From NCBI GenBank assembly GCA_036555445.1, contig DATBLH010000069.1, positions 1,339-65,338 on the forward strand: DNA of 64,000 nt, in the 5' to 3' direction. Below are positions 1 to 64,000 of this stretch, one piece after another (position 1 is the first letter of the stretch; the number at the start of each line of letters is the position of its first letter). Position numbers and translations under genes: made by a program. The notes below the pieces were generated by a model. That model made no database searches. It was not told the DNA's origin and was given only the letters and a program-made list of their open reading frames with translations. This stretch comes from Candidatus Limnocylindrales bacterium. GTDB taxonomy: Bacteria > Chloroflexota > Limnocylindria > Limnocylindrales > CSP1-4.

Positions 1-267
1 CTGGTCCGTGGCGACGTCGGAGAGGAGCTGGCGGGGCTACGGACCGTGTTCCCCGGCGACATGGACCTCGGCGGAGCCCGGCTGGCGTCCGAGTTCGTTC
101 GCCGCGGCCTCGTGGACGAGTACCAGCTCCTCGTCCATCCCGTGGTCATCGGCGCCGGCACGCCCTACTTCCCTCAGCTGGAGACGCCGCTCCGTCTGCG
201 CCTGCTCGAAGAGCGGTCGTTCTCGTCCGGCGTCACGCTCCTTCGGTACGAACCCGTCGGGCGGTGA
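1..267 (+). CDS. dihydrofolate reductase-family protein (RibD C-terminal domain type), 3' end only; gene starts upstream of window
   Basis: Frame 1 is open from base 1 to TGA 265-267. The tail ...RGLVDEYQLLVHPVVIGAGTPYFPQLE... is the conserved C-terminus of this family and is paralogous to 4587..5174. The stop overlaps the next start (GTGA). Confidence 0.75.
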   Translation: MVRGDVGEELAGLRTVFPGDMDLGGARLASEFVRRGLVDEYQLLVHPVVIGAGTPYFPQLETPLRLRLLEERSFSSGVTLLRYEPVGR

Positions 268-1094
268 CGGTCCGCGAGGTTGCCCTGGCCGACGGTCGGC
301 GGCTGATGGCACATGACGCGGGAGGCACGGGGTCAACGGCCGAACTGGTCCTGGTCTGGCATCACGGATCGCCGCAGACCGGGGAGCTTCTCGCGCCGCT
401 CGTCGATGCCGCCCGGGAGCGTGGGATCAGGCTGGTCTCGTACGCGCGACCGAGCTACGGCGGCTCCAGCCCCAGGCGTGGCCGGGACGTTGCATCGGCG
501 GCCGGGGACGTGGCGGCCGTGGCCGACGCCCTGGGCATCGATCGCTTCGCCGTCATGGGTGCGTCCGGTGGCGGTCCGCACGCCCTCGCCTGCGCCGCCC
601 TGCTGCCGGATCGGGTGATCGGTGCCGCGTGCCTGGCGTGTCCCGCTCCGTACACGACGGAGTTCGACTGGTTCGCCGGCATGGTCGCCCCCGGCGCCCT
701 GCGATCGGCCCTCTCCGGACGCGAGGCACGCGAAGCCTACGACCTCACGGATCAGTTCGATCCAACCCAGTTCACGGCCGCCGACTGGGCTGCGCTCGAG
801 AGGACCTGGGCGCCGCTCGGGCACGACGCCCAGCGGGCGTCAGCTGCCGGCTCCGAGGGCCTGATCGATGACGACCTGGCGTTCGTCGCCCCGTGGGGCT
901 TCGAACTCTCCGACATCACCGCCCCGGTCCTGATCGTCCAGGGTGGTGAGGACCGCGTGATCCCACCCGATCATGCCGAGGCGCTGTCCCGGGCCATCCC
1001 GTCGGCCGAGCTGTGGCTCAGGGCCGGCGACGGCCACGTCTCCATCCTCGACGCTTCGCCGCATGCGATGGACTGGCTGCGGGCGCTAGCCTAG
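264..1094 (+). CDS. alpha/beta hydrolase
   Basis: 276 aa, GC3-rich. WHHGSPQTG oxyanion-region motif, GASGGG nucleophile elbow (G-x-S-x-G), C-terminal GDGHVS histidine region. Confidence 0.8.
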   Translation: MTVREVALADGRRLMAHDAGGTGSTAELVLVWHHGSPQTGELLAPLVDAARERGIRLVSYARPSYGGSSPRRGRDVASAAGDVAAVADALGIDRFAVMGASGGGPHALACAALLPDRVIGAACLACPAPYTTEFDWFAGMVAPGALRSALSGREAREAYDLTDQFDPTQFTAADWAALERTWAPLGHDAQRASAAGSEGLIDDDLAFVAPWGFELSDITAPVLIVQGGEDRVIPPDHAEALSRAIPSAELWLRAGDGHVSILDASPHAMDWLRALA

Positions 1095-1119
1095 GAGCGC
1101 CCCTCCAGGGAGCGTACCC

Positions 1120-1620
1120 ATGTCCGTCCGGCAGTTCTATGACCGCTGGCCGCAGTACAACCGCCGCCTGGCCGAGGTGGTCGGCGCGATGTCCGACGAT
1201 CAGCTCGCGGTCCGGCCGGCCCCGGATCGCTGGCCGATCTGGGCGACCGTCGGGCACACGGCTGCGGCCCGCGTCTACTGGCTGTGCGCGGTCCTCGGTG
1301 AGCCCGGGGCCAACCTGACGCCGTTCGACCCGTCCGTCGAGGAGGGCTGGGAGGATGACCTCGACCACCCGCGGAACGCCGGGGAGCTGGCCACGGCACT
1401 CGACACGACCTGGGCCGTCGTCGAGGGCTGCCTGGACCGCTGGACACCGGCGATCCTCGACGAGGAGGTCGAGCGCTTCTACGGCGACACTCGGCAACTC
1501 CACTCGCGGGCCTCGATCCTGCAACGCCTGATGACGCACGAGGCGTACCACTGCGGTGAACTGTCGCAGACGCTCGGGATCCACGGTCTGCCCCAGATCG
1601 ATCTCTGGCGCCCCGACTGA
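1120..1620 (+). CDS. DinB family protein
   Basis: 166 aa. ...DRWPIWATVGHTAAARVYW... and C-terminal HEAYHCGEL fit the His-bearing DinB/DinB_2 four-helix pattern. Confidence 0.75.
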   Translation: MSVRQFYDRWPQYNRRLAEVVGAMSDDQLAVRPAPDRWPIWATVGHTAAARVYWLCAVLGEPGANLTPFDPSVEEGWEDDLDHPRNAGELATALDTTWAVVEGCLDRWTPAILDEEVERFYGDTRQLHSRASILQRLMTHEAYHCGELSQTLGIHGLPQIDLWRPD

Positions 1621-1636
1621 ACCGCCGAGCCGCGCC

Positions 1637-2617
1637 TCAGGGCGTGACGATGACCTTGCCCTTGGCCCGACCCTCGTCGACGTGGCGGAGGGCATCCACC
1701 ACGTCGCTGAGCGGGTAGCGGCGGTCGATCGCCGGCTTGACCTTCCCGGCGGCGACGAGCCCCAGCAACGTCTCCACATCCGGAGCATGGAATGGCTTCC
1801 ACCACAGCAGCAGGCCCATCGAGTGACCGCTCGCCTTGCCGATCAGCGGCGCCAGGAGCATCGCTGCGAAGATCGGGAACGAGGTGCCGCCGAGGGTGAC
1901 GTAGACGCCATTGGGTCGCAGCGCTCGGAGGACGGAGAACGTCGAGTGGTGGGAATCCGTGTCCACGATCCAGTCATACCGCTGGCCGCTCTTCGTGTAA
2001 TCGGTCGTCCGATAGTCGATGACGTGGTCGGCGCCGAGCGAGCGCACGAACTCGACCTTCTCGGTGCGGCACACGCCGGTGACCTCGGCGCCCATCGACT
2101 TCGCGATCTGGACCGCGAACGGGCCGACGTTGCCCGAGGCACCGTCGATCAGCACCCGGTCACCCGCCCGAATCGTTCGACCGCTCCGGAGCCGGAGACC
2201 CTGCAGCGCGAGCACGGCAGAGTGCGGCAGCGTGGCGGCATCCTCGAAGGTCATCCCGTCCGGGATTGACGCGAACGCCTTCTCGCTGGCGCAGACGTAC
2301 TCGCCGAATGCACCCGACCCGAACGAGAACAGGTCCGCGAAAACCCGATCGCCCGCCTGGAAGCGGGTCGTCCCCGATCCGACGGCTTCCACGACGCCGG
2401 AAACGTCGATCCCCAACCGCCGGACACGGGGCGCTCGAAGGCCCATGAACGCGCGGGCAAATCCAGGTCGCGGGCCGAGGGAGTCCAGGTCCGCACGGTT
2501 GACGGACGCCGCCTCCACGCGAACGAGCACCTCATCGCCAGCGGGCTCGGGCATCTCGATCTCCTTCAGCCGGACAACGTCGATCGGGCCGTACTCGTCG
2601 CGGAGCGCTGCCTTCAT
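1637..2617 (-). CDS. NAD(P)H-dependent zinc-type alcohol dehydrogenase / quinone oxidoreductase (MDR superfamily)
   Basis: Start placed at MKAALRDEYG (ATG, CAT at 2615-2617), not at the ORF-track start 3211, whose first 198 aa are Arg/Pro/Ser noise. Motifs DEVLVRVEAASVNRADL and the GASGNVG cofactor loop. Confidence 0.85.
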   Translation of the reverse strand: MKAALRDEYGPIDVVRLKEIEMPEPAGDEVLVRVEAASVNRADLDSLGPRPGFARAFMGLRAPRVRRLGIDVSGVVEAVGSGTTRFQAGDRVFADLFSFGSGAFGEYVCASEKAFASIPDGMTFEDAATLPHSAVLALQGLRLRSGRTIRAGDRVLIDGASGNVGPFAVQIAKSMGAEVTGVCRTEKVEFVRSLGADHVIDYRTTDYTKSGQRYDWIVDTDSHHSTFSVLRALRPNGVYVTLGGTSFPIFAAMLLAPLIGKASGHSMGLLLWWKPFHAPDVETLLGLVAAGKVKPAIDRRYPLSDVVDALRHVDEGRAKGKVIVTP

Positions 2618-2774
2618 CCCGTCATTGAACGGCGTGGTTCGCTCGGAGGCAAGCCGGGAGGCGTCTTCCTCCTGGCCATCGGAGCAAGCCCGGTCGCCGC
2701 CGACCTGCGCGCCCTCGACACGGCAGTGCTGGCCAACCTGCTGCGGCTGTGGCCGATCGCCGTGGTCGCCAGCG

Positions 2775-3206
2775 GTGCGACGCTCGCGCTCCGGCGGACC
2801 CGGCTGGGGCTTCCAGCCGGCATGGCTAGCCGATCGCGGCCTCGAACAGATCCCACTGGCCGGGGACACCGCGCAGACCGACGGGTCCCAGGGGCACGTC
2901 CAGGTCTCGGTCAGGCCGAGCCATGGCCGGCGAGGCGTGGGCCGGGCGCTCATCGACCACCTGGACGCGTGGGCGTCCGCCCATCGACCTCCCGCACTGA
3001 CGCTGACCACGTTCGCCGGCGTGCCCTGGAACGCACCCCTGTACCGGCGCCTGGGGTTCCGACCCCTCGCCGTGGGCGAGCTCACGCCGGGCCTTCGGAC
3101 GATTCGCGCCCGAGAGGCCGCGGCCGGCCTGGACCGCTGGCCGCGCGTAGCGATGCTCAGGCCCGTCCGGGGTCGACCTCCAAAGTCTGCGACCATCAAC
3201 CGATGA
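2775..3206 (+). CDS. GNAT family N-acetyltransferase (C-terminal domain clear; reading frame appears to change near 2820, possible frameshift/pseudogene)
   Basis: Frame 3 from about 2823 carries GNAT motif A (VSVRPSHGRRGVGRALIDHL) and ...APLYRRLGF. The first canonical in-frame start is GTG 2775. Upstream GC3-rich coding signal lies in frame 2 (2642-2824). TGA 3204-3206 overlaps the next ATG (ATGA). Confidence 0.55.
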   Translation: MRRSRSGGPGWGFQPAWLADRGLEQIPLAGDTAQTDGSQGHVQVSVRPSHGRRGVGRALIDHLDAWASAHRPPALTLTTFAGVPWNAPLYRRLGFRPLAVGELTPGLRTIRAREAAAGLDRWPRVAMLRPVRGRPPKSATINR

Positions 3207-4096
3207 CCCAACGTGGACTGGTCCTGTTCGCCCTGATGTCCGTGATCTGGGGCATCCCGTACCTGTTCATCCGGGTGGCCGTCCAGGAGATCTCACCGGC
3301 CACGCTCGTGCTCGCCCGGACCGGACTGGCGGCGGCCATCCTCCTTCCGATCGCCCTCGCCCGGGTCGACCTGCGACAGGTCCTTGCCCGGTGGCCGTGG
3401 GTCGTGGCGTTCGCGGCGATCGAGATCGCGATCCCGTGGATTGCGCTCGGCTCCGCCGAGCAGCACATCTCGAGCTCCCTCGCAGGGCTGCTGATCGCCG
3501 GCGTCCCGCTCGTGGGCATCGCCATCGCGTTCACCACGGGCGGTGCCGACCGATTGGGACGGACGGGCCTCCTGGGACTCCTGATCGGGCTCCTGGGCGT
3601 GGCGGCGATCGTGGGCGGCGACTACTCGACCTCCGACCCGACCGCGCTCCTCCAGATCGGCGTCGTCGTGGTCTGCTATGCGCTCGGGCCGGCGATCCTC
3701 TCGCGCCGCCTGGGTGGGATCCCGTCGCTGGGCGTGATGGCGCTGTCGCTGGCCCTGTCGGCCCTCGCCTACATTCCGATCGCGGTCGGCCAGCTGCCGA
3801 CGACGATGCCGTCGGTCAACGTCATCGCATCGATCGTCGTCCTCGGCGTCGTGTGCTCGGCCGCGGCGTTCCTCCTGTTCGCCGCCCTGATCGACGAGGT
3901 CGGCCCGGTCCGCGCCACCGTCATCACCTATGTCAACCCGGCCGTGGCCGCGGTCCTCGGCGTCCTCGTGCTCCGGGAGACGTTCACGGTCGCGATGGGC
4001 GTCGGGTTCGTGCTCGTCATCCTGGGATCCGCGCTTGCGACCCGCCCTGGCAGGGTAGACGAGGCCTTCCTCGCGCCGGTTGCGGGAGAATCCTGA
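3203..4096 (+). CDS. DMT superfamily (EamA-like) transporter
   Basis: 297 aa, about 10 hydrophobic segments. The N-terminus MTQRGLVLFALMSVIWGIPYLFIRV is typical of EamA repeats. Confidence 0.85.
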   Translation: MTQRGLVLFALMSVIWGIPYLFIRVAVQEISPATLVLARTGLAAAILLPIALARVDLRQVLARWPWVVAFAAIEIAIPWIALGSAEQHISSSLAGLLIAGVPLVGIAIAFTTGGADRLGRTGLLGLLIGLLGVAAIVGGDYSTSDPTALLQIGVVVVCYALGPAILSRRLGGIPSLGVMALSLALSALAYIPIAVGQLPTTMPSVNVIASIVVLGVVCSAAAFLLFAALIDEVGPVRATVITYVNPAVAAVLGVLVLRETFTVAMGVGFVLVILGSALATRPGRVDEAFLAPVAGES

Positions 4097-4133
4097 GCTG
4101 AACCCCCGCTCTCGAACGACCGAGGAGGCCACG

Positions 4134-4502
4134 ATGAACTTCAACAGCATCCTGATCGGTACCGAGGATCCGGGCCGGCTTGCGGCCTACTACACGAAGT
4201 TGTTCGGCGAGCCATCATGGAACTACGGCGGGTATGTGGGCTGGATGATCGGCAGTGGCGCGATCACGATCGGCCCCCACGACCAGGTCCACGGCAGGAA
4301 CGAACAGCCGGGGCGCCTGATCTGGAACATCGAGAGCCAGGATGTGCCGGGCGACTTTGCTCGATTCAAGGCCGCCGGCGCCACCGTCGTCCGCGAGCCA
4401 TACGAGTTCGAGGGCTCGCCGGGCGCCTGGATCGCCACCCTCGCCGATCCGGACGACAACTACTTCCAGCTCGCAAGCCCGATGACCCCGAGTGACGACT
4501 GA
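4134..4502 (+). CDS. VOC (glyoxalase/bleomycin-resistance fold) family protein
   Basis: ATG 4134 preceded by GAGGAGG (4122-4128). Ends ...WIATLADPDDNYFQL, the typical VOC C-terminal strand. Confidence 0.8.
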   Translation: MNFNSILIGTEDPGRLAAYYTKLFGEPSWNYGGYVGWMIGSGAITIGPHDQVHGRNEQPGRLIWNIESQDVPGDFARFKAAGATVVREPYEFEGSPGAWIATLADPDDNYFQLASPMTPSDD

Positions 4503-4586
4503 CGACTGACGCTCGACACTCGGGCTGTGGTCGAGAGCGTGCCAGGTCGCGCGCCGGAAGCCACGACCGCTGACGAGGATCGCTGG

Positions 4587-5174
4587 ATGCCGAGACGAAT
4601 CGTGGTCAACAACAGCCTCACGCTCGATGGCGTGATGCAGGCGCCGGGTGACCCCGACGAGGATCGACGGGGCGGCTTCGAGCACGGTGGCTGGGCCAAC
4701 GCGTACTTCGACCCGGTGATGGCCGAGGACGCATCGAAGGGGATGGCCGGCGGCGGCGCGATGCTGTTCGGCCGTCGAACCTACGCCCAGTTCGCCACCG
4801 TGTGGCCGAACATGCCCTCCGACAACATGTTCGCGAACGTCCTCAACGAGTCGCAGAAGTACGTCGCCTCCCGCACCCTTCGCGAGCCCCTCGACTGGCA
4901 GCCGGCGACGCTCCTTCGCGGTGATGCGGCAAACGCGATCGCCGAGCTCAAGGCCCAGGACGGGCCGGATATCGTGATCCTCGGCAGCGGTGACCTGATC
5001 CGGTCGCTCATGCCGCACCACCTGATCGACGAGTACCGGCTGCTGATCCACCCGCTGGTACTCGGGTCGGGGATCCGCCTGTTCACCGACGACACGACGC
5101 TCTCGAGGTTACGACTCGTGGACTCGAAGCCCACGACCACCGGCGTCATCATCGCAACCTACCGTCCGGAGTAG
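4587..5174 (+). CDS. dihydrofolate reductase-family protein (RibD C-terminal domain type)
   Basis: Start at MPRRIVVNNSLTLDGV (ATG 4587). ...MLFGRRTY...ILGSGDLIRSL...IDEYRLLIHPLVLGSG... Paralog of the fragment at 1..267. Confidence 0.85.
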   Translation: MPRRIVVNNSLTLDGVMQAPGDPDEDRRGGFEHGGWANAYFDPVMAEDASKGMAGGGAMLFGRRTYAQFATVWPNMPSDNMFANVLNESQKYVASRTLREPLDWQPATLLRGDAANAIAELKAQDGPDIVILGSGDLIRSLMPHHLIDEYRLLIHPLVLGSGIRLFTDDTTLSRLRLVDSKPTTTGVIIATYRPE

Positions 5175-5218
5175 CCACGGCCGACAGGCCGGCAGGCCGG
5201 GCCCCCACAATTGGGCCG

Positions 5219-6277
5219 GTGGATACAGGAGCGTTGACGTCCTGGCTCGATGCCCGGGTCGCGAGCCACGATTTCCGTGGCGTCGCCATGGTGTGGCGCA
5301 ACGGTTCGGCGGTGTTCTCGTACGCCGGCGGGATCGCCCATCGTGGGCACGCGGTGGCGGTCACCGAGCGTTCGCGCTTCGCGGTGGCGTCGATCACGAA
5401 GATGCCGGTCGCGATCGCGGCGCTCCGACTGGTGGAACGTGGGCTCGTCGCGATGAACCAGCCCCTGTTCGACGTCCTCCCGGAGGCCCAACGCACGAAG
5501 GCGATGACGCGGGAGCACACGCTCCATCACCTCCTGTCGCACACGTCGGGGCTGGCCAACTATCACGACGACGCCGACCCCACGCCGGCATCGTTCGTTG
5601 CAGCCCTGGACAAGGTCGGGAGCATGCACCTGCGGAGACCGGCGGACATGCTCCCATTGTTCTCGGATCTCGACGCCAGGCGACCACCGGGGGAGACGTA
5701 CGAGTACGCGGATGCCAACTTCATCCTCGCCGGCCTCGTCCTCGAGGCGGTGACGGGCCACCCATGGGACGAGGTCGTGGCCGGGGAGGTTTTCGGGCCC
5801 GCCGGGATGTCCGACACCGGGGTCCAGTCGATCGACGCCGACCCGGAGCGCCTCGCTGTCGGCTATCTCACCGACGACGGTCCGCCGGAGCGGTGGCGGA
5901 CGAACTACTTCAGCGTCACCGCGAACGGGATGCCCGACGGTGGGATGATCACCACGGCGCCCGACCTCGCGCGACTGATCGACGCGCTGCTGGACGGCCG
6001 GCTCCTCTCTCCTACCCTGCTCGACGCCATGACCTCGCCCCAGGGTCCGGTGTCGAGTGACCTGGAGCAATACGGGTACGGCTGCGAGCTCGTCGTCGAG
6101 AACGGCAAGGTCACGATCATCGGGCACGGGGGTGGCGACCCCGGCGTCTCGGCGATGCTGAGCCACCATCGCGCGGCGGCGACGACGATCGTCGTGCTCT
6201 GCAACCAGGACCGCGGCTCGTGGGCCGCAACGAAACGGATCGCCGAGCAGTTCGGCCTCCACGAGCCCCGTGAGTGA
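5219..6277 (+). CDS. serine hydrolase (beta-lactamase class C / PBP4*-like family)
   Basis: 352 aa. S-x-x-K active-site motif in FAVASITKMPVA. Also YEYADANF and HGGGDPG motifs. Confidence 0.85.
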   Translation: MDTGALTSWLDARVASHDFRGVAMVWRNGSAVFSYAGGIAHRGHAVAVTERSRFAVASITKMPVAIAALRLVERGLVAMNQPLFDVLPEAQRTKAMTREHTLHHLLSHTSGLANYHDDADPTPASFVAALDKVGSMHLRRPADMLPLFSDLDARRPPGETYEYADANFILAGLVLEAVTGHPWDEVVAGEVFGPAGMSDTGVQSIDADPERLAVGYLTDDGPPERWRTNYFSVTANGMPDGGMITTAPDLARLIDALLDGRLLSPTLLDAMTSPQGPVSSDLEQYGYGCELVVENGKVTIIGHGGGDPGVSAMLSHHRAAATTIVVLCNQDRGSWAATKRIAEQFGLHEPRE

Positions 6278-6326
6278 TGAGGCGATCGGTGCGAGAATCA
6301 CGCGTACGTCAGAGGAGGACGCAACG

Positions 6327-7097
6327 GTGGCCGATGCAGCGACTGCAATCCGCAACAAGCCTGCGTGGGTGGATCTCGCGACCAAGGACCCGGCCGCCGC
6401 CCGCGAGTTCTATGCCAAGGTCCTGGGCTGGCAGATCGAGGTCAATCCCGACCCGCAGTACGGAGGCTACGGACTGGCCAGGATCGGCGGCCAGGACGCC
6501 GCCGGGATCGGAGGCACCCAGTCCCCCGATCAGCCCACCGCATGGTCGTTCTACATCGGCACCGATGACCTTGCCGCCACCACCGAGCGCGTCAAGGCCG
6601 CCGGCGGCAGCGTCATGGCGGAGCCGTTCGACGTCGGCGATCAGGGCCGGATGGCGGTGTTCCAGGATCCGACCGGGGCGTTCATCTCCGCCTGGGAGCC
6701 CGCCCAGATGGGGGGCTTCCAGACCCAGGGCGCGAATGCCTTCGGCTGGGCGGAGCTCAATGCCCGTAGCGTCGAGAAGGCCCTGCCGTTCTACCGCGAG
6801 GTCTTCGGCTGGGACGCGAAGACGACCCCGTCCGAGCCCCAGCCGTACACGGAGTTCCAGGTGGCCGGCGAGAGCGTGGCCGGCGCCCTCGAGATGAGCG
6901 CCGACCTGCCGGCTGAGATGCCCAGCTACTGGATGGTGTACTTCAGCGTCGACGACGTCGACCGGTCGCACCAGGCGGCGCTCGACGCCGGCGCGCGATC
7001 GATCGTGGCGCCTCGGGACTTCCCGGGCGGACGGTTCGCGATCGTGAGCGATCCGCAGGGCGCGATGTTCGGGCTCCTCAAGGTGCCATCGCGCTGA
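6327..7097 (+). CDS. two-domain VOC family protein
   Basis: GTG 6327 lies 7 nt after AGAGGAGGA (6311-6319). There are two tandem glyoxalase-like halves (...PAWVDLATKD...MAVFQDPTGAFI... and ...FGWAELNARS...FAIVSDPQGAMF...). Confidence 0.8.
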   Translation: MADAATAIRNKPAWVDLATKDPAAAREFYAKVLGWQIEVNPDPQYGGYGLARIGGQDAAGIGGTQSPDQPTAWSFYIGTDDLAATTERVKAAGGSVMAEPFDVGDQGRMAVFQDPTGAFISAWEPAQMGGFQTQGANAFGWAELNARSVEKALPFYREVFGWDAKTTPSEPQPYTEFQVAGESVAGALEMSADLPAEMPSYWMVYFSVDDVDRSHQAALDAGARSIVAPRDFPGGRFAIVSDPQGAMFGLLKVPSR

Positions 7098-7151
7098 CAG
7101 CCCGCGGCGACCGGGATGAACTCTCCCGGTCGCCGTGGACGTTCCGGTCGT

Positions 7152-7637
7152 TCAGGCCGGGACGGCCTCATAGGCCTCGCGAAGTTTGGCGACGTCGATC
7201 TTCTTCATCTCCAGCATCGCCTCCATCGCGCGCGCGGCGGCATCGCGATCGGGGCTCTCGATCATCTCGTTGAGCTGGCGCGGGATGACCTGCCACGAGA
7301 CGCCGAAGCGGTCCTTGAGCCAGCCGCAGACCCCGTGAGAACCGCCACCCTCGACCAGCGCGTCCCAGTACCGATCGACCTCGGCCTGGTCGTCGCAGTC
7401 GATGGTGAACGAGATCGACTCGTTGAAGCGGAAGTCAGGACCGCCGTTGAGGCCGATGAACGGCTGGCCGGCGAGCGTGAACTCGACGGTCAGGACGTCC
7501 CCGGCACGCATGCTCGGGTTGTCGGCCGGTGACTTCACCACCTTGTCCACGTGGCTGTCGGGGAACAGCGATGTGTACAGGCGTGCAGCCTCTTCGGCCT
7601 GGCCATCGAACCACAGACAGGGTGCGATTGAACGCAT
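7152..7637 (-). CDS. VOC family protein, PhnB-like (3-demethylubiquinone-9 3-methyltransferase domain)
   Basis: 161 aa. MRSIAPCLWFDGQAEEAARLYTSLF...LNGGPDFRFNESISF...GWLKDRFGVSWQV is the signature of this family. Confidence 0.8.
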   Translation of the reverse strand: MRSIAPCLWFDGQAEEAARLYTSLFPDSHVDKVVKSPADNPSMRAGDVLTVEFTLAGQPFIGLNGGPDFRFNESISFTIDCDDQAEVDRYWDALVEGGGSHGVCGWLKDRFGVSWQVIPRQLNEMIESPDRDAAARAMEAMLEMKKIDVAKLREAYEAVPA

Positions 7638-7786
7638 GGCGACGTCCTCCTACACGGGTTGTTGTCGTCGCGGTCCACAAACCCTAGGCGCCGAAGCGCG
7701 GCCAGGGAACCATCGGGCCGGTGCGGCGGGTGTCAGATCCCTTGCGTCCGAACGCGTTGGATCGCCGACCGTGACACGATTCGGGG

Positions 7787-8011
7787 ATGCCGAAGACCGA
7801 AGATCCTGAACCGGCGCTCGACCACTACCCGAACGGGAACGTGCGCTTCAAGGGCGCGAACCTCGACGGCAGGATGCACGGGCCGTGGGAGTTCTTCCGG
7901 GCCGACGGATCGATGATGCGCAGCGGTTCGTTCGATCGTGGCAGGCAGGTCGGCGTGTGGCGGACATACGACCGCAACGGGAAGCTGGTCAAGGAGACCG
8001 AGTTCTCCTAG
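7787..8011 (+). CDS. MORN-repeat-variant small protein (YwqK-like)
   Basis: 74 aa with repeated G-x-W-x-x-[FY]-x-x-[DN]-G units (HGPWEFFRADGS, GVWRTYDRNGK). Confidence 0.6.
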   Translation: MPKTEDPEPALDHYPNGNVRFKGANLDGRMHGPWEFFRADGSMMRSGSFDRGRQVGVWRTYDRNGKLVKETEFS

Positions 8012-8030
8012 GGATCGCGGCGGTGGACGT

Positions 8031-8459
8031 CTAGGCTCCGAACCGCCCCCGGTGCTCGACCGGGATCAGCGGCTTGTCCGCACGAGCCTTGAGCTGTTGG
8101 ACCGCCCAGGTGTTGCCGTCCGGGTCGCTGAACCCGAAGAACGTGCCGCCGTCGTCGGGCGAGAACACCATGAGGTCGCTGCACTCGACGCCGCGGCCGA
8201 CGAGCTCGGCACGCGCGGCGTCCGCGTCCGCAACCACCAGCTGCAGGCCGCGCAGGGAGCCCGGTGCCATCTCGCGCTGAGCCGGCAGATCCCCGAACAC
8301 GATCGAGCAGCCGGAGCCGCGCGGCGTCAGCTGGACGACGTGCATCTGTTCCGTCTTCGTGTCGTGGTCGAGGTCGAATCCGACCTTGTCGCGATAGAAG
8401 GCGATCGATGCCTCGATGTCGCTCACGGGGAGGATCACGACTTCCAGAGTCCAGTCCAT
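8031..8459 (-). CDS. VOC family protein (paralog group A)
   Basis: 142 aa. MDWTLEVVILPVSDIEASIAFYRDKVGF...FSDPDGNTWAVQQ. Close paralog of 19643..20062 and 23658..24029. Confidence 0.8.
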   Translation of the reverse strand: MDWTLEVVILPVSDIEASIAFYRDKVGFDLDHDTKTEQMHVVQLTPRGSGCSIVFGDLPAQREMAPGSLRGLQLVVADADAARAELVGRGVECSDLMVFSPDDGGTFFGFSDPDGNTWAVQQLKARADKPLIPVEHRGRFGA

Positions 8460-8486
8460 GGGAATCTCCAGTCAGGGCGGGGCGAT

Positions 8487-9077
8487 TCAGAGTCGGAGGC
8501 CCATGAGGAGCGACGACTCCATGCGATGGACCTCGCTGAAGCCGAGGTGGCGGTAGAACGCTATCGCGTTTTCGTTTTCGGACGCGACGTCGAGATGGAC
8601 TCCCGGCGAGGCACGGGTGCGCAGGGTCTCGAGGAGGCCGTCGACGAGCCGACGGCCATAGCCGCGGCCACGGGCCCGTTCCAGCAGGTCGATGTGGAGC
8701 TGCGCTGGATAGGCCTCGACGATCGCATCCGGCACCCGCGCGGGAGCGTGGATCAGCCGGATGATCTCGTCGTCGGGCGTGTTGCCGCCCGTCTCCGGGT
8801 ACTGCCTCCGCAGCGGCGGCCACCAGTGGTGCTCTGCCCAGTCCTCGAAGGCTCTGGTGTCGGCGGTCGCCAGCAGGTATCCGGCGATCCCCTCGTCGTC
8901 GGCCACGACGCTGGCCAGGTCCGGTTCGCCGACGACGTACGGACCCACGTATAGGTGTCCGAGGAGGTCCGGATTCCGGAATCTCGCGGTCGCGTCGCGG
9001 CCGGCGTCCCCGGTCATCAGACAGACCCGGTAGACCCCCGGCAGGTCCTGGAGCGTGGCCGGTCGGATCGGGCTCAC
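8487..9077 (-). CDS. GNAT family N-acetyltransferase
   Basis: 196 aa. Motif A region LLERARGRGYGRRLVDGLL and ...NAIAFYRHLGF. Confidence 0.8.
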   Translation of the reverse strand: MSPIRPATLQDLPGVYRVCLMTGDAGRDATARFRNPDLLGHLYVGPYVVGEPDLASVVADDEGIAGYLLATADTRAFEDWAEHHWWPPLRRQYPETGGNTPDDEIIRLIHAPARVPDAIVEAYPAQLHIDLLERARGRGYGRRLVDGLLETLRTRASPGVHLDVASENENAIAFYRHLGFSEVHRMESSLLMGLRL

Positions 9078-9101
9078 CCGACCACACTAGCGGGTCCGAA
9101 C

Positions 9102-9117
9102 AGTGGTCTACAGCACG
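9102..9117. promoter_or_regulatory. dre-like (DasR/NagR-type GntR/HutC) operator candidate, site 1
   Basis: AGTGGTCTACAGCACG in the divergent GNAT/gntR intergenic region. The left half matches the ACTGGTCTA half of the DasR-responsive element. AGTGGTCTA is repeated 44 bp downstream. Confidence 0.45.
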
Positions 9118-9145
9118 TTCTCTCTCATGAGGCCGAGATGGCCGA

Positions 9146-9161
9146 AGTGGTCTAGCAGGCC
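9146..9161. promoter_or_regulatory. dre-like operator candidate, site 2
   Basis: AGTGGTCTAGCAGGCC, 38 nt upstream of the gntR GTG. The first 10 nt match the dre consensus at 9/10 positions. Confidence 0.45.
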
Positions 9162-9198
9162 GTTGTCAGCGAGCCTGCCGGCAACCTAGACTCCGTGG

Positions 9199-9942
9199 GT
9201 GATCGAGCGAGAGGAGTCCTCGAGGCACGCGGCGCGCGCGCGGCTTCGGGAGCTGGTCGCAGCATCGCGGGTGGGTGACCGCCTGCCGAGTGAACGCGCG
9301 TTGAGCGCTCGCTGGGGTGTGGCCCGGATGACGGTCCGGCGTGCCGCGGACACGCTGATCGCCGAGGGTCTCGTCGAGCGCCGGCACGGATCGGGGACGT
9401 ACGTGGTCCCGCCGCCGCTGGTTCGACTGCTGGGCCTGACCTCATTCACCCAGGACATGCGCGAGCGGGGGCTCACCGCGAGCAGTCGACTGCTCGCCTT
9501 CGACGAGGCCCCGGCAGATGGGACGCTGGCCACCCGGCTCAGGATCCCGGTCGGCGAGCGGGTCGTGTCGTTCACGCGCCTTCGTCTCGCCGACGGCGCG
9601 CCGATGGCCGTGGAGACCGTGTGGATCCCCGGGGCGCTCGTTCCGGGTCTGGATCCCGGCGACCTCGGCGGTTCGCTCTACGAGCTGCTCGCCGATCGGC
9701 ATCACCTCGTGCCCGGCTCCGCCACGGTGACGATCGAGCCGATCCTCCCCGATCCGGCGACGAGGGGTCTGCTGGGGATCTCGCCCGACCAGGCCTGTCT
9801 CCGGGTGCGGATGGTCGATGCCGACCCACGGGGTCGAGTGATCATGACCGCCAGCTGCGTGTATCGGGGTGACCGGTACCAGCTGACCGCGGAGATCTCC
9901 GGTGCCGCGTTCGCACCCGCGCAGGCTCGGCGAGCCGGTTGA
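9199..9942 (+). CDS. GntR family transcriptional regulator, HutC/DasR subfamily (wHTH + UTRA)
   Basis: RLPSERALSARWGVARMTVRRAADTLIAEGLVERRHGSGTYV is the GntR wHTH. The C-terminal about 150 aa are UTRA-like. Confidence 0.85.
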   Translation: MIEREESSRHAARARLRELVAASRVGDRLPSERALSARWGVARMTVRRAADTLIAEGLVERRHGSGTYVVPPPLVRLLGLTSFTQDMRERGLTASSRLLAFDEAPADGTLATRLRIPVGERVVSFTRLRLADGAPMAVETVWIPGALVPGLDPGDLGGSLYELLADRHHLVPGSATVTIEPILPDPATRGLLGISPDQACLRVRMVDADPRGRVIMTASCVYRGDRYQLTAEISGAAFAPAQARRAG

Positions 9943-10682
9943 CGCACACCGTGGAGCAATCTCCCGGACGTGTCTACCTGGAGGTCGTCCAGGAGCTCCT
10001 GGGGCGCCTCGGTCGCGATGAGTGGCCAAAGATCGAAGCCGCGGCCGAGATGCTCGCCGACGCCCTCGCCGGTGGTCATGACATTCACGCCTTCGGGACC
10101 GGCCATTCGCACGTCCTGGCCGAGGAGCTGTTCTATCGAGCCGGCGGCCTGGTTCGGATCAGGCCCCTGCTGTTCGAGGGCCTGATGCTCCATGCGAGCG
10201 CCCCGCTGAGCACGTCGCTGGAGCGCCTGCCGGGACTCGCCGAGGCGCTGCTTGCCGACCACCCGATCGCCCCCGGCGACGTCCTCATCGTGGCCTCGAA
10301 CTCGGGCGGCAATGCCGTGACCTCGGAGCTGGCCCGCAGGGTGCGTGCCGGCGGAGCGCGGGTGATCGCCATCACCAGCCTCCAGCACGCGACGTCGGCG
10401 GCCGCGCGCTCCAATGACCAGCCTCGACTCCACGAGTTCGCCGAGGTCGTCATCGACAACGGCGGCTGCGTGGGAGACGCCGCGGTCGAGATTGCAGGCC
10501 TCGATCAGCGGGTGGCACCCACGTCGACCGTCGTCGGAGCCGCGATCGTCAACGCGATCGTCGCCGAGGCGGTGGGCCGCCTGGTGGACCGGGGTGTCGC
10601 GCCCGACGTGTACACGAGCAGCAACCTCGAGGGAGGGGACGCGGCCAACGCGCGGTTCAGCCGGCGAGCGCTGCGGCCATGA
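9939..10682 (+). CDS. SIS domain protein (UPF0309 type sugar-phosphate isomerase-like)
   Basis: 247 aa. HAFGTGHSHVLAEELFYRAGGL and VASNSGGNAV...VIAITS motifs. TTG start overlaps the gntR stop (TTGA). Confidence 0.8.
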   Translation: MTHTVEQSPGRVYLEVVQELLGRLGRDEWPKIEAAAEMLADALAGGHDIHAFGTGHSHVLAEELFYRAGGLVRIRPLLFEGLMLHASAPLSTSLERLPGLAEALLADHPIAPGDVLIVASNSGGNAVTSELARRVRAGGARVIAITSLQHATSAAARSNDQPRLHEFAEVVIDNGGCVGDAAVEIAGLDQRVAPTSTVVGAAIVNAIVAEAVGRLVDRGVAPDVYTSSNLEGGDAANARFSRRALRP

Positions 10683-12043
10683 CCGGCCTCACGCCGTTCC
10701 GGTTCCGGGGGGTCGTCGAAGGGTTCTACGGCCGGCCATGGACGCATGCCCAGCGCCTGGACGCGATCGAGTTCCTGGGCGCCCACGGCATGAACACGTT
10801 CGTCTACGCGCCCAAGGACGATCCGTTCCTGCGTCGGGAGTGGCGCGAGCCCTACACGGGGACCGACCTGGCCCGGATCCGCGAGCTCGTCGGTCGCTCC
10901 GACGCGCTCGGCATCGAGTTCGTGTACTGCCTCTCGCCCGGGCTGTCGATCACCTACGCGAGCGACAACGACGTCCGCGCCCTGACGGCGAAGTTCCGCT
11001 CGGTGGCCGAGCTCGGCGTGCGCCGCTTCGGACTGCTCCTCGACGACATTCCCCAGGACCTCCAGCACGATGCCGACCGTGACCGGTTCGCCGATCTGGC
11101 GGAGGCGCATGTCGCGCTCATCGGTCGCGTGTACGACGACCTGCCGGCGGGTGCCGCGCTCATCGTGTGTCCGACCGTCTACTGGGGCTACGGGGACGAG
11201 GCGTATGTCGCACGCCTGGGTCGGGGTATCGATCCGCGGATCGACCTGTTCTGGACGGGTCGCGCGATCTGCTCGGCGACCCTCGACCTCTTCGATGCCG
11301 CGACCTTCGCCCGCAGCACGGCGCGACTGCCAACCTACTGGGACAACTACCCCGTCAACGACGTCGCGATGAGCCACGAGCTGCACGTCGGGCCGTATCG
11401 CGGGCGCGACCGGCACCTGTACCGGTTCGCGAGCGGCGTGATCGCCAACGGGATGGAGCTGTTCGAGTCATCGAAGATCGCGTTCGCCACGATCGCCGAT
11501 TATCTCCGCTCGCCCGAGGGTTACGAGCCCGAGGCGAGCTGGCAGGCGGCGCTGCGAGAAGTCGCCGGTGAGCCGGACTGGGACGCGTATGCCCTGTTCG
11601 CCGACAACGTCCGCTCGTCGTGCCTGTCGGCCGAGGACGCGCCGCAGGTGACCCGCGCGCTGGAGTCCTTCACCTTCCGCTTTGAGCGGGGCGAGGCATC
11701 GGCTGCGGCCAGGGAGCTGGCAGCCCTGGCGGATCGACTCCTGGCGGCTGCGGACCATCTGCTCCGCGGACCCGTTCACAACACGGCGCTGATCGCCGAG
11801 GGTCGACCGTGGATCGAGGCGTTCGAGATCGGCGCTCGCGCGATGCGCTGCATGGCGGACCTCGCCGCCAGCGGTCGGCTTGCAGCGGACGGCCCGAGCG
11901 AGCTGTTCCCCTATCTCGAGCGTCTCCGCGAGGCTCGTGTCCGGGTGTTCGGGGACGCGCTGACGATGACGCTCACCGATCTCACCAACCCGTCCACCGT
12001 CAACGAGGGATCCCAGGTTCGAGCAGGAGGAGGCAGGTCATGA
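10679..12043 (+). CDS. GH84 beta-N-acetylglucosaminidase (O-GlcNAcase/NagJ-like), no signal peptide
   Basis: FRGVVEGFYGRPW, YAPKDDPF, catalytic Asp pair in LLLDDIPQ, YWDNYPVNDV. The N-terminus MTGLTPFRFRG has no hydrophobic leader. ATGA overlaps at both ends. Confidence 0.85.
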   Translation: MTGLTPFRFRGVVEGFYGRPWTHAQRLDAIEFLGAHGMNTFVYAPKDDPFLRREWREPYTGTDLARIRELVGRSDALGIEFVYCLSPGLSITYASDNDVRALTAKFRSVAELGVRRFGLLLDDIPQDLQHDADRDRFADLAEAHVALIGRVYDDLPAGAALIVCPTVYWGYGDEAYVARLGRGIDPRIDLFWTGRAICSATLDLFDAATFARSTARLPTYWDNYPVNDVAMSHELHVGPYRGRDRHLYRFASGVIANGMELFESSKIAFATIADYLRSPEGYEPEASWQAALREVAGEPDWDAYALFADNVRSSCLSAEDAPQVTRALESFTFRFERGEASAAARELAALADRLLAAADHLLRGPVHNTALIAEGRPWIEAFEIGARAMRCMADLAASGRLAADGPSELFPYLERLREARVRVFGDALTMTLTDLTNPSTVNEGSQVRAGGGRS

Positions 12044-13302
12044 CACGCACACGGAACAGGTTCGCGCTCGCCCTCGGGGCGATGCTGCTGGTCGGCGCAT
12101 GTTCGGGCGCGACGTCCAGCCCCCAGGACAACGTGCTCCGGATCGCGATGGGGTCGCCGGGCGAGGCCCAGATCCGCGTATGGGACGACGTGGCGGCACA
12201 GTACGAGAAGGCCCACACGGGCACCGAGGTCGAGATCAACTACCAGGAGGACGACCTCTACTCCACGATCGGCCTCCAGAATCTGCTCAGCGGCCGCAAC
12301 GCGCCCGACATCTACTTCGAGTGGACGGGCAACCGGCTCGAGCATCGCGTCGCCGAGGGCTACGCGGCCGACATCACCCAGGCCGTGAAGTCCGGCCCGC
12401 TGGCGGGGCTGTTCGAGGACGCCACGTTCTCGCCGATGACGATCGACGGCAAGATCGTCATGGTCCCCTACTCCGCCGACGTCACCAACGTCCTCTGGTT
12501 CAACAAGCAGATCCTCGCCGACGCCGGCGTCAACCCGCCAACCACGTGGGCTGAGCTCCTGGCCGCGTGTGACACGCTCAACGCGGCGGGCGTGATCCCG
12601 ATCGCGTCGGGGAACAAGGACCTGTGGCCGGCCGGTAACTGGATGGCCCACCTGGTGTCGCGAGTCGTGGGTGAGGACCTCTACGCCGACACGCTCGGGG
12701 GAACGAAGAAGTTCGACGTCCCGGAGTGGGAGAAGGCGTTCGGCTACATCAAGGAGCTCGGCGATCACAAGTGCGTCAACGACAGCGCCAACGCGATCGA
12801 CGACACCGAAGGCGCCCAGCTGTTCTTCCAGGGCAAGGCAGCCATGCACGCCATCGGCTCCTGGCTGGTGAGCTGGGCGATCGACGAGGCCCCCGACCTC
12901 GACTTCGACTATGTCAATCTGCCGGCGATCCCCGAAGGCGCGGGCGACCAGGGCAGCGCGATCGGCGTGGCCACGGGCTATGTCGTCAACGCGAAGAGCG
13001 CCAAGTCCGCGCAGGCGGTCGAGTTCCTCGCGCTCCTGAACAACGGCGCCAATGTCGAGAAGCTGATCGCGGCCGAGGTCACTCCGCTGACGAAGTCGGC
13101 CTCCGAGGGAGTGGATGTCGACTCCCGGACGGCTCGACTCAGCGCGATGCTCGAGAGCGCTCCGGCGATCGTCCTGCCTCCGGACACGGGTTACGACCTG
13201 AAGATGGCCGACGCTCTGTACTCGGCGATCGCGGAGGTGCTCGGCGGCCAGACCGCGCCCAAGGACGCGCTGGCCGCAATCGACCAGAAGCTCGGACGCT
13301 GA
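12040..13302 (+). CDS. ABC transporter substrate-binding lipoprotein (carbohydrate, family 1)
   Basis: ATG 12040 after GCAGGAGGAGG. Lipobox in MTRTRNRFALALGAMLLVGAC|SG. 420 aa, typical of sugar SBPs. Confidence 0.85.
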   Translation: MTRTRNRFALALGAMLLVGACSGATSSPQDNVLRIAMGSPGEAQIRVWDDVAAQYEKAHTGTEVEINYQEDDLYSTIGLQNLLSGRNAPDIYFEWTGNRLEHRVAEGYAADITQAVKSGPLAGLFEDATFSPMTIDGKIVMVPYSADVTNVLWFNKQILADAGVNPPTTWAELLAACDTLNAAGVIPIASGNKDLWPAGNWMAHLVSRVVGEDLYADTLGGTKKFDVPEWEKAFGYIKELGDHKCVNDSANAIDDTEGAQLFFQGKAAMHAIGSWLVSWAIDEAPDLDFDYVNLPAIPEGAGDQGSAIGVATGYVVNAKSAKSAQAVEFLALLNNGANVEKLIAAEVTPLTKSASEGVDVDSRTARLSAMLESAPAIVLPPDTGYDLKMADALYSAIAEVLGGQTAPKDALAAIDQKLGR

Positions 13303-13363
13303 CGAACGCGGCCGGTTGGCGCGGGCCCCCGCGGCGACCGGCCCTCCGCCTGGCCGCCCGGCG

Positions 13364-14245
13364 ATGAAGCCGAACCGCGCCGTCACGCCGTACCTGCTGC
13401 TGGGTCCGGCCCTGCTCGTGTTCGGGTTCGCGGTCGTGGTGCCACTGATCGTCACGATCGGCTACAGCCTCACGACGTGGAACGGATTCGGGCCGATGAC
13501 GTTCGTGGGCCTTGAGAACTACGTCGCCGCCGTGCGCGACGCCCTGTTCCGCGATTCGTTCATCCACGTCCTGGGATACATCGCCGCGACCCTCGTCCTC
13601 GAGGTGGCCGTGGGACTGGGACTGGCCGGGCTGGTCAGCGCCCGACGCCGAGCGTCGCTCTGGTTCCGGGTCGCGCTGTTCACCCCGGTGATGCTGCCCA
13701 TGGTCGTCGTCGCGATCCTGTGGTCGTTCGTCTACAACCCCGACTTCGGGCTCGTCAACGCCGCGCTGGCCGGGCTCGGTCTGGAGGGCCTGCAGCGGGT
13801 CTGGCTCGGCGACACGTCGACCGCGTTGCTCGCGGTGAGCCTCGTATCGGGCTGGGTATTCGCCGGGTTCTACATGATGATCTTCTTCGCGGCGTTCCGG
13901 CAGATCCCGTCGGAGATCGTCGAGGCGGCACGGATCGACGGCGCCGGCGAGTGGCAGATCTTCCGCCGCGTGAAGGTGCCGATGATCCGCAACGCCGTTG
14001 CCGTGGCGGCGCTGCTGTGCATCACCGGTGGATTCCAGGGCTTCGACCTGTTCTTCGTGATGACCAACGGCGGACCCTACGGCGCCACCGAGATCCCCAC
14101 CACGTATCTGGTGAAAGTCGTGTTCCGCAACGGTGACGTTGGCTATGGCTCGGCCTTGGCCGTGGTGCTGACGGGGGTCGTGGTCGCGGCGGGGATCCTG
14201 TTCGTGCGTCTCCAGCGTGGCCGGTCGCTCGGGGTGGCCGCGTGA
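13364..14245 (+). CDS. carbohydrate ABC transporter permease (MalF-type)
   Basis: Start at MKPNRAVTPYLLLGPALL (ATG 13364; GTG 13316 is an alternative). Six TM segments and the EAA loop EAARIDGAGEWQIFRRVKVPM. Confidence 0.85.
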   Translation: MKPNRAVTPYLLLGPALLVFGFAVVVPLIVTIGYSLTTWNGFGPMTFVGLENYVAAVRDALFRDSFIHVLGYIAATLVLEVAVGLGLAGLVSARRRASLWFRVALFTPVMLPMVVVAILWSFVYNPDFGLVNAALAGLGLEGLQRVWLGDTSTALLAVSLVSGWVFAGFYMMIFFAAFRQIPSEIVEAARIDGAGEWQIFRRVKVPMIRNAVAVAALLCITGGFQGFDLFFVMTNGGPYGATEIPTTYLVKVVFRNGDVGYGSALAVVLTGVVVAAGILFVRLQRGRSLGVAA

Positions 14246-15081
14246 GCGCCGTGCCCGTGGCGCGTCGCCGGGTGCCCGGCATCCTGACCACGGCCGCGCT
14301 CGTCGCGATCGCGCTCGCCTTCTTCCTGCCCATGGTCTGGATGGTGCTCTCGAGCTTCAAGTCGAACCGGGCGATCTTCTCGGAGCCGTTTGCGCTTCCG
14401 GACTCGATCGACCTGTCGCGCTGGGCACGGGCGTGGGAGGTCGGTCACATCGGGCAGTACGCGATCAACAGCGCCATCGTGACCGCCGCCTCCGTGGTCG
14501 CGATCCTGCTCATGGGTGCTGGCGCCGCGTTCGCGTTCAGCCGCTACCGCTTCCGTGGCCGGTCTGCCCTGATGGGCCTGCTGGCGCTCGGACTGCTCCT
14601 GCCCCTCCAGTCGTACTTCATCGCCCAGTCGCAGCTGTTCACTCGCCTGGAGATCACCGACACCCGCCTGGCGTTGGTCGTGCCGTACACGGCGATGGGG
14701 CTGCCGCTTGCCGTGTATCTGCTCAAGGTCTATCTCGACGCCCTGCCGGAGGAGCTGTTCGACGCGGCGCGGATCGACGGTGCCGGGGACATCCGGATGT
14801 TCTGGACGGTAGCCCTGCCGCTGCTTCGCCCGGGCCTCGCCACGGTCGCGATCTTCTCGGCCCTGGCCGCCTGGAACGAGTTTCTGCTCGCGCTCCTCTA
14901 CATCCAGGACGACGCACTGAAGACGATCCCGACGGGCCTCCTGGCGTTCTCGAACCGCTATGTCACCGACTACGGTCTACTGTTCTCGGCACTCTCGATC
15001 ATCACCCTGCCGATGATCGTGATCTACGTCGTCTTTAACCGCCAGATCGTGGAAGGGATCACGGCGGGAAGCCTGAAGTGA
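14242..15081 (+). CDS. carbohydrate ABC transporter permease (MalG-type)
   Basis: GTGA overlap with the upstream permease. EAA loop DAARIDGAGDIRMFWTVALPLL. Confidence 0.85.
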   Translation: MSAVPVARRRVPGILTTAALVAIALAFFLPMVWMVLSSFKSNRAIFSEPFALPDSIDLSRWARAWEVGHIGQYAINSAIVTAASVVAILLMGAGAAFAFSRYRFRGRSALMGLLALGLLLPLQSYFIAQSQLFTRLEITDTRLALVVPYTAMGLPLAVYLLKVYLDALPEELFDAARIDGAGDIRMFWTVALPLLRPGLATVAIFSALAAWNEFLLALLYIQDDALKTIPTGLLAFSNRYVTDYGLLFSALSIITLPMIVIYVVFNRQIVEGITAGSLK

Positions 15082-15091
15082 CCGCGGATCG

Positions 15092-16012
15092 ATGACCTAT
15101 TCCATCGTCGCGCGCGATCCTGGGACCGGCGAGCTGGGCGTGGCCGTCCAGACCCGCTGGTTCAACGTGGGGAGCGGCGTGCCCTGGGCAGAGCCGGGCG
15201 TCGGTGCCGTGGCGACGCAGTCGTTCACGCTCGAGAGCTATGGCCCTCTCGGCCTGGAGGCGATGCGTGGAGGTGCATCGGCTCCCGACGCGCTGGCCCG
15301 ACTCGTCGCGGCAGACGCTGGCCGAGAGGTCCGCCAGGTCGGCATGGTCGATGCGACCGGCCGATCGACCGCATTCACCGGCGCAGATTGCGTCCAGGCT
15401 GCCGGGCACCGCACCGGCGAGGACTTCTCGGTGCAGGCCAACATGATGGAGCGCGCCAGTGTCTGGCCGGCGATGGCGGCCGCCTTTCGATCGACGGAGG
15501 GCGATCTCGCCGGCCGGCTCCTGGCAACACTCTGGGCAGCCGAGGGTGAAGGCGGCGATGTCCGAGGGCGCCAGTCGGCAGCCCTCCTCGTCGTGCCCGG
15601 GACCGGCGATCCGAGGGCGACCCGGTTCGACCTTCGGGTCGAGGACGACCGTACGCCGCTCGAGGAACTGACGCGCCTGCTCGAGGTAGCCCGAGCCTAC
15701 GAGGCCTTCGATCGAGCCGAGAAGATGGCCACCGAGGGGGACCTCACTGCGGCGGCCGGGTTGATGGACCAGGCACATGCCCTCGCCCCAGACGACGACA
15801 TGATCACGCTCTGGACCTCCGTGTTCATCGCCGGCGTCGGCCGGATCGACGATGCGCGCGAGCTGTTCGCACAGGCAAGCCGTGTCGAACCGCGCAGTGC
15901 GGAGCACCTCAGACGCTTCGTAGCCGCGGGTCAGCTTCCACCGGCCGCCCAGGCGATCATCGAGATGCTCGCGGGCCCCTCGACGACAGGGGTGCGGACC
16001 CCGCGATCGTAG
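15092..16012 (+). CDS. DUF1028 family protein (Ntn-hydrolase-like fold)
   Basis: MTYSIVARDPGTGELGVAVQTRWFNVGSGVPWAEPGVGAVATQS is the characteristic DUF1028 N-terminus. The gene sits 10 nt after the permease stop. Confidence 0.8.
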   Translation: MTYSIVARDPGTGELGVAVQTRWFNVGSGVPWAEPGVGAVATQSFTLESYGPLGLEAMRGGASAPDALARLVAADAGREVRQVGMVDATGRSTAFTGADCVQAAGHRTGEDFSVQANMMERASVWPAMAAAFRSTEGDLAGRLLATLWAAEGEGGDVRGRQSAALLVVPGTGDPRATRFDLRVEDDRTPLEELTRLLEVARAYEAFDRAEKMATEGDLTAAAGLMDQAHALAPDDDMITLWTSVFIAGVGRIDDARELFAQASRVEPRSAEHLRRFVAAGQLPPAAQAIIEMLAGPSTTGVRTPRS

Positions 16013-16154
16013 CGGTATACGCCCCCTGGGGCGGCATACGCTCCGCGCCGCAGCGTCCGCTCGCTCATGGACTGACGATGGCTCCCAGGACGTGGAACCC
16101 GCACCGGCAGCGACCGACCGGGTCGATCGCATGCCGTGCGCACGCGAGATCAGG

Positions 16155-16553
16155 TCACTCGGGCCGGGGCGGCGATGCCCAATCGAGGTCGGCCTCGCCC
16201 AACCACTCGGTGCTGAACCGACTCGCACCATGGATCGCCAGCAGCCGAAGCTCACCCGTGCCGCTGTTCACGAACCCGTGCGGCACCTCCGATGGTCCGA
16301 CCACCACATGGCCGGCTCGGACGACGACCTGCTCGTCACCGAGCACGAAGGTCGCCTCGCCTTCCTCGACCACGAATACCTCCGGGTACGGATGGCGATG
16401 GACCCGCGGGCCGACACCGGGTGCCGAGTGGACGAGGATGAGCGAGAACGGCACGTCCCCGATGTCCGCGCCGACGAGCTCGTGCGAGTGCGCGGTGTGG
16501 GGGAGGTCATCGAACGCGATGATCGCCGGCTTGTTGACGATGGGATCGCTCAT
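16155..16553 (-). CDS. cupin domain protein
   Basis: 132 aa. HRHPYPEVFVVEEGEATF...PHGFVN is the two-motif cupin signature. Confidence 0.75.
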   Translation of the reverse strand: MSDPIVNKPAIIAFDDLPHTAHSHELVGADIGDVPFSLILVHSAPGVGPRVHRHPYPEVFVVEEGEATFVLGDEQVVVRAGHVVVGPSEVPHGFVNSGTGELRLLAIHGASRFSTEWLGEADLDWASPPRPE

Positions 16554-16565
16554 CGGCGCAGGATG

Positions 16566-16955
16566 TCAGAAGTCCCGGCGTCCTGCGAAGCCGTCGACCA
16601 CCCCCGGGCGCGTCAGCTCGTAGATCGCGATGCGCTGGCCACCCGGGCCGGTGAACGAGCTGACCGGCCCCTGCGGGATCTCCAGCGAATGCGCCTCGGC
16701 GAAGCCGCGGTCGCTCAGCTCGCGCGTAGCCAACGCGAGGTCCGCGACGCGATACACGAGGACCGGCGCCTCGCCATCGAGGTGTCCGGCCAGAAGGATC
16801 TGTGGCGGTCCCTCGGTCAGTTCCAGCATCGCCACGCGGGTTCCCATCCCCTCGATCGCGAACACCAGTCTTGCGCCCAGGACATCCGTGAACCACCGCA
16901 CGTCGCTGGCGACGTCGCGGCTGGGGACGTACACGTAATCGAGCCGCTCGAACAC
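16566..16955 (-). CDS. VOC family protein
   Basis: 129 aa. MFERLDYVYVPSRDVASDVRWFTDVLGA...GGQRIAIYE. Lies 12 nt upstream of the cupin gene. Confidence 0.7.
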   Translation of the reverse strand: MFERLDYVYVPSRDVASDVRWFTDVLGARLVFAIEGMGTRVAMLELTEGPPQILLAGHLDGEAPVLVYRVADLALATRELSDRGFAEAHSLEIPQGPVSSFTGPGGQRIAIYELTRPGVVDGFAGRRDF

Positions 16956-16996
16956 GGCTCACTACGGTACCGTGCCGGCATGTCTCGGGATCGTCG

Positions 16997-17632
16997 ATGA
17001 CCCGCGTCCTGGCGCTGAGCGGGATTGCGGGCTCGATCGGCTTCCTGGCCGCGGTCCTCGCCGACGGCGCGTTGCGGCCCGACTACGATCCGTATCGCCA
17101 TCAGGTCAGCCTCCTCCTCCTGACCGATCGAGGTCGGATCGAGTCCGTCGTGTTCGTTGCGAGCGGGGTGCTGATCATGGCGTTCGCGACCGTCCTGCGC
17201 CGGGCCCACCTGTCCGGCGCGCGGTCCGTGGGTGGAGCGGCGGCTGTCGCGCTGGCCGGCGTCGGTCTAGTGGTCGCCGGCTTCTTCCCGCCGGATCCCG
17301 GGTTTGGCTATCCGCCCGGCGCCCCGGCGGGCCTTGGCGAGCCGGTGTCGACGACGGCCTACGCGCACCTGCTCGGCGCGATGCTGCTGTTCTTTGGCCT
17401 GGGTCTCGCAAGTCTCGCGTTCGGCCGGCGTCTTGCCCACGCGAGGCAACCGATGTGGGCCGTCTTCTCCACGCTCTCGGGGATCGCCGTGATCCTGTTC
17501 CTCGGTGCCTCGTCCGGAGGTCCCGACGGTCAGTTCCTGCCCGCCCACGTCGGCGTGCTGCAACGGGTGTCGCTCGTGGCCGGTCTCGGCTGGACGGCAG
17601 TCCTGGCGGCCAGGGTCGCGCGCGAAGCCTGA
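16997..17632 (+). CDS. DUF998 family membrane protein
   Basis: 211 aa, about 6 TM segments. N-terminal ...ALSGIAGSIGFLAAVLADGALRPDYDPYRHQVS pattern. Confidence 0.7.
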   Translation: MTRVLALSGIAGSIGFLAAVLADGALRPDYDPYRHQVSLLLLTDRGRIESVVFVASGVLIMAFATVLRRAHLSGARSVGGAAAVALAGVGLVVAGFFPPDPGFGYPPGAPAGLGEPVSTTAYAHLLGAMLLFFGLGLASLAFGRRLAHARQPMWAVFSTLSGIAVILFLGASSGGPDGQFLPAHVGVLQRVSLVAGLGWTAVLAARVAREA

Positions 17633-17735
17633 CCGAGTCGGCACGCCCGGTGGCGACGGCCGGGCGCGCACGGGCTCGGTCTTGTGTCGGCTCAGCCCAT
17701 GTCGGGGCGCTCGACCACGTACAGGCGGTTGCCAG

Positions 17736-18419
17736 TCATGGCGTCACCGACGCCTTCAGGGCATCGAGCCACTCGCGCCAGCTGACCTTCATCCGCTCCG
17801 CTGCCGCCGCATCCGGCAGCTGCTCGTGCGCGACCGAGACCAGGGCCTTGCCCGGACTCTTCGGGCCCACATAGACGACGAGCCTTGACGGCGGATCCGG
17901 CCAGTCGAAGCGGGCAGTATTCGCGGCGGTGGTGGGTCGGCGCCGCAGTCCGGTCCTGGGTAGCCACGTACGCCGGACGCGGTCGTCGGTGAATGCCTCG
18001 AGCAGGCGATCGGGGTCATCGGCGATCGTTCGGGTCACGCTGACGCTGAAGCCATTCGCCATCTGGTGGCGGGCGCGCATGCCCCGTGCCCGCTCGTAGT
18101 TGACGGTGATGTTCTGGGTCCACCAGCCCGGCACGCCGTGGGTCGCGCTGAGCCAGCGCGCGATCTCGGTGTGCGTGTGGCTCGTGCCGCCCCACGCGTC
18201 GAGGAGCCGGAACCACTCCAGGTGACCCTTCCCCGTTGCGCGACGCATCGCCGCCTCGGAGGTCATGAGGTCGGGCGGCAGGGTCTCGGACGGCGTCGCC
18301 GGCGTGGGCTCGGGTTCCGCGACCTTCCGGAGCAGCTGATGCCGGGCGGCCATGTACGACTCCCCGGTCTTGGTCATCCGGGCACGGACGCGCCGCTTGA
18401 AGAGCTTCTGGATGGGCAT
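17736..18419 (-). CDS. DUF4287 domain protein with C-terminal SRPBCC-like region
   Basis: 227 aa. ...HTEIARWLSATHGVPGWWTQNITVNYERARG is the DUF4287 core. Confidence 0.65.
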   Translation of the reverse strand: MPIQKLFKRRVRARMTKTGESYMAARHQLLRKVAEPEPTPATPSETLPPDLMTSEAAMRRATGKGHLEWFRLLDAWGGTSHTHTEIARWLSATHGVPGWWTQNITVNYERARGMRARHQMANGFSVSVTRTIADDPDRLLEAFTDDRVRRTWLPRTGLRRRPTTAANTARFDWPDPPSRLVVYVGPKSPGKALVSVAHEQLPDAAAAERMKVSWREWLDALKASVTP

Positions 18420-18643
18420 CGTCTCGACATCCTTCTCGTTCGGCGACCACGGGACTCACGCTCGCGCGGCCCGCCGGAGAAGGGCGGACGACCGTTCCCG
18501 GGGAAGCGAGTTCCCCTTTGCCCCATCGATGCCGGCGGCGTGAGCGCCGGAGCGGGGTTGGGCGCGGGACGCGCCGTCCTTCGAGTATGACAGCTGTCGG
18601 GGACGAAGCCAAGCCCCGAGCCCGCTCAGGGACCGCGAGGGCG

Positions 18644-19018
18644 TCAGTCCTGGATCACCGACACGATGTTGCCCGATGGATCGCGGAACCACGCCTGCCA
18701 TGGGCCGGGATGGGCAATCCCCTTCTCGTTGGTCGCGATCGGCCCGGATGGATAGTGCTCGAAGGTGACGCCTTTCGCCGTGAGCTCGTCCACGGCCGCC
18801 TCGATGTCGTCCACCGGGAAGTTCAGGATCGTGTGCTGCGCGGGCACGTGACCGGGTTTCCCGTACATGAGCACGGCGTAGCCGTTGGTCGCGTTCACCG
18901 ACGCGAGCATCGGCCCGAGATCGATCACCCGGAGCCCAAGCGTGTGGGCGTAGAACGCCTTGGCCTGGTCAAGATCCTCGACGGCGATGCTCGCATACAG
19001 GGGCGAGTGCGTGAGCAT
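18644..19018 (-). CDS. VOC family protein
   Basis: 124 aa. IAVEDLDQAKAFYAHTLGL...WFRDPSGNIVSV. GGAGG lies 5 nt upstream of the ATG. Confidence 0.75.
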   Translation of the reverse strand: MLTHSPLYASIAVEDLDQAKAFYAHTLGLRVIDLGPMLASVNATNGYAVLMYGKPGHVPAQHTILNFPVDDIEAAVDELTAKGVTFEHYPSGPIATNEKGIAHPGPWQAWFRDPSGNIVSVIQD

Positions 19019-19120
19019 GAGAAGGCCTCCAATGGCGACTGGGTCAACCTAGGAGACCGACCGGACATCGAGAACTCATCGATGGCGATGCATTCCTCGC
19101 ACACGACCGACGAGTGGCGG

Positions 19121-19552
19121 CTACTTCCTCGTCGGTGTGAGGCGGACCATCGGGATCACGCGACCGGTCTGCTCCGGGTACGTTGCGAAGTGAGGCAGGG
19201 CCGCAACGTGCTGGTCCCACAGCCGGTCCCGTTCCATCCCGTCGGCCACGATGGTCGCCGTGGCCGTGAATGGTCGATTCTCGGCCTCGACCGAGACCTC
19301 GGGGTGAGTCCGCAGGTTGTTCAGCCAGAGTGGGTCCTTGGGTGAGCCGGCGGCTGTGCCCGCGACCACGAAATCCTCACCGTCTCGCGAGAACGTGAGG
19401 ATCCTCCGTCGCGGCTGTCCGCTCCGTGCCCCGGTCGTTGTCATCACCAGCAGTGGGTGACCGGCCATCGGTCCCAACGTGACCTTGCCTCCATGTGCTC
19501 GCATGTCTTCGATCAGGGCGTTCTCGAACGCCTCGGGATCCCAGTCGCTCAT
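19121..19552 (-). CDS. deazaflavin (F420)-dependent nitroreductase family protein (DDN-like)
   Basis: 143 aa. GHPLLVMTTTGARSGQPRRRILTFSRDGEDFVVAGTAAGSPKDPLWLNNL is the DDN/PNPOx-like signature. Confidence 0.8.
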   Translation of the reverse strand: MSDWDPEAFENALIEDMRAHGGKVTLGPMAGHPLLVMTTTGARSGQPRRRILTFSRDGEDFVVAGTAAGSPKDPLWLNNLRTHPEVSVEAENRPFTATATIVADGMERDRLWDQHVAALPHFATYPEQTGRVIPMVRLTPTRK

Positions 19553-19575
19553 CTCGTCTCCACCGTTTGGCCATG

Positions 19576-19593
19576 TAGTTGCATGAGCAACTA
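19576..19593. promoter_or_regulatory. inverted repeat TAGTTGC-N4-GCAACTA upstream of the DDN-like gene (operator candidate)
   Basis: Perfect 7-bp arms in a locally AT-rich patch, 24-41 nt upstream of ATG 19552 and 50 nt downstream of the VOC stop at 19643. Confidence 0.4.
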
Positions 19594-19642
19594 TCGCACG
19601 AGACGGCGGAGTCTGCCCGACAACGCGCAGGCTAGTGCTGGG

Positions 19643-20062
19643 TCATCCCTCCGTCGCGGCTCGCAGGGTGGGGCTCTCCTGGATCGTCCAGCCGTTGCCG
19701 TCCGGATCGTTGAAGAAGATGAACGAGTTCCAGTCGCCGCCCTTGCCCTCGGCGAAGCCGGATCCATCGTGATGCTGGATCGAGCTCACCGGAACGCCGC
19801 GACCCGACAGTTCCGCGTGGGCGCTCTCGATGTCGGCGACCACGAGCTGGAGGCCCTTGAGCGTGCCCGGGACGGAGTCCACCAGGCCCTTGCCGATCGT
19901 GATCGAGCACGCCGACCCGGGTGGCGTCAGCTGCACGACCCGGAACTTCTCGGTCGGGCTGTCGTCGACGTCGACGTTGAAGCCCATCTGCTCGCTGTAG
20001 AACCGCTTCGCTCGGTCGACGTCCGAGACCGGAACGACGACCACCTCGAGCTTGTACTCCAC
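19643..20062 (-). CDS. VOC family protein (paralog group A)
   Basis: 139 aa. MEYKLEVVVVPVSDVDRAKRFYSEQMGF...FFNDPDGNGWTIQE. Third gene of the arsR-SRPBCC-VOC string. Confidence 0.8.
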   Translation of the reverse strand: MEYKLEVVVVPVSDVDRAKRFYSEQMGFNVDVDDSPTEKFRVVQLTPPGSACSITIGKGLVDSVPGTLKGLQLVVADIESAHAELSGRGVPVSSIQHHDGSGFAEGKGGDWNSFIFFNDPDGNGWTIQESPTLRAATEG

Positions 20063-20084
20063 GTCGTCTCCTCAGCCCGATCGC

Positions 20085-20603
20085 TCAGCCGACCGGGACC
20101 AGTCGGGCCAGCAGCTCATCGAGCCGTCGGTAGCCGTCCTGCATTCCCGACTCCATGCCGCCCTGGACCATCGCATCCCGGGCCTCGACGGACTGGAAGA
20201 CGGAATGGATCCGGATGGTCGTCCGCCCGTCGTGCTCCTCCATGGTGAGCTTGTCGAGCGACACGTGGCCGGGCGCCCCCTCGAACTCGAAGGTCTGGAC
20301 CATGCCGTCCGGCGTCTGCGGCCCGTGGAACACCCCGTGGAAGCCGAATTCGTTGCCCTGGTCGTCGCGATGGACGTAGCGCCAGCTTCCACCGTGGCGG
20401 ACGTCGTAGCGGTCGACGATCATCGTGTACTGCCGTGGACCCAGCCACTGGACGAGCAGCTCGGGGTCCGTGTGGGCGCGAAACAGGAGGTCGCGTGGCG
20501 CCTCGAACTCGCGCCTGACGTCGATGTATGGAACCCCCTCGGGCGCCGTGATCGTGGCATCCGCCATGACCGTGCTCCTTTCGATCCGAATGGTCGAAGT
20601 CAT
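20085..20603 (-). CDS. SRPBCC (AHSA1/START-like) domain protein
   Basis: Start at [10 protein letters not shown] (ATG 20603), which overlaps the arsR stop (ATGA). ...[24 protein letters not shown]... is typical of ArsR-linked SRPBCC partners. Confidence 0.8.
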
Positions 20604-20935
20604 CGCTCCGACGCGTCCTTGAGCGGCACGAGCAGGGCGTCGAGCCGCTCGTAGCTCTCGTTCCAGTACGCCTGGTAGCGCGACAGCCACACGGTGGCTT
20701 CCTTGAGTGGTCCTGCCTCGAGATGGCTGAGCCGCGCCGTCGCCCGCCTGGTCCGCGAGATCAGGCCAGCCTGCTCCAGGACCCTGAGGTGGCGCGAGAT
20801 CGCCGGCTGCGAAACCGGGAACGGAGCCGACAGCTCGCCCACGGTCAGATCTCCCTCCGTCAGGCGAGCGAGGATGGCGCGTCGGGTGGGATCGGCGAGG
20901 GCCCCGAAGACCGTGCTCAACTGGTCGATCGACAT
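20600..20935 (-). CDS. ArsR/SmtB family transcriptional regulator
   Basis: Start at [25 protein letters not shown] (ATG 20935). HTH ...[28 protein letters not shown]. Confidence 0.85.
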
Positions 20936-20937
20936 GG

Positions 20938-20967
20938 TAACCACATAGTTATGAAACAGTGTGGTTA
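20938..20967. promoter_or_regulatory. inverted repeat TAACCACA-N14-TGTGGTTA abutting the arsR start codon (autoregulatory operator candidate)
   Basis: Perfect 8-bp arms (20938-20945 and 20960-20967) in the only AT-rich patch of the region, 3 nt from the arsR ATG. No SD is visible. Confidence 0.5.
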
Positions 20968-21015
20968 TTAAAGACCCCTGGGCCACTGGATGTCAAGCCC
21001 GGCTACCGGGGGTCG

Positions 21016-23022
21016 TCAGGACCAGTTCACCGCGGCGACGATGATCGGGGCGTTCACGCCCTTGACGCTCACCTCACGGGACTCGGCGGTGGCGACATCG
21101 CCCGCGTCCGCGAGGGTCTCCCCGGAGACCAGGATCTCCCCTCCCCCAGCCAGGGCGGCGACGCGGGCGGCCACGTGGACCCCGACCCCGCTGAAGTCGT
21201 CTCCTCGCCGGGTCGCATCCGCGGAGTGGAGGCCGATCCGAACCGGTGGCGCAAAACCGGTGCGCGTCCGATGCTCTGCCAGCTCGCGCTGGATCCCGAT
21301 CGCACACGCGATTCCATCTCTCGCAGACTCGAACGCAACGAAGAATCCGTCGCCGGTCGAATTCACGACGCGACCCCGGTGACGGCCGAACAGGCCCCGG
21401 AGCGCATCGTCGTGCCATCCGAGCATTCGTTCCCAGGCCTCGTCACCGAGCGCCTCGGCGAGGTTCGTGGAGCCCACGATGTCCGTGAACAGGAACGTCA
21501 TCCGCACCTGGACCCGCGCCGAGCGCCGCTCCTGGACCGCCCGCTCCTCGCGCGCGACGGCCTCAAGGTCCGGGGCCGCCCCAAGGCGCTCGAATTCGTC
21601 GCGAGCGGCCCGCAACTCCAGGTCCGCGTCATCGTCGTTGCCGAGCTCCCGGAGTGCACGCGAGAGCGCCGCGCGGGCCCGCGCGATCTCGTACGGCGCG
21701 CCCACGTCCCGCCACAGAGCCTGGGCGGCCCGCAGCTCGCGCACCGCGCCGGCGGCATCGCCTTCGGCCAGGAGCACCAGCCCCTCGGCCTGGCGCCGAC
21801 CGGCTTCGAGGGCCGGCATCGGGTAGCCGCTCACGATCTGCGTCAACTCGTCGACGGCGGCCCGCGCCCGGGCCGGATTCCCGGCCGCGATCGCGATCTC
21901 GGCCTGCGCCGCGAGCAATCGAACGCGCGCCCACTGGTCCCAGCTGGCTTCGGCCAGGGCGGCATCGATGGCCGACGACGCGGCCTTGACATTGCCGGCA
22001 CCAAGGCGCAGCAGGGCCAGCGCGGGCTGCGGGCTGCGCCCCAGGGCATGCGCCTGGCGAAGGGCCTCCTCGGCGCCATCGACGTCGCCCTTGAGGCGTC
22101 GAATGTCTCCGAGCGCATACAGCCCGTCGGCCAGCGGCGGCGTGGCGTCGAAGCCCTCGAGGTCCGCAGCCGCCTGGCGGAGCTCGGTCTCGGCTCGATC
22201 CCAGCCTCCGCGCAGGGCGACGATCTCTGCTCGATGGATCCGGCAGACGCCCGGAAAGGCCGCGACCTCCTGTCGCTCGCACCACTTGTCCGTGGCCTCG
22301 AGCCACTCGCTGGCTCGTCGGTAGTCGGTGAGATTGCGGCAGGCGGCGATCATCGTGCAGGAGGTCATCCCGGCGATGATCGGCGACAGCTCGTCATTGA
22401 CAGCGGCGATCGCCGCCTCTTCCAGCAGCCTGAACCCCTCGCCGGTCTGGCCACTCGCGATCCGGAGCGTGGCCAGGGTGGAAAGGGCACGGGCGCGCAG
22501 GTCCGCGTCACCGGTGCGCTCCGCAATGGCGACCGCTTCCGTGGCGAGCTCGGTGGCCCGCGCGACGTCGCCGCCGTGGCGGGCGACCTCGCTCTGGACC
22601 ACGGTCAGGGCGCCGTGGGCATAGCTCTCTGGCTTGCCGGCGAGAAGCGGCTCGGCTCGTCGGGCCCACGCGGACGCCATGGACGTCTTGCCCTTGATCG
22701 CCAGGTTCGTCGCGAGATAGGTGGCCACGAACGCGGCGCGGACGTCGTCTCCGGTCGCCTGGTGCGCCTTGAACGCGCGCTCGAGCGCGCCGATCCGGGC
22801 GTCGCCGCGGCCGACGAAGAACGCGGCGTCGGCGAGGATCTCGAGGTCGCCGCCGCTCAATGGCGTCTCGGCGTCGGCGCGCGTCAGCAGGTCGAACGCC
22901 TCCTGCCACAGGTGGCGTGCATGCGCGTCGCGACCCGCCTGGGCCAGGTCCGAGGGCTGCTCCTCCACCGGCGCGACCAGCTCGCTCACGCCACGGATTG
23001 TGACACCCTGTGATCGGAACAT
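21016..23022 (-). CDS. class III adenylate/guanylate cyclase with long N-terminal TPR/helical-repeat region
   Basis: 668 aa. The C-terminal about 180 aa carry MTFLFTDIVGSTNLAE, STGDGFFVAF and RIGLHSADA...GVGVHVAARV. The N-terminal about 470 aa are Ala/Leu/Arg-rich helical repeats. GTG 22989 is an alternative start. Confidence 0.85.
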   Translation of the reverse strand: MFRSQGVTIRGVSELVAPVEEQPSDLAQAGRDAHARHLWQEAFDLLTRADAETPLSGGDLEILADAAFFVGRGDARIGALERAFKAHQATGDDVRAAFVATYLATNLAIKGKTSMASAWARRAEPLLAGKPESYAHGALTVVQSEVARHGGDVARATELATEAVAIAERTGDADLRARALSTLATLRIASGQTGEGFRLLEEAAIAAVNDELSPIIAGMTSCTMIAACRNLTDYRRASEWLEATDKWCERQEVAAFPGVCRIHRAEIVALRGGWDRAETELRQAAADLEGFDATPPLADGLYALGDIRRLKGDVDGAEEALRQAHALGRSPQPALALLRLGAGNVKAASSAIDAALAEASWDQWARVRLLAAQAEIAIAAGNPARARAAVDELTQIVSGYPMPALEAGRRQAEGLVLLAEGDAAGAVRELRAAQALWRDVGAPYEIARARAALSRALRELGNDDDADLELRAARDEFERLGAAPDLEAVAREERAVQERRSARVQVRMTFLFTDIVGSTNLAEALGDEAWERMLGWHDDALRGLFGRHRGRVVNSTGDGFFVAFESARDGIACAIGIQRELAEHRTRTGFAPPVRIGLHSADATRRGDDFSGVGVHVAARVAALAGGGEILVSGETLADAGDVATAESREVSVKGVNAPIIVAAVNWS

Positions 23023-23581
23023 GGATCGTCAACACCGGGCTCGACTTCGCCGTCTCCGCACGGACGAGCTGACCCCGCGTGAGGTGGATGCGCTTCGGGC
23101 CCTCCTCACCGATGCGTACGGCTCGGACGAGGACGATCGCTTCACCGACGACGACTGGGAGCATGCGCTTGGTGGCGAGCATTTCGTGGTCGATCTCGAT
23201 CGCGAGATCGTGGCCCACGCATCCGTCGTGCCGCGCGAGCTGCATGTCGGGGGGAGACCGCTGCGCACGGGGTATGTCGAGGCGGTCGCAACCGCTCCCG
23301 GCAGGCAAGGCTCCGGGCTTGGGACCCGAGTGTTGCGTGAGGCCGGGGCATCGATCAGGGCCGGCTTCGAGCTCGGTGCCCTCGGCACGGGAGCCCACCG
23401 GTTCTACGAGCGACTGGGCTGGCGCACCTGGCGCGGCCCGTCCTTCGTGCGCACGCCTGCCGGCGACCGGCCGACCCCCGATGACGACGGCTTCATCATG
23501 GTCCTGCGGACACCCGCATCGCCACCGCTCGACGAGACCGATCCGATCAGCTGCGAGTGGCGGCCGGGCGACGTCTGGTGA
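23021..23581 (+). CDS. aminoglycoside 2'-N-acetyltransferase-like GNAT (AAC(2')-I family)
   Basis: 186 aa. ...DWEHALGGEHFVV...GYVEAVATAPGRQGSGLG...RFYERLGW...TPDDDGFIMV...CEWRPGDVW is collinear, from memory, with mycobacterial AAC(2')-I enzymes. Confidence 0.8.
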   Translation: MDRQHRARLRRLRTDELTPREVDALRALLTDAYGSDEDDRFTDDDWEHALGGEHFVVDLDREIVAHASVVPRELHVGGRPLRTGYVEAVATAPGRQGSGLGTRVLREAGASIRAGFELGALGTGAHRFYERLGWRTWRGPSFVRTPAGDRPTPDDDGFIMVLRTPASPPLDETDPISCEWRPGDVW

Positions 23582-23590
23582 TCCGGATCA

Positions 23591-23620
23591 TTGACAGCAT
23601 GCTGTCGTTCTTGGTACACT
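23591..23620 (+). promoter_or_regulatory. sigma70-type promoter candidate for the VOC gene at 23658
   Basis: TTGACA (23591-23596), an 18-nt spacer, then TACACT (23615-23620). The gene has GAGGAGG (23645-23651) and GTG 23658. Confidence 0.5.
23593..23606. promoter_or_regulatory. operator candidate O1: perfect 14-bp palindrome GACAGCATGCTGTC overlapping the -35
   Basis: The sequence is its own reverse complement. A second copy with one central mismatch lies at 23627-23640. Confidence 0.5.
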
Positions 23621-23626
23621 CGTTCT

Positions 23627-23640
23627 GACAGCATCCTGTC
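23627..23640. promoter_or_regulatory. operator candidate O2: GACAGCATCCTGTC (TGACAG-N4-CTGTCA) between -10 and RBS
   Basis: 13/14 identical to O1. The arms TGACAG/CTGTCA are perfect (23626-23641). Confidence 0.5.
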
Positions 23641-23657
23641 ATCTGAGGAGGTCATCC

Positions 23658-24029
23658 GTGGACTGGAAGCTCGAGCTCATCGCCGTACCCGTGTCCGACG
23701 TCGATCGTGCCATCACGTTCTATCGAGACCAGGTGGGATTCGTGCTCGACCACGATCACCAGGTCAACGACGAGCTGCGGTTCGTTCAGTTCACGCCACC
23801 CGGGTCGGCCTGCTCGATCACCTTCGGGACCGGGATCACGGACACCCCGCCGGGCTCGGTCGCCGGGCTCCAGATCGTCGTCTCGGACGTCGAAGCGGCA
23901 CGCGAGCAGCTGGTCGGTCGCGGCGTGGAGGTCACGCGGGTCGACGACCAGCCGTGGGGGCGATTCGTCCACTTCGCCGATCCCGACGGGAACCGGTGGT
24001 CGCTCCAGCAGATTCCACAACGCGACTGA
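23658..24029 (+). CDS. VOC family protein (paralog group A)
   Basis: 123 aa. MDWKLELIAVPVSDVDRAITFYRDQVGF...FADPDGNRWSLQQ. Confidence 0.8.
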   Translation: MDWKLELIAVPVSDVDRAITFYRDQVGFVLDHDHQVNDELRFVQFTPPGSACSITFGTGITDTPPGSVAGLQIVVSDVEAAREQLVGRGVEVTRVDDQPWGRFVHFADPDGNRWSLQQIPQRD

Positions 24030-24234
24030 CCGGGCGGCCGCCCGGGTAGCCGGTGGCCTGGAGGTTCGCGAACTGAAACGAGAACTCTTCGCGCTGCGCG
24101 AGCTCGACTGCCGTCGGACCGACGTTGACGGGTGTGATCGGGGAACGCGCAGGGAAGATCCCGCACCCGGCGACGCCAGCGAGCATCACGGCCGTCGCGA
24201 GCACGATGCCGCGAACGCGGCTCGGACCTGGCAT
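23932..24234 (-). CDS. possible small secreted lipoprotein (hypothetical)
   Basis: N-terminus MPGPSRVRGIVLATAVMLAGVAGC|G has a lipobox. GC3 is high for about the first 65 codons, then drops where the ORF runs 98 nt into the convergent VOC gene. The RBS is weak. Confidence 0.35.
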   Translation of the reverse strand: MPGPSRVRGIVLATAVMLAGVAGCGIFPARSPITPVNVGPTAVELAQREEFSFQFANLQATGYPGGRPVSRVVESAGATTGSRRDRRSGRIAPTAGRRPA

Positions 24235-24574
24235 CCCTTGCTACTTCGCGGCCGTGACGTCCGTGCGCGCCGATCGGTTCCGACCGGGCGTGCGACGGCA
24301 GCAAGGAACCGGGGGTGGTCCGGAACCGGACCCTGGTCAGGTTTGCGGTTCGGACGGACGTCCATCGGGTCGTCTACGACGATGAGGCGATCTCGGGCGC
24401 CAGTCTCCGCGCGTCACTCCCGACCCAGTCGTCCGCTACAGCGAGCTGGCGCCATACGACGCCGCGGTCCTCGAGGTCTGCGTCGCCCAGCTCAGCCGCT
24501 CCGGCAGGCGACACCCAGCGAACCCGCTCTTGAAGGACCGTCTCGCCGTCGCTCGGCGCCGACCCTCGCGAACC

Positions 24575-24787
24575 TCACGACGGGTCACCGCTTTTCATCC
24601 GCGTGTAGTCCTCCGATTGCACGAGCAGGACCATGAGGGCCGCTGCCGACGCCACCGCGGACACGGCGGCAGCCAACACCGGAGGGGCACCTCGCGACGC
24701 CGCGATGCCGAGCGCGACGGCCTTGCCGAGCGTGGCCGGTGGGAGTACGGCGTCCGCCCTGAGGCGCTGGGGATGGAAGGCGCTCAT
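24575..24787 (-). CDS. hypothetical small membrane protein (70 aa)
   Basis: GC3 about 84%. One Ala-rich TM segment (VLAAAVSAVASAAALMVLLV). The ATG lies 2 nt after the stop of 24790..25167. Confidence 0.45.
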   Translation of the reverse strand: MSAFHPQRLRADAVLPPATLGKAVALGIAASRGAPPVLAAAVSAVASAAALMVLLVQSEDYTRMKSGDPS

Positions 24788-24789
24788 CG

Positions 24790-25167
24790 TCAGGCGTCGT
24801 CGGTGGGATCGGAGTCCTCGTCCGGGCGGTCGCCCTCGCCCTCCGAGGTCAGCATCTGCGGGTCCTGGTGTCCGGAGCCGACGATGAAGGCTGCCGCGGC
24901 CGCGGCGGCGGCGGCTCCTGCGGCGACCGGCGCACTTGCCGTCGCTGCCGCGGCCACCCCGATGGCCACCGCCGTGGCCAGCATGGCATTGGCGGTGGTC
25001 CCGTCGTCCTCCAGCTCGGGAAAGTGCGGCAGGCCCGGTGTGCCCGGGATCTGCGGACCGCCGGCGGCGTCGCTGGTCGAGTCCGGGATGGCGGTGGGGG
25101 ACGTGCCTTCAACGGGGATGGTGTCTCCGGTGGGGTTCACGCCGCCCGAAGAGTCTGTTTCTGACAT
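24790..25167 (-). CDS. hypothetical protein, acidic termini flanking an Ala-rich hydrophobic core (125 aa)
   Basis: GGGAGGAG (25178-25185) lies 10 nt upstream of ATG 25167. GC3 is high. I recognise no family. Confidence 0.5.
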   Translation of the reverse strand: MSETDSSGGVNPTGDTIPVEGTSPTAIPDSTSDAAGGPQIPGTPGLPHFPELEDDGTTANAMLATAVAIGVAAAATASAPVAAGAAAAAAAAAFIVGSGHQDPQMLTSEGEGDRPDEDSDPTDDA

Positions 25168-25533
25168 GGCTCCCTATCTCCTCCCGCTGGGCGACCTCGT
25201 CAACCGCCGGATATCGGCCAACTGGGCCGACCTTGACCGGCAGCCGTCGCAACCTTAGCACCGCGGTCGGAGGGCAAGTAACTGTGGAGTTGTCCTCGAA
25301 CCGGCGGCCGATCGCCGTGCCGTCGTGCGGCGTGTCGTGTCGCGAGGCCGGTTAGCCCGACCGCAGTCGAAAACTCGATTCCTGCCAGTTCGGGGGACCA
25401 CCGACCGCTTGGCAACGTATCCTCGCGGGCGTTCTCTTCGTGAGGCAGGCTCGCGCCATCAGCCGGGTCGCCGCACGGTCGACGTGACGCCGTCTCCATC
25501 GCTCCCTCCAGCCAGCGTGAACGTTGTGGCTGC

Positions 25534-26250
25534 CTAGATCGAGGCCAGGTACCGGAGCAGGGGCGTCCCGACCGTAAACCCATCGGCAAGGACCCTAGGC
25601 AGCTCCGGGCTGAACGCGTCGTCGTCAGACAGCCGGCGGCCAAACGTCACGTTCTTCTTGCGCAGCAGGTCGGATGCTGGGTGATCGGCTGGGTAACCGG
25701 TCGGTACGCGTTTGAGGGACTCGCCGTCGTCGCTGACGCTGCCGAACGTCGTGCGGAACGCGGGGGCTTCGACGATTGCCCGGAAGCCGTCGTAGTCGTG
25801 CATGACCCGGTCGCGGAAGCTCTTGAGCCAGCTCGGCTCCGGGTGCCAGACCCCACCGCCAACGTAGATCTCGCCGGGCTGAAGGTGAAAGTAGCCACCG
25901 CTCGCATGGACGTCGGCTGCGTGCGACCGTCCGGCCTCCTCGTTCCGGTCGCCCGACCAGCGGAAGCTCGCGGCCACCGCCGTCTTGTACGGTCGCTTGT
26001 CCTTGGAGAAGCGGACGTCCCGATAGATCCGGAACGGCGACCTCGCCGGGTCCGCGGACAACGGGATGCCCTTCGAGCGAAACAGCGCGTCGAGCGCGAC
26101 ACAGAGCTGCTCCATCGGCTCCTTGAGCAGCCGCTCGTAGTCCGACTTTCGAGGCTGGAACCAGGCGCGGTCGTTGTTCTCGGCCAGGTCGGCCAGGAAC
26201 TGGATCGCCTCGGGTCGAAAGCCGGTGAACGATGTGGCGGCGACGGCCAT
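25534..26250 (-). CDS. DUF2461 (TIGR02453) family protein
   Basis: 238 aa. FTGFRPEAIQFLADLAENNDRAWFQPRKSDYE...PFRIYRDVRFSKDKRPYKT...GGYFHLQPGEIYVGGGVWHP. Confidence 0.85.
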   Translation of the reverse strand: MAVAATSFTGFRPEAIQFLADLAENNDRAWFQPRKSDYERLLKEPMEQLCVALDALFRSKGIPLSADPARSPFRIYRDVRFSKDKRPYKTAVAASFRWSGDRNEEAGRSHAADVHASGGYFHLQPGEIYVGGGVWHPEPSWLKSFRDRVMHDYDGFRAIVEAPAFRTTFGSVSDDGESLKRVPTGYPADHPASDLLRKKNVTFGRRLSDDDAFSPELPRVLADGFTVGTPLLRYLASI

Positions 26251-26314
26251 CTCGAGTACCTCCGGGCAGCGAATCTACCCCGCCGGCCGTGGCGGCGCCG
26301 TATCCTCGTCCGCG

Positions 26315-26689
26315 ATGGGCAAGGACACCGCGCCGAGCACGATTCCGGCTGACCGATTGGCCATCTACGACCGCCTCGTGTCCACCCAGGCCGGCGTGGA
26401 ACGCAAGGGCGTGACCGTGCCCTACACGTCGATCAACGGGCACATGTTCAGCTTCCTGACACCGACCGGCTCCCTGGCGCTGCGCCTCGGCCCGGCGGAC
26501 CGCGAGACGTTCCGCACCCGTCACGGGGCGCACCTCCACGAGGCACACGGAACGGTGATGAAGGAGTACGTCGCGGTTCCGGACGCCCTGTTCGCCGACA
26601 CGGACGCGCTGGCGCCGTCGTTCGCGGCCAGCCTGGCCTACGTGTCGGGCCTCAAGCCCAAGCCGACCACGCGGCGAAAGGCCGGCTGA
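26315..26689 (+). CDS. hypothetical protein (124 aa)
   Basis: Start at MGKDTAPSTIPADRLAIYDRL (ATG 26315). GC3-rich and globular-looking. Family not recognised with confidence. Confidence 0.55.
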   Translation: MGKDTAPSTIPADRLAIYDRLVSTQAGVERKGVTVPYTSINGHMFSFLTPTGSLALRLGPADRETFRTRHGAHLHEAHGTVMKEYVAVPDALFADTDALAPSFAASLAYVSGLKPKPTTRRKAG

Positions 26690-26702
26690 GGGAGGTGCGC
26701 TC

Positions 26703-27950
26703 TTATCCAGCCGGATCGGGGGTCGCGGCCGGATCGGGGGTCGCGGCTGGTGCGGCGCGGCGGATGCCCTCCCGCAGGCGCGTCGGGGACAGCAGGAGGC
26801 AGCACGCGACGAGCGCCACGGCCACGGCCACCAGGATCCACAGGCTGGTGGTGAACGAGCCCGTCACATCGCGGGCAATGCCCAGCACGAACGGACCGAT
26901 CGACGACAGGATGTAGCCGCCCAGGAGCATGAGAGCGGCCACCGAGCCCACCTGGCTGGCGTCGTCCGCTACGTCGAGCGGGAGGGTGAGGACGAGCGGG
27001 AAGACCATCCCCAACGCCAGCCCCATCACGGCGATCAACGGGAATGCGAACGTCGGGGCGAGGATGATCCCGATCATCGTGACGACCGCCACGGCCGACG
27101 AGAGGATCAGTTGTGGCCGACGCGCGCCGAGCCGATCGGCGACGAGTGGGACGCCGATCGTCGTTGCCAGACCCACGCCGTTGAACACGGCGATCAGCGA
27201 GCCGGCGTCGCTCACCGACCAGCCCTGCTCCCCGATGGCACTCGGGAGCCAGGCCACGATCCCGTAGAACAGGATCGACTGGAGCCCGAACACGAGCACC
27301 AGCAGCCACCCGGTGAGGCTGGACCACGGCAGTCTCAACGCCCGTGACGGGAGTGGCGGACCGTCGCCCTCACCGGGCACGAGCACCAGCCACGCCATCG
27401 CCGCGACCAGAGAGGCCGCGGACAGCGCGATCAGGGACAGTCGCCAGTCGCCGTCGAGCGCGAGCGGCACGGCGAGCCCGGCGCCGATCGTCGATCCGGC
27501 CACGATGCCGCCCGCGTAGGCACCTGTGCCGAGCGCGGGCCGGCCGGGGATCCTGCGTGACACGATCATCGACGGGATCGCACCCGCGGTCCCGATCGCC
27601 ACGCCGATCCCGAACGTCGCCAGCAGGATCAGCGGGTAGGCGGGCAGGAGCCCCCGGACGAGGCCGAAGCCGGCGATCAGGCCGATGCAGACGGCGAATG
27701 CACGCCTCGGGCCGAGGCGTGCGGCGAACCTGGGACCGAGTGGCGCGAACAAGCCCATGCACAGCACCGGGATGGTGGTCAGCAGGCCGCCGAGGGTCGC
27801 CGACAGGGCGAGATCGGAGCGGATCAGCGGCTGCAACGGGCCGATGGCGAGCAGCTGCGGTCGCAGCGCGAGGGACGCCACGAACAGGCCGGCGATCACC
27901 GCCAGCGGCACCGGGTCGTGACGGGGACGAGCGACAGCGCGGGTTGACAC
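26703..27950 (-). CDS. MFS transporter (CynX/NimT-like)
   Basis: 415 aa, 12 predicted TM segments. N-terminal ...LRPQLLAIGPLQPLIRSDLALSATLGGLLTTIPVLCMG. Confidence 0.85.
   Translation of the reverse strand: MSTRAVARPRHDPVPLAVIAGLFVASLALRPQLLAIGPLQPLIRSDLALSATLGGLLTTIPVLCMGLFAPLGPRFAARLGPRRAFAVCIGLIAGFGLVRGLLPAYPLILLATFGIGVAIGTAGAIPSMIVSRRIPGRPALGTGAYAGGIVAGSTIGAGLAVPLALDGDWRLSLIALSAASLVAAMAWLVLVPGEGDGPPLPSRALRLPWSSLTGWLLVLVFGLQSILFYGIVAWLPSAIGEQGWSVSDAGSLIAVFNGVGLATTIGVPLVADRLGARRPQLILSSAVAVVTMIGIILAPTFAFPLIAVMGLALGMVFPLVLTLPLDVADDASQVGSVAALMLLGGYILSSIGPFVLGIARDVTGSFTTSLWILVAVAVALVACCLLLSPTRLREGIRRAAPAATPDPAATPDPAG
26711..26746. repeat. perfect 18-nt x2 tandem duplication (CCGGATCGGGGGTCGCGG) inside the MFS 3' end
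   Basis: The copies are 26711-26728 and 26729-26746. In frame, they encode AATPDP-AATPDP just before the stop. Confidence 0.9.
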
Positions 27951-28053
27951 CGCGGGACGATAGCACCCGGGTGATCGCCGGCCGTGGGTCCGGAGTGGGA
28001 CTGATCCGATCGGGTCATGGAGCAGGCTGGACGGCGGGGGTTACCCTCGGTCC

Positions 28054-29799
28054 ATGTCCGTCACCGCGGTCGGCGCGCGTGCCGACCGCGCGGCAAGGGC
28101 CGCACGACGTCGCCCCATGATCCCCGCCGTTCTGTCCGTGCTGCTCGCGTGGTCGGCGGTGCTCCTCGCGCCCGCGTCCACGGCCCACGCCAGCGGGGTT
28201 GCCCAGCAGCCCGCGGCGGCCGTGCCGGCCGCGCGCCAGAAGCTCTCGGCCGAGGTCGTCGGATACCTGCCGTACTGGCAGATGACGGCCGAGACGTTCG
28301 CCGCGATCGACCTCACGAAGCTGACCACGATCATCCTGTTCTCCGTCGGATGGGATGCGGCGGGCCATCTCCGGACCGACCAGCCCGGATACCGGGCGAT
28401 CACGGCCGACGCGACGCGCGACTTCGTTCGGCGCGCCCAGGGCGAGGGCATCGAGGTCACGCTCTCGTTCACGAGCTTCGGCTATTCGAAGAACGCGGCG
28501 TTCTTCACCAACTCGACCGCCCAGGCCACGTTCGTCGACGAGGCGGCGGCGCTGGTTCGAGCCCACGACCTCGACGGTGCCGATCTCGACGTCGAGCAGA
28601 TGGAGGGGATCTATCGCCCGGGCTACGCCGCGACCGCGGGAAGCCTTGCCGCACGCCTCCGGGACGACAACGCGAACGCCACGTTGAGCGTGGCCACCAA
28701 CGGCGCGATCTCCGGTGCCCGGATGGCATCGGTGGCCATCGCGGCCGGAGCCGATCGCGCCTTCCTGATGGGCTACAGCTACCGAACTGCCGGTTCGGCG
28801 CCGGGCTCCATCGATCCGCTGGCACGGCGATCCGGGGACCCGGGACTGTCGCTGACGGCGTCGCTCGACCTCTATGCCCAGGCCGGCGTGCCGCTGCGCA
28901 AGGTGATCCTCGGGTTGCCACTCTACGGCCGGAGCTGGGCCACGACGACCACGGCGCTCGGATCGCCTCGACGGCCCGGAATCCGCGGGTCCGGCGCCAG
29001 CTTCACGCTCGTCGGACTGACGAAGCTGCGGGCGACGGGCACGATCCTGCGCCAGGACACCGTCCCCGTCGAGTCCGCGGCGCGGCTCGTCCGTCGCGTG
29101 AGCGGGGTGATCTGGCAGTCGTTCTACGACTCGCCGACGACGCTCAAGGTCAAGATGCGCCTCGCGCAGGCGCGACGCCTGGCGGGGGTGGGCTTCTGGG
29201 CGCTGGGATACAGCAACGGGCGTGCCGCCTACTGGTCGGCGATCGGCGAGGTGTTCGGGCCGCCGGCGATCCTGGGCATGGGGATCATCCCTGCGCCCAC
29301 CAACACCCGCCGGGTGATCGTCACCGTCCGGTGGCGGGACGGGACGGGCACCGCCACGCAGATCCGATTCGCCAACGGGCCGAACTTCGGATCGTGGCGA
29401 CCGATCGCCTCGCGAAACGCCCTGACGCTGCCTCCCGGACCTGCGGTCAGCCGTCGAACGATCCGGGCGCAGATCCGGGATGACCAGGGCTACCTGAGCC
29501 CGGTCGTGATTCGAACCGTCCTGTACGACCGGGTTCGGCCGACGATGACGGGCGTGTCGACGACATGGTCGCCCGTCGCGCGTGCGTGGGTCGTCCGCTA
29601 CGCCGGGCGAGATGTGGGCTCCGGGCTGGCGGGATACCGCCTGGTTCTCCGATATGGCGGCCAATACCAGACGCTGGCCGAGCTCCGGACGGCGACTGGC
29701 TATCTCCTCCACCTGCCGCGGACCGCCCACTTCCGGATCGCCGTCCGGAGCGTTGATCGGGCGAGGAACCTCAGCGATCCCGCCTACGCGACTCGGTGA
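28054..29799 (+). CDS. secreted glycoside hydrolase family 18 protein with C-terminal beta-rich extension
   Basis: Signal region ...AARRRPMIPAVLSVLLAWSAVLLAPASTAHA|SG. GH18 catalytic motif DLDGADLDVEQ (D-x-x-D-x-D-x-E). ...GVGFWALGY. The last about 190 aa are non-catalytic. ATG 28117 is an alternative start. Confidence 0.8.
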   Translation: MSVTAVGARADRAARAARRRPMIPAVLSVLLAWSAVLLAPASTAHASGVAQQPAAAVPAARQKLSAEVVGYLPYWQMTAETFAAIDLTKLTTIILFSVGWDAAGHLRTDQPGYRAITADATRDFVRRAQGEGIEVTLSFTSFGYSKNAAFFTNSTAQATFVDEAAALVRAHDLDGADLDVEQMEGIYRPGYAATAGSLAARLRDDNANATLSVATNGAISGARMASVAIAAGADRAFLMGYSYRTAGSAPGSIDPLARRSGDPGLSLTASLDLYAQAGVPLRKVILGLPLYGRSWATTTTALGSPRRPGIRGSGASFTLVGLTKLRATGTILRQDTVPVESAARLVRRVSGVIWQSFYDSPTTLKVKMRLAQARRLAGVGFWALGYSNGRAAYWSAIGEVFGPPAILGMGIIPAPTNTRRVIVTVRWRDGTGTATQIRFANGPNFGSWRPIASRNALTLPPGPAVSRRTIRAQIRDDQGYLSPVVIRTVLYDRVRPTMTGVSTTWSPVARAWVVRYAGRDVGSGLAGYRLVLRYGGQYQTLAELRTATGYLLHLPRTAHFRIAVRSVDRARNLSDPAYATR

Positions 29800-30751
29800 C
29801 GACGGCTCGAACCAGCCGGTCGGTGAGCAGCGCATCGGCATAGCTCGAGAGCAGGCCTCCCGGATCGCCTGAGGCCAGGCAGTCGAGGAACCGCTCCGCC
29901 TGGATCTCGTATGGATCCCGCCGGGTCCCGATCGTCTGCTCGCCGTCCCCGTCATCGAGGGTGAGGGTCCAGCTGGGTCCCGGCTCTCCCGGATGCATCC
30001 GGATCGTCGTCCGCCGACCATCGGCGATGAGATCCAGCTCGACGACGGCCGACTCGAGCAGCGACGCGTTGATGAACGAACCCACGGAGCCATCACCAAA
30101 CCGGACGATCGCCGCACCGACGTCGTCCACGTCCGCATCGGGGACCGATGGTCGTGGCCAGCGTCCACTCGCGGCGGCCACGACCTCCGCCTCGCCCACG
30201 AGGTTGCGGGCGAGGTCGTAGAGATGGGTGGCCTGCTCCACGATCTGCCCGCCGCTCTCGGCGACGTGGCGCCACCACCTGGGGGCCGGCAGTCCGCCCG
30301 TCCAGCGCCCAAGGACGAGCCGTACCGGCCGGGCCGCGAGACGTTCGCGGACGAGCGGCAGGAAGTCGAGCGCGCGCCACTGGTAGCCCACGGCGGCCAT
30401 GGGCGTTCCGGACCACAGGCGTGCGGCGACACGCTCCGCGTCGTCGGCCACCGCGGCCAGTGGCTTCTCCGTGAGGAACGGGATGCCGTGCTCGATCAGG
30501 ACGTCGCAGGCCGCCGGCGATCGGTTCGGCGGCAGGCAGACGATGACCGCATCGGGCCGTTCGCGTTGGAGCAGCTCGACGACGTCGTCATAGGGCTGCC
30601 CTCCCCACCGGGAGGCGATGGCCGCGGCCCGTTCGGTCGAGCGTGAGACCGTGCCCACCAGCTCGGTCCGGTCGAGCCGCTCCAGGGCCCGGAGATGGAG
30701 CCCCGTGATCCAGCCCGTGCCTACGAGCCCGAGCCGGATCCTGCCGGTCAT
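29771..30751 (-). CDS. Gfo/Idh/MocA family oxidoreductase
   Basis: Start at MTGRIRLGLVGTGWITGLH (ATG 30751, ATGA overlap with the upstream gene). Rossmann GxGxxG and EKPLA motifs. Confidence 0.8.
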   Translation of the reverse strand: MTGRIRLGLVGTGWITGLHLRALERLDRTELVGTVSRSTERAAAIASRWGGQPYDDVVELLQRERPDAVIVCLPPNRSPAACDVLIEHGIPFLTEKPLAAVADDAERVAARLWSGTPMAAVGYQWRALDFLPLVRERLAARPVRLVLGRWTGGLPAPRWWRHVAESGGQIVEQATHLYDLARNLVGEAEVVAAASGRWPRPSVPDADVDDVGAAIVRFGDGSVGSFINASLLESAVVELDLIADGRRTTIRMHPGEPGPSWTLTLDDGDGEQTIGTRRDPYEIQAERFLDCLASGDPGGLLSSYADALLTDRLVRAVVTESRRRDR

Positions 30752-31332
30752 CCGCTGCGCCCGACCGCCCGCCACGCGTCGGCGTAGTCCTCCACGAGGC
30801 CGTCCTCGCCGACCTCGATCTCGGCCTGGTAGCCCGTCGACCGGTACTGCCAACGCCGCTCGCCGACACGCGTGTACGACTGCTGACCCTCGACCACCTC
30901 GAGGGACGGATAGAGGACCCACGCGACCCGGATCTCGGCCGTCTCGCCCACGTCGATGCCCGGGCCCAGCCGCCAGATCGGCAGCGAATTCGTCAGCGGC
31001 GAGAACCCGAGGTCCACGTCGACGGCCGCTGGGTCGTCAGTGGCGTCGATGACGACCGCCCCGTCGCCCGATCGCCAGGTGCCTGCACCGTCGGATATGA
31101 GCTCAAGGGATGCCTCGACGGCCCCACGCGCCGTGATCGAGACGCGCCTCGTCCGGAAGCGCTCGTCCAGCTCGATCGCGTACTCGATCCGGTGTGCGCC
31201 GGCGCCCTCCGCCACCAGCGCGACCCCGGATAGTCGTGCCGGCTGCGCGGCCCACCTGATCTCGCACCACTCGATCCCTGGCAGGTCGAGCCGTTGCCAG
31301 AGGACGCGCGTGGGAGGCGCGATCCGCTCCAC
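30748..31332 (-). CDS. putative glycolipid-binding domain protein (DUF1089-like)
   Basis: 194 aa. ...WQRLDLPGIEWCEI...YAIELDERFRTRRVSI...DLGFSPLTNSLPIWRL pattern. Confidence 0.65.
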   Translation of the reverse strand: MERIAPPTRVLWQRLDLPGIEWCEIRWAAQPARLSGVALVAEGAGAHRIEYAIELDERFRTRRVSITARGAVEASLELISDGAGTWRSGDGAVVIDATDDPAAVDVDLGFSPLTNSLPIWRLGPGIDVGETAEIRVAWVLYPSLEVVEGQQSYTRVGERRWQYRSTGYQAEIEVGEDGLVEDYADAWRAVGRSG

Positions 31333-31341
31333 CGTTGCGCG

Positions 31342-32037
31342 TCAGGTCTCGATCGCCGCGCCACGCTCCGAAAGGTGGCGCCGGAGGTCATACGACTCGT
31401 CCTGGCGACGACGCTCGAGGTACGTCGCGAAGTCGAACTGCTGTCGGAGGCTCGTCCCCGCCGCGACGAGCTCCGCCTGGCCGCGCTCAGCGGCCGCGAT
31501 GCGCGACGCCTCGCCGAGCACCTCGTCCAGGCGGATGGCGGACACGAACACCACGCCGTCGTCGTCGGCGACCACGATGTCATCGCGCGTGATCTCGACG
31601 TCGCCGATCGTCGCGCTCGCGAGGCGATCGGCGCGACGCGGCCGCGACGATCGTGGGCCGAACGGGATCGAACCCAGACTCCAAACGGGAACCCCGATCG
31701 CACGGATCTCGGCCGTATCCCGGTGCAGGCCCCAGACGACGATGCCGGCCAGGCCGGCACCGGCCACCTCGATCGCCGTCAGGTCACCGATGCACGCCTC
31801 GTCCTGGCGGCCCTCGTTATCGATCACGAGCACGCCTCCCGGATCGGCGGACTCGACGGCCTCCAGGAAGACGTCGACGCTTCCCGCGTGACGGCATGGC
31901 ACCGCCGGACCGATGACAATCGGACCTGGCGTCACGCGACGGATCGCCGGTGGCGCTAAACGGACCTCGAGGCCGAACCGGACCAGGGCGTCGGCAACCG
32001 CCGCTGCCGGTGGTGAGGTCGCTCCGGGAACGCCCAT
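31342..32037 (-). CDS. RraA family protein (RraA / 4-hydroxy-4-methyl-2-oxoglutarate aldolase-like)
   Basis: Start at MGVPGATS (ATG 32037). ...GGVLVIDNEGRQDEACIGDLTAIEVAGAGLAGIVVWGLHRD. Confidence 0.8.
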   Translation of the reverse strand: MGVPGATSPPAAAVADALVRFGLEVRLAPPAIRRVTPGPIVIGPAVPCRHAGSVDVFLEAVESADPGGVLVIDNEGRQDEACIGDLTAIEVAGAGLAGIVVWGLHRDTAEIRAIGVPVWSLGSIPFGPRSSRPRRADRLASATIGDVEITRDDIVVADDDGVVFVSAIRLDEVLGEASRIAAAERGQAELVAAGTSLRQQFDFATYLERRRQDESYDLRRHLSERGAAIET

Positions 32038-32164
32038 CCGGGCGGAGCCTAGCACGGCATCGAGCCGGATCGGGGCACTGGGGAAGACCTGCGGATGGCG
32101 CTCCTGCCGAGCGTGATGACGACGCCCTTCGCCCCCCGCCGACGGCCTCTGATACGGTGGCCGC

Positions 32165-33412
32165 GTGACCACCCCCACGATGGACCGGTCTTATCGCGCG
32201 CTGCTCGCCGTCCCGTCGCTGGGCCGGATTCTGTTGGGCATGGCGATCTCGCGGATCGGCGGCGGCATGCTCTCGGTGGCCGCGATCCTGTTCACCCTCG
32301 AGCGTTACGACTCCCCTGCCCTGGCGGGCCTGGTCTCGTTCGCCAGCGTCGCGCCGGGACTGCTGGTGAGCCCGATCGCGGGAGCGCTCCTCGACCGTCA
32401 CGGGCGCACCCGACTGATCGTGCTCGACCTCATCGTGGGCAGCATCGCCCTGCTACTGATCGCCGTTCTTGCCGTGCTCGACCTGCTGCCACCGTGGCTG
32501 CTGGTCGCGATCATGGCCGTGGCCTCGCTCACCAGCCCATTGAGCACGACCGGGCTCCGCAGCCTGTTCCCGATCATCGTGCCGCCTCACCTCTGGGAGC
32601 GTGCCAACGCGGTCGACTCGAACGGCTACGTCCTGATGACGCTGATCGGGCCCCCGTCGGCGGGAGCCCTGATCCAGTTCGCCGGCGGTCCGGCGGCGAT
32701 GGTGGTGATCGGTGTCGTGCTCGCCGTCTCGGCGGCCATCCTCGCCGGCTCTCCCGACCCCGAGACCGACACCGTGACCTCGGGGAGCATCCTCAAGGAC
32801 GCCTGGCTGGGCCTGATCTATACCTGGCGCAACCCGAGCCTGCGCGGGCTCGGGTTCTCGATCTCGGCGCTCAACCTCGCCGGTGGAGCGCTGACGATCG
32901 TGATTCCCCTGATCATCCTCCAACGCCTCGGTGGAACCGAGGCGATGGTCGGGCTTGCGTTCGCGGTCATGGGCATCACGGGCGCCGTCGCTGCGTTCAT
33001 GTTCGGACGGGTGCACAGCGAGGGCATCGAGCGGCCGATGCTGGCCCTGCCCATGCTCGGGGTGGCGGCAGCGCTGCTGTTGTTGCTGCCCGGCCCGAAC
33101 CTGGTCCTCCTGGTCCTTGCACTGGCGGCGTTCGGCTTCCTCAACGGTCCGTTGGACATTGCGCTGTTCACGCTCCGGCAGCGTCGGACCGATCCGGCCT
33201 GGATGGGCCGCGCGTTCGCGGTCTCGATGGCGTTCAACTACGCGGGCGTGCCGCTCGGTGCGCTGGCGGCCGGTCTCATGGGCAGCTCCGGGATCGAGCT
33301 CGTGGTCCTGCTGGCGATCCTGTGCTCGGTTGCGGCGGCCGCGATCGCGTGGTGGCTGATCCCGGCGAATGCACCGGCGATCGGCGTCATCGAGGAAGGG
33401 CCGTCCGCCTAG
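32165..33412 (+). CDS. MFS transporter
   Basis: 415 aa, 12 TM segments. ...PIAGALLDRHGRTR motif between TM2 and TM3. Confidence 0.85.
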   Translation: MTTPTMDRSYRALLAVPSLGRILLGMAISRIGGGMLSVAAILFTLERYDSPALAGLVSFASVAPGLLVSPIAGALLDRHGRTRLIVLDLIVGSIALLLIAVLAVLDLLPPWLLVAIMAVASLTSPLSTTGLRSLFPIIVPPHLWERANAVDSNGYVLMTLIGPPSAGALIQFAGGPAAMVVIGVVLAVSAAILAGSPDPETDTVTSGSILKDAWLGLIYTWRNPSLRGLGFSISALNLAGGALTIVIPLIILQRLGGTEAMVGLAFAVMGITGAVAAFMFGRVHSEGIERPMLALPMLGVAAALLLLLPGPNLVLLVLALAAFGFLNGPLDIALFTLRQRRTDPAWMGRAFAVSMAFNYAGVPLGALAAGLMGSSGIELVVLLAILCSVAAAAIAWWLIPANAPAIGVIEEGPSA

Positions 33413-35277
33413 GGGTGGTCGTCGACCGAGACCCAGCGGCGGTCGAGGGTCAGCTGGATCACGGTCGGGCGGTCGGCGGCGGCGAGCGCCTGGCGGAGGG
33501 CGCTCTCGAACCCCGCATCGCTCTCGACCCGGACACCGCGTGCGCCGCACGCGCGCGCGACGGCCGTGAAGTCGAACGGGCCGAGATCGGTGGCGACCGG
33601 CTGTCGTCCGTCGCGCTCCTGGTGCATCCGGATCGTGCCGTATCGCTCGTTGTCGAACACGAGCGCCACGACCCGCAACCCCTCGCGGACCGCCGTCTCG
33701 AGCTCGGCCATCGACATCGCGAAGCCACCGTCCCCGGAAACGGAGACAACGGCCCGGTCACGATGGACGAGGGCGGCACCGATCGCAGCCGGGAATCCAT
33801 AGCCCATGGCGCCTGATGTCGGACCCAGGAACGTGCCGGGTCGCCGGAAGCGGAATCCTCTCGCCAGCCAGCCCGCGAAGTTACCGGCATCGGTGGTCAC
33901 GACCGCGTCGTCGGGGAGGACCCGCCGAAGCGTGGTGATGATCCGGCCGGGATGGACGCCCGGGCCATCCCACGGCGCCTCGTCGACGGTGGTGGCCGCG
34001 TCCCAGGCGGCGCGGTCCGCGTCGTTGGCCGCTCGGCGGGCGTCCACGAGCGAGGCCTCGAGCACGCCCGACCGGAGGCGGACGATCGCAGCGCGGATGA
34101 ACGCTCGCGCGTCGGCCCGGATCGCGAGCTCCGGTGGCGGGAGGCCGGTGCCCTCGTCCGTGCGCGGCGACAGGTCGACGTGCACCCAGCGCTGCCCGGG
34201 CCGCGGGACCTGGTAGCCGTAGGAAGCCGGTTCGTTGAGCCGGCAACCGAGCACCAGGATCGCGTCCGCACGCTCGAGTCGCTCGCGGACGACGCTCGGC
34301 GCCCCGTATCCGGTCATGCCCAGATAGAGCGGGTTCTCGTTGGGGATCACGTCGCCCCGGCGCCAGGCGGCAATCACCGGCACGTGGAGCAGCTCCGCCA
34401 GGCGCGCGAGGTCGGTCGAGGTTCGGGCACGCAGCACACCGCCCCCAGCAAGGATCACCGGGCGTTCGGCGCCCGCGAGGAGATTGAGCACGGCGCGGAC
34501 GTCGCCATCAGCGGGGCGAGCGGCCGATGGTCTCGGCGCCTCGACCCGCGTCTCCGGCGGTGGAGCCTCATCGAGCACGTCCTCGGGAACGGCGAACAGG
34601 ACCGGCCCTGGGCGCCCGAGGATCGCCTGCCCGAGACCCTCGGCCAGGACCGCTGCCGCGGTCGACGAATCGTCGATCGTGCCCGACCACGCGGCCAGCC
34701 TCCCGATCGAGCCCGGCAGATCCGCTTCCTGGAAGGCTTCGCGCCCGGCGAGGCGGCGCTCGACGCCTCCGACGATCGCGATCAGCGGCGACGAATCGGC
34801 CCGGGCGGCATGGATGCCGACGGCCAGGTTCGCTGCACCCACGGCGCGGGTCGCCAGGCACGCCGACGGCCGCCCAGTCAGCTGGGCCTGCGCCGAGGCC
34901 ATGAAGGCGGCGCCGTTCTCGTGGCGGGTGGCAACCACCCGGATCCCGACGTCGACAAGGGCGTCGATAAGCGGTAGGAAGCTCTCGCCGGGAACCGTGA
35001 ATGCCGAACGGACGCCTGCGGCCCGGAGCGTGGCCGCGATGAGGCCGGCGATGGTGGTCGGCGGCGCCGACGGTGGCACGAGCTCGTCGTGACCGCTATC
35101 GCTTTCGTCCGGGAGGGGCGCATGGCCGTCGAGGTCAGCCGTCGGCACCTCTGCCACGGCGACGGGTTCGTCGGGGCCGGTCGTCGACGCGTCGGAGGCC
35201 GTCGTCAGATTGTCGGCGGAAGGCTCGTCAACCGGCCGCTCGGCGGCGACGCCGGTCGACCTGGAGTCGTCCGTCAT
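33409..35277 (-). CDS. thiamine diphosphate-dependent enzyme (acetolactate synthase-like) with about 75-aa acidic N-terminal extension
   Basis: ...FTVPGESFLPLIDAL...ATRHENGAAFMA...; TPP motif GAMGYGFPAAIGAAL...SGDGGFAMSMAELETAV...FDNERYG. The extension is GC3-rich. No ilvN-like small subunit is adjacent. Confidence 0.85.
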   Translation of the reverse strand: MTDDSRSTGVAAERPVDEPSADNLTTASDASTTGPDEPVAVAEVPTADLDGHAPLPDESDSGHDELVPPSAPPTTIAGLIAATLRAAGVRSAFTVPGESFLPLIDALVDVGIRVVATRHENGAAFMASAQAQLTGRPSACLATRAVGAANLAVGIHAARADSSPLIAIVGGVERRLAGREAFQEADLPGSIGRLAAWSGTIDDSSTAAAVLAEGLGQAILGRPGPVLFAVPEDVLDEAPPPETRVEAPRPSAARPADGDVRAVLNLLAGAERPVILAGGGVLRARTSTDLARLAELLHVPVIAAWRRGDVIPNENPLYLGMTGYGAPSVVRERLERADAILVLGCRLNEPASYGYQVPRPGQRWVHVDLSPRTDEGTGLPPPELAIRADARAFIRAAIVRLRSGVLEASLVDARRAANDADRAAWDAATTVDEAPWDGPGVHPGRIITTLRRVLPDDAVVTTDAGNFAGWLARGFRFRRPGTFLGPTSGAMGYGFPAAIGAALVHRDRAVVSVSGDGGFAMSMAELETAVREGLRVVALVFDNERYGTIRMHQERDGRQPVATDLGPFDFTAVARACGARGVRVESDAGFESALRQALAAADRPTVIQLTLDRRWVSVDDHP

Positions 35278-35281
35278 GGGA

Positions 35282-35383
35282 TCAGTTCCCGACCGGGGAG
35301 GCGAGCGAACCGACCACGAGGCCGAGGATGACGACGACCGCCACGGCGATCATCACCAGCCGACCCATTCGTGCACCAGGCAT
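35282..35383 (-). CDS. unannotated 33-codon ORF, Val/Ile/Leu-rich (small membrane peptide or leader peptide)
   Basis: MPGARMGRLVMIAVAVVVILGLVVGSLASPVGN. It is below the ORF-track size cutoff. Nearly all third positions are G/C from codon 8 on. It starts 6 nt after the yajQ stop and ends 4 nt before the TPP-enzyme ATG. Confidence 0.4.
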   Translation of the reverse strand: MPGARMGRLVMIAVAVVVILGLVVGSLASPVGN

Positions 35384-35389
35384 GGCCGG

Positions 35390-35881
35390 CTACCGGTAGT
35401 TCTGGAACTGCAGCGGCACCGGCTCGTCCAGCTCCCGCAACCGGCCGATCACGCGCTGCAGCTCGTCCTTGCTCTTGCCGGAGACCCGGATCGCGTCGCC
35501 CTGGACCTGCGACTTGACCTTGGGGAACTCGTCGCGGATCAGGCGCGTGAGCTTGCGGGACAGGTCGTCGCCCAGCCCGCGGCGGAGCCCGATTCGCTGG
35601 CGGACCTTGTTGCCGCCGGCCTGGTCGACCGTGCCCCAGTCGAAGATCTTCAGCGACAGGCCGCGCCGGACCGCCTTGGATTCGATCAGGTCCTTGACCG
35701 CGTTGGCCCGGAACTCGTCGTCGGTCACGAGCACGACCTCGTCCTTGCCCTGTTCGAGGTCCACGGTCACACCCTTGAAGTCGTACCGCTGCGAGACCTC
35801 GCGGCGGACCTGGTCGAGCGCGTTCCGCAGCTCCTGGGCGTCGAACTCGCTCACGACGTCGAACGAGACGTCTCCTGCCAT
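35390..35881 (-). CDS. yajQ: YajQ family nucleotide/cyclic-di-GMP-binding protein (UPF0234)
   Basis: Start at MAGDVSFDVVSEFDAQELRNALDQVRREVSQRYDFKG (ATG 35881). 163 aa, the canonical length. Confidence 0.85.
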   Translation of the reverse strand: MAGDVSFDVVSEFDAQELRNALDQVRREVSQRYDFKGVTVDLEQGKDEVVLVTDDEFRANAVKDLIESKAVRRGLSLKIFDWGTVDQAGGNKVRQRIGLRRGLGDDLSRKLTRLIRDEFPKVKSQVQGDAIRVSGKSKDELQRVIGRLRELDEPVPLQFQNYR

Positions 35882-35989
35882 GCGTCTCCCTCGTCTAGCG
35901 TGCCGATCGGACGCGTGCTCGCGAGTCGGACGCGGGCCGATCGAGTGGGACGGGCGGACATGGTAGTCGAGAACGCCCCGTGCCACCCG

Positions 35990-37483
35990 TCAGCGCCGCT
36001 CGATGGCCTCCACGAGCAGGTGTGGGATCCGGTAGCTGTGGCCACCACCCATGACCAGGACGGCGTCCCCCGGTTGCACCTCGCCCGCGAGCCACGAGGC
36101 CGTCGCCTCCACCGACCCGGGCGCCGCGATGGGGATCGACGGCCGACGCTTGGCGACCGCGTTCGCCAGCCGTTCGGCAGAGGTCACCCTCGTGTCCCGG
36201 TCGCGCCCGGCCCAGATCTTGGCGATCACGACGCCATCCGCCTCGGCCAGGGCGTCCGCGAACGCCCCGAGCATCGCCGCCGTCCGGTGGAAGGTCAGTG
36301 GCTCGTACACGGCCCAGACGCGTCGACCAGGCTCCCGCTGGCGGAGGGCCGCGATCGTGGCCCGGATCGCAGTCGGGTGGTGACCGTAGTCGTCGTAGAC
36401 GGCGACCCCACCGGCCTGCCCGATCCGCTCCAGCCGGCGCCCGATCCCGGGGAACGTCGTCAGTCCGGCGGCGATCCCGACAGGTGGTACGCCGAGCACG
36501 ACCGCCGCCGCGGCGACGACCAGCGCGTTGGCCACGTTGTGCGCTCCTGCCGTCGGCAAGTCGACCTCGGCTGCGTCGAGGCCCGGGCCCGACACACGGA
36601 TCCGGGTTCCGGCGGGCTCGGATGCGAGAACGTCGGCCCGGTACGACACGTCCGCCGCGTCGGGTGAGGCTCCGACGGACACGCTGACGAGCCGCTCACC
36701 GAGGTCGGCCAGGCGCCCGGCGAGCTCCTCGCCCCCGGCCTCGGCGACGTTCACGATGATCGTCGATCCCGCTGCCCGGCGAAGCCATGCCTCGAAGGCA
36801 TCGACGACCGCGTCCTGGTTGGCGAAGACGTCCGGGTGGTCCCACTCGACGGACGTGACGACGGCGACCGAGGGTTGAAAGGGATCGAAGTTTCCGGCGT
36901 ACTCGTCGGCCTCGACCACGAACTCCGCTCCCCCGCCCCAGCGTGCGGTTGCGGCCGGGCCGCCGGTGATCGATTCCGGCAACAGTGCGCCCACGAACGC
37001 GGACGGGTCCCGCCCCGCCGCGACCAGCAGGTGGACCAGCCACCCGGCGGTGGTGGACTTGCCATGGGTGCCGGTCACGGCCACCAGCCGCCGGCCCACG
37101 GCCGCATCGGCGACGACCTGCTGCCACGGCTCGACCGGAATGCCCCGCTCGACGGCCGCCATCAACTCCGGGTGGTCGGGCTGGACTGCCGTCAACGCCT
37201 TGGTCACCGCGAGGCGATCCGGGGCCGGATCGCGCGTGACGTGGGCCGGATCGTGTTTCCACGCGAGTGCGATGCCGGCCGACTCCAGCGCCGGCGTGTA
37301 GGGCGACGAGCCACCCTTGTCGCACCCCGTCGGCGCGCCGCCGGCGTGTAGGGCGAGGAGCGCGGCAGCCGACGCCCCTGCCCCGGCAGCCCCGACGACG
37401 TGGATCCGTTCGCCCGCACGGATGGGCCGTGCCGATCTCGCCGGCGCGAGTCCGGCGCCGATCGCGGCTGCGTCGCGGGTCAC
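35990..37483 (-). CDS. murC: UDP-N-acetylmuramate--L-alanine ligase
   Basis: Mur ligase P-loop VTGTHGKSTT and the MurC-type YDDYGHHPTAI motif. GTGA overlap with cinA. Confidence 0.75.
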   Translation of the reverse strand: MTRDAAAIGAGLAPARSARPIRAGERIHVVGAAGAGASAAALLALHAGGAPTGCDKGGSSPYTPALESAGIALAWKHDPAHVTRDPAPDRLAVTKALTAVQPDHPELMAAVERGIPVEPWQQVVADAAVGRRLVAVTGTHGKSTTAGWLVHLLVAAGRDPSAFVGALLPESITGGPAATARWGGGAEFVVEADEYAGNFDPFQPSVAVVTSVEWDHPDVFANQDAVVDAFEAWLRRAAGSTIIVNVAEAGGEELAGRLADLGERLVSVSVGASPDAADVSYRADVLASEPAGTRIRVSGPGLDAAEVDLPTAGAHNVANALVVAAAAVVLGVPPVGIAAGLTTFPGIGRRLERIGQAGGVAVYDDYGHHPTAIRATIAALRQREPGRRVWAVYEPLTFHRTAAMLGAFADALAEADGVVIAKIWAGRDRDTRVTSAERLANAVAKRRPSIPIAAPGSVEATASWLAGEVQPGDAVLVMGGGHSYRIPHLLVEAIERR

Positions 37484-37989
37484 CTCCCGCCGGCCGCCGC
37501 CCGACCCGCGACCCGCGCCAGGAGCAGCTCCAGGGCCGCCTCCGCGCTCGAACGCTTGTTGGCCGCTCGATCACCCGTCCACTGGTAGCGGCGAACGTCG
37601 TCGCCCTCGGCGTCCGCGACTGCGACATACGTCAGACCGACGGGCTTCGCCTCCGATCCGCCATCCGGCCCGGCGATCCCCGTCACCGATACCGCGAGGT
37701 CGGCGCGGAGTCGCTCCCGGGCTCCCTTCGCCATCGCGACGGCGACCTGCGCCGAGACGGCGCCGTGCGCCGCGAGAACGTCGCCCGGAACACCGAGCAG
37801 GCCCTGCTTTGCTGCGTCCGAGTACACGATCGGGCCGCCGAGGAAGTAGCCCGAGGATCCGGAGACTTCGGTGATCAGGTGACCGACGAGTCCGCCGGTG
37901 CAGGACTCGGCGACGGCCACCGTCAGCCCCCGGCCGAGACAGATCCCCTGGAGGCGCTCCGCGAGCTCGACCAGGTGGTCGGCGGCCAC
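37480..37989 (-). CDS. CinA C-terminal domain protein (nicotinamide-nucleotide amidohydrolase PncC-like)
   Basis: Start placed at GTG 37989, 1 nt after the upstream stop. LTVAVAESCTGGLVGHLIT...AHGAVSAQVAVAMA...VSVTGIAGPDGG. Confidence 0.8.
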   Translation of the reverse strand: MAADHLVELAERLQGICLGRGLTVAVAESCTGGLVGHLITEVSGSSGYFLGGPIVYSDAAKQGLLGVPGDVLAAHGAVSAQVAVAMAKGARERLRADLAVSVTGIAGPDGGSEAKPVGLTYVAVADAEGDDVRRYQWTGDRAANKRSSAEAALELLLARVAGRAAAGGR

Positions 37990-37990
37990 C

Positions 37991-39391
37991 TCAGGTCCGC
38001 TGCGTCTTCTCGGGCGGCGCCGGAGGCGCGAACAGCCAGGTTTCGGGGACGCCCCTCGGGCCGAGTGCTCCGAGCGACGTGCCATTCAGGGTGAACAGGG
38101 TCGCCCCCGACGACCCGGTGCGGACCTCGATCGTTTCCTGGGCGGTGAACGTGAGGGTCTTGCCGGCGGCGATCGTGCGCCCGCTGGCCCCGATCGACTC
38201 GGCGATCTTGCCGTCCACCCAGACCTTGAGCCAGGCCGGGCCGCCTCGCACGGTGAGCGTCAGGTTCACGCCCCGATAGGCGACCGTGACGGTCCGCTTG
38301 AGCGAGTTCGACTTGCGGTTCTCGGACGAGGCGGTAACGGTCAGCTCCCACCGCCCGGCGGTCAGCTCGAGCGGCGTGGAGTACGAGCCATCCTCGTGGA
38401 CGGCAACGCTCAACGGCTTCGGATCGGGTGTGGGGGGTGGCGGGCTGGCCGTCGTGGTCTGCTGGGTCGCCGGGCCGAGGTAGTGTGCAGAGACGACGAC
38501 GGTCGACGCGTTGGTCGTGCTTCCCTGGACCGGGATCGCCCCGTTCTCGAACGTTGCGCCGTCGGCCGGCTGGTCGATCGTCAGGGTCGGCGCCTCGATC
38601 ACCAGGAACGGCACCGTGATGTACACGGTCTCCGGGCTCTCGGCCTGCTTTCCGGTCTCGGGGTCGACGGCCGAGACGTCGAACTGGTTCTTGCCCCGCC
38701 GGAGCTCGACGGGGACAGCCCAGTCGCCGCTGCCGTCCGCCGACACCCGATACGGCTGCTCCCGTCCCGGGGTGTTGACCGTGATCGTGGCGCCCGGGAT
38801 CGACGTCCCACGCAGGACGTACGACGATTCGTCCTCGGCGACCGTGATCAGCGCGACCGAGGGCGTGGTGACCTCGAGCGTTGGGGGCTTGGCGAAGCGG
38901 AGGAGCTGCGCACCCAGATAGACGACGAATCCGAGCACCCCGACGGTGAGCAGCGCCGCGACGACGACGCCGGGCGAGAACACCAGGCCCTGCCGGGGCG
39001 CCTGGATCGGCCGCGGCACCACGATCGGCTCGCTCTCGCGGATCTCGCCGCGCTCGGTGCGCCACTGGTGGAGGACATCCTCGGGGTCGAGACCGAGGTA
39101 GAGGGCGTAGTTGCGGAGGAAGCCCTTCGTGTAGACCGCGCCCGGAAGCTCCTTCCAGTCGCCCCGCTCGAGCGCCGCCAGATACCGGGCCCGGATCTTC
39201 GTGTCCCGCTCCGCGCGATAGAGGTCGACTCCCTTGCGTTCGCGTGCCGCGTACAGCCGCTCGGGAAGTCCCGGGAGCGCCTCGGCGACCGAACCGCGCA
39301 TGCCGGACTCGGTCCCCCGGTCGCCGGCTGCCCGTCCCAGCTCGGCTCGTGGATCAGCTGGCGCTCGACGCACCTCGTGTCGCGTGGTCAT
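37991..39391 (-). CDS. RodZ-like HTH/transmembrane protein with C-terminal DUF4115
   Basis: HTH LYAARERKGVDLYRAERDTKIRARYLAALERGDW...VYTKGFLRNYALYLGLD, one TM segment, a beta-rich periplasmic region, and a C-terminal ...WLKVWVDG...TFTAQETIEVRTG (DUF4115-like). Confidence 0.75.
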   Translation of the reverse strand: MTTRHEVRRAPADPRAELGRAAGDRGTESGMRGSVAEALPGLPERLYAARERKGVDLYRAERDTKIRARYLAALERGDWKELPGAVYTKGFLRNYALYLGLDPEDVLHQWRTERGEIRESEPIVVPRPIQAPRQGLVFSPGVVVAALLTVGVLGFVVYLGAQLLRFAKPPTLEVTTPSVALITVAEDESSYVLRGTSIPGATITVNTPGREQPYRVSADGSGDWAVPVELRRGKNQFDVSAVDPETGKQAESPETVYITVPFLVIEAPTLTIDQPADGATFENGAIPVQGSTTNASTVVVSAHYLGPATQQTTTASPPPPTPDPKPLSVAVHEDGSYSTPLELTAGRWELTVTASSENRKSNSLKRTVTVAYRGVNLTLTVRGGPAWLKVWVDGKIAESIGASGRTIAAGKTLTFTAQETIEVRTGSSGATLFTLNGTSLGALGPRGVPETWLFAPPAPPEKTQRT

Positions 39392-41793
39392 GAGTCGTCC
39401 CCGTCCACCTCCTCGCCGCCCGTGCCCGCGACGTCGCGGCGGAGGACGACGCGGGCGTTCGAGCCGTCGAACGCGCCGATATAGCCTCGTGCCTCGAGCT
39501 GATCGATGATGCGCGCCGCCCGCGCATAGCCGATTCGAAGGCGCCTCTGGAGGAGTGACGCCGAGGCACGATCGTACTCCCGAATCACGTCCACGGCATC
39601 CGGCAGGAGCCGATCGGCTTCTTCGTCCGCGAGGTCGTCGATCGAGCCCGTGCCGTCCTCGTCGCTCTCGACGATCGACTGGTCGTAGTGCGGATCGTCG
39701 ATCTGGTCCTTCCAGTGCGCGACGATGCGGGCGATCTCCGGGTCCGACACGAATACGCCCTGGAGACGCATCGGACGTGGCAGGTCGGACGGCTGGTAGA
39801 GCATGTCACCGCGACCGATGAGGTCCTCCGCGCCCGGCGCGTCGAGGATCGTCCGGGAGTCGATCTGGGATGCCATCGCGAACGCGATCCGGGACGGGAA
39901 GTTCGCCTTGATCAGTCCGGTGACGACGTTGACCGAGGGCCGTTGGGTGGCCAGGACGAGGTGGATCCCGGTCGCCCTCGCCTTCTGGGCGAGTCTGACG
40001 ATCGGGTCCTCGACGTTCTTGCCCTCGCGCATCATCAGGTCGGCGAGCTCGTCCACGATGATCACGATGTAGGGCAGACGATCGGCGGGATCCGCACGCG
40101 ACTCGTTGTACGCGCGGATGTTGCGTGACGTGGCGCCGGCGAACCGCCGATAGCGCCCCTCCATCTCGTTGACGGCCCACTTCAGGGCGGCCTTTGCTCG
40201 ATCGGGCTCCGTGATCACCGGGACGAGCAGGTGTGGCAGACCGTTGTAGGCGGCCAGCTCGACCCGCTTGAGATCCATGAGGATCATCCGCACATCGTCC
40301 GGGCTCGCCTCGCACAGAAGGCTGGTGATCAGGGCGTTGACCATGACGCTCTTGCCGGAGCCGGTCGCCCCTGCGATCAGGAGGTGCGGCATCTTCGCCA
40401 GGTCGACCGCCTGTGCCTTGCCCGCGACGTCGCGTCCGAGCGCGAACGTGAGCGTCGAGCCGGACGCCTTGAAGTCCACCTCGTCGAGGATCCGCCGCAG
40501 GGCGACGAGGTTGAAGTCCTTGTTCGGAACCTCGACGCCAACTGCGCTCTTGCCAGGGATCGGTGCCTCGATCCGGAGCGATCGGGCCGCCAGGGCCATC
40601 GCCAGGTCGTCGGCGAGAGCCTCGATCCGGCTGATCTTGATGTCCGGTGCCGGCTGAACCTCGTACTGGGTCACGACCGGACCCGCGTTGCGACCGACGA
40701 TCTCGGCCGGGATGTCGAAGCCGGCCAGCTTGCGAACGATGATCTCCTCGTTCCGGTGATGGACGGCCTCCGCGCCGCCCGGGGTCGCGGGTGGCGGAAT
40801 GTCCTCGAGGAGCTCGAGCGGTGGCAGGACGTACTCCTGCTCGCGGGTCCGAGGCGAATCGGAGACGTCGGTCACGTCGTCGAACTCGGGGGTTGCGACC
40901 GCGGTTCCGACGCCGCGCGGGGCGGCGGGAACGAGGGTGGCGCCCGCCGCGCCCGACGGACTGGCTCTCGGTGGCGCGAACGTCGCCGAGACCGGTGCGC
41001 TCGATGGAACCGCGGACGGGATGCGAGCCTCCTCCGAGCGCTGGCCCCAGATCCCGGTTTGTCCCGGCGAACCGTCACCCGCGACGGGCGGCTGCCGGAC
41101 GGCGCCGCGATTGCGTGGCGAGCCGGGTGCCGCGCGGATCCCGCCGTCGGTTGGATCTCCGGGGCCGGGTCCCATGGCGCGCGGGTCGCGACGAACCGAG
41201 GACGCCGCCGCCGTGCCCAGCCAGCGAGCCGCGGTCGTTCCGGGTCGGACGAGATCGCGGAGCGGCAGGTTGAGCGCCAGCATCAGCCCCGCGGCCATCA
41301 GGGCAAGGAGCACCGCGAATGCTCCGGGCGCGGTCACGAGCGGCACGAGGATCGCTGCCAGCGCCTGGCCGATCCGGCCCCCACCACGCTCCACGTCGAA
41401 CACGGTGAGATCGAGGATCTCGAAGGCGCCCAGGAACGCCGCGAAGGCGATGGCGATCCCCGCCAGGGTCATGCCCCAGCCCGAGTTCGGGCGCTTGCCC
41501 GGGCCCCACTCGAGATACCAGCCCGCCGCGAGCAGGAGGAACGGCAGAAGCCAGCGTCCGGTCTCGAACCACGGGGCGATCGAGTCGCGCCACCAGTCCG
41601 TGAGCGAACCGTCGCCGGGCAGGATGAGCGCAATCAGCGTCGTCGCCCCGAGCACGAGCAGCACGATCCCCACCAGCGAGCGGGCGACCTCGGGTCCGAC
41701 CGCGGGCAGGGCGAGGATCCGCGGCAGGGTCGGTCCCCCACCCCGACGGGCTCGGGATGGACGGCGCGCCTGTGCGCGTCGTGCGCGGGCCAT
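39388..41793 (-). CDS. ftsK: DNA translocase FtsK
   Basis: 801 aa. N-terminal TM segments, a Pro/Ala linker, Walker A AGATGSGKSV, and a C-terminal gamma wHTH ...LLQRRLRIGYARAARIIDQLE. Confidence 0.9.
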   Translation of the reverse strand: MARARRAQARRPSRARRGGGPTLPRILALPAVGPEVARSLVGIVLLVLGATTLIALILPGDGSLTDWWRDSIAPWFETGRWLLPFLLLAAGWYLEWGPGKRPNSGWGMTLAGIAIAFAAFLGAFEILDLTVFDVERGGGRIGQALAAILVPLVTAPGAFAVLLALMAAGLMLALNLPLRDLVRPGTTAARWLGTAAASSVRRDPRAMGPGPGDPTDGGIRAAPGSPRNRGAVRQPPVAGDGSPGQTGIWGQRSEEARIPSAVPSSAPVSATFAPPRASPSGAAGATLVPAAPRGVGTAVATPEFDDVTDVSDSPRTREQEYVLPPLELLEDIPPPATPGGAEAVHHRNEEIIVRKLAGFDIPAEIVGRNAGPVVTQYEVQPAPDIKISRIEALADDLAMALAARSLRIEAPIPGKSAVGVEVPNKDFNLVALRRILDEVDFKASGSTLTFALGRDVAGKAQAVDLAKMPHLLIAGATGSGKSVMVNALITSLLCEASPDDVRMILMDLKRVELAAYNGLPHLLVPVITEPDRAKAALKWAVNEMEGRYRRFAGATSRNIRAYNESRADPADRLPYIVIIVDELADLMMREGKNVEDPIVRLAQKARATGIHLVLATQRPSVNVVTGLIKANFPSRIAFAMASQIDSRTILDAPGAEDLIGRGDMLYQPSDLPRPMRLQGVFVSDPEIARIVAHWKDQIDDPHYDQSIVESDEDGTGSIDDLADEEADRLLPDAVDVIREYDRASASLLQRRLRIGYARAARIIDQLEARGYIGAFDGSNARVVLRRDVAGTGGEEVDGDDS

Positions 41794-41795
41794 GC

Positions 41796-43460
41796 CTAGA
41801 CCTCGACCACCACCGGGAAGACCATCGGCCGGCGTTTCGTCTGCTCGTACAGGTAGCGCGACACGCCGTCCTTGATCTGGCTCTTGAGCAGGGCGATCTC
41901 GCTGATGTGGTCGCCCGGGTTGTCGATGGCCTCGATCACCCTCGCGGCGGTCTCCTCGATCAACGGGTCCTGCTCGTTGAGGCCCGTGAACCCGCGGGTA
42001 ATGATCTCCGGTCGCCCGATCACGTTTCCGGTCTGCTTGTCCACGGTCACCACGACGAGGAACATCCCATCGTTGGCAAGGGCGCGCCGGTCCCGGAGCA
42101 CGATCTCGCTCACGTCGCCGACCGAGAGGCCGTCGACGAAGGCATAGCCGGCCGCGACGGGCTGGCCGCGACGGGCCGATCCGTCCGGGAAGATCTCGAT
42201 GGGCGTCCCATTCTCGATGATGAACACATTCTCGGGGGCAACGCCGGTCTCTGTCGCGAGGCGCCCATGCTGGACCTGCATCCGGAACTCCCCGTGGATG
42301 GGGATGAAGTACCGGGGCTTGGTGAGCCCGAGCATCAGCTTCAGCTCCTCCTGGCTTGCATGTCCTGAGACGTGCGCGCGCTTGATGGTGTGGTAGTAGA
42401 CGTTCGCACCGGCCTTGAACAGGTTGTCGATCGTGCGGGCGACGTACTCCTCGTTACCGGGGATCGGGCTGGCGGAGACGATCACCGTATCTCCGGCCTG
42501 GATCTCGACGAACCGATGATCGCGATTCGCCATCCGCGCCAGGCCCGACATCGGTTCGCCCTGGGCGCCCGTGGTGGCGATCACGAGCTTCGCGTCGGGG
42601 TGATCCTTGATCCTGTCCTTGGACACGATCGTGGACGCGTCATAGGTCAGGTACCCGAGATCGGTCGCGATCCGGAAGTTCTGCTCCATGGACCGGCCGA
42701 TGACCGAGACGTTGCGACCCATCTCCGAGGCCGCGTCGAGGACCTGCTGGACGCGGGCGATGTTGCTGGCGAAGGTGGCCACGATGACCCGGCCGTCGAG
42801 TGGCTCCATGATCTCCCGGAACGCCTCGCCCACCGTCCGCTCGGACGGCGTATAGCCCGGGTTCTCCGCCCGGGTGGAGTCGGACAGGAGGCAGATCACC
42901 CCCTCCGCGCCGAGGCGGGCAAGGACGTGGAAGTCGGACAGCTTGCCATCGACCGGGGTGTGGTCGAACTTGAAGTCACCGGTGTGGACGACTGTGCCGA
43001 CGGGTGTACGGATGCCGACCCCCATCGCGTCCGGGATGGAGTGGCCGACCCGGAACGGGATGACGGTAAACGGCCCGATGGTGACCTCGTCACCAGGCTC
43101 GATCGCCAGCAGCGGATTGTTATGGAGCTTGTGTTCCTTGACCTTGTTGCCGAGCAGGCCACGGGCGAGCGTCGAGGCATAGACCGGCACGCCCGGGAAC
43201 TCGGGCAGCACGTACGGCAGGCCGCCCACGTGGTCCTCGTGGGCGTGGGTGATGATGAACGCCCGCACGCTCTCGCGACGTTCCTTGAGATAGGTCACGT
43301 CGGGAACGACGAGGTCGATCCCGAACATCTCCTCGTCCGGGAACATCAGCCCACAGTCGACGACGACGATGTCGTCGCCGAACTCGAACACGTACATGTT
43401 CTTGCCGATCTCGCCCACCCCGCCGAGGGGAATGATCCGAAGCGGCGTCTGTTCGGCCAT
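41796..43460 (-). CDS. rnj: ribonuclease J
   Basis: 554 aa. LRIIPLGGVGEIGKNMY and HAHEDHVGG metallo-beta-lactamase/beta-CASP motifs. Confidence 0.9.
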   Translation of the reverse strand: MAEQTPLRIIPLGGVGEIGKNMYVFEFGDDIVVVDCGLMFPDEEMFGIDLVVPDVTYLKERRESVRAFIITHAHEDHVGGLPYVLPEFPGVPVYASTLARGLLGNKVKEHKLHNNPLLAIEPGDEVTIGPFTVIPFRVGHSIPDAMGVGIRTPVGTVVHTGDFKFDHTPVDGKLSDFHVLARLGAEGVICLLSDSTRAENPGYTPSERTVGEAFREIMEPLDGRVIVATFASNIARVQQVLDAASEMGRNVSVIGRSMEQNFRIATDLGYLTYDASTIVSKDRIKDHPDAKLVIATTGAQGEPMSGLARMANRDHRFVEIQAGDTVIVSASPIPGNEEYVARTIDNLFKAGANVYYHTIKRAHVSGHASQEELKLMLGLTKPRYFIPIHGEFRMQVQHGRLATETGVAPENVFIIENGTPIEIFPDGSARRGQPVAAGYAFVDGLSVGDVSEIVLRDRRALANDGMFLVVVTVDKQTGNVIGRPEIITRGFTGLNEQDPLIEETAARVIEAIDNPGDHISEIALLKSQIKDGVSRYLYEQTKRRPMVFPVVVEV

Positions 43461-44260
43461 CAGAACATCGTCATCTGATCGGTGTCCACGGGGGGTTCCT
43501 CGACGGCACCCGCGATGCCCGGCGGTGTCACGTCCGGAACCAGGGATGCGACCGTCGTCGCCTGTTCGGTCCCCGACGCGCCGACCGCGACGGGAACGGG
43601 CGCCTCGAGCGGCATCCCTGCCTCGGAGGCGGGCACCGCCGACGCCGCCAGCGCATCTCGCTCGGCGCGGCCGCGTCGGGACTCCAGCAGCGTCACGGGA
43701 ATCCTCGCCGCGTCCTCGTAGCTCTCGCGCTCGACCGCCGGTGTCCGGAGGGCGGCCGCCGGGTGATACATCGCCAATGCGAGCGCATCACGGGCCCCGG
43801 TTGCCGGATCGACCGGACGGTTGGTGCCGTGAACCTGGCCGATGCGGGTGCCGGGCATGAACGTCCCCAGCGAGAACCTTCCGAGCGTCACGACCAGCGC
43901 AGGATCGAGAACTTCGAGCTGTCTCCGGAGATAGGGCGCACAGGCGGCGATCTCGTCCGGCTGAGGGTCCCGGTTGTCGGGCGGACGGCACTTCACGACA
44001 TTGGTGATGAACACGTCCTCACGCCGCCACCCGATCGAGGCCAGCAGCTTCACGAGCAGGTCGCCGGCGCGGCCGACGAATGGCCGGCCCTGGCGATCCT
44101 CGTTGAATCCCGGGCCCTCGCCCACGAATACGACCTCGGTCGACGGGTGGCCCTCGCCGGGCACCGCTCGCGTCCGGCCGGCCGCAAGGCGGCAGCGCGT
44201 GCAGTCCCGGACCTCGGCGGCGATCTCCTCGAGCGCCGCGCGGCGCTCGGCTTCGGTCAC
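43460..44260 (-). CDS. uracil-DNA glycosylase, family 4, with about 85-aa low-complexity C-terminal extension
   Basis: Start at GTG 44260 (GTGA overlap with the asd stop). CTRCRL Fe-S cysteines, GEGPGFNEDRQGRPFVGRAG, VKCRPP, MYHPAAALR. Confidence 0.85.
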   Translation of the reverse strand: MTEAERRAALEEIAAEVRDCTRCRLAAGRTRAVPGEGHPSTEVVFVGEGPGFNEDRQGRPFVGRAGDLLVKLLASIGWRREDVFITNVVKCRPPDNRDPQPDEIAACAPYLRRQLEVLDPALVVTLGRFSLGTFMPGTRIGQVHGTNRPVDPATGARDALALAMYHPAAALRTPAVERESYEDAARIPVTLLESRRGRAERDALAASAVPASEAGMPLEAPVPVAVGASGTEQATTVASLVPDVTPPGIAGAVEEPPVDTDQMTMF

Positions 44261-45333
44261 GCAACACCCTCGGCGACCGGCGTCCGCCTGGACGCGGCCC
44301 GAACCCACCCCCGTTGCAGCAGGACCTCGGCGATCTCCACAGCGTTCGTCGCAGCGCCCTTGCGCAGGTTGTCGGAGACGACCCAGAACGCGATCCCGCG
44401 CTCACCCGCGATCGACGGGTCCTGTCGCACCCGGCCGACGAACACCTCGTCACGCCCGGCGGCGATCGTGGCCAGGGGATAGGTGTGGGTCGCCGGGTCG
44501 TCCTGGACGATCACGCCGGGGACGGCTGCGAACAGCCGACGTGCCTCGTCGGGTGTCACCGGGTCCCGGGTCTCGACGTGGACCGCCTCGGAGTGGCTGA
44601 CGCGAACCGGGATCCGAACCGCGGTGCAGCTGATCCGGAGCTCCGGCAGATGGAGGATCTTGCGACTCTCGGTGACGACCTTCCACTCCTCGCGGGTGTA
44701 TCCGTTGGGCAGGAAGACGTCGATCTCCGGCAGGGCGTTGAAGGCGATCGGATGCGGGTACACCTCGGCCGTCGGCGCCTCGCCGGCGGTATCGGCCCGG
44801 ATCTGGCCGTCGAGCTCGCGCACGGCCTTCTGCCCGGTCCCCGACACCGACTGGTAGGTATCGACGACGACGCGCTCCAAGCCGACCGCATCGCGCAGGG
44901 CCATCAGGACGGGCGCCAGCTGCATCGTCGAGCAGTTCGGGTTGGCGACGATCCCCTCGTGCGCCTCGAGGTCGCCGGGGTTCACCTGGCTCACGACCAG
45001 CGGGATGCCGTCGACCATCCGCCATGCGGACGAGTTGTCGATCACGGTCGCTCCCCGATCGGCGGCCGCCGGAGCGAGCTCGCGCGAAGCATCGCCGCCC
45101 GCCGAGAACAGGGCGAGATCGACGCCGTCGAAGGAATCTGGTCCCGCAAGCCCGACCTCGACCGGGCGGCCGTCGACCTTCACGCTGGTTCCGGCCGAGC
45201 GCGCCGACGCGAGGAGGCGCAGTTCACCGATCGGAACGTCGCGCTCGAGCAGGACCTGGGTCATCGTCCGACCAACGGCACCGGTCGCCCCGACGACCGC
45301 AACGGTGAGGTTCTGGCGACGAATTCCGGGCAT
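44257..45333 (-). CDS. asd: aspartate-semialdehyde dehydrogenase
   Basis: Start at MPGIRRQNLTVAVVGATGAVGRTM (ATG 45333). ...IVANPNCSTMQL (active-site Cys)...SGTGQKAV. Confidence 0.9.
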   Translation of the reverse strand: MPGIRRQNLTVAVVGATGAVGRTMTQVLLERDVPIGELRLLASARSAGTSVKVDGRPVEVGLAGPDSFDGVDLALFSAGGDASRELAPAAADRGATVIDNSSAWRMVDGIPLVVSQVNPGDLEAHEGIVANPNCSTMQLAPVLMALRDAVGLERVVVDTYQSVSGTGQKAVRELDGQIRADTAGEAPTAEVYPHPIAFNALPEIDVFLPNGYTREEWKVVTESRKILHLPELRISCTAVRIPVRVSHSEAVHVETRDPVTPDEARRLFAAVPGVIVQDDPATHTYPLATIAAGRDEVFVGRVRQDPSIAGERGIAFWVVSDNLRKGAATNAVEIAEVLLQRGWVRAASRRTPVAEGVA

Positions 45334-45372
45334 GGTCCGACTCCGGTTCAGGAGATCGTCGGGCACGCGGCG

Positions 45373-45381
45373 AGTATATCA
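45373..45381 (-). promoter_or_regulatory. extended -10 promoter candidate (TGATATACT) for asd
   Basis: An AT-rich island immediately after the GNAT stop, about 40 nt upstream of the asd ATG. GGAG lies 8 nt before the ATG. Confidence 0.4.
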
Positions 45382-45386
45382 GCGGC

Positions 45387-45683
45387 TCAGGAAGGCTCCG
45401 GCCGCCGGGATCGGCGCTCCATCCACCGTTCCGGTGCCACGAGCGGCTCGAACCCGCCGTATCGCTCGTACAGGGTGGAGGCGTCGCGAGTCGCGAGCGC
45501 GAGGCGTCGGAGACCGTTCAATCTCGGATCGGCCACGACCGCTTCGACGAGTCGTGCCCCGACGCCGCGACCGCGCTCCGACTCGTCCACGAAGACGTCG
45601 CACAGCCAGCCAAACGTGGCCAGGTCGGTCACGACCCGGGCGAAGCCGACCTGACGGTTTCCACGCAGCGCGACGAAGCACAC
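45387..45683 (-). CDS. GNAT family N-acetyltransferase (as bounded by first canonical start; conserved N-terminus continues upstream without one)
   Basis: ...GFARVVTDLATFGWLCDVFVDESERGRGVGARLVEAVV (motif A). The same frame stays open upstream and encodes ...RISTDAAEIDFDWLHDALSTRAYWALGRSREQLQTAIEHS. Confidence 0.65.
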   Translation of the reverse strand: MCFVALRGNRQVGFARVVTDLATFGWLCDVFVDESERGRGVGARLVEAVVADPRLNGLRRLALATRDASTLYERYGGFEPLVAPERWMERRSRRPEPS

Positions 45684-45877
45684 TGAGTGCTCGATCGCCG
45701 TCTGCAGCTGCTCCCGGCTCCGGCCGAGCGCCCAGTAGGCGCGGGTGGACAGCGCGTCATGAAGCCAGTCGAAGTCGATCTCCGCCGCGTCGGTGCTGAT
45801 CCGGAGGACGTCACCCGAACGAGGTGCCTCCGGATCGACACCAGTCGGTCGAGTCAGCTTCCCACCCGCGTGCCGCG

Positions 45878-48472
45878 TCAGCTCCCGACTGGTTCTTTGG
45901 CCAGGTGGCGCTGCATGGCCGCCTTGCGCGAGAGGTTGATCCGGCCCTGGCGATCGATCTCGATCACCACGACCATCACCTCGTCACCCACGGAGACCAC
46001 GTCCTCCACCGTTGGGACGTGGTAGTCGGCCAGCTCACCGATGCGGACCAGGCCTTCCTTGCCCGGCAGAATCTCGACGAACGCCCCAAAGCCCATGATC
46101 CGGGTGACCTTGCCCAGGTAGAGCGAACCGATCTCGACCTCGCGGGTCAGGCTTTCGATCCACTGGATCGCCTTGCGCGAGTTCTCGCCGGAGACGGCCG
46201 CGATCTCGACCGAGCCATCGTCCTCCACGTTGATCTCGGTGCCCGTCTCTTCCTGGATCTTGCGGATCATCGAGCCGCCCTTGCCGATGATCTCGCGGAT
46301 CTTTTCGGGGTTGATCTTGATCGTGATGATCCGTGGCGCGAACTCGCTCATGTCGGAGCGGGCTTCCGGGATCACTTCGGCCATCTTGTCGAGGATCGTC
46401 AGGCGGGCAGCGAGAGCCTGCTTGAGGCCGTCACGGATGATCGCCTCACTGATCCCCTGGACCTTGATGTCCATCTGGAGTGCCGTCACGCCATCCCGGG
46501 TGCCGGTCACCTTGAAGTCCATGTCACCGATCGAGTCCTCTTTGCCGAGGATGTCGGTGAGGACGACGAACCGGCCATCGGGCTCCGTGATCAGGCCCAT
46601 CGCCGCACCGGCGACCGGTGCCTTGATCGGAACGCCGGCGTCCATGAGGGCGAGCGTCGAGCCGCACGTCGAGGCCATCGACGTGGAGCCGTTCGACGTC
46701 ACGCACTCGCTCACGAGGCGGATGACGTACGGGAACTCCTCCTGGGCCGGCAGGACCGGGACGAGTGCCCGTTCGGCAAGGTGTCCATGGCCGATATCGC
46801 GCCGGCTGGGTCCACGCATCATCTTGTTCTCGCCCGTGCTGTAGGGCGGGAAGTTGTAGTGGTGGAGGTAGCGCTTCTCGGTCTCGGGACTGATCGTGTC
46901 GATCCGCTGGACATCGGACGACGCCCCGAGCGTGGCCACCGTCAGCGCCTGGGTCTCACCGCGGGTGAACAGCCCCGAGCCGTGGGCGCGCGGGATGAGC
47001 CCGACCTCGACCGTGATCGGCCGAATATCCGTCAGCCCGCGGCCGTCGATCCGGATCCCTTCGTCGAGGACCAACCGGCGGACCGTCTTCTTCTGGAGCA
47101 GGTTGAACAGGCCCTTGCTCACGCGCGCCTCGCGCCTTGCCGCCTCGAGCAGGCCGGCGGTGTCACCGCCGGTGCGGTTGGCACGGACGGCATCGGCGAT
47201 CGACTCGCGCAGGGCGGCGATGCGGCCGGGCAGGTTGTTCGCGAACCACAACAGCAGGTTCGCGGTCGCCTCGGCGTCCGGGAGGGCCCGGTGATTCTGC
47301 GTCAGGTCGATCCCGAAGAATCGCGACAGGGTGTCCAGGCGGTAGTTTTCGAGATCCGGGTAGCCCTCGCGGGCGATGACCAGTGTGTCCAGGTAGCGAC
47401 CCGGCTCGATCCGGGTGCCGTCGCCCAGGGCCGCCTCGAGGAAGCCCAGGTCGAAGCCGACCGAGTGGCCGACGACCAGCGCGTCGCCCACGAAGTCCAG
47501 GCACTGACGGGCCGCTTCCGCGGGTGACGGTGCTCCGGAGACGTCGGCGTCGGTGATGCCGTGCATCTGGTTGCCCACGATCGGCCGACCGGGATTCACG
47601 AACGTCGACCAACGTTCGGTGATGTCGCCGCCACGCACGCGGACGGCGGCCACCTCGACCAGGTCGGCCGCATTGGGGCTCGTCCCGGTGGTCTCGACGT
47701 CGACGACCACGAACTCGCCGCCCGCCTCGGTCGCGGCGACGAAGTCGAGGACCGACCCGGTGCCCGGCTCGAGGTACGGGAGGCGCTTGGGCTTGCCGAC
47801 CGCCTCGCGCAGGCGCTCCTGGAGCTCGACGACGGGCTGCAACGAGCGATGACCGAACAGGATGGCCTCCGCCATCACGTCCTCAGGCAGCAGCTTCGCA
47901 CCGGCCTCGACCATCATGATCGCGTCGCGGGTGCCGGCAACGATCAGGTCGAGCTCGGACTCCTTGAGCTGGGCGTGGGTCGGGTTGATGACGAATTCGC
48001 CGTCGATGCGCCCGACGCGAACCGACGCGATCGGTCCGTTGAACGGGATCTCGCTGATCGTCAGCGCCGCCGAGGCCGCGATCGTGCCGATGACGTCCGG
48101 GTTGTTCTCCTGATCCGTGGACAGGACGGTGACGACCAGCTGGACGTCGTCCTTGTAGCCCTCGGGGAAGAGCGGACGGATCGGCCGGTCCGTCTGGCGG
48201 GCGGCGAGGATCGCGTTCTCCGACGGGCGCGCCTCACGCTTGATGAAGCCACCCGGGATCTTGCCGGCCGCGTACATCCGCTCCTCGAAGTCGACAGTAA
48301 GCGGGAAGAAGTCCAGGCCGGGCCGCGGCTCGGACCGGTTCGCGGTGCCGAGCACCATCGTGTCGCCGTAGCGGACGGTGACGGCGCCGCCGGCCAGGCG
48401 GGCGAGCCGGCCGGTCTCGACGGTCAGCGTGCGACCACCGAATTCGATCTCGTAGCGTGTGGGTTCGGGCAC
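45878..48472 (-). CDS. pnp: polyribonucleotide nucleotidyltransferase (PNPase) carrying an inserted exonuclease domain
   Basis: 864 aa. PH1 (FFPLTVDFEERMYAAGKIPGGFIKREARPSE), PH2 (IRIDGRGLTDIRPI...GSGLFTRGETQAL...GDMDFKV), KH (IGKGGSMIRKI) and S1 (YLGKVTRIMGFGAFVEI) are collinear with E. coli PNPase. GTG start with GGAGGA 10 nt upstream. Confidence 0.9.
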   Translation of the reverse strand: MPEPTRYEIEFGGRTLTVETGRLARLAGGAVTVRYGDTMVLGTANRSEPRPGLDFFPLTVDFEERMYAAGKIPGGFIKREARPSENAILAARQTDRPIRPLFPEGYKDDVQLVVTVLSTDQENNPDVIGTIAASAALTISEIPFNGPIASVRVGRIDGEFVINPTHAQLKESELDLIVAGTRDAIMMVEAGAKLLPEDVMAEAILFGHRSLQPVVELQERLREAVGKPKRLPYLEPGTGSVLDFVAATEAGGEFVVVDVETTGTSPNAADLVEVAAVRVRGGDITERWSTFVNPGRPIVGNQMHGITDADVSGAPSPAEAARQCLDFVGDALVVGHSVGFDLGFLEAALGDGTRIEPGRYLDTLVIAREGYPDLENYRLDTLSRFFGIDLTQNHRALPDAEATANLLLWFANNLPGRIAALRESIADAVRANRTGGDTAGLLEAARREARVSKGLFNLLQKKTVRRLVLDEGIRIDGRGLTDIRPITVEVGLIPRAHGSGLFTRGETQALTVATLGASSDVQRIDTISPETEKRYLHHYNFPPYSTGENKMMRGPSRRDIGHGHLAERALVPVLPAQEEFPYVIRLVSECVTSNGSTSMASTCGSTLALMDAGVPIKAPVAGAAMGLITEPDGRFVVLTDILGKEDSIGDMDFKVTGTRDGVTALQMDIKVQGISEAIIRDGLKQALAARLTILDKMAEVIPEARSDMSEFAPRIITIKINPEKIREIIGKGGSMIRKIQEETGTEINVEDDGSVEIAAVSGENSRKAIQWIESLTREVEIGSLYLGKVTRIMGFGAFVEILPGKEGLVRIGELADYHVPTVEDVVSVGDEVMVVVIEIDRQGRINLSRKAAMQRHLAKEPVGS
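47228..47722 (-). other. DEDDh 3'-5' exonuclease (DnaQ/RNase T-like) domain nested in pnp (aa about 251-415)
   Basis: Exo I FVVVDVETTG (D258, E260), Exo II VVGHSVGFDLGFL (D341) and Exo III NHRALPDAEATANLL (H394, D399), with canonical spacing (about 83 and about 53 aa). In frame, no stops, GC3 like the flanks. Confidence 0.75.
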
Positions 48473-48482
48473 GAGTGATCAA

Positions 48483-48501
48483 TCCTCCTGTTCGTGGAGG
48501 A
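48483..48501 (-). promoter_or_regulatory. hairpin pairing the pnp Shine-Dalgarno (TCCTCC-acgaaca-GGAGGA)
   Basis: A 6-bp perfect stem and 7-nt loop on the minus strand. The 3' arm is the GGAGGA that sits 10 nt upstream of the pnp GTG. Confidence 0.35.
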
Positions 48502-48586
48502 GGCGACGACCCGCGGCAGGGGCCACGGCCGGGACGGTCGTTGCGCGATCGGACCCCGGCGATGCCGGGGCCCTCGGGCAGCGATC

Positions 48587-48856
48587 CTAGCGGCGAAGAC
48601 CGAGCCGTGCGATCACGGCCCGGTAACGCGCGTTGTCCTTCCTCACCAGGTAGGCGAGGAGGCGTCGGCGCTGGCCCACGAGCTTGAGGAGGCCGCGGCG
48701 CGAATGGTTGTCCTTCGGGAAGCTTCGGAGATGGTCCGTGAGTCCCTTGATCCGCTCCGTCAGGAGTGCGATCTGGACCTCCGGGGAACCGGTATCGCCC
48801 TCTTTCGTGGCGTACCCGGTCATGATCTCCTGCTTCTGTTCCCGCGCGAGCGGCAC
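48587..48856 (-). CDS. rpsO: 30S ribosomal protein S15
   Basis: Start placed at GTG 48856 (GGAGGA 4 nt upstream), giving the canonical 89 aa. ...[17 protein letters not shown]...[20 protein letters not shown]...ARLGLRR. Confidence 0.9.
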
Positions 48857-48922
48857 TCGGTCCTCCGACACGATCTGTCTGTGATTCTGCAATCCGTTCT
48901 GCTTATGACCGGCGGGATGGTA

Positions 48923-49732
48923 TCACACGACCTCGCTCACCCCGGACCCCGGAAAGGCAACCCGCAGGCGGGCTCCGGCCACAATCCGATCGATCCGAAT
49001 CGAGCCGCGCTCGACCGTCGCCCGCGCGTCCAGGCCCCTCGAACGGCGCCGCGCGGCCGGAAACGCCGCCACGGTGGCTCGATAGGATCCGTCGGGCGGC
49101 AGCGCCACGGGCATGCCGAAGCGAAGCCCGCCGTCATCCGGGTCGCCCACGACGGCATGTGAACGGCCGAGGAGCCGGCGGGCCTCCGCCAGGTCGCCAT
49201 CCGCGATCGCGCTCCGGATCGCAGAGCTGCTGATCGCGCGACCATCCACGATCAGCGGCCGGGCGATCGCGACCTCGTAGCGCAGCCGGCCCGATCGCCC
49301 GAGCTCGGCGACGGCGGCAGGCGTTCCCCGCCGTTCGAACCCGAACGCGGCGTCTGGCGTCATGACGAACCCCGCCAGATCGATCCGCCCGGCGATCCCA
49401 CGAACGAACGCGTCGTAGGGCGTGGACCGGAGTCGCTCGTCGAAGTGCTCGACCACGACGATCTCGACTCCCTCGCGTCCCAGCCGCCACAACCGCTCCT
49501 CGGGGTCGAGCAGGAGTGGCGGGGCGCTGCCCCGGATGACCTCGTCCGGATGATGGTCGAAGGTGATCACGGCCGCCCGCGCCCTCCATGCCGCCGCCTG
49601 CCGGACCAGGCGGCGAAGGAGGTGTCGGTGCCCCCGGTGGAGGCCGTCGAAGACGCCGATCGCGACCGCGAGACGCCCGGCCCTTGCCGGCAACCTCGCC
49701 ACGCCCGCCACGACCTCCGGGTGGTCGATCAT
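48923..49732 (-). CDS. ribF: FAD synthetase (RibF) with short, apparently degenerate C-terminal riboflavin-kinase-like domain
   Basis: Start at MIDHPEVV (ATG 49732), not ORF-track 50164. FMN-adenylyltransferase motif GVFDGLHRGHRHLL. In the C-terminal 79 aa, GMPVAL replaces G-F-P-T-A-N. Confidence 0.8.
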   Translation of the reverse strand: MIDHPEVVAGVARLPARAGRLAVAIGVFDGLHRGHRHLLRRLVRQAAAWRARAAVITFDHHPDEVIRGSAPPLLLDPEERLWRLGREGVEIVVVEHFDERLRSTPYDAFVRGIAGRIDLAGFVMTPDAAFGFERRGTPAAVAELGRSGRLRYEVAIARPLIVDGRAISSSAIRSAIADGDLAEARRLLGRSHAVVGDPDDGGLRFGMPVALPPDGSYRATVAAFPAARRRSRGLDARATVERGSIRIDRIVAGARLRVAFPGSGVSEVV

Positions 49733-49763
49733 CCGTCGGCGGCGTCGATCATCCGTCGGCGGC
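49724..49763. repeat. perfect 20-bp x2 tandem duplication spanning the truB stop / ribF start
   Basis: GTCGATCATCCGTCGGCGGC occurs at 49724-49743 and again at 49744-49763. On the coding strand each copy reads GCCGCCGACGGATGATCGAC and contains an ATGA. Confidence 0.95.
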
Positions 49764-50687
49764 CACGAACACCTTGTCCGGGGCGAGTCGCCCACCCCGG
49801 GCAGAGGCCATGCCGACCAGCCGCCCGTCGGGTGCCACGAGCCGGATCGGCCCCGTCGCGTCGGAGGGGGCGCCACCGCCCGGGGTGATGAAGCGTCCCC
49901 GTGCGACGTCCTGGACCTCGGCTTCCGAGAGCTCCACCACGGGAAGCGCTTCCAGCCCCGCGTCAGGAGGGAGGAGGAGTTCCGCGAACGCGGCCGCGCC
50001 CTCGCCAGCCGCGCCCCGGACCGCATCGACGGAGACGGCATGCTCGATCCGGAACGGACCGCTGGCGGTCCGGACCAGGGCCCCGAGATAGGCGGCACTG
50101 CCGACGGCGACCCCGAGGTCGCGCGCGAGCGCGCGGACGTAGGTCCCGGCCGAACATTCGACATCGATCACCGCGATCGGGCGTTCCAGATCCTGGTCAT
50201 TCCAGTCCACGAGGCCGATCGCGTGGATCGTGACCGCGCGCTCCGGGATCTTCACCGCCTCGCCCGCGCGGGCTCGCGCGTAGGCGCGCCGGCCGGCGAT
50301 CTTGATCGCCGAATGGGCCGGGGGTTGCTGCGCGATCTCTCCGACCATGTTCGCGAGGGCCGTTTCCACCGTTGGCCTCCCGGCAGGGGCCGGTGCGGGT
50401 TGCAGCTCGCCCTCGAGGTCATCGGTCGTGGACGACGCACCGAAGCACACGGTCGCGCGGTACGCCTTCCGATCGCGTGCGTGGTACTCGACGAGCCGGG
50501 TGGCCGACCCGAGGAACAGCGGCAGGACACCGGTCGCGAACGGATCCAGCGTCCCGCCATGCCCGATCCGGCGGGTACCCGCAAGACGCCGGACGAGCGC
50601 GACGACGTCGTGCGAGGTCGGCCCAGCCGGCTTGTCGACCACGAGGACACCGTCCGGGCCCGAGTGACGACCCGGGTCGTGCGCCAT
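49749..50687 (-). CDS. truB: tRNA pseudouridine(55) synthase
   Basis: GVLVVDKPAGPTSHDVV...GHGGTLDPFATGVL (catalytic Asp motif). Confidence 0.9.
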   Translation of the reverse strand: MAHDPGRHSGPDGVLVVDKPAGPTSHDVVALVRRLAGTRRIGHGGTLDPFATGVLPLFLGSATRLVEYHARDRKAYRATVCFGASSTTDDLEGELQPAPAPAGRPTVETALANMVGEIAQQPPAHSAIKIAGRRAYARARAGEAVKIPERAVTIHAIGLVDWNDQDLERPIAVIDVECSAGTYVRALARDLGVAVGSAAYLGALVRTASGPFRIEHAVSVDAVRGAAGEGAAAFAELLLPPDAGLEALPVVELSEAEVQDVARGRFITPGGGAPSDATGPIRLVAPDGRLVGMASARGGRLAPDKVFVAADG

Positions 50688-50692
50688 ACGCG

Positions 50693-51709
50693 CTACCTGC
50701 GGACGTGGGCGATGAGGCGCCGAGCCTCCGCCAGGACCGGCTCCGGTGCCTCGGCCAGCGGGAGCGCAATCGTGGCGCCGGCGGCACGAGCATGTCCCCC
50801 ACCCCCGAAGCGCCCGGTGACCACCGTGGCATCAACGCCGCCGGGTCGGGTGCGGACGCTGATCCGGGTCCCCGGCCCGGCCTCCTTGAACAGGATCGCC
50901 ACCTCGGCCGTCTCCGCCTGGGCGAGGAGATCGACGATCCCCTCGCTCTCGGCGGGTGACGTTCCCGTCACGCGGTGGTCGTCGTCGTCGAGCGTGGACC
51001 ACACGAGCCTGCCATCCAGGTCGCTGCGGAGTCGCTCGAGCACACGACCGAACAGCCGGAGCTGCCGGTCGGGCTTGGAGCGGTAGATCCGGCGCGTGAT
51101 GTCGGCCAGTGGGGCACCGGCATCCACCAGGGCCGCGGCGACCCTGAGGGTGCGGGAGGTCGCGTTCGGGTGGTTGAACGCGGCCGTGTCCATGACGATT
51201 CCGGCCATCAGCGCCGTCGCCAACCCACCGTCGCGCAGGTCGAGCGAGCAGCCGAGGCGGAGGGCCAGGAGGGCGACCATCTCGCACGTCGCCGCGCTCG
51301 CAGGATCGATCCAGTCCGGGGGTCCCGTGTTGGCATTCGAGGCGTGGTGATCGATGACAACCCGGGGCATGGCCTCGAGACGGGCGCGATGGCGATCCAT
51401 CACCGAGCCGGTCCGGTCGACCGGTCCGTCCGAGATCACGAGCAGGTCGTACTCGGCGTCGGGGTCGAGGTCATGGCGGACGGTCTCGATCCCGGGCACG
51501 AACCCGTACAGTGACGGGACGGGGTCGCTCGAGACGGGCGTCGCTCGTCCACCGAGCGCCTCGATCAGCCAGCACACCCCGAGCGACGCCCCGAGGGTGT
51601 CCGCGTCAGGGTTCTCGTGCGTCAGGGCGAGGACGTTCCTGGCTCTCCGAAGCGCGGTGACAAGCGTTTCCGGGATCGCGGCGACGTCACCCGCGAGCTC
51701 GTCGATCAC
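50693..51709 (-). CDS. nrnA: DHH-family phosphoesterase (NrnA-like oligoribonuclease / pAp phosphatase)
   Basis: 338 aa. ...LTHENPDADTLGASLG...VIDHHASN (DHH)...GGGHARAAGA (DHHA1 GGGH). Confidence 0.8.
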   Translation of the reverse strand: MIDELAGDVAAIPETLVTALRRARNVLALTHENPDADTLGASLGVCWLIEALGGRATPVSSDPVPSLYGFVPGIETVRHDLDPDAEYDLLVISDGPVDRTGSVMDRHRARLEAMPRVVIDHHASNANTGPPDWIDPASAATCEMVALLALRLGCSLDLRDGGLATALMAGIVMDTAAFNHPNATSRTLRVAAALVDAGAPLADITRRIYRSKPDRQLRLFGRVLERLRSDLDGRLVWSTLDDDDHRVTGTSPAESEGIVDLLAQAETAEVAILFKEAGPGTRISVRTRPGGVDATVVTGRFGGGGHARAAGATIALPLAEAPEPVLAEARRLIAHVRR

Positions 51710-52233
51710 CGACGCCGCGTCCCCGGGCGACGAGCGCGACCACCGTTGCGCGGACGGTGTCGTCCGGCGCGCCGGCCGGGCCGTTGAGCATCGCCCACCG
51801 GGCCCGGGACCTCCGGGGCATCACCCTCGAGCGGCAGCCGAGGGATCGGCGTGGGCAGGGATTCGGCCGACGCTTCGCTCGCGTCCGGGTCGTGACCCTC
51901 CTCGAGCTCCTGAAGCAGCTGCAGGACCCGGGTCCCCCGCTCGGCCGAGTCGTCGAGACGGACGTGGAATTCGGGGATTCGCTTGATGCGCAGCCGGCCG
52001 CCGAGTGCGCGCCGGACGAACGGCATCGCGTGCTCGAGCGCCGCGATCGTGGCGTCCCGCTCCGCGGGCTGGCCGATGACGCTCACCCAGACGCGCGCAT
52101 GGCGCAGATCGGGCGTCGTCTCGACATCGGTGACCGTGGCGAAGCCGACCCGGGGATCGGCGATCTCGCGTGCGAGGATTGCCCCGATCTCCTGCCGCAG
52201 CAGCTCGTCGACCCGTTCGGTCCGCTGGCTCAT
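51706..52233 (-). CDS. rbfA: ribosome-binding factor A with basic C-terminal tail
   Basis: Start at MSQRTERVDELLRQEIGAIL (ATG 52233), not ORF-track 52773. ...VTDVETTPDLRHARVWVSV...IPEFHVRLDDS. Confidence 0.85.
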   Translation of the reverse strand: MSQRTERVDELLRQEIGAILAREIADPRVGFATVTDVETTPDLRHARVWVSVIGQPAERDATIAALEHAMPFVRRALGGRLRIKRIPEFHVRLDDSAERGTRVLQLLQELEEGHDPDASEASAESLPTPIPRLPLEGDAPEVPGPVGDAQRPGRRAGRHRPRNGGRARRPGTRRR

Positions 52234-52267
52234 GCCGCGGGGAAATCGTGACCCGAAGACGTGCCGA

Positions 52268-54172
52268 TCACGCCGTGACGGCGCGACTGACCGTCTGGGT
52301 GGTGAAGCACTCGATGATGTCGCCCTCGGCGACGTCCGTGAAGCTCTCCAACCCGATTCCACACTCGAAGTTCTGGGCCACCTCGCGGACGTCGTCACGG
52401 AAGCGTCGGAGCGACGAGATCCGGTCCGTGGCAACCACCTTGCCGCCGCGCCAGATCCGGGCACTGCCGCGAACGATCCGCCCATCGGTGACGAACGAGC
52501 CCGCGACGACCTGGTTCTTGCCCACCCGGAACACCTGGCGGACTTCCGCTCGGCCCTCGATGACCTCGACCTCTTCCGGTTCGAGGAGACCCTTGAGCGC
52601 GGCGTCGATGTCGTCGGTGAGCTTGTAGATGATGTCGTAGAGGCGGACGTCCACACCCTCCGCCTCGGCCGCGCGCCGGGCCGTGTCGGTGATCCGGGTG
52701 TTGAACCCGACCACGATCGCATCCGACGCCGAAGCGAGCAGGATGTCGTTGTCGGTGATGTCGCCGGCGGCATCGTGGAGGACGTTGATCCGGACGTCGT
52801 CCGTGCTCAGCTGCTCGAGCGCGTGCGTGATCGCGCCCAGCGAACCCGAGACATCTGCCTTGAGGATGATCCGGAGCTCCTTGGCCTGGCCGGCCTGGAT
52901 CTGGCGATACAGGTCTTCGAGCGTGGCACGCCCGCTGCCGTCGCCGCTCCGCGCGGACGCCTCGGCGCGCCGCTCCTCCACCCGCGTTCGGGCCTCCTTC
53001 TCATCGGCCACGACGCGTAGGACGTCACCGGCCTGGGGCACGTCCGAGAGCCCGAGGATGACCGCGGCGGTAGCCGGGCCGGCCTTCGGCATCCGCTTGC
53101 CCTTTTCGTTCTCGAGAGCCCGGACCTTGCCGAACGTCTCGCCGACGACGATCACATCGCCCACCCGCAGGGTTCCGTTCTGGACGATCACCGTGGCCAC
53201 GGGACCGCGGCGGGCGTCGAGCTCGGCCTCGATGATCGTGCCCACGGCCGGCCGCTTCGGGTTTGCCTTGGGATCGACCAGGGCGTCCGAGGTGATGAGC
53301 ACCGTGTCGAGGAGGTCGTCGATCCCCTCGCGTGTGCGCGCCGAAACGGCGACGAGCGGGACGTCGCCGCCGTATTCCTCGATCACCACGCCGTGCTCGG
53401 AGAGCCCGGTCTTCGCGCGGTCGGGATTGGCGTCGGCCTTGTCGATCTTGTTGAGGGCGACCACGATCGGCACCTTGGCCGCGCGCGCATGGTCGATCGC
53501 CTCGAGCGTCTGGGGCATCACGCCGTCGTCGGCGGCGACCACGATCACGGCAACGTCGGTGACCTTGGCGCCGCGCGCCCGCATCGACGTGAACGCCTCG
53601 TGGCCCGGGGTGTCGAGGAACACGATCCGGCGATCGTTCTTCGTCACTTCGGAGGCGCCGATGTGCTGGGTGATCCCACCGCGCTCGCCGGCCGCGATCT
53701 CGGTGGTCCGGATCGCGTCCAGGAGACTCGTCTTGCCGTGATCGACATGACCCATCACGGTCACGATCGGAGCCCGCGACTGGAGGAGCGACGGATCCTC
53801 TTCCTCGAACAGGAGCTCCTTGGTCGCCTCGGGGACGGCACCGTCACCGTTGGTGTCGGCCGTGGCCGCCGCCACCGGGGCGTTCTCGGCCACCTCGAAC
53901 CCCAGCTCAGACGCGACGAGCGAGGCCGTGTCGCGGTCGATGAGCTGGTTGATCGTGGCGAAGATGCCGCTCTTGATCAGCTCGCGGATCACATCCGCCG
54001 GGTTGACCTGCAGCAGCTCCGCGAGCTCCTTGACGGTGATCGTCGCGGGCAGCTCGATCGCGCCGCGCTCCTTCGGATCGGCGACCTGGACCGGCGACGC
54101 GACCGCGCCGTCGCGGCGCTGCGGCTTGCGAGGCCCGCGACGGCCCCTGGTGCCGCTTCTACTCCTGGCCAC
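52268..54172 (-). CDS. infB: translation initiation factor IF-2
   Basis: 634 aa. GTG start with GAAGGAGGA 4 nt upstream. G-domain VMGHVDHGKTSLLD, DTPGHEAF, NKID. Confidence 0.9.
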   Translation of the reverse strand: MARSRSGTRGRRGPRKPQRRDGAVASPVQVADPKERGAIELPATITVKELAELLQVNPADVIRELIKSGIFATINQLIDRDTASLVASELGFEVAENAPVAAATADTNGDGAVPEATKELLFEEEDPSLLQSRAPIVTVMGHVDHGKTSLLDAIRTTEIAAGERGGITQHIGASEVTKNDRRIVFLDTPGHEAFTSMRARGAKVTDVAVIVVAADDGVMPQTLEAIDHARAAKVPIVVALNKIDKADANPDRAKTGLSEHGVVIEEYGGDVPLVAVSARTREGIDDLLDTVLITSDALVDPKANPKRPAVGTIIEAELDARRGPVATVIVQNGTLRVGDVIVVGETFGKVRALENEKGKRMPKAGPATAAVILGLSDVPQAGDVLRVVADEKEARTRVEERRAEASARSGDGSGRATLEDLYRQIQAGQAKELRIILKADVSGSLGAITHALEQLSTDDVRINVLHDAAGDITDNDILLASASDAIVVGFNTRITDTARRAAEAEGVDVRLYDIIYKLTDDIDAALKGLLEPEEVEVIEGRAEVRQVFRVGKNQVVAGSFVTDGRIVRGSARIWRGGKVVATDRISSLRRFRDDVREVAQNFECGIGLESFTDVAEGDIIECFTTQTVSRAVTA

Positions 54173-54362
54173 GGGCTCCTCCTTCGGTGTTCATCGTGAG
54201 GGCGGCGAGCTCGGTGGCGAGCTCGTCGGGGATCGGCACCTCGAGCGCCTGGGTGAGGGCGCGCCGGATGCCGATCCGGGTGCAGTCGTCCTGGCGGCAG
54301 AGATACGCTCCGCGGCCGGCGAGACGACCGGTGGGGTCGATGGTCACGCGTCGGTCCGGCAT
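54159..54362 (-). CDS. ylxR: YlxR/DUF448 family RNA-binding protein (bounded by first canonical start; conserved N-terminus lies upstream)
   Basis: ...TIDPTGRLAGRGAYLC core. The in-frame upstream codons encode SRSCVACRTTRPKRELIRVVR, the family's N-terminal motif, but contain no ATG, GTG or TTG. Confidence 0.7.
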   Translation of the reverse strand: MPDRRVTIDPTGRLAGRGAYLCRQDDCTRIGIRRALTQALEVPIPDELATELAALTMNTEGGARGQE

Positions 54363-54460
54363 GCGGACGACGCGGATCAGCTCGCGCTTCGGCCGGGTCG
54401 TCCGGCAGGCGACGCATGAGCGGCTTGGGGCAGGTCGGACTCGACCGACCGGCGGCGCGG

Positions 54461-55945
<1,485 letters not shown>

Positions 55946-55993
55946 GATGCTCCTCCCGATGGTTGATCGGTGTTGTGTGACCGGACGGCCGTC

Positions 55994-56020
55994 AAAGAAA
56001 AACGTGGGGGTCACCCACGT
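55994..56020 (-). terminator. intrinsic terminator downstream of ispG
   Basis: The minus strand reads ACGTGGG-TGACC-CCCACGT followed by TTTTTCTTT. This is a 7-bp GC-rich stem and 5-nt loop, about 95 nt after the ispG stop and upstream of nusA. Confidence 0.6.
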
Positions 56021-56113
56021 CGTCAGGCGGCCATTCGATGTTGCCGCGAGTATACACCGGGACGCGTGGGCCCTCAAAGACGCGGCCTGACCAGCCGCGC
56101 GGGCCGGCGACCG

Positions 56114-57388
56114 TCAGGCCGGCGTCGCAGCCTCCGTTCCCGCCCCCGATCCCGCGGCCGGGTATCGACGCCCGACATAGTCCTCCAGGATGTCGATGAA
56201 CTCGCGGACGAGCCCATCACCTCGCAGTGTCCGGAGGAGCTGGCCGTCGACGAAGACGGGCGCCACCGGCTCCTCGAACGTGCCCGGGAGCGAGATCCCG
56301 ATATCGGCGTGCTTCGATTCCCCGGGACCGTTGACGACGCAGCCCATCACGGCCACCCGGAGCTCCTCGACCCCCGGGCGCGCCGTCCGCCACTCCGGCA
56401 TCCGCTCCCGGAGGTAGTCCTGGATCTCGGCCGCCATCTCCTGGAAGAACGTCGAGGTCGTCCGGCCACACCCCGGACAGGCGGAGACCTGGGGCAGGAA
56501 TGATCGCAGCCCCAGCGACTGGAGGACCTGCTGCGCCACGCGGACCTCTTCCTCGCGCTCACCGCCGGGGGCCGGGGTCAGCGAGACCCGGATCGTGTCC
56601 CCGATCCCCTCGGCCAGCAGGACCGACAGCCCGGCCGTGGACGCGACGATGCCCTTCATCCCCAGTCCGGCCTCGGTGAGCCCGAGATGAAGCGGGTAGT
56701 CGGAACGGCGGGCGAGCAGGCGGTAGACCTCGACCAGGTCCTGCACCCCGGAGACCTTGGCCGACAGGATGATCCGGTCATGGCCGAGGCCGACCGATTC
56801 CGCGAGCTCCGCGGAGCGCATCGCGGACTCGACCATCGCGTCGATCATCACCGCGCGCGCGTCGCGTGGAGCCTCCAGCCGGGCGTTGGCATCCATCATC
56901 GAGGTCAGCAGCTGCTGGTCGAGGGACCCCCAGTTCACTCCGATCCGAACCGGCTTGTCGTTGTCGATCGCGACGCGAACGATCGTCGAGAAGTTCTCGT
57001 CGCGATGGCGGGAACCGACGTTGCCCGGGTTGATCCGGTATTTGGCCAGAGCCTGCGCCGCGTCGGGGTGATCGACCAGCAGCTTGTGCCCGTTGTAGTG
57101 GAAGTCGCCGATCACCGGCACGCCGACACCCAGGTCGCGGAGCTTGCGCACGATCTCCGGAACGGCGGCCGCGGCCTCGTCGGTGTTGACCGTGACCCGC
57201 ACCAGCTCCGATCCCGCGTGGGCCAGGCGGGCGACCTGGAGGGCGGTTGCGTCGGCGTCCGCGGTGTCGGTGTTCGTCATCGACTGGACGACGACAGGGT
57301 GGGCGGATCCCACCATCACGCCGCCGACGTCGGTGGTGACCGTTTGCCGGCGTGCGCCGAACGCCTCCGGCCCGCCGGCGGGCGTCAC
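56114..57388 (-). CDS. ispG: 4-hydroxy-3-methylbut-2-en-1-yl diphosphate synthase
   Basis: 424 aa. ...[21 protein letters not shown]...CPGCGRT (Fe-S Cys)...[11 protein letters not shown]. Confidence 0.9.
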
Positions 57389-58479
57389 TGACCGCCGCCG
57401 AGCTGGCGGATCAGATCGAAGCCGGTGATCCAGATCAGGAACGCGAACAGGAAGACGAAGCCGACGACATACGTCAGTCGCTCGGCCCGGAGGCTGATCC
57501 GCTCTCCGACGATCGACTTGAGCAGGATGACCAGGATCCGCCCGCCGTCGAGGGGCGGGAACGGGAGGATGTTGACGACGGCCAGGTTCGCGGAGAGGAC
57601 CCCGGCGAGGTACAGGGTGACGATCGGTCCGAGCTGCCAGAACACGTTCCCGATCTGGACCGCGATCCCTACCGGACCGGCGGCCGGAGGCGGCTCGGTG
57701 GGGCGATTGATGATCGAGTCGCCGAGCTGGCGCAGACCGTCCAGGATCAGACCCAGGGCGCTGGTCGTGCGCTGGACACCGAGCGAGACGGCCTGGTCGG
57801 GTGGATGCGAGACGCTGACGCGGGTCGTGGCCCCGGTGAGGCCGGCGATCCCGAGAGCGCCCTGGTTCTCGCTGATCTCCTGGGGGCTGCGCAGCGTAAC
57901 CGTGACTTCGTCGGCGGATCCATCGGCGCGCTCGAGACCGAGGGTCACCGTCTTGCCGGCGCGCGACTGGAGCGCGGACAGCAGCGCCTCGCCCTTGAGC
58001 GGATCGAAGTACCGGCCGTCCACGCTGGCCACGACGTCGCCGGCGTGGATCCCCGCCGTGTCGGCCGGCGAGCCGGGCTCCACGCTCCCGACCCGGATCC
58101 CGAGGGTCGGGTCGCCGAACAGCGCGATCCCGGTGAAGATCGCAAACGAGAGGACGACGTTCATCGCGACACCGGCGACGAGGATCACGACCTTGATCGG
58201 CAACCGGGCACTCGCGAACGAGCGCGGATCGTCGCCACCGTCGCCGTCCTCGCCCTCGAGCTTGACGAAGCCCCCGATCGGGAGCCAGTTCAGCGTGTAC
58301 AGCGTCTCGCCCTCGGACCGCAACACCCTCGCCCGGGGCGGAAAACCGATGCCGAATTCCAGCACGCGGACCCGTGCGAGTCGCGCGGTCAGGAAATGGC
58401 CGAGCTCGTGGATCACGACGAGCCCGCCGAGGATCAGGAAGAACAGGACGATCGTGATGACCGTCTGGGCGAGCTCCAT
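57385..58479 (-). CDS. rseP: site-2 (RIP) zinc metalloprotease RseP/RasP family
   Basis: 364 aa. [10 protein letters not shown] (HExxH) in TM1, a central PDZ (...[15 protein letters not shown]...) and C-terminal [16 protein letters not shown]. Confidence 0.85.
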
Positions 58480-59702
58480 CAGGCGGTCACCGAGCCTTGC
58501 CGGTACGCGGCCCGCACCTCGGTGTCGAGCGCCACCAGCGTCTCCAGGTCCGGGGTCTGGTCGTCGCCACCCCCGAACCGATCCACGGCATCCTCGAGCA
58601 CCGACGCGATCCCCGGGAAGGTGAGGGTCCCGGACAGGAACCGGTCGACCGCCACCTCGTCGGCGGCGATCAGCGCGGCCGCGGCGCGCTGGCCGATCCG
58701 GCCCGCGTCGCGAGCGATCCGGAGCGCGGGGAACCGGGCCTCGTCGGGCGCCTCGAACTCGAGCGTCGACGCGGCAATGAGGTCGGCTGGCGCGGCCTGG
58801 GATGGCGCGCGGTCGGGATAGGTCAGGGCGTACTGGATTGGAAGACGCATATCGGGGGTGCCCAGCTGGGCCTTGAGGGAACCGTCACGGAACAGGACGG
58901 CCGAGTGGACGACGCTCTGCGGGTGGATCACCACGTCGATCGCGTCGTACGGGACATCGTACAGCCAGTGTGCCTCGATCACCTCCAGGCCTTTGTTCGC
59001 GAGTGTTGCCGAGTCGATCGTGATCTTGCTGCCCATCCGCCACGTCGGATGCCGGAGCGCCTGCTCCGGGGTCACCGCCGCGAGCTCCTCCGGCGACGCG
59101 TGGAGGAACGGCCCTCCCGATGCGGTGAGCGTGAGCCGCGCGATCGCATCCATGGATTCGCCGGCCAGGCACTGCCAGATCGCCGAGTGCTCCGAGTCGA
59201 TCGGCCGCAACCATGCGAGCGGCTGGCTCCGGACACCTCCCGGTTCGCGACGTGCCGCCGCCAACGCCCGCTCCCGGGCGAGCGGCATCACCAGGTGTCC
59301 GCCCGCGACGAGCGTCTCCTTGTTCGCGGTCGCCACCACCTTGCCGACGGCCAGGGCAGCCACCACGGGCCGGAGGCTCACGATCCCGCCCGTCCCGACG
59401 ACGACCATGTCCACGTCCGGCCGTGTGGCGAGCTCCACCAGCGCGTCGGGGCCCCGGACGAGCGTCGTCGCGGGCGGGACGTCGATCGCCGCCGCCGGGT
59501 CGGCGACGGCGACCACCGCGGGACCGAACCGCCGAGCCTGCTCCCCAAGGAGCCCGGTGTTCCCGCCGGCCGCGAGCGCGACGACGCGGAAGCGGTCCTC
59601 GAGCGCCGCCAGGACGTCCAGCGCCTGGCGCCCGATGCTTCCCGTGGAGCCGAGGACGGCCACCGCCAGCGGCGGCCTGTCAGCGGACGAGCGTGACGAC
59701 AT
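58479..59702 (-). CDS. dxr: 1-deoxy-D-xylulose 5-phosphate reductoisomerase
   Basis: [17 protein letters not shown]...ANKETLV...[13 protein letters not shown]...[17 protein letters not shown]. Confidence 0.9.
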
Positions 59703-60510
59703 AGAGCGTGACCACCGGGGCCGCGAACAGGAACGAATCGAGGCGATCGAGGATGCCTCCGTGGCCTGGGATCAGCGAGCCGGAGTCCTTCGCGCCGGCC
59801 GCCCGCTTGAGCATCGATTCGGCGAGATCCCCGGCCTGGGACGCGAGGCCGACGAGCGGACCCAGCAGGAGTGCCTGGATCGGCGGCTGGCCGAGGCCGG
59901 CGAGGACCGCACCGATCGCGACGCCGGCAGCGACAAGCCCTCCGAGCAGCCCCGCGTAGGTCTTCGACGGCGAGATGTGGGCGAGGAACCGCCGGCGCCC
60001 GAACCGGCGGCCCACCAGGTAGGCGCCCGTGTCATATCCCCACACCCCGACCACGAGCACCAGGATCCACCCCCGCCCGTCGTCCAGGGCGGCCAGCGGC
60101 GCCCCGACCGGGATCGCCGGGGCGACCTCACCCAGGCGCACCACGAACGCGAGCAGCGACGCGTAGACCGCGCCGAAGACGGTGGCCAGCCAGGTCACGA
60201 GGCCGTCTCGGGGATCGTCGAGCGCGAACGCCGCGACGGCGATCAGGATCGCCCCGAGCGCGATCAGGAGCTGGCCGCTCCCGTCGAGCTCGCGAGGGAC
60301 GGCGGCCTCCACGACCACCGCGACCGCGAGGATGGTGCCCAGGATCCGCAGCGTCGGGAACCCGGCCGCCCGGAGGAGGCTGAACGTCTCCAGCGCGGCG
60401 AGACCGGTCGCCAGGGCCACGACGGCCGGGATCCATGGGTCACCGAGGACGATCGCGACGAGGAGGGGCGGAACGAGGACCGCGGCGCTGAGCGCACGCT
60501 GGCGGAGCAT
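59680..60510 (-). CDS. cdsA: phosphatidate cytidylyltransferase
   Basis: 276 aa polytopic membrane protein. C-terminal signature SMLKRAAGAKDSGSLIPGHGGILDRLDS. Confidence 0.85.
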   Translation of the reverse strand: MLRQRALSAAVLVPPLLVAIVLGDPWIPAVVALATGLAALETFSLLRAAGFPTLRILGTILAVAVVVEAAVPRELDGSGQLLIALGAILIAVAAFALDDPRDGLVTWLATVFGAVYASLLAFVVRLGEVAPAIPVGAPLAALDDGRGWILVLVVGVWGYDTGAYLVGRRFGRRRFLAHISPSKTYAGLLGGLVAAGVAIGAVLAGLGQPPIQALLLGPLVGLASQAGDLAESMLKRAAGAKDSGSLIPGHGGILDRLDSFLFAAPVVTLYVVTLVR

Positions 60511-60531
60511 CCGGACTCGGGTCCGAGCGGA

Positions 60532-61362
60532 TCAGCGCCCGAAGCGGCGCGTGCGGCGGGCGAACTCGAGGAGGGCGGCGTCGAACGCGTCCGGACCAAA
60601 GTCGGGCCACAGGACGTCGCAGGAGTAGAACTCGGCGTAGGCCGACTGCCAGATCAGGAAGTTCGAAAGGCGTTGCTCGCCTCCCGTGCGAACGACGAGA
60701 TCGGGATCGGGCAGGCCCGCCGTGTACAGAACGCCGGAGATCGCCGCCTCATCGATGGCGCTCGGTGCCACGCCGTTCGCGGCCAGCTGCCGGAACGCGT
60801 CGACGAGCTCCGTGCGGCCGGCGTAATTGAAGGCAATGTTGAGCAGCAGGCGCTCGCCCGACGCCGTTGCCTCGAGGGCGCTGCCGATCGAACGACGCGT
60901 GGCCTCGGGCAGCTCGTCCAGGCGGCCCAGGAGCCGCACCCGCACGCCCTGATCGCGCAGCTCCTCGGTCTCGGAGCGGATCGCCTGCTCCAGCAGCTCG
61001 AACAGGCCCGTCACCTCGTCGTCGGAGCGCGCCCAGTTCTCGCGGCTGAAGGCATACAGCGTGAGCACCGGCACGCCCCGGCGCACGGCATGCCGGAGGA
61101 TCGACCGGATCGCCTCCACGCCCGCCGCGTGGCCCTCCCCCTCCGACAGTCCGCGGGCACGGGCCCAGCGACGATTGCCATCCATGATGATCGCAACGTG
61201 GCGCGGCAGCTCGGCCGGATCGACGAGCGCCTCTTCGACCAGTGCAACCGAGCCGGCTGCCGTCTCCGGCTCGTCCTCGTGGGCGATCGGCGGTGCATCG
61301 GTTGGGCGTTCCAGCCCCTGGTTTCCGGTCGTTGCCGGCTGATCCAGGTCGACGCGAGCCAC
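60532..61362 (-). CDS. uppS: isoprenyl transferase (undecaprenyl diphosphate synthase family) with about 50-aa N-terminal extension
   Basis: PRHVAIIMDGNRRWA...LTLYAFSRENW...IRTGGEQRLSNFLIWQSAYAEF. Confidence 0.9.
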   Translation of the reverse strand: MARVDLDQPATTGNQGLERPTDAPPIAHEDEPETAAGSVALVEEALVDPAELPRHVAIIMDGNRRWARARGLSEGEGHAAGVEAIRSILRHAVRRGVPVLTLYAFSRENWARSDDEVTGLFELLEQAIRSETEELRDQGVRVRLLGRLDELPEATRRSIGSALEATASGERLLLNIAFNYAGRTELVDAFRQLAANGVAPSAIDEAAISGVLYTAGLPDPDLVVRTGGEQRLSNFLIWQSAYAEFYSCDVLWPDFGPDAFDAALLEFARRTRRFGR

Positions 61363-61919
61363 TAGACCTCCAGGACCTCGTCTTCCTTGTTCTTGCCCAG
61401 CCGGTCGATCTCGGCCACGAACCGATCCGTCGTCCGCTGCAGCGCGTCCAGCTGGCGATGGGCGTCGTCCGACCCGACCGCCCCGTCGCGCTCTTCCTTC
61501 TTGAGGTCGTCGGCAGCCTCACGGCGGAGGTTGCGGACCTCGACCCGGGCATCCTCCATGCGCCTGTGGACGACCCGCACGAGCTCCTTGCGACGCTCCT
61601 CGGTGAGCGGGGGGATATTCAGCCGAACGACGGTGCCGTCGACATTCGGAACGAGCCCGACGTCGCTCCGCTGGATCGCCTTCTCAATGGCACCCAGCAC
61701 GCCGCGGTCCCAGGGCTGGATGACGATCTGGTGCGGCTCCGGGACGGAGATGCTCGCGAGCTGGTTCAGCGGTGTCTCCGTGCCGTAGTACTCGACGTGA
61801 ATCCGCTCCACGAGGGAGGTGGAAGCCCGCCCGGTGCGGATCCCGGTGAAGTCGCGGGTCATCGCCTCGACCGCGCGACCCATCTTCTGCTCGGCGGCCG
61901 TCAGCGTCTCGGTGCTCAC
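61362..61919 (-). CDS. frr: ribosome recycling factor
   Basis: Start at GTG 61919 (GTGA overlap with the pyrH stop). 185 aa. ...[23 protein letters not shown]...[14 protein letters not shown]. Confidence 0.9.
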
Positions 61920-62701
61920 GTGCGCGGCCCTCCCTCGGCTGCGGCGATGAGGGTGCCGACCGGCTCGCCGAGGGCGACCCGGGTGATGTTGTCCGGCCGG
62001 TTGAGGTCGAACACGACGATCGGGAGGTCGTTCTCCATGCACAGTGCCACGGCAGCGGCGTCGAGCACCTTGAGCTGGTCGCGAAGCAGGTCCTCGTAGC
62101 CCAGGCGCGCGTAGCGCCGGGCGTTCGGCTCCTTGAGTGGATCGGCTTCGTAGACCCCGTCGACGCGGGTGGCCTTGAGCAGCACCTCGGCGCCGATCTC
62201 CACGGCGCGCAGGGCCGCCGCGGTGTCGGTGGTGAAATACGGGTTGCCGCTGCCGGCGACGAAGATCGCAACCCGCCCCTTCTCGAGGTGGCGGACCGCT
62301 CGGCGGCGGATGTACGGCTCGGCGACCTCGTTCATCTGGATCGCGCTCATCACCCGGACCGGGACGCCGACGCGCTCCACCGCGTCCTGGAGCGCCAGCC
62401 CGTTCATGACCGTGGCCAGCATCCCGATGTAGTCGCCGGTCGCGCGGTCCATCCCGCTCGCGGCGGCTGCCAATCCCCGGAAGATGTTCCCACCGCCGAC
62501 GACGATCCCCACCTGGACGCCGAGGCGGTGGACCTCGGCGACCTGCCGCGCGATGAACTCGCAGAACGCGGGGTCGACGCCGTAAGGACGGTCCCCGAGG
62601 AGGGCCTCGCCTGACAGCTTGAGCAGGATTCGCCGGTACTGCAGGCCGGAGCGACCTGCATCCACGGCCACCGGAGCGGAGGTGGTGTCGATCTCGGTCA
62701 C
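61916..62701 (-). CDS. pyrH: UMP kinase
   Basis: Start at GTG 62701 (GTGA overlap with the tsf stop). [13 protein letters not shown]...[11 protein letters not shown]...TDTAAALRA. Confidence 0.9.
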
Positions 62702-63297
62702 AGCTCCTCCCCGAGAGCGTAGCGCGTGAATCGGCGAACGACGATGTTCTCGCCGATCGTCGCGATCCTGTCGACGATCAGCTCGCGCACGGTGCGCTCC
62801 TCGTCGCGGAACGGCTGCTCGTACAGGACGACCTGCTGGAACCACTTCCTGAGCTGGCCGTCCACGATCCGGTCACGGACGTCGGCGGGCTTGGCCTGGA
62901 CCGCCGGGTCCGCGAGCAGCTCCGCGCGCTTGGCGTCGAGCTGGTCGGCGGGGATCCGGTCCACGTCGACGAACAACGGCGACAGGCCGGCGACCTGGAT
63001 CGCAAGATCCCGGGCGAGCTTCTGGAACTCCTCTGTCCGGGCGACGAAGTCGGTCTCGCAGTTGACCTCGATGAGGACGCCGACCCGGCCGCCGGTGTGG
63101 ATGTAACTCGAGACCAGGCCCTCGCGCGCCTCGCGTCCTTCCTTCTTCGCCGCCATCGTCGTGCTCCGCTCGCGAAGGAGCTGAACGGCGGCGTCGATGT
63201 CGCCGCCGGTCTCCTCGAGGGCGCGCTTGCAGTCCATCATCCCTGCGCCGGTCAGGTCGCGCAGCTTCTTCACATCCTGGGCCGAGAAGTCCGGCAT
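62698..63297 (-). CDS. tsf: translation elongation factor Ts (short form)
   Basis: 199 aa. [35 protein letters not shown] (UBA-like N-terminus). Confidence 0.9.
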
Positions 63298-63385
63298 CGG
63301 GCTGGTGTGCTCCTTCGTGCTGGCGCCGGGCGTCGCGGCCCGGTCGTGCGAGATCGGCGCGGACGGTGCCTGCCGTTGCCGCCGA

Positions 63386-64000
63386 TCAGCGAGTGGCGGG
63401 TGCCTCTGGCGCGGGCGTGGCCTCCGGTTCGGGCTCGGGGGTCAGCTCCGGCTCGGGGGTCAGCTCCGGCTCGGCGGCCGCGGCCGCGTCCTCCTCGCGC
63501 TCCGCGGCTTCGCGCGCCAGCTCGGCGGCGATCTCGTCGGGCGATGCCTCGGACGCCTCCTCGCCCTCGATCGCAGCTTCGGCGCGTGCGGCGCGTGCGC
63601 CCGGCAGCAGGTCCTCCTCCTCGTCGAGTCCTGGCTCGAATGTGAGCGCGGCACCACCGGCGAGGGCGGCGACCAGCTCGTCGGATGGGAGCGTCTCCTC
63701 GTACTCGGGCTCGGCCGTGACCGCCTCCGGCTCGGGCTCGATCGCCCGCGCCGAGCGCTCCTGTGCACCCTCGATGCACGCCTCCGCGACGAGCGAGCAC
63801 AGGAGGCGAATGGCCCGGATGGCGTCGTCGTTGGCGGGAATGATGTAGTCGAGCTCGTCCGGATCGACGTTCGTGTCGCCGGTCCCGATCACCGGGATCT
63901 CGAGCTTGTTGGCCTCGGTGACCGCGATCCGCTCGCGGTGCGGGTCGACGATGAACACCGCACCCGGCAGTCGCTTCATCCGGCGGATGCCGCCCAGCGA
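63386..64000 (-). CDS. rpsB: 30S ribosomal protein S2, 3' part (5' end beyond window), with about 120-aa acidic C-terminal extension
   Basis: The frame is open to base 64000 (...[48 protein letters not shown]...). The tail is rich in Glu/Ala/Pro. Confidence 0.9.
63433..63468. repeat. perfect 18-nt x2 (plus partial third) tandem repeat in the rpsB tail
   Basis: GCTCGGGGGTCAGCTCCG occurs at 63433-63450 and 63451-63468, followed by GCTCGG. In frame, it encodes [15 protein letters not shown]. Confidence 0.9.

Follow-up and report, generated by a model that had tools for sequence, protein, structure and literature searches.

A DEDDh exonuclease domain nested within the PNPase of Limnocylindria

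Few enzymes of RNA decay have been studied as much as PNPase or are as invariant in their architecture. Why, then, does the pnp gene of a Candidatus Limnocylindrales bacterium, from the Chloroflexota class Limnocylindria, encode a protein of 864 aa, and what might the additional residues do? The gene (45878..48472 on the reverse strand of the window, by which we mean the whole 64,000-nt stretch of DNA that was analysed) has a GTG start and a frame free of stops and frameshifts, as a preliminary description of the locus had claimed, and its product is an exact database match to GenBank HEY7736581.1. That description had set its length against the roughly 700-740 aa of canonical PNPases, a figure consistent with the 705-784 aa spanned by solved PNPases. 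Membership of the family is met: the curated equivalog TIGR03591 scores 959.6 bits on the whole 864-aa protein (cut-off 525.05) and NF008805 954.8 bits (cut-off 471), the match being split into two stretches by an insert. A Pfam scan returned RNase_PH and RNase_PH_C twice each, RNase_T (PF00929), KH_1 and S1, with the PNPase domains in their canonical order; of the profiles that had been expected, RNase_PH, PF00929, KH and S1 were thus found, and the helical-domain profile only in part. Alignment to the E. coli, S. aureus and cyanobacterial PNPases agrees with Pfam that PH1, PH2, KH and S1 are all present and collinear, again as first described.

The first RNase PH-like core, PH1 (aa 1-235; 47768..48472, on the reverse strand like all the parts of the gene given below), is recognised by the Pfam RNase_PH and RNase_PH_C models and aligns to E. 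coli residues 4-237. Its channel loop, F76-I77-K78-R79, is the counterpart of the E. coli FFRR loop; in 54 sequences I77, K78 and R79 are invariant and F76 is F or Y. The catalytic core, PH2 (aa 481-700; 46373..47032), was located by alignment to the E. coli phosphorolytic residues: R557/R558, S596-T597-S598, D646, D652 and K654 align with R398/R399, S437-439, D486, D492 and K494, and all are invariant in 54 family members. The KH domain (aa 716-773; 46154..46327; PF00013, E 2.7e-11) and the S1 domain (aa 779-850; 45923..46138; PF00575, E 1.2e-17) complete the protein.

The additional residues lie between the two PH cores. Query residues 4-236 align with residues 4-237 of E. coli PNPase (7ogk) and 455-855 with 296-695, and the inter-PH stretch comprises 218 residues vs 58 in E. 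coli, a net gain of about 160 aa. The bounds first given for the insert, nt 47228-47722 encoding aa 251-415, are correct. It had been placed between PH1 and PH2, which stands, but also ahead of the whole helical domain, which does not, since a first short helix (aa 239-249) precedes it. This helix and the end of PH1 make up the 5' junction (aa 236-250; 47723..47767), the least conserved segment of the protein (identity 0.63, dN/dS 0.51). The rest of the alpha-helical domain (aa 416-480; 47033..47227) was delimited from the helices of an AF2 monomer model, from PF03726 and from alignment with the cyanobacterial PNPase 8zaw. PF03726, the profile of the PNPase helical domain, is matched at profile positions 54-80 only (aa 452-478), its 24.5 bits falling just under the cut-off of 24.6; the alignment of 8zaw is continuous from query residue 407 onwards. 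In the AF2 model the helices of the region are 239-249, 396-434, 438-449 and 453-471, the Exo III helix of the insert passing unbroken into the helical domain as the single long helix 396-434. The pLDDT is 84-95 in the exonuclease and helical region (83-95 for aa 416-480); the PH cores are of low confidence (mean 65), because the alignment was shallow and made up of closely related sequences. The helical domain is present, though interrupted and divergent, and the insert, as modelled, sits inside this alpha-helical linker, between its first and second helices.

What is the inserted domain? PF00929 matches aa 255-407 over its full profile (1-164/164, E 5.6e-27, 95.7 bits against a cut-off of 24), and superfamily membership is met. 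TIGR00573, the epsilon-family domain, scores 79.9 bits on the insert alone and 75.2 on the whole protein (cut-off 71.5). The best NCBIfam models for the insert are the DEDD exonuclease plus GIY-YIG type (NF005906, 158 bits), DinG and PolC. Its closest sequence relative in the PDB is the PolC exonuclease 9qpc (E 1.5e-26), and the scores run from 96 bits for the PolC exonuclease through 63 for the DinG exonuclease, 43 for Cas2-DEDDh and about 42 for epsilon to 28 for ExoX. RNase T chains reach only 18-22 bits (E 8e-4 to 0.02), an RNase T model is not among the best 25 of the 29 NCBIfam families matched, and searching the PDB sequences with the insert gave no Orn/REXO2 chain at E <= 10. RNase T and Orn are thereby ruled out as its identity, and we classify the insert, on these similarities, as DnaQ/PolC-like and not RNase T/Orn-like; of the label "DnaQ/RNase T-like", proposed initially, only the first half can be retained. 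The lack of Orn/REXO2 homology lowers the chance that the domain is an Orn, not that it could work like one. The name "DNA polymerase III epsilon subunit family exonuclease", used by JGI, is a domain-level label only, because the cut-offs of the dnaQ equivalogs are unmet (75-80 bits vs 222.7 for TIGR01406, with the others also far under theirs). The nearest non-PNPase relatives, at 40-50% identity, occur in repair-type architectures, namely FAN1-HTH+VRR_NUC, GIY-YIG, the DinG helicase and PolC. No second DEDDh copy, as a donor paralogue would be, was found in the 64,000-nt window.

The three DEDDh motifs are all at the residues to which they had been assigned, since D258/E260, D341 and H394/D399 fall, when aligned, on the catalytic residues of the PolC exonuclease, the DinG exonuclease and DnaQ epsilon. 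Exo I (D258-V259-E260 in VVVDVETTG; 47693..47701) and the Exo II aspartate (D341 in GH[S/N]VGFD; 47450..47452) are invariant in 80/80 sequences of one set and 54/54 of another. Exo III (HRALPD; 47276..47293) reads H394-x4-D399, which makes the domain a DEDDh one; H394 is invariant, and D399 is kept in 80/80 and 53/54 (133/134 overall), the exception being a cluster representative, P0353, with D399H. The PolC entry 9qpc has alanine at both positions matching D258 and E260, and on this ground alone we read it as an exonuclease-dead construct. Both catalytic centres of the Limnocylindrales protein, the phosphorolytic one in PH2 and the DEDDh one, are intact and conserved.

The surroundings of the gene are those of a housekeeping pnp. 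Immediately upstream lies rpsO, coding for ribosomal protein S15 (48587..48892, reverse strand; TIGR00952, 126 bits), as it does in 61/61 related loci with full flanks around the fused gene; the order is nusA-infB-rbfA-DHH-truB-ribF-rpsO-pnp, and the rpsO-pnp context marks the canonical locus. Three genes downstream of pnp is a UDG gene, which is ordinary local synteny. Rfam at gathering thresholds gave nothing in the window.

The 864-aa protein is most likely a trimeric 3'-5' exonuclease that works both by phosphorolysis and by hydrolysis, the trimer and the two activities being inferred in the absence of biochemistry. More specifically, we consider it probable, if only modestly so, that this is the housekeeping PNPase of Limnocylindrales with an anciently inserted DEDDh module that acts hydrolytically, in cis, on the 3' ends of RNA. 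Homology to solved PNPases suggests that the usual trimeric ring would form, in which the central channel leads from the KH/S1 face to three phosphorolytic sites. In published structures of E. coli PNPase the helical domain occupies the face of the ring away from KH/S1, next to the side pore to the PH2 active site, and three metal-dependent DEDDh sites may be expected on that same far face, where the helical domain lines the pore, an inference drawn without a trimer model. The hydrolytic module would there degrade what phosphorolysis leaves or cannot handle, such as the short limit oligonucleotides that leave on the exit side; RNA ends under limiting phosphate are a possible further substrate. 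The result would be the equivalent, in one polypeptide, of PNPase plus oligoribonuclease/REXO2, or of the ring of the eukaryotic exosome plus its hydrolytic partners. By analogy, a functional precedent can be seen in human cells, where PNPase-SUV3 leaves tetra- and pentanucleotides that the DEDD enzyme REXO2 scavenges and that inhibit the degradosome when they accumulate (PMC7261184). Five genes upstream of pnp, at 50693-51709, there is a DHH/DHHA1 (NrnA-like) gene, by which nanoRNA clearance may already be covered; the proposal that the insert replaces a missing nanoRNase is weakened by this gene, itself a weak match (77 bits against a cut-off of 350). The NrnA-like gene counts against hydrolysis of RNA in cis as well, as do D399H in P0353, the mean pLDDT of the PH cores and the lack of biochemistry.

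A further point against hydrolysis of RNA in cis is that the nearest relatives of the insert are DNA-directed (PolC proofreading, DinG, exonuclease-GIY-YIG and VRR-NUC fusions, DnaQ epsilon, Cas2-DEDDh), so that its substrate could be DNA or RNA-DNA hybrids. The domain might then be a 3'-end exonuclease for such substrates, equipping PNPase for a role in DNA repair or at R-loops and not in bulk RNA decay, a possibility that we doubt but take seriously. The insert belongs by sequence to the DNA-directed branch of DnaQ (96 bits to PolC vs about 20 to RNase T), the top NCBIfam models and the repair-type architectures of its closest non-PNPase relatives point the same way, and for bacterial PNPases there are reports of activity on ssDNA and of repair phenotypes. 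The host is nevertheless a housekeeping RNA-decay enzyme encoded in an rpsO-pnp operon, with its KH and S1 domains and phosphorolytic site intact; nothing in the neighbourhood ties it specifically to repair, the UDG gene being ordinary local synteny; and ancestry leaves the substrate unfixed, because DEDDh chemistry often accepts both sugars. Whether the module works on RNA remnants or on DNA or R-loop ends can only be inferred.

It is very unlikely that the DEDDh fold has been retained without catalysis, for instance to bind nucleic acids or nucleotides, to cover the side pore as a lid or to dock partners. The helical domain, which is the site of insertion, is thought to influence the access of NDP and phosphate to the active site (PMC2723993), which would suit such a role, as would the D399H of one member. 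On the other side, acidic ligands are normally lost in pseudo-enzymes, and here the five catalytic residues are kept throughout but for that one sequence, in complete Exo I, II and III motifs that match active enzymes. The dN/dS of the exonuclease insert (0.24) is moreover similar to that of the catalytic PH domains (0.19 for PH1, 0.17 for PH2), and the insert is under purifying selection; the ratio for the helical remainder, aa 416-480, is 0.42.

How old is the fusion, and is it real? At least 238 species-representative genomes match. The 80 matches listed come nearly all from Limnocylindria, including the planktonic Ca. Limnocylindrus, with both junctions covered at 72-81% identity. A few short matching contigs are binned to other phyla. 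The same uninterrupted ORF of about 864 aa, with the same junctions, is present in 65 independent genomes from different projects, the inter-PH segment measures 217-222 aa in 54/54 aligned members, and in the divergent branch of Ca. Limnocylindrus, about 69% identical overall, the 864-aa architecture is unchanged. The database matches listed include over 200 clusters of full length (858-878 aa), and the architecture extends from soil lineages to Ca. Limnocylindrus. The insert has a GC3 of 0.897 vs 0.903 in the rest of the gene, which, together with purifying selection, supports the initial impression, formed by eye, of a codon usage like that of the flanks and of an insertion that is not recent. 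Chimeric assembly, the other doubt raised at the outset, is excluded by comparative evidence, because 65 independent assemblies carry the same ORF and junctions. We also considered a split gene in relatives, as the first homologue matches were all of 484 aa or less, and rejected it, the alignment revealing gene calls that are truncated or frameshifted and end in out-of-frame tails. As for more distant, independent PNPase-DEDDh fusions, all the PNPase fusions among the best 150 of 30,327 representative matches are of this one family; such fusions are not excluded further down. Taken together, the comparative data indicate that the insertion into the helical linker happened long ago in this class and that neither faulty assembly nor a recent event accounts for it. 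To argue for either, be it as a chimeric assembly, a frameshift-joined gene pair or a recent mobile insertion, one can point to the many truncated or frameshifted database entries and to the few contigs assigned to other phyla, but this is practically untenable and already refuted by the constancy, spread, base composition and selection just described, and the Pfam scan contains no intein or transposase signature.

Is such a PNPase new? The preliminary description knew of none. No description of a PNPase-DEDDh fusion was found in the literature searched, in which few subscription-journal papers were covered, so that this absence is not proof; there is no solved structure with this architecture, and a Foldseek search with the whole AF2 model retrieved canonical PNPases only. 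In databases, by contrast, the protein is already catalogued (HEY7736581.1 among others), with several hundred entries of fused architecture listed out of thousands of candidates scored. The architecture is therefore uncharacterised rather than unseen. There is an annotation problem as well: one and the same protein is named plainly "polyribonucleotide nucleotidyltransferase" or as an epsilon-family exonuclease, and its frameshifted fragments bear the name "exonuclease domain-containing protein, partial".

An entire class of bacteria that abounds in soils and lakes keeps within its PNPase, under purifying selection, a second and chemically different 3'-5' nuclease domain. Should that domain be active, nature would here have joined a phosphorolytic to a hydrolytic exonuclease and put the PolC/DnaQ proofreading fold to a new use, and the enzyme would offer a tractable bacterial model of the cooperation of PH rings with hydrolytic partners, as in exosome-Rrp6/Rrp44 and PNPase-Orn/REXO2; it might also point to an RNA turnover adapted to phosphate scarcity.

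The canonical bacterial PNPases (TIGR03591; E. coli 7ogk and 3gcm, S. aureus 5yjj, cyanobacterial 8zaw) share with the Limnocylindria enzyme the order PH1-helical-PH2-KH-S1, the rpsO-pnp operon and the equivalents of R398/R399, S437-439, D486, D492 and K494; identity to E. coli PNPase is about 40% (Foldseek alignment), and the E. coli and S. aureus PNPases score 707-723 bits. They lack the roughly 160 extra residues that make a complete second nuclease domain within the helical domain, and no enzymatic domain occurs at this site in solved PNPases or in those described in the literature searched. The PolC proofreading exonuclease (9qpc, 2p1j) has aligned DEDDh motifs and is also nested, inside the PHP domain of its host; it serves a replicative DNA polymerase and acts on a DNA primer terminus, whereas the host here is an RNA phosphorylase. 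In the DinG exonuclease-helicase (8zef), Cas2-DEDDh (8fy9) and exonuclease-GIY-YIG (NF005906), the same DEDDh module serves a host enzyme for 3'-end trimming, but as a terminal fusion to proteins of DNA metabolism; ours is internal, and its host acts in RNA decay. In the Caulobacter crescentus RNA degradosome, PNPase and RNase D are recruited by RNase E into one RNA-decay machine (PMC4245959), the association there being non-covalent, via a scaffold, and RNase D being DEDDy. PNPase with oligoribonuclease (E. coli Orn, or human PNPase-SUV3 with REXO2) represents a phosphorolytic ring whose end products of 2-5 nt, inhibitory to PNPase when they accumulate, are cleared by a DEDDh hydrolase (PMC7261184). 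Those are separate polypeptides, unlike the present fusion, whose insert has no detectable Orn/REXO2 homology and whose locus has an NrnA-like gene nearby. The eukaryotic RNA exosome, finally, couples a PH-domain ring and an S1/KH cap to the hydrolytic 3'-5' exonucleases Rrp6 and Rrp44, the former a member of the DEDD superfamily; its ring is catalytically inert, its partners are separate subunits, and Rrp6 is DEDDy and near the cap. The Limnocylindria ring, in contrast, retains the residues for phosphorolysis, and its DEDDh domain is covalently nested, by inference on the face opposite the cap. It is an unlikely speculation that this PNPase is a bacterial, single-chain counterpart of the exosome holoenzyme, handing RNA that has been threaded via the KH/S1 pore and the central channel either to the PH2 sites or to the DEDDh sites of the far face, and so switching between energy-conserving phosphorolysis and phosphate-independent hydrolysis. 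Such switching would then take place under, for example, phosphate limitation in oligotrophic lakes and soils; alternatively, substrates would be finished to mononucleotides without a separate nanoRNase.

The fused pnp gene (45878-48472, minus strand) is an uninterrupted ORF of 864 aa. Its Pfam domains, RNase_PH, RNase_T, KH and S1, are among those expected in the preliminary description: two RNase_PH and two RNase_PH_C domains, a KH domain (aa 716-773), an S1 domain (aa 779-850) and, between the PH halves, a complete RNase_T/PF00929 exonuclease domain (aa 255-407; positions 1-164 of 164, E 5.6e-27). The NCBIfam PNPase equivalog TIGR03591 matches at 959.6 bits (cut-off 525), in two stretches with the insert between them. 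Alignment to E. coli PNPase (7ogk) pairs query residues 4-236 with 4-237 and 455-855 with 296-695, and the inter-PH region has 218 residues versus 58 in E. coli, a net gain of about 160 aa. Judged by these profiles, the protein belongs to the PNPase family and its insert to the DEDDh/DnaQ-like superfamily. As rpsO lies directly upstream in all 61 relatives with full flanks, and the gene order in the window is canonical (nusA-infB-rbfA-DHH-truB-ribF-rpsO-pnp), the chimeric gene is the housekeeping pnp.

The limits of the insert (aa 251-415) and the motif residues first read by eye (D258/E260, D341, H394/D399) proved exact. These Exo I, II and III residues align with the motifs of the PolC and DinG exonuclease domains and of DnaQ epsilon. 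D258, E260, D341 and H394 do not vary in either of two overlapping sets (80 junction-spanning loci and 54 aligned family members), nor does D399 but for one D399H. The phosphorolytic residues R557/R558 (E. coli R398/R399), S596-T597-S598 (S437-439; likewise S-T-S in cyanobacterial PNPase 8zaw) and D646, D652 and K654 (D486, D492, K494) are present and invariant in the 54 members. Both catalytic centres thus look functional, pending any biochemistry.

At least 238 species-representative genomes hold relatives confirmed with a 230-aa query spanning the junctions. Both junctions are covered in all 80 loci listed (72-81% identity), and the ORF is full and uninterrupted in 65 of 79, a contig end cutting short most of the other 14. 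The matches listed from word-indexed searches add over 200 full-length clusters of 858-878 aa, each combining PF00929 with the PNPase domains. Of the branches, Candidatus Limnocylindrus, the planktonic type genus, diverges most, with an identity of about 69% over the whole protein and 56% across the junction region. Given this spread over species-representative genomes, full-length clusters and a divergent genus, the class Limnocylindria (Chloroflexota) appears to share the fused architecture. The inter-PH segment varies only from 217 to 222 aa in the 54 members. The dN/dS ratio is 0.19 in PH1, 0.51 in the 5' junction (aa 236-254), 0.24 in the insert, 0.42 in the helical linker, 0.17 in PH2 and 0.19 in KH plus S1. 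GC3 in the insert (0.897) is close to that of the remainder of the gene (0.903), bearing out the initial impression of matching codon usage; together with the many genomes carrying both junctions and the low dN/dS of the insert, it also upholds the reading that the insertion is not recent. At the level of sequence, a single polypeptide carries two intact sites that are both under selection, one phosphorolytic and one for hydrolytic 3'-5' exonuclease action. An artefact is effectively excluded by the full ORFs and the number of matching genomes.

Many public calls of the gene (database matches P0001-P0120) suffer from frameshifts or truncation, end in Arg/Pro-rich tails read out of frame, and stand in the databases as 'exonuclease domain-containing protein, partial'. 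Short pnp-bearing contigs (loci L013, L020, L027, L080) have been binned to Verrucomicrobiia, Actinomycetota, Thermomicrobiales or Anaerolineaceae MAGs, probably by misbinning. The chimeric gene could serve as a marker of Limnocylindria contigs.

An AF2 model built from the 54-member alignment is poor in the PH cores (mean pLDDT 65) and confident over residues 241-480 (pLDDT 84-95). A short helix (239-249) comes ahead of the exonuclease fold, whose Exo III helix continues into the helical domain as one long helix (396-434), and two further helices follow (438-449 and 453-471). The model thus places the insert within the helical domain, past its first helix, in agreement with the 8zaw alignment, which is continuous from query residue 407 onward; the insert does lie between the PH domains, but not before the whole helical linker as originally proposed. 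The PNPase helical domain contributes to a pore that offers the active site a second access, thought to be used by NDPs and phosphate (PMC2723993). By homology alone, without a trimer model or coordinates, three DEDDh domains would sit on the ring face away from the portal where RNA enters, next to these pores.

In a ranking of PDB sequences, the insert matched the exonucleases of PolC (96 bits) and DinG (63 bits), DnaQ (8h18, 45.5 bits), Cas2-DEDDh (43 bits), DnaQ epsilon (about 42 bits), ExoX (28 bits) and RNase T (about 20 bits), with no match to Orn or REXO2. The top NCBIfam models are an exonuclease-plus-GIY-YIG type (NF005906, 158 bits), DinG and PolC; the insert passes the epsilon-family domain model TIGR00573 and falls below the cut-off of every free-standing dnaQ equivalog. 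Membership scores reject it as RNase T, Orn or a dnaQ equivalog. The insert accordingly lies in the DnaQ/PolC branch and not in the RNase T/Orn branch, so that of the original label 'DnaQ/RNase T-like' only the first half survives. When 1.84 billion representatives were searched exhaustively, 30,327 matched; among the best 150, which were listed, the closest non-PNPase relatives (40-50% identity) have FAN1-HTH+VRR_NUC, GIY-YIG, DinG-helicase and PolC architectures. The PolC exonuclease is likewise nested, within a PHP domain, and the module is therefore known to tolerate internal insertion. Several representative matches (P0130, P0135, P0155, P0159, P0165, P0172) carry two or three tandem related DEDDh domains (three in P0130, of 1045 aa), an architecture with no relation to PNPase.

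RNase J (41796-43460, minus strand, 554 aa; NF047419, 670 bits) lies four genes downstream of pnp, so two major RNA-decay nucleases are less than 6 kb apart; FtsK follows (39388-41793, minus strand). Between pnp and RNase J are asd (44257-45366) and a family-4 uracil-DNA glycosylase (43460-44308). Adjoining pnp downstream is a 98-aa GNAT acetyltransferase ORF (45387-45683, minus strand), which matches only the C-terminal part of GNAT profiles and occurs in 7 of 61 related loci (asd in 54 of 61), a variable and possibly truncated gene. The 136-nt rpsO-pnp region (folding energy -65.5 kcal/mol as a whole, z = -1.95; no Rfam match) contains a G+C-rich hairpin, GGGCCCCGGC-AUCG-CCGGGGUCC (48551-48573, minus strand), beginning 13 nt past the rpsO stop codon, which may be a terminator, an attenuator or a processing site, comparable to the rpsO-pnp leader of E. 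coli. The mechanical ORFs of ribF (48923-50164, minus strand, 413 aa) and rbfA (51706-52773, minus strand, 355 aa) are evidently over-extended at the N-terminus, as their family matches start at aa 153 (ribF) and aa 181 (rbfA). In ribF just the FAD-synthetase half of the profile is matched (positions 5-201 of 325), leaving about 68 aa for a riboflavin-kinase domain that usually needs about 125; this kinase half may be truncated or divergent.

As to function, we lean, by inference and without biochemistry, towards a hydrolytic DEDDh site that would act on RNA in cis with PNPase, clearing short limit oligonucleotides after their release by PNPase and possibly handling ends poor for phosphorolysis, or acting when phosphate is in short supply. 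The PNPase-SUV3 degradosome sets a precedent: there the DEDD enzyme REXO2 scavenges tetra- and pentanucleotide products whose build-up inhibits decay (PMC7261184). Against this proposal stand the descent of the insert from DNA-directed exonucleases and the presence in the same cluster of an NrnA-like gene. The latter, between rbfA and truB (50693-51709, minus strand), encodes a 338-aa DHH/DHHA1 protein (Pfam: DHH 38 bits, DHHA1 39 bits) that matches the bifunctional oligoribonuclease/pAp phosphatase model NF053633 weakly (77 bits, cut-off 350), a candidate nanoRNase. That ancestry would suit the main rival, a role at the 3' ends of DNA or R-loops, as would the DinG exonuclease of B. subtilis, a relative whose preferred substrate is ssDNA and which degrades the RNA in hybrids (PMC12525004); we hold such a role to be possible, if rather unlikely. 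A non-catalytic domain is very improbable, because the catalytic residues are invariant.

A Foldseek search with the whole model found the fused architecture in no solved structure, and no paper describing the fusion was found in the full-text literature, most subscription-journal papers being outside its coverage. The preliminary claim that no such PNPase had been described holds to that extent; the sequences themselves were already public (the present one as HEY7736581.1, from a Candidatus Limnocylindrales MAG), with automatic and inconsistent annotation. The chimeric PNPase is real, conserved and uncharacterised. By analogy, and with no biochemistry behind it, it would unite in one covalent chain partners that elsewhere pair non-covalently: PNPase and Orn/REXO2, PNPase and RNase D in the Caulobacter degradosome (PMC4245959), and the exosome ring and Rrp6/Rrp44.
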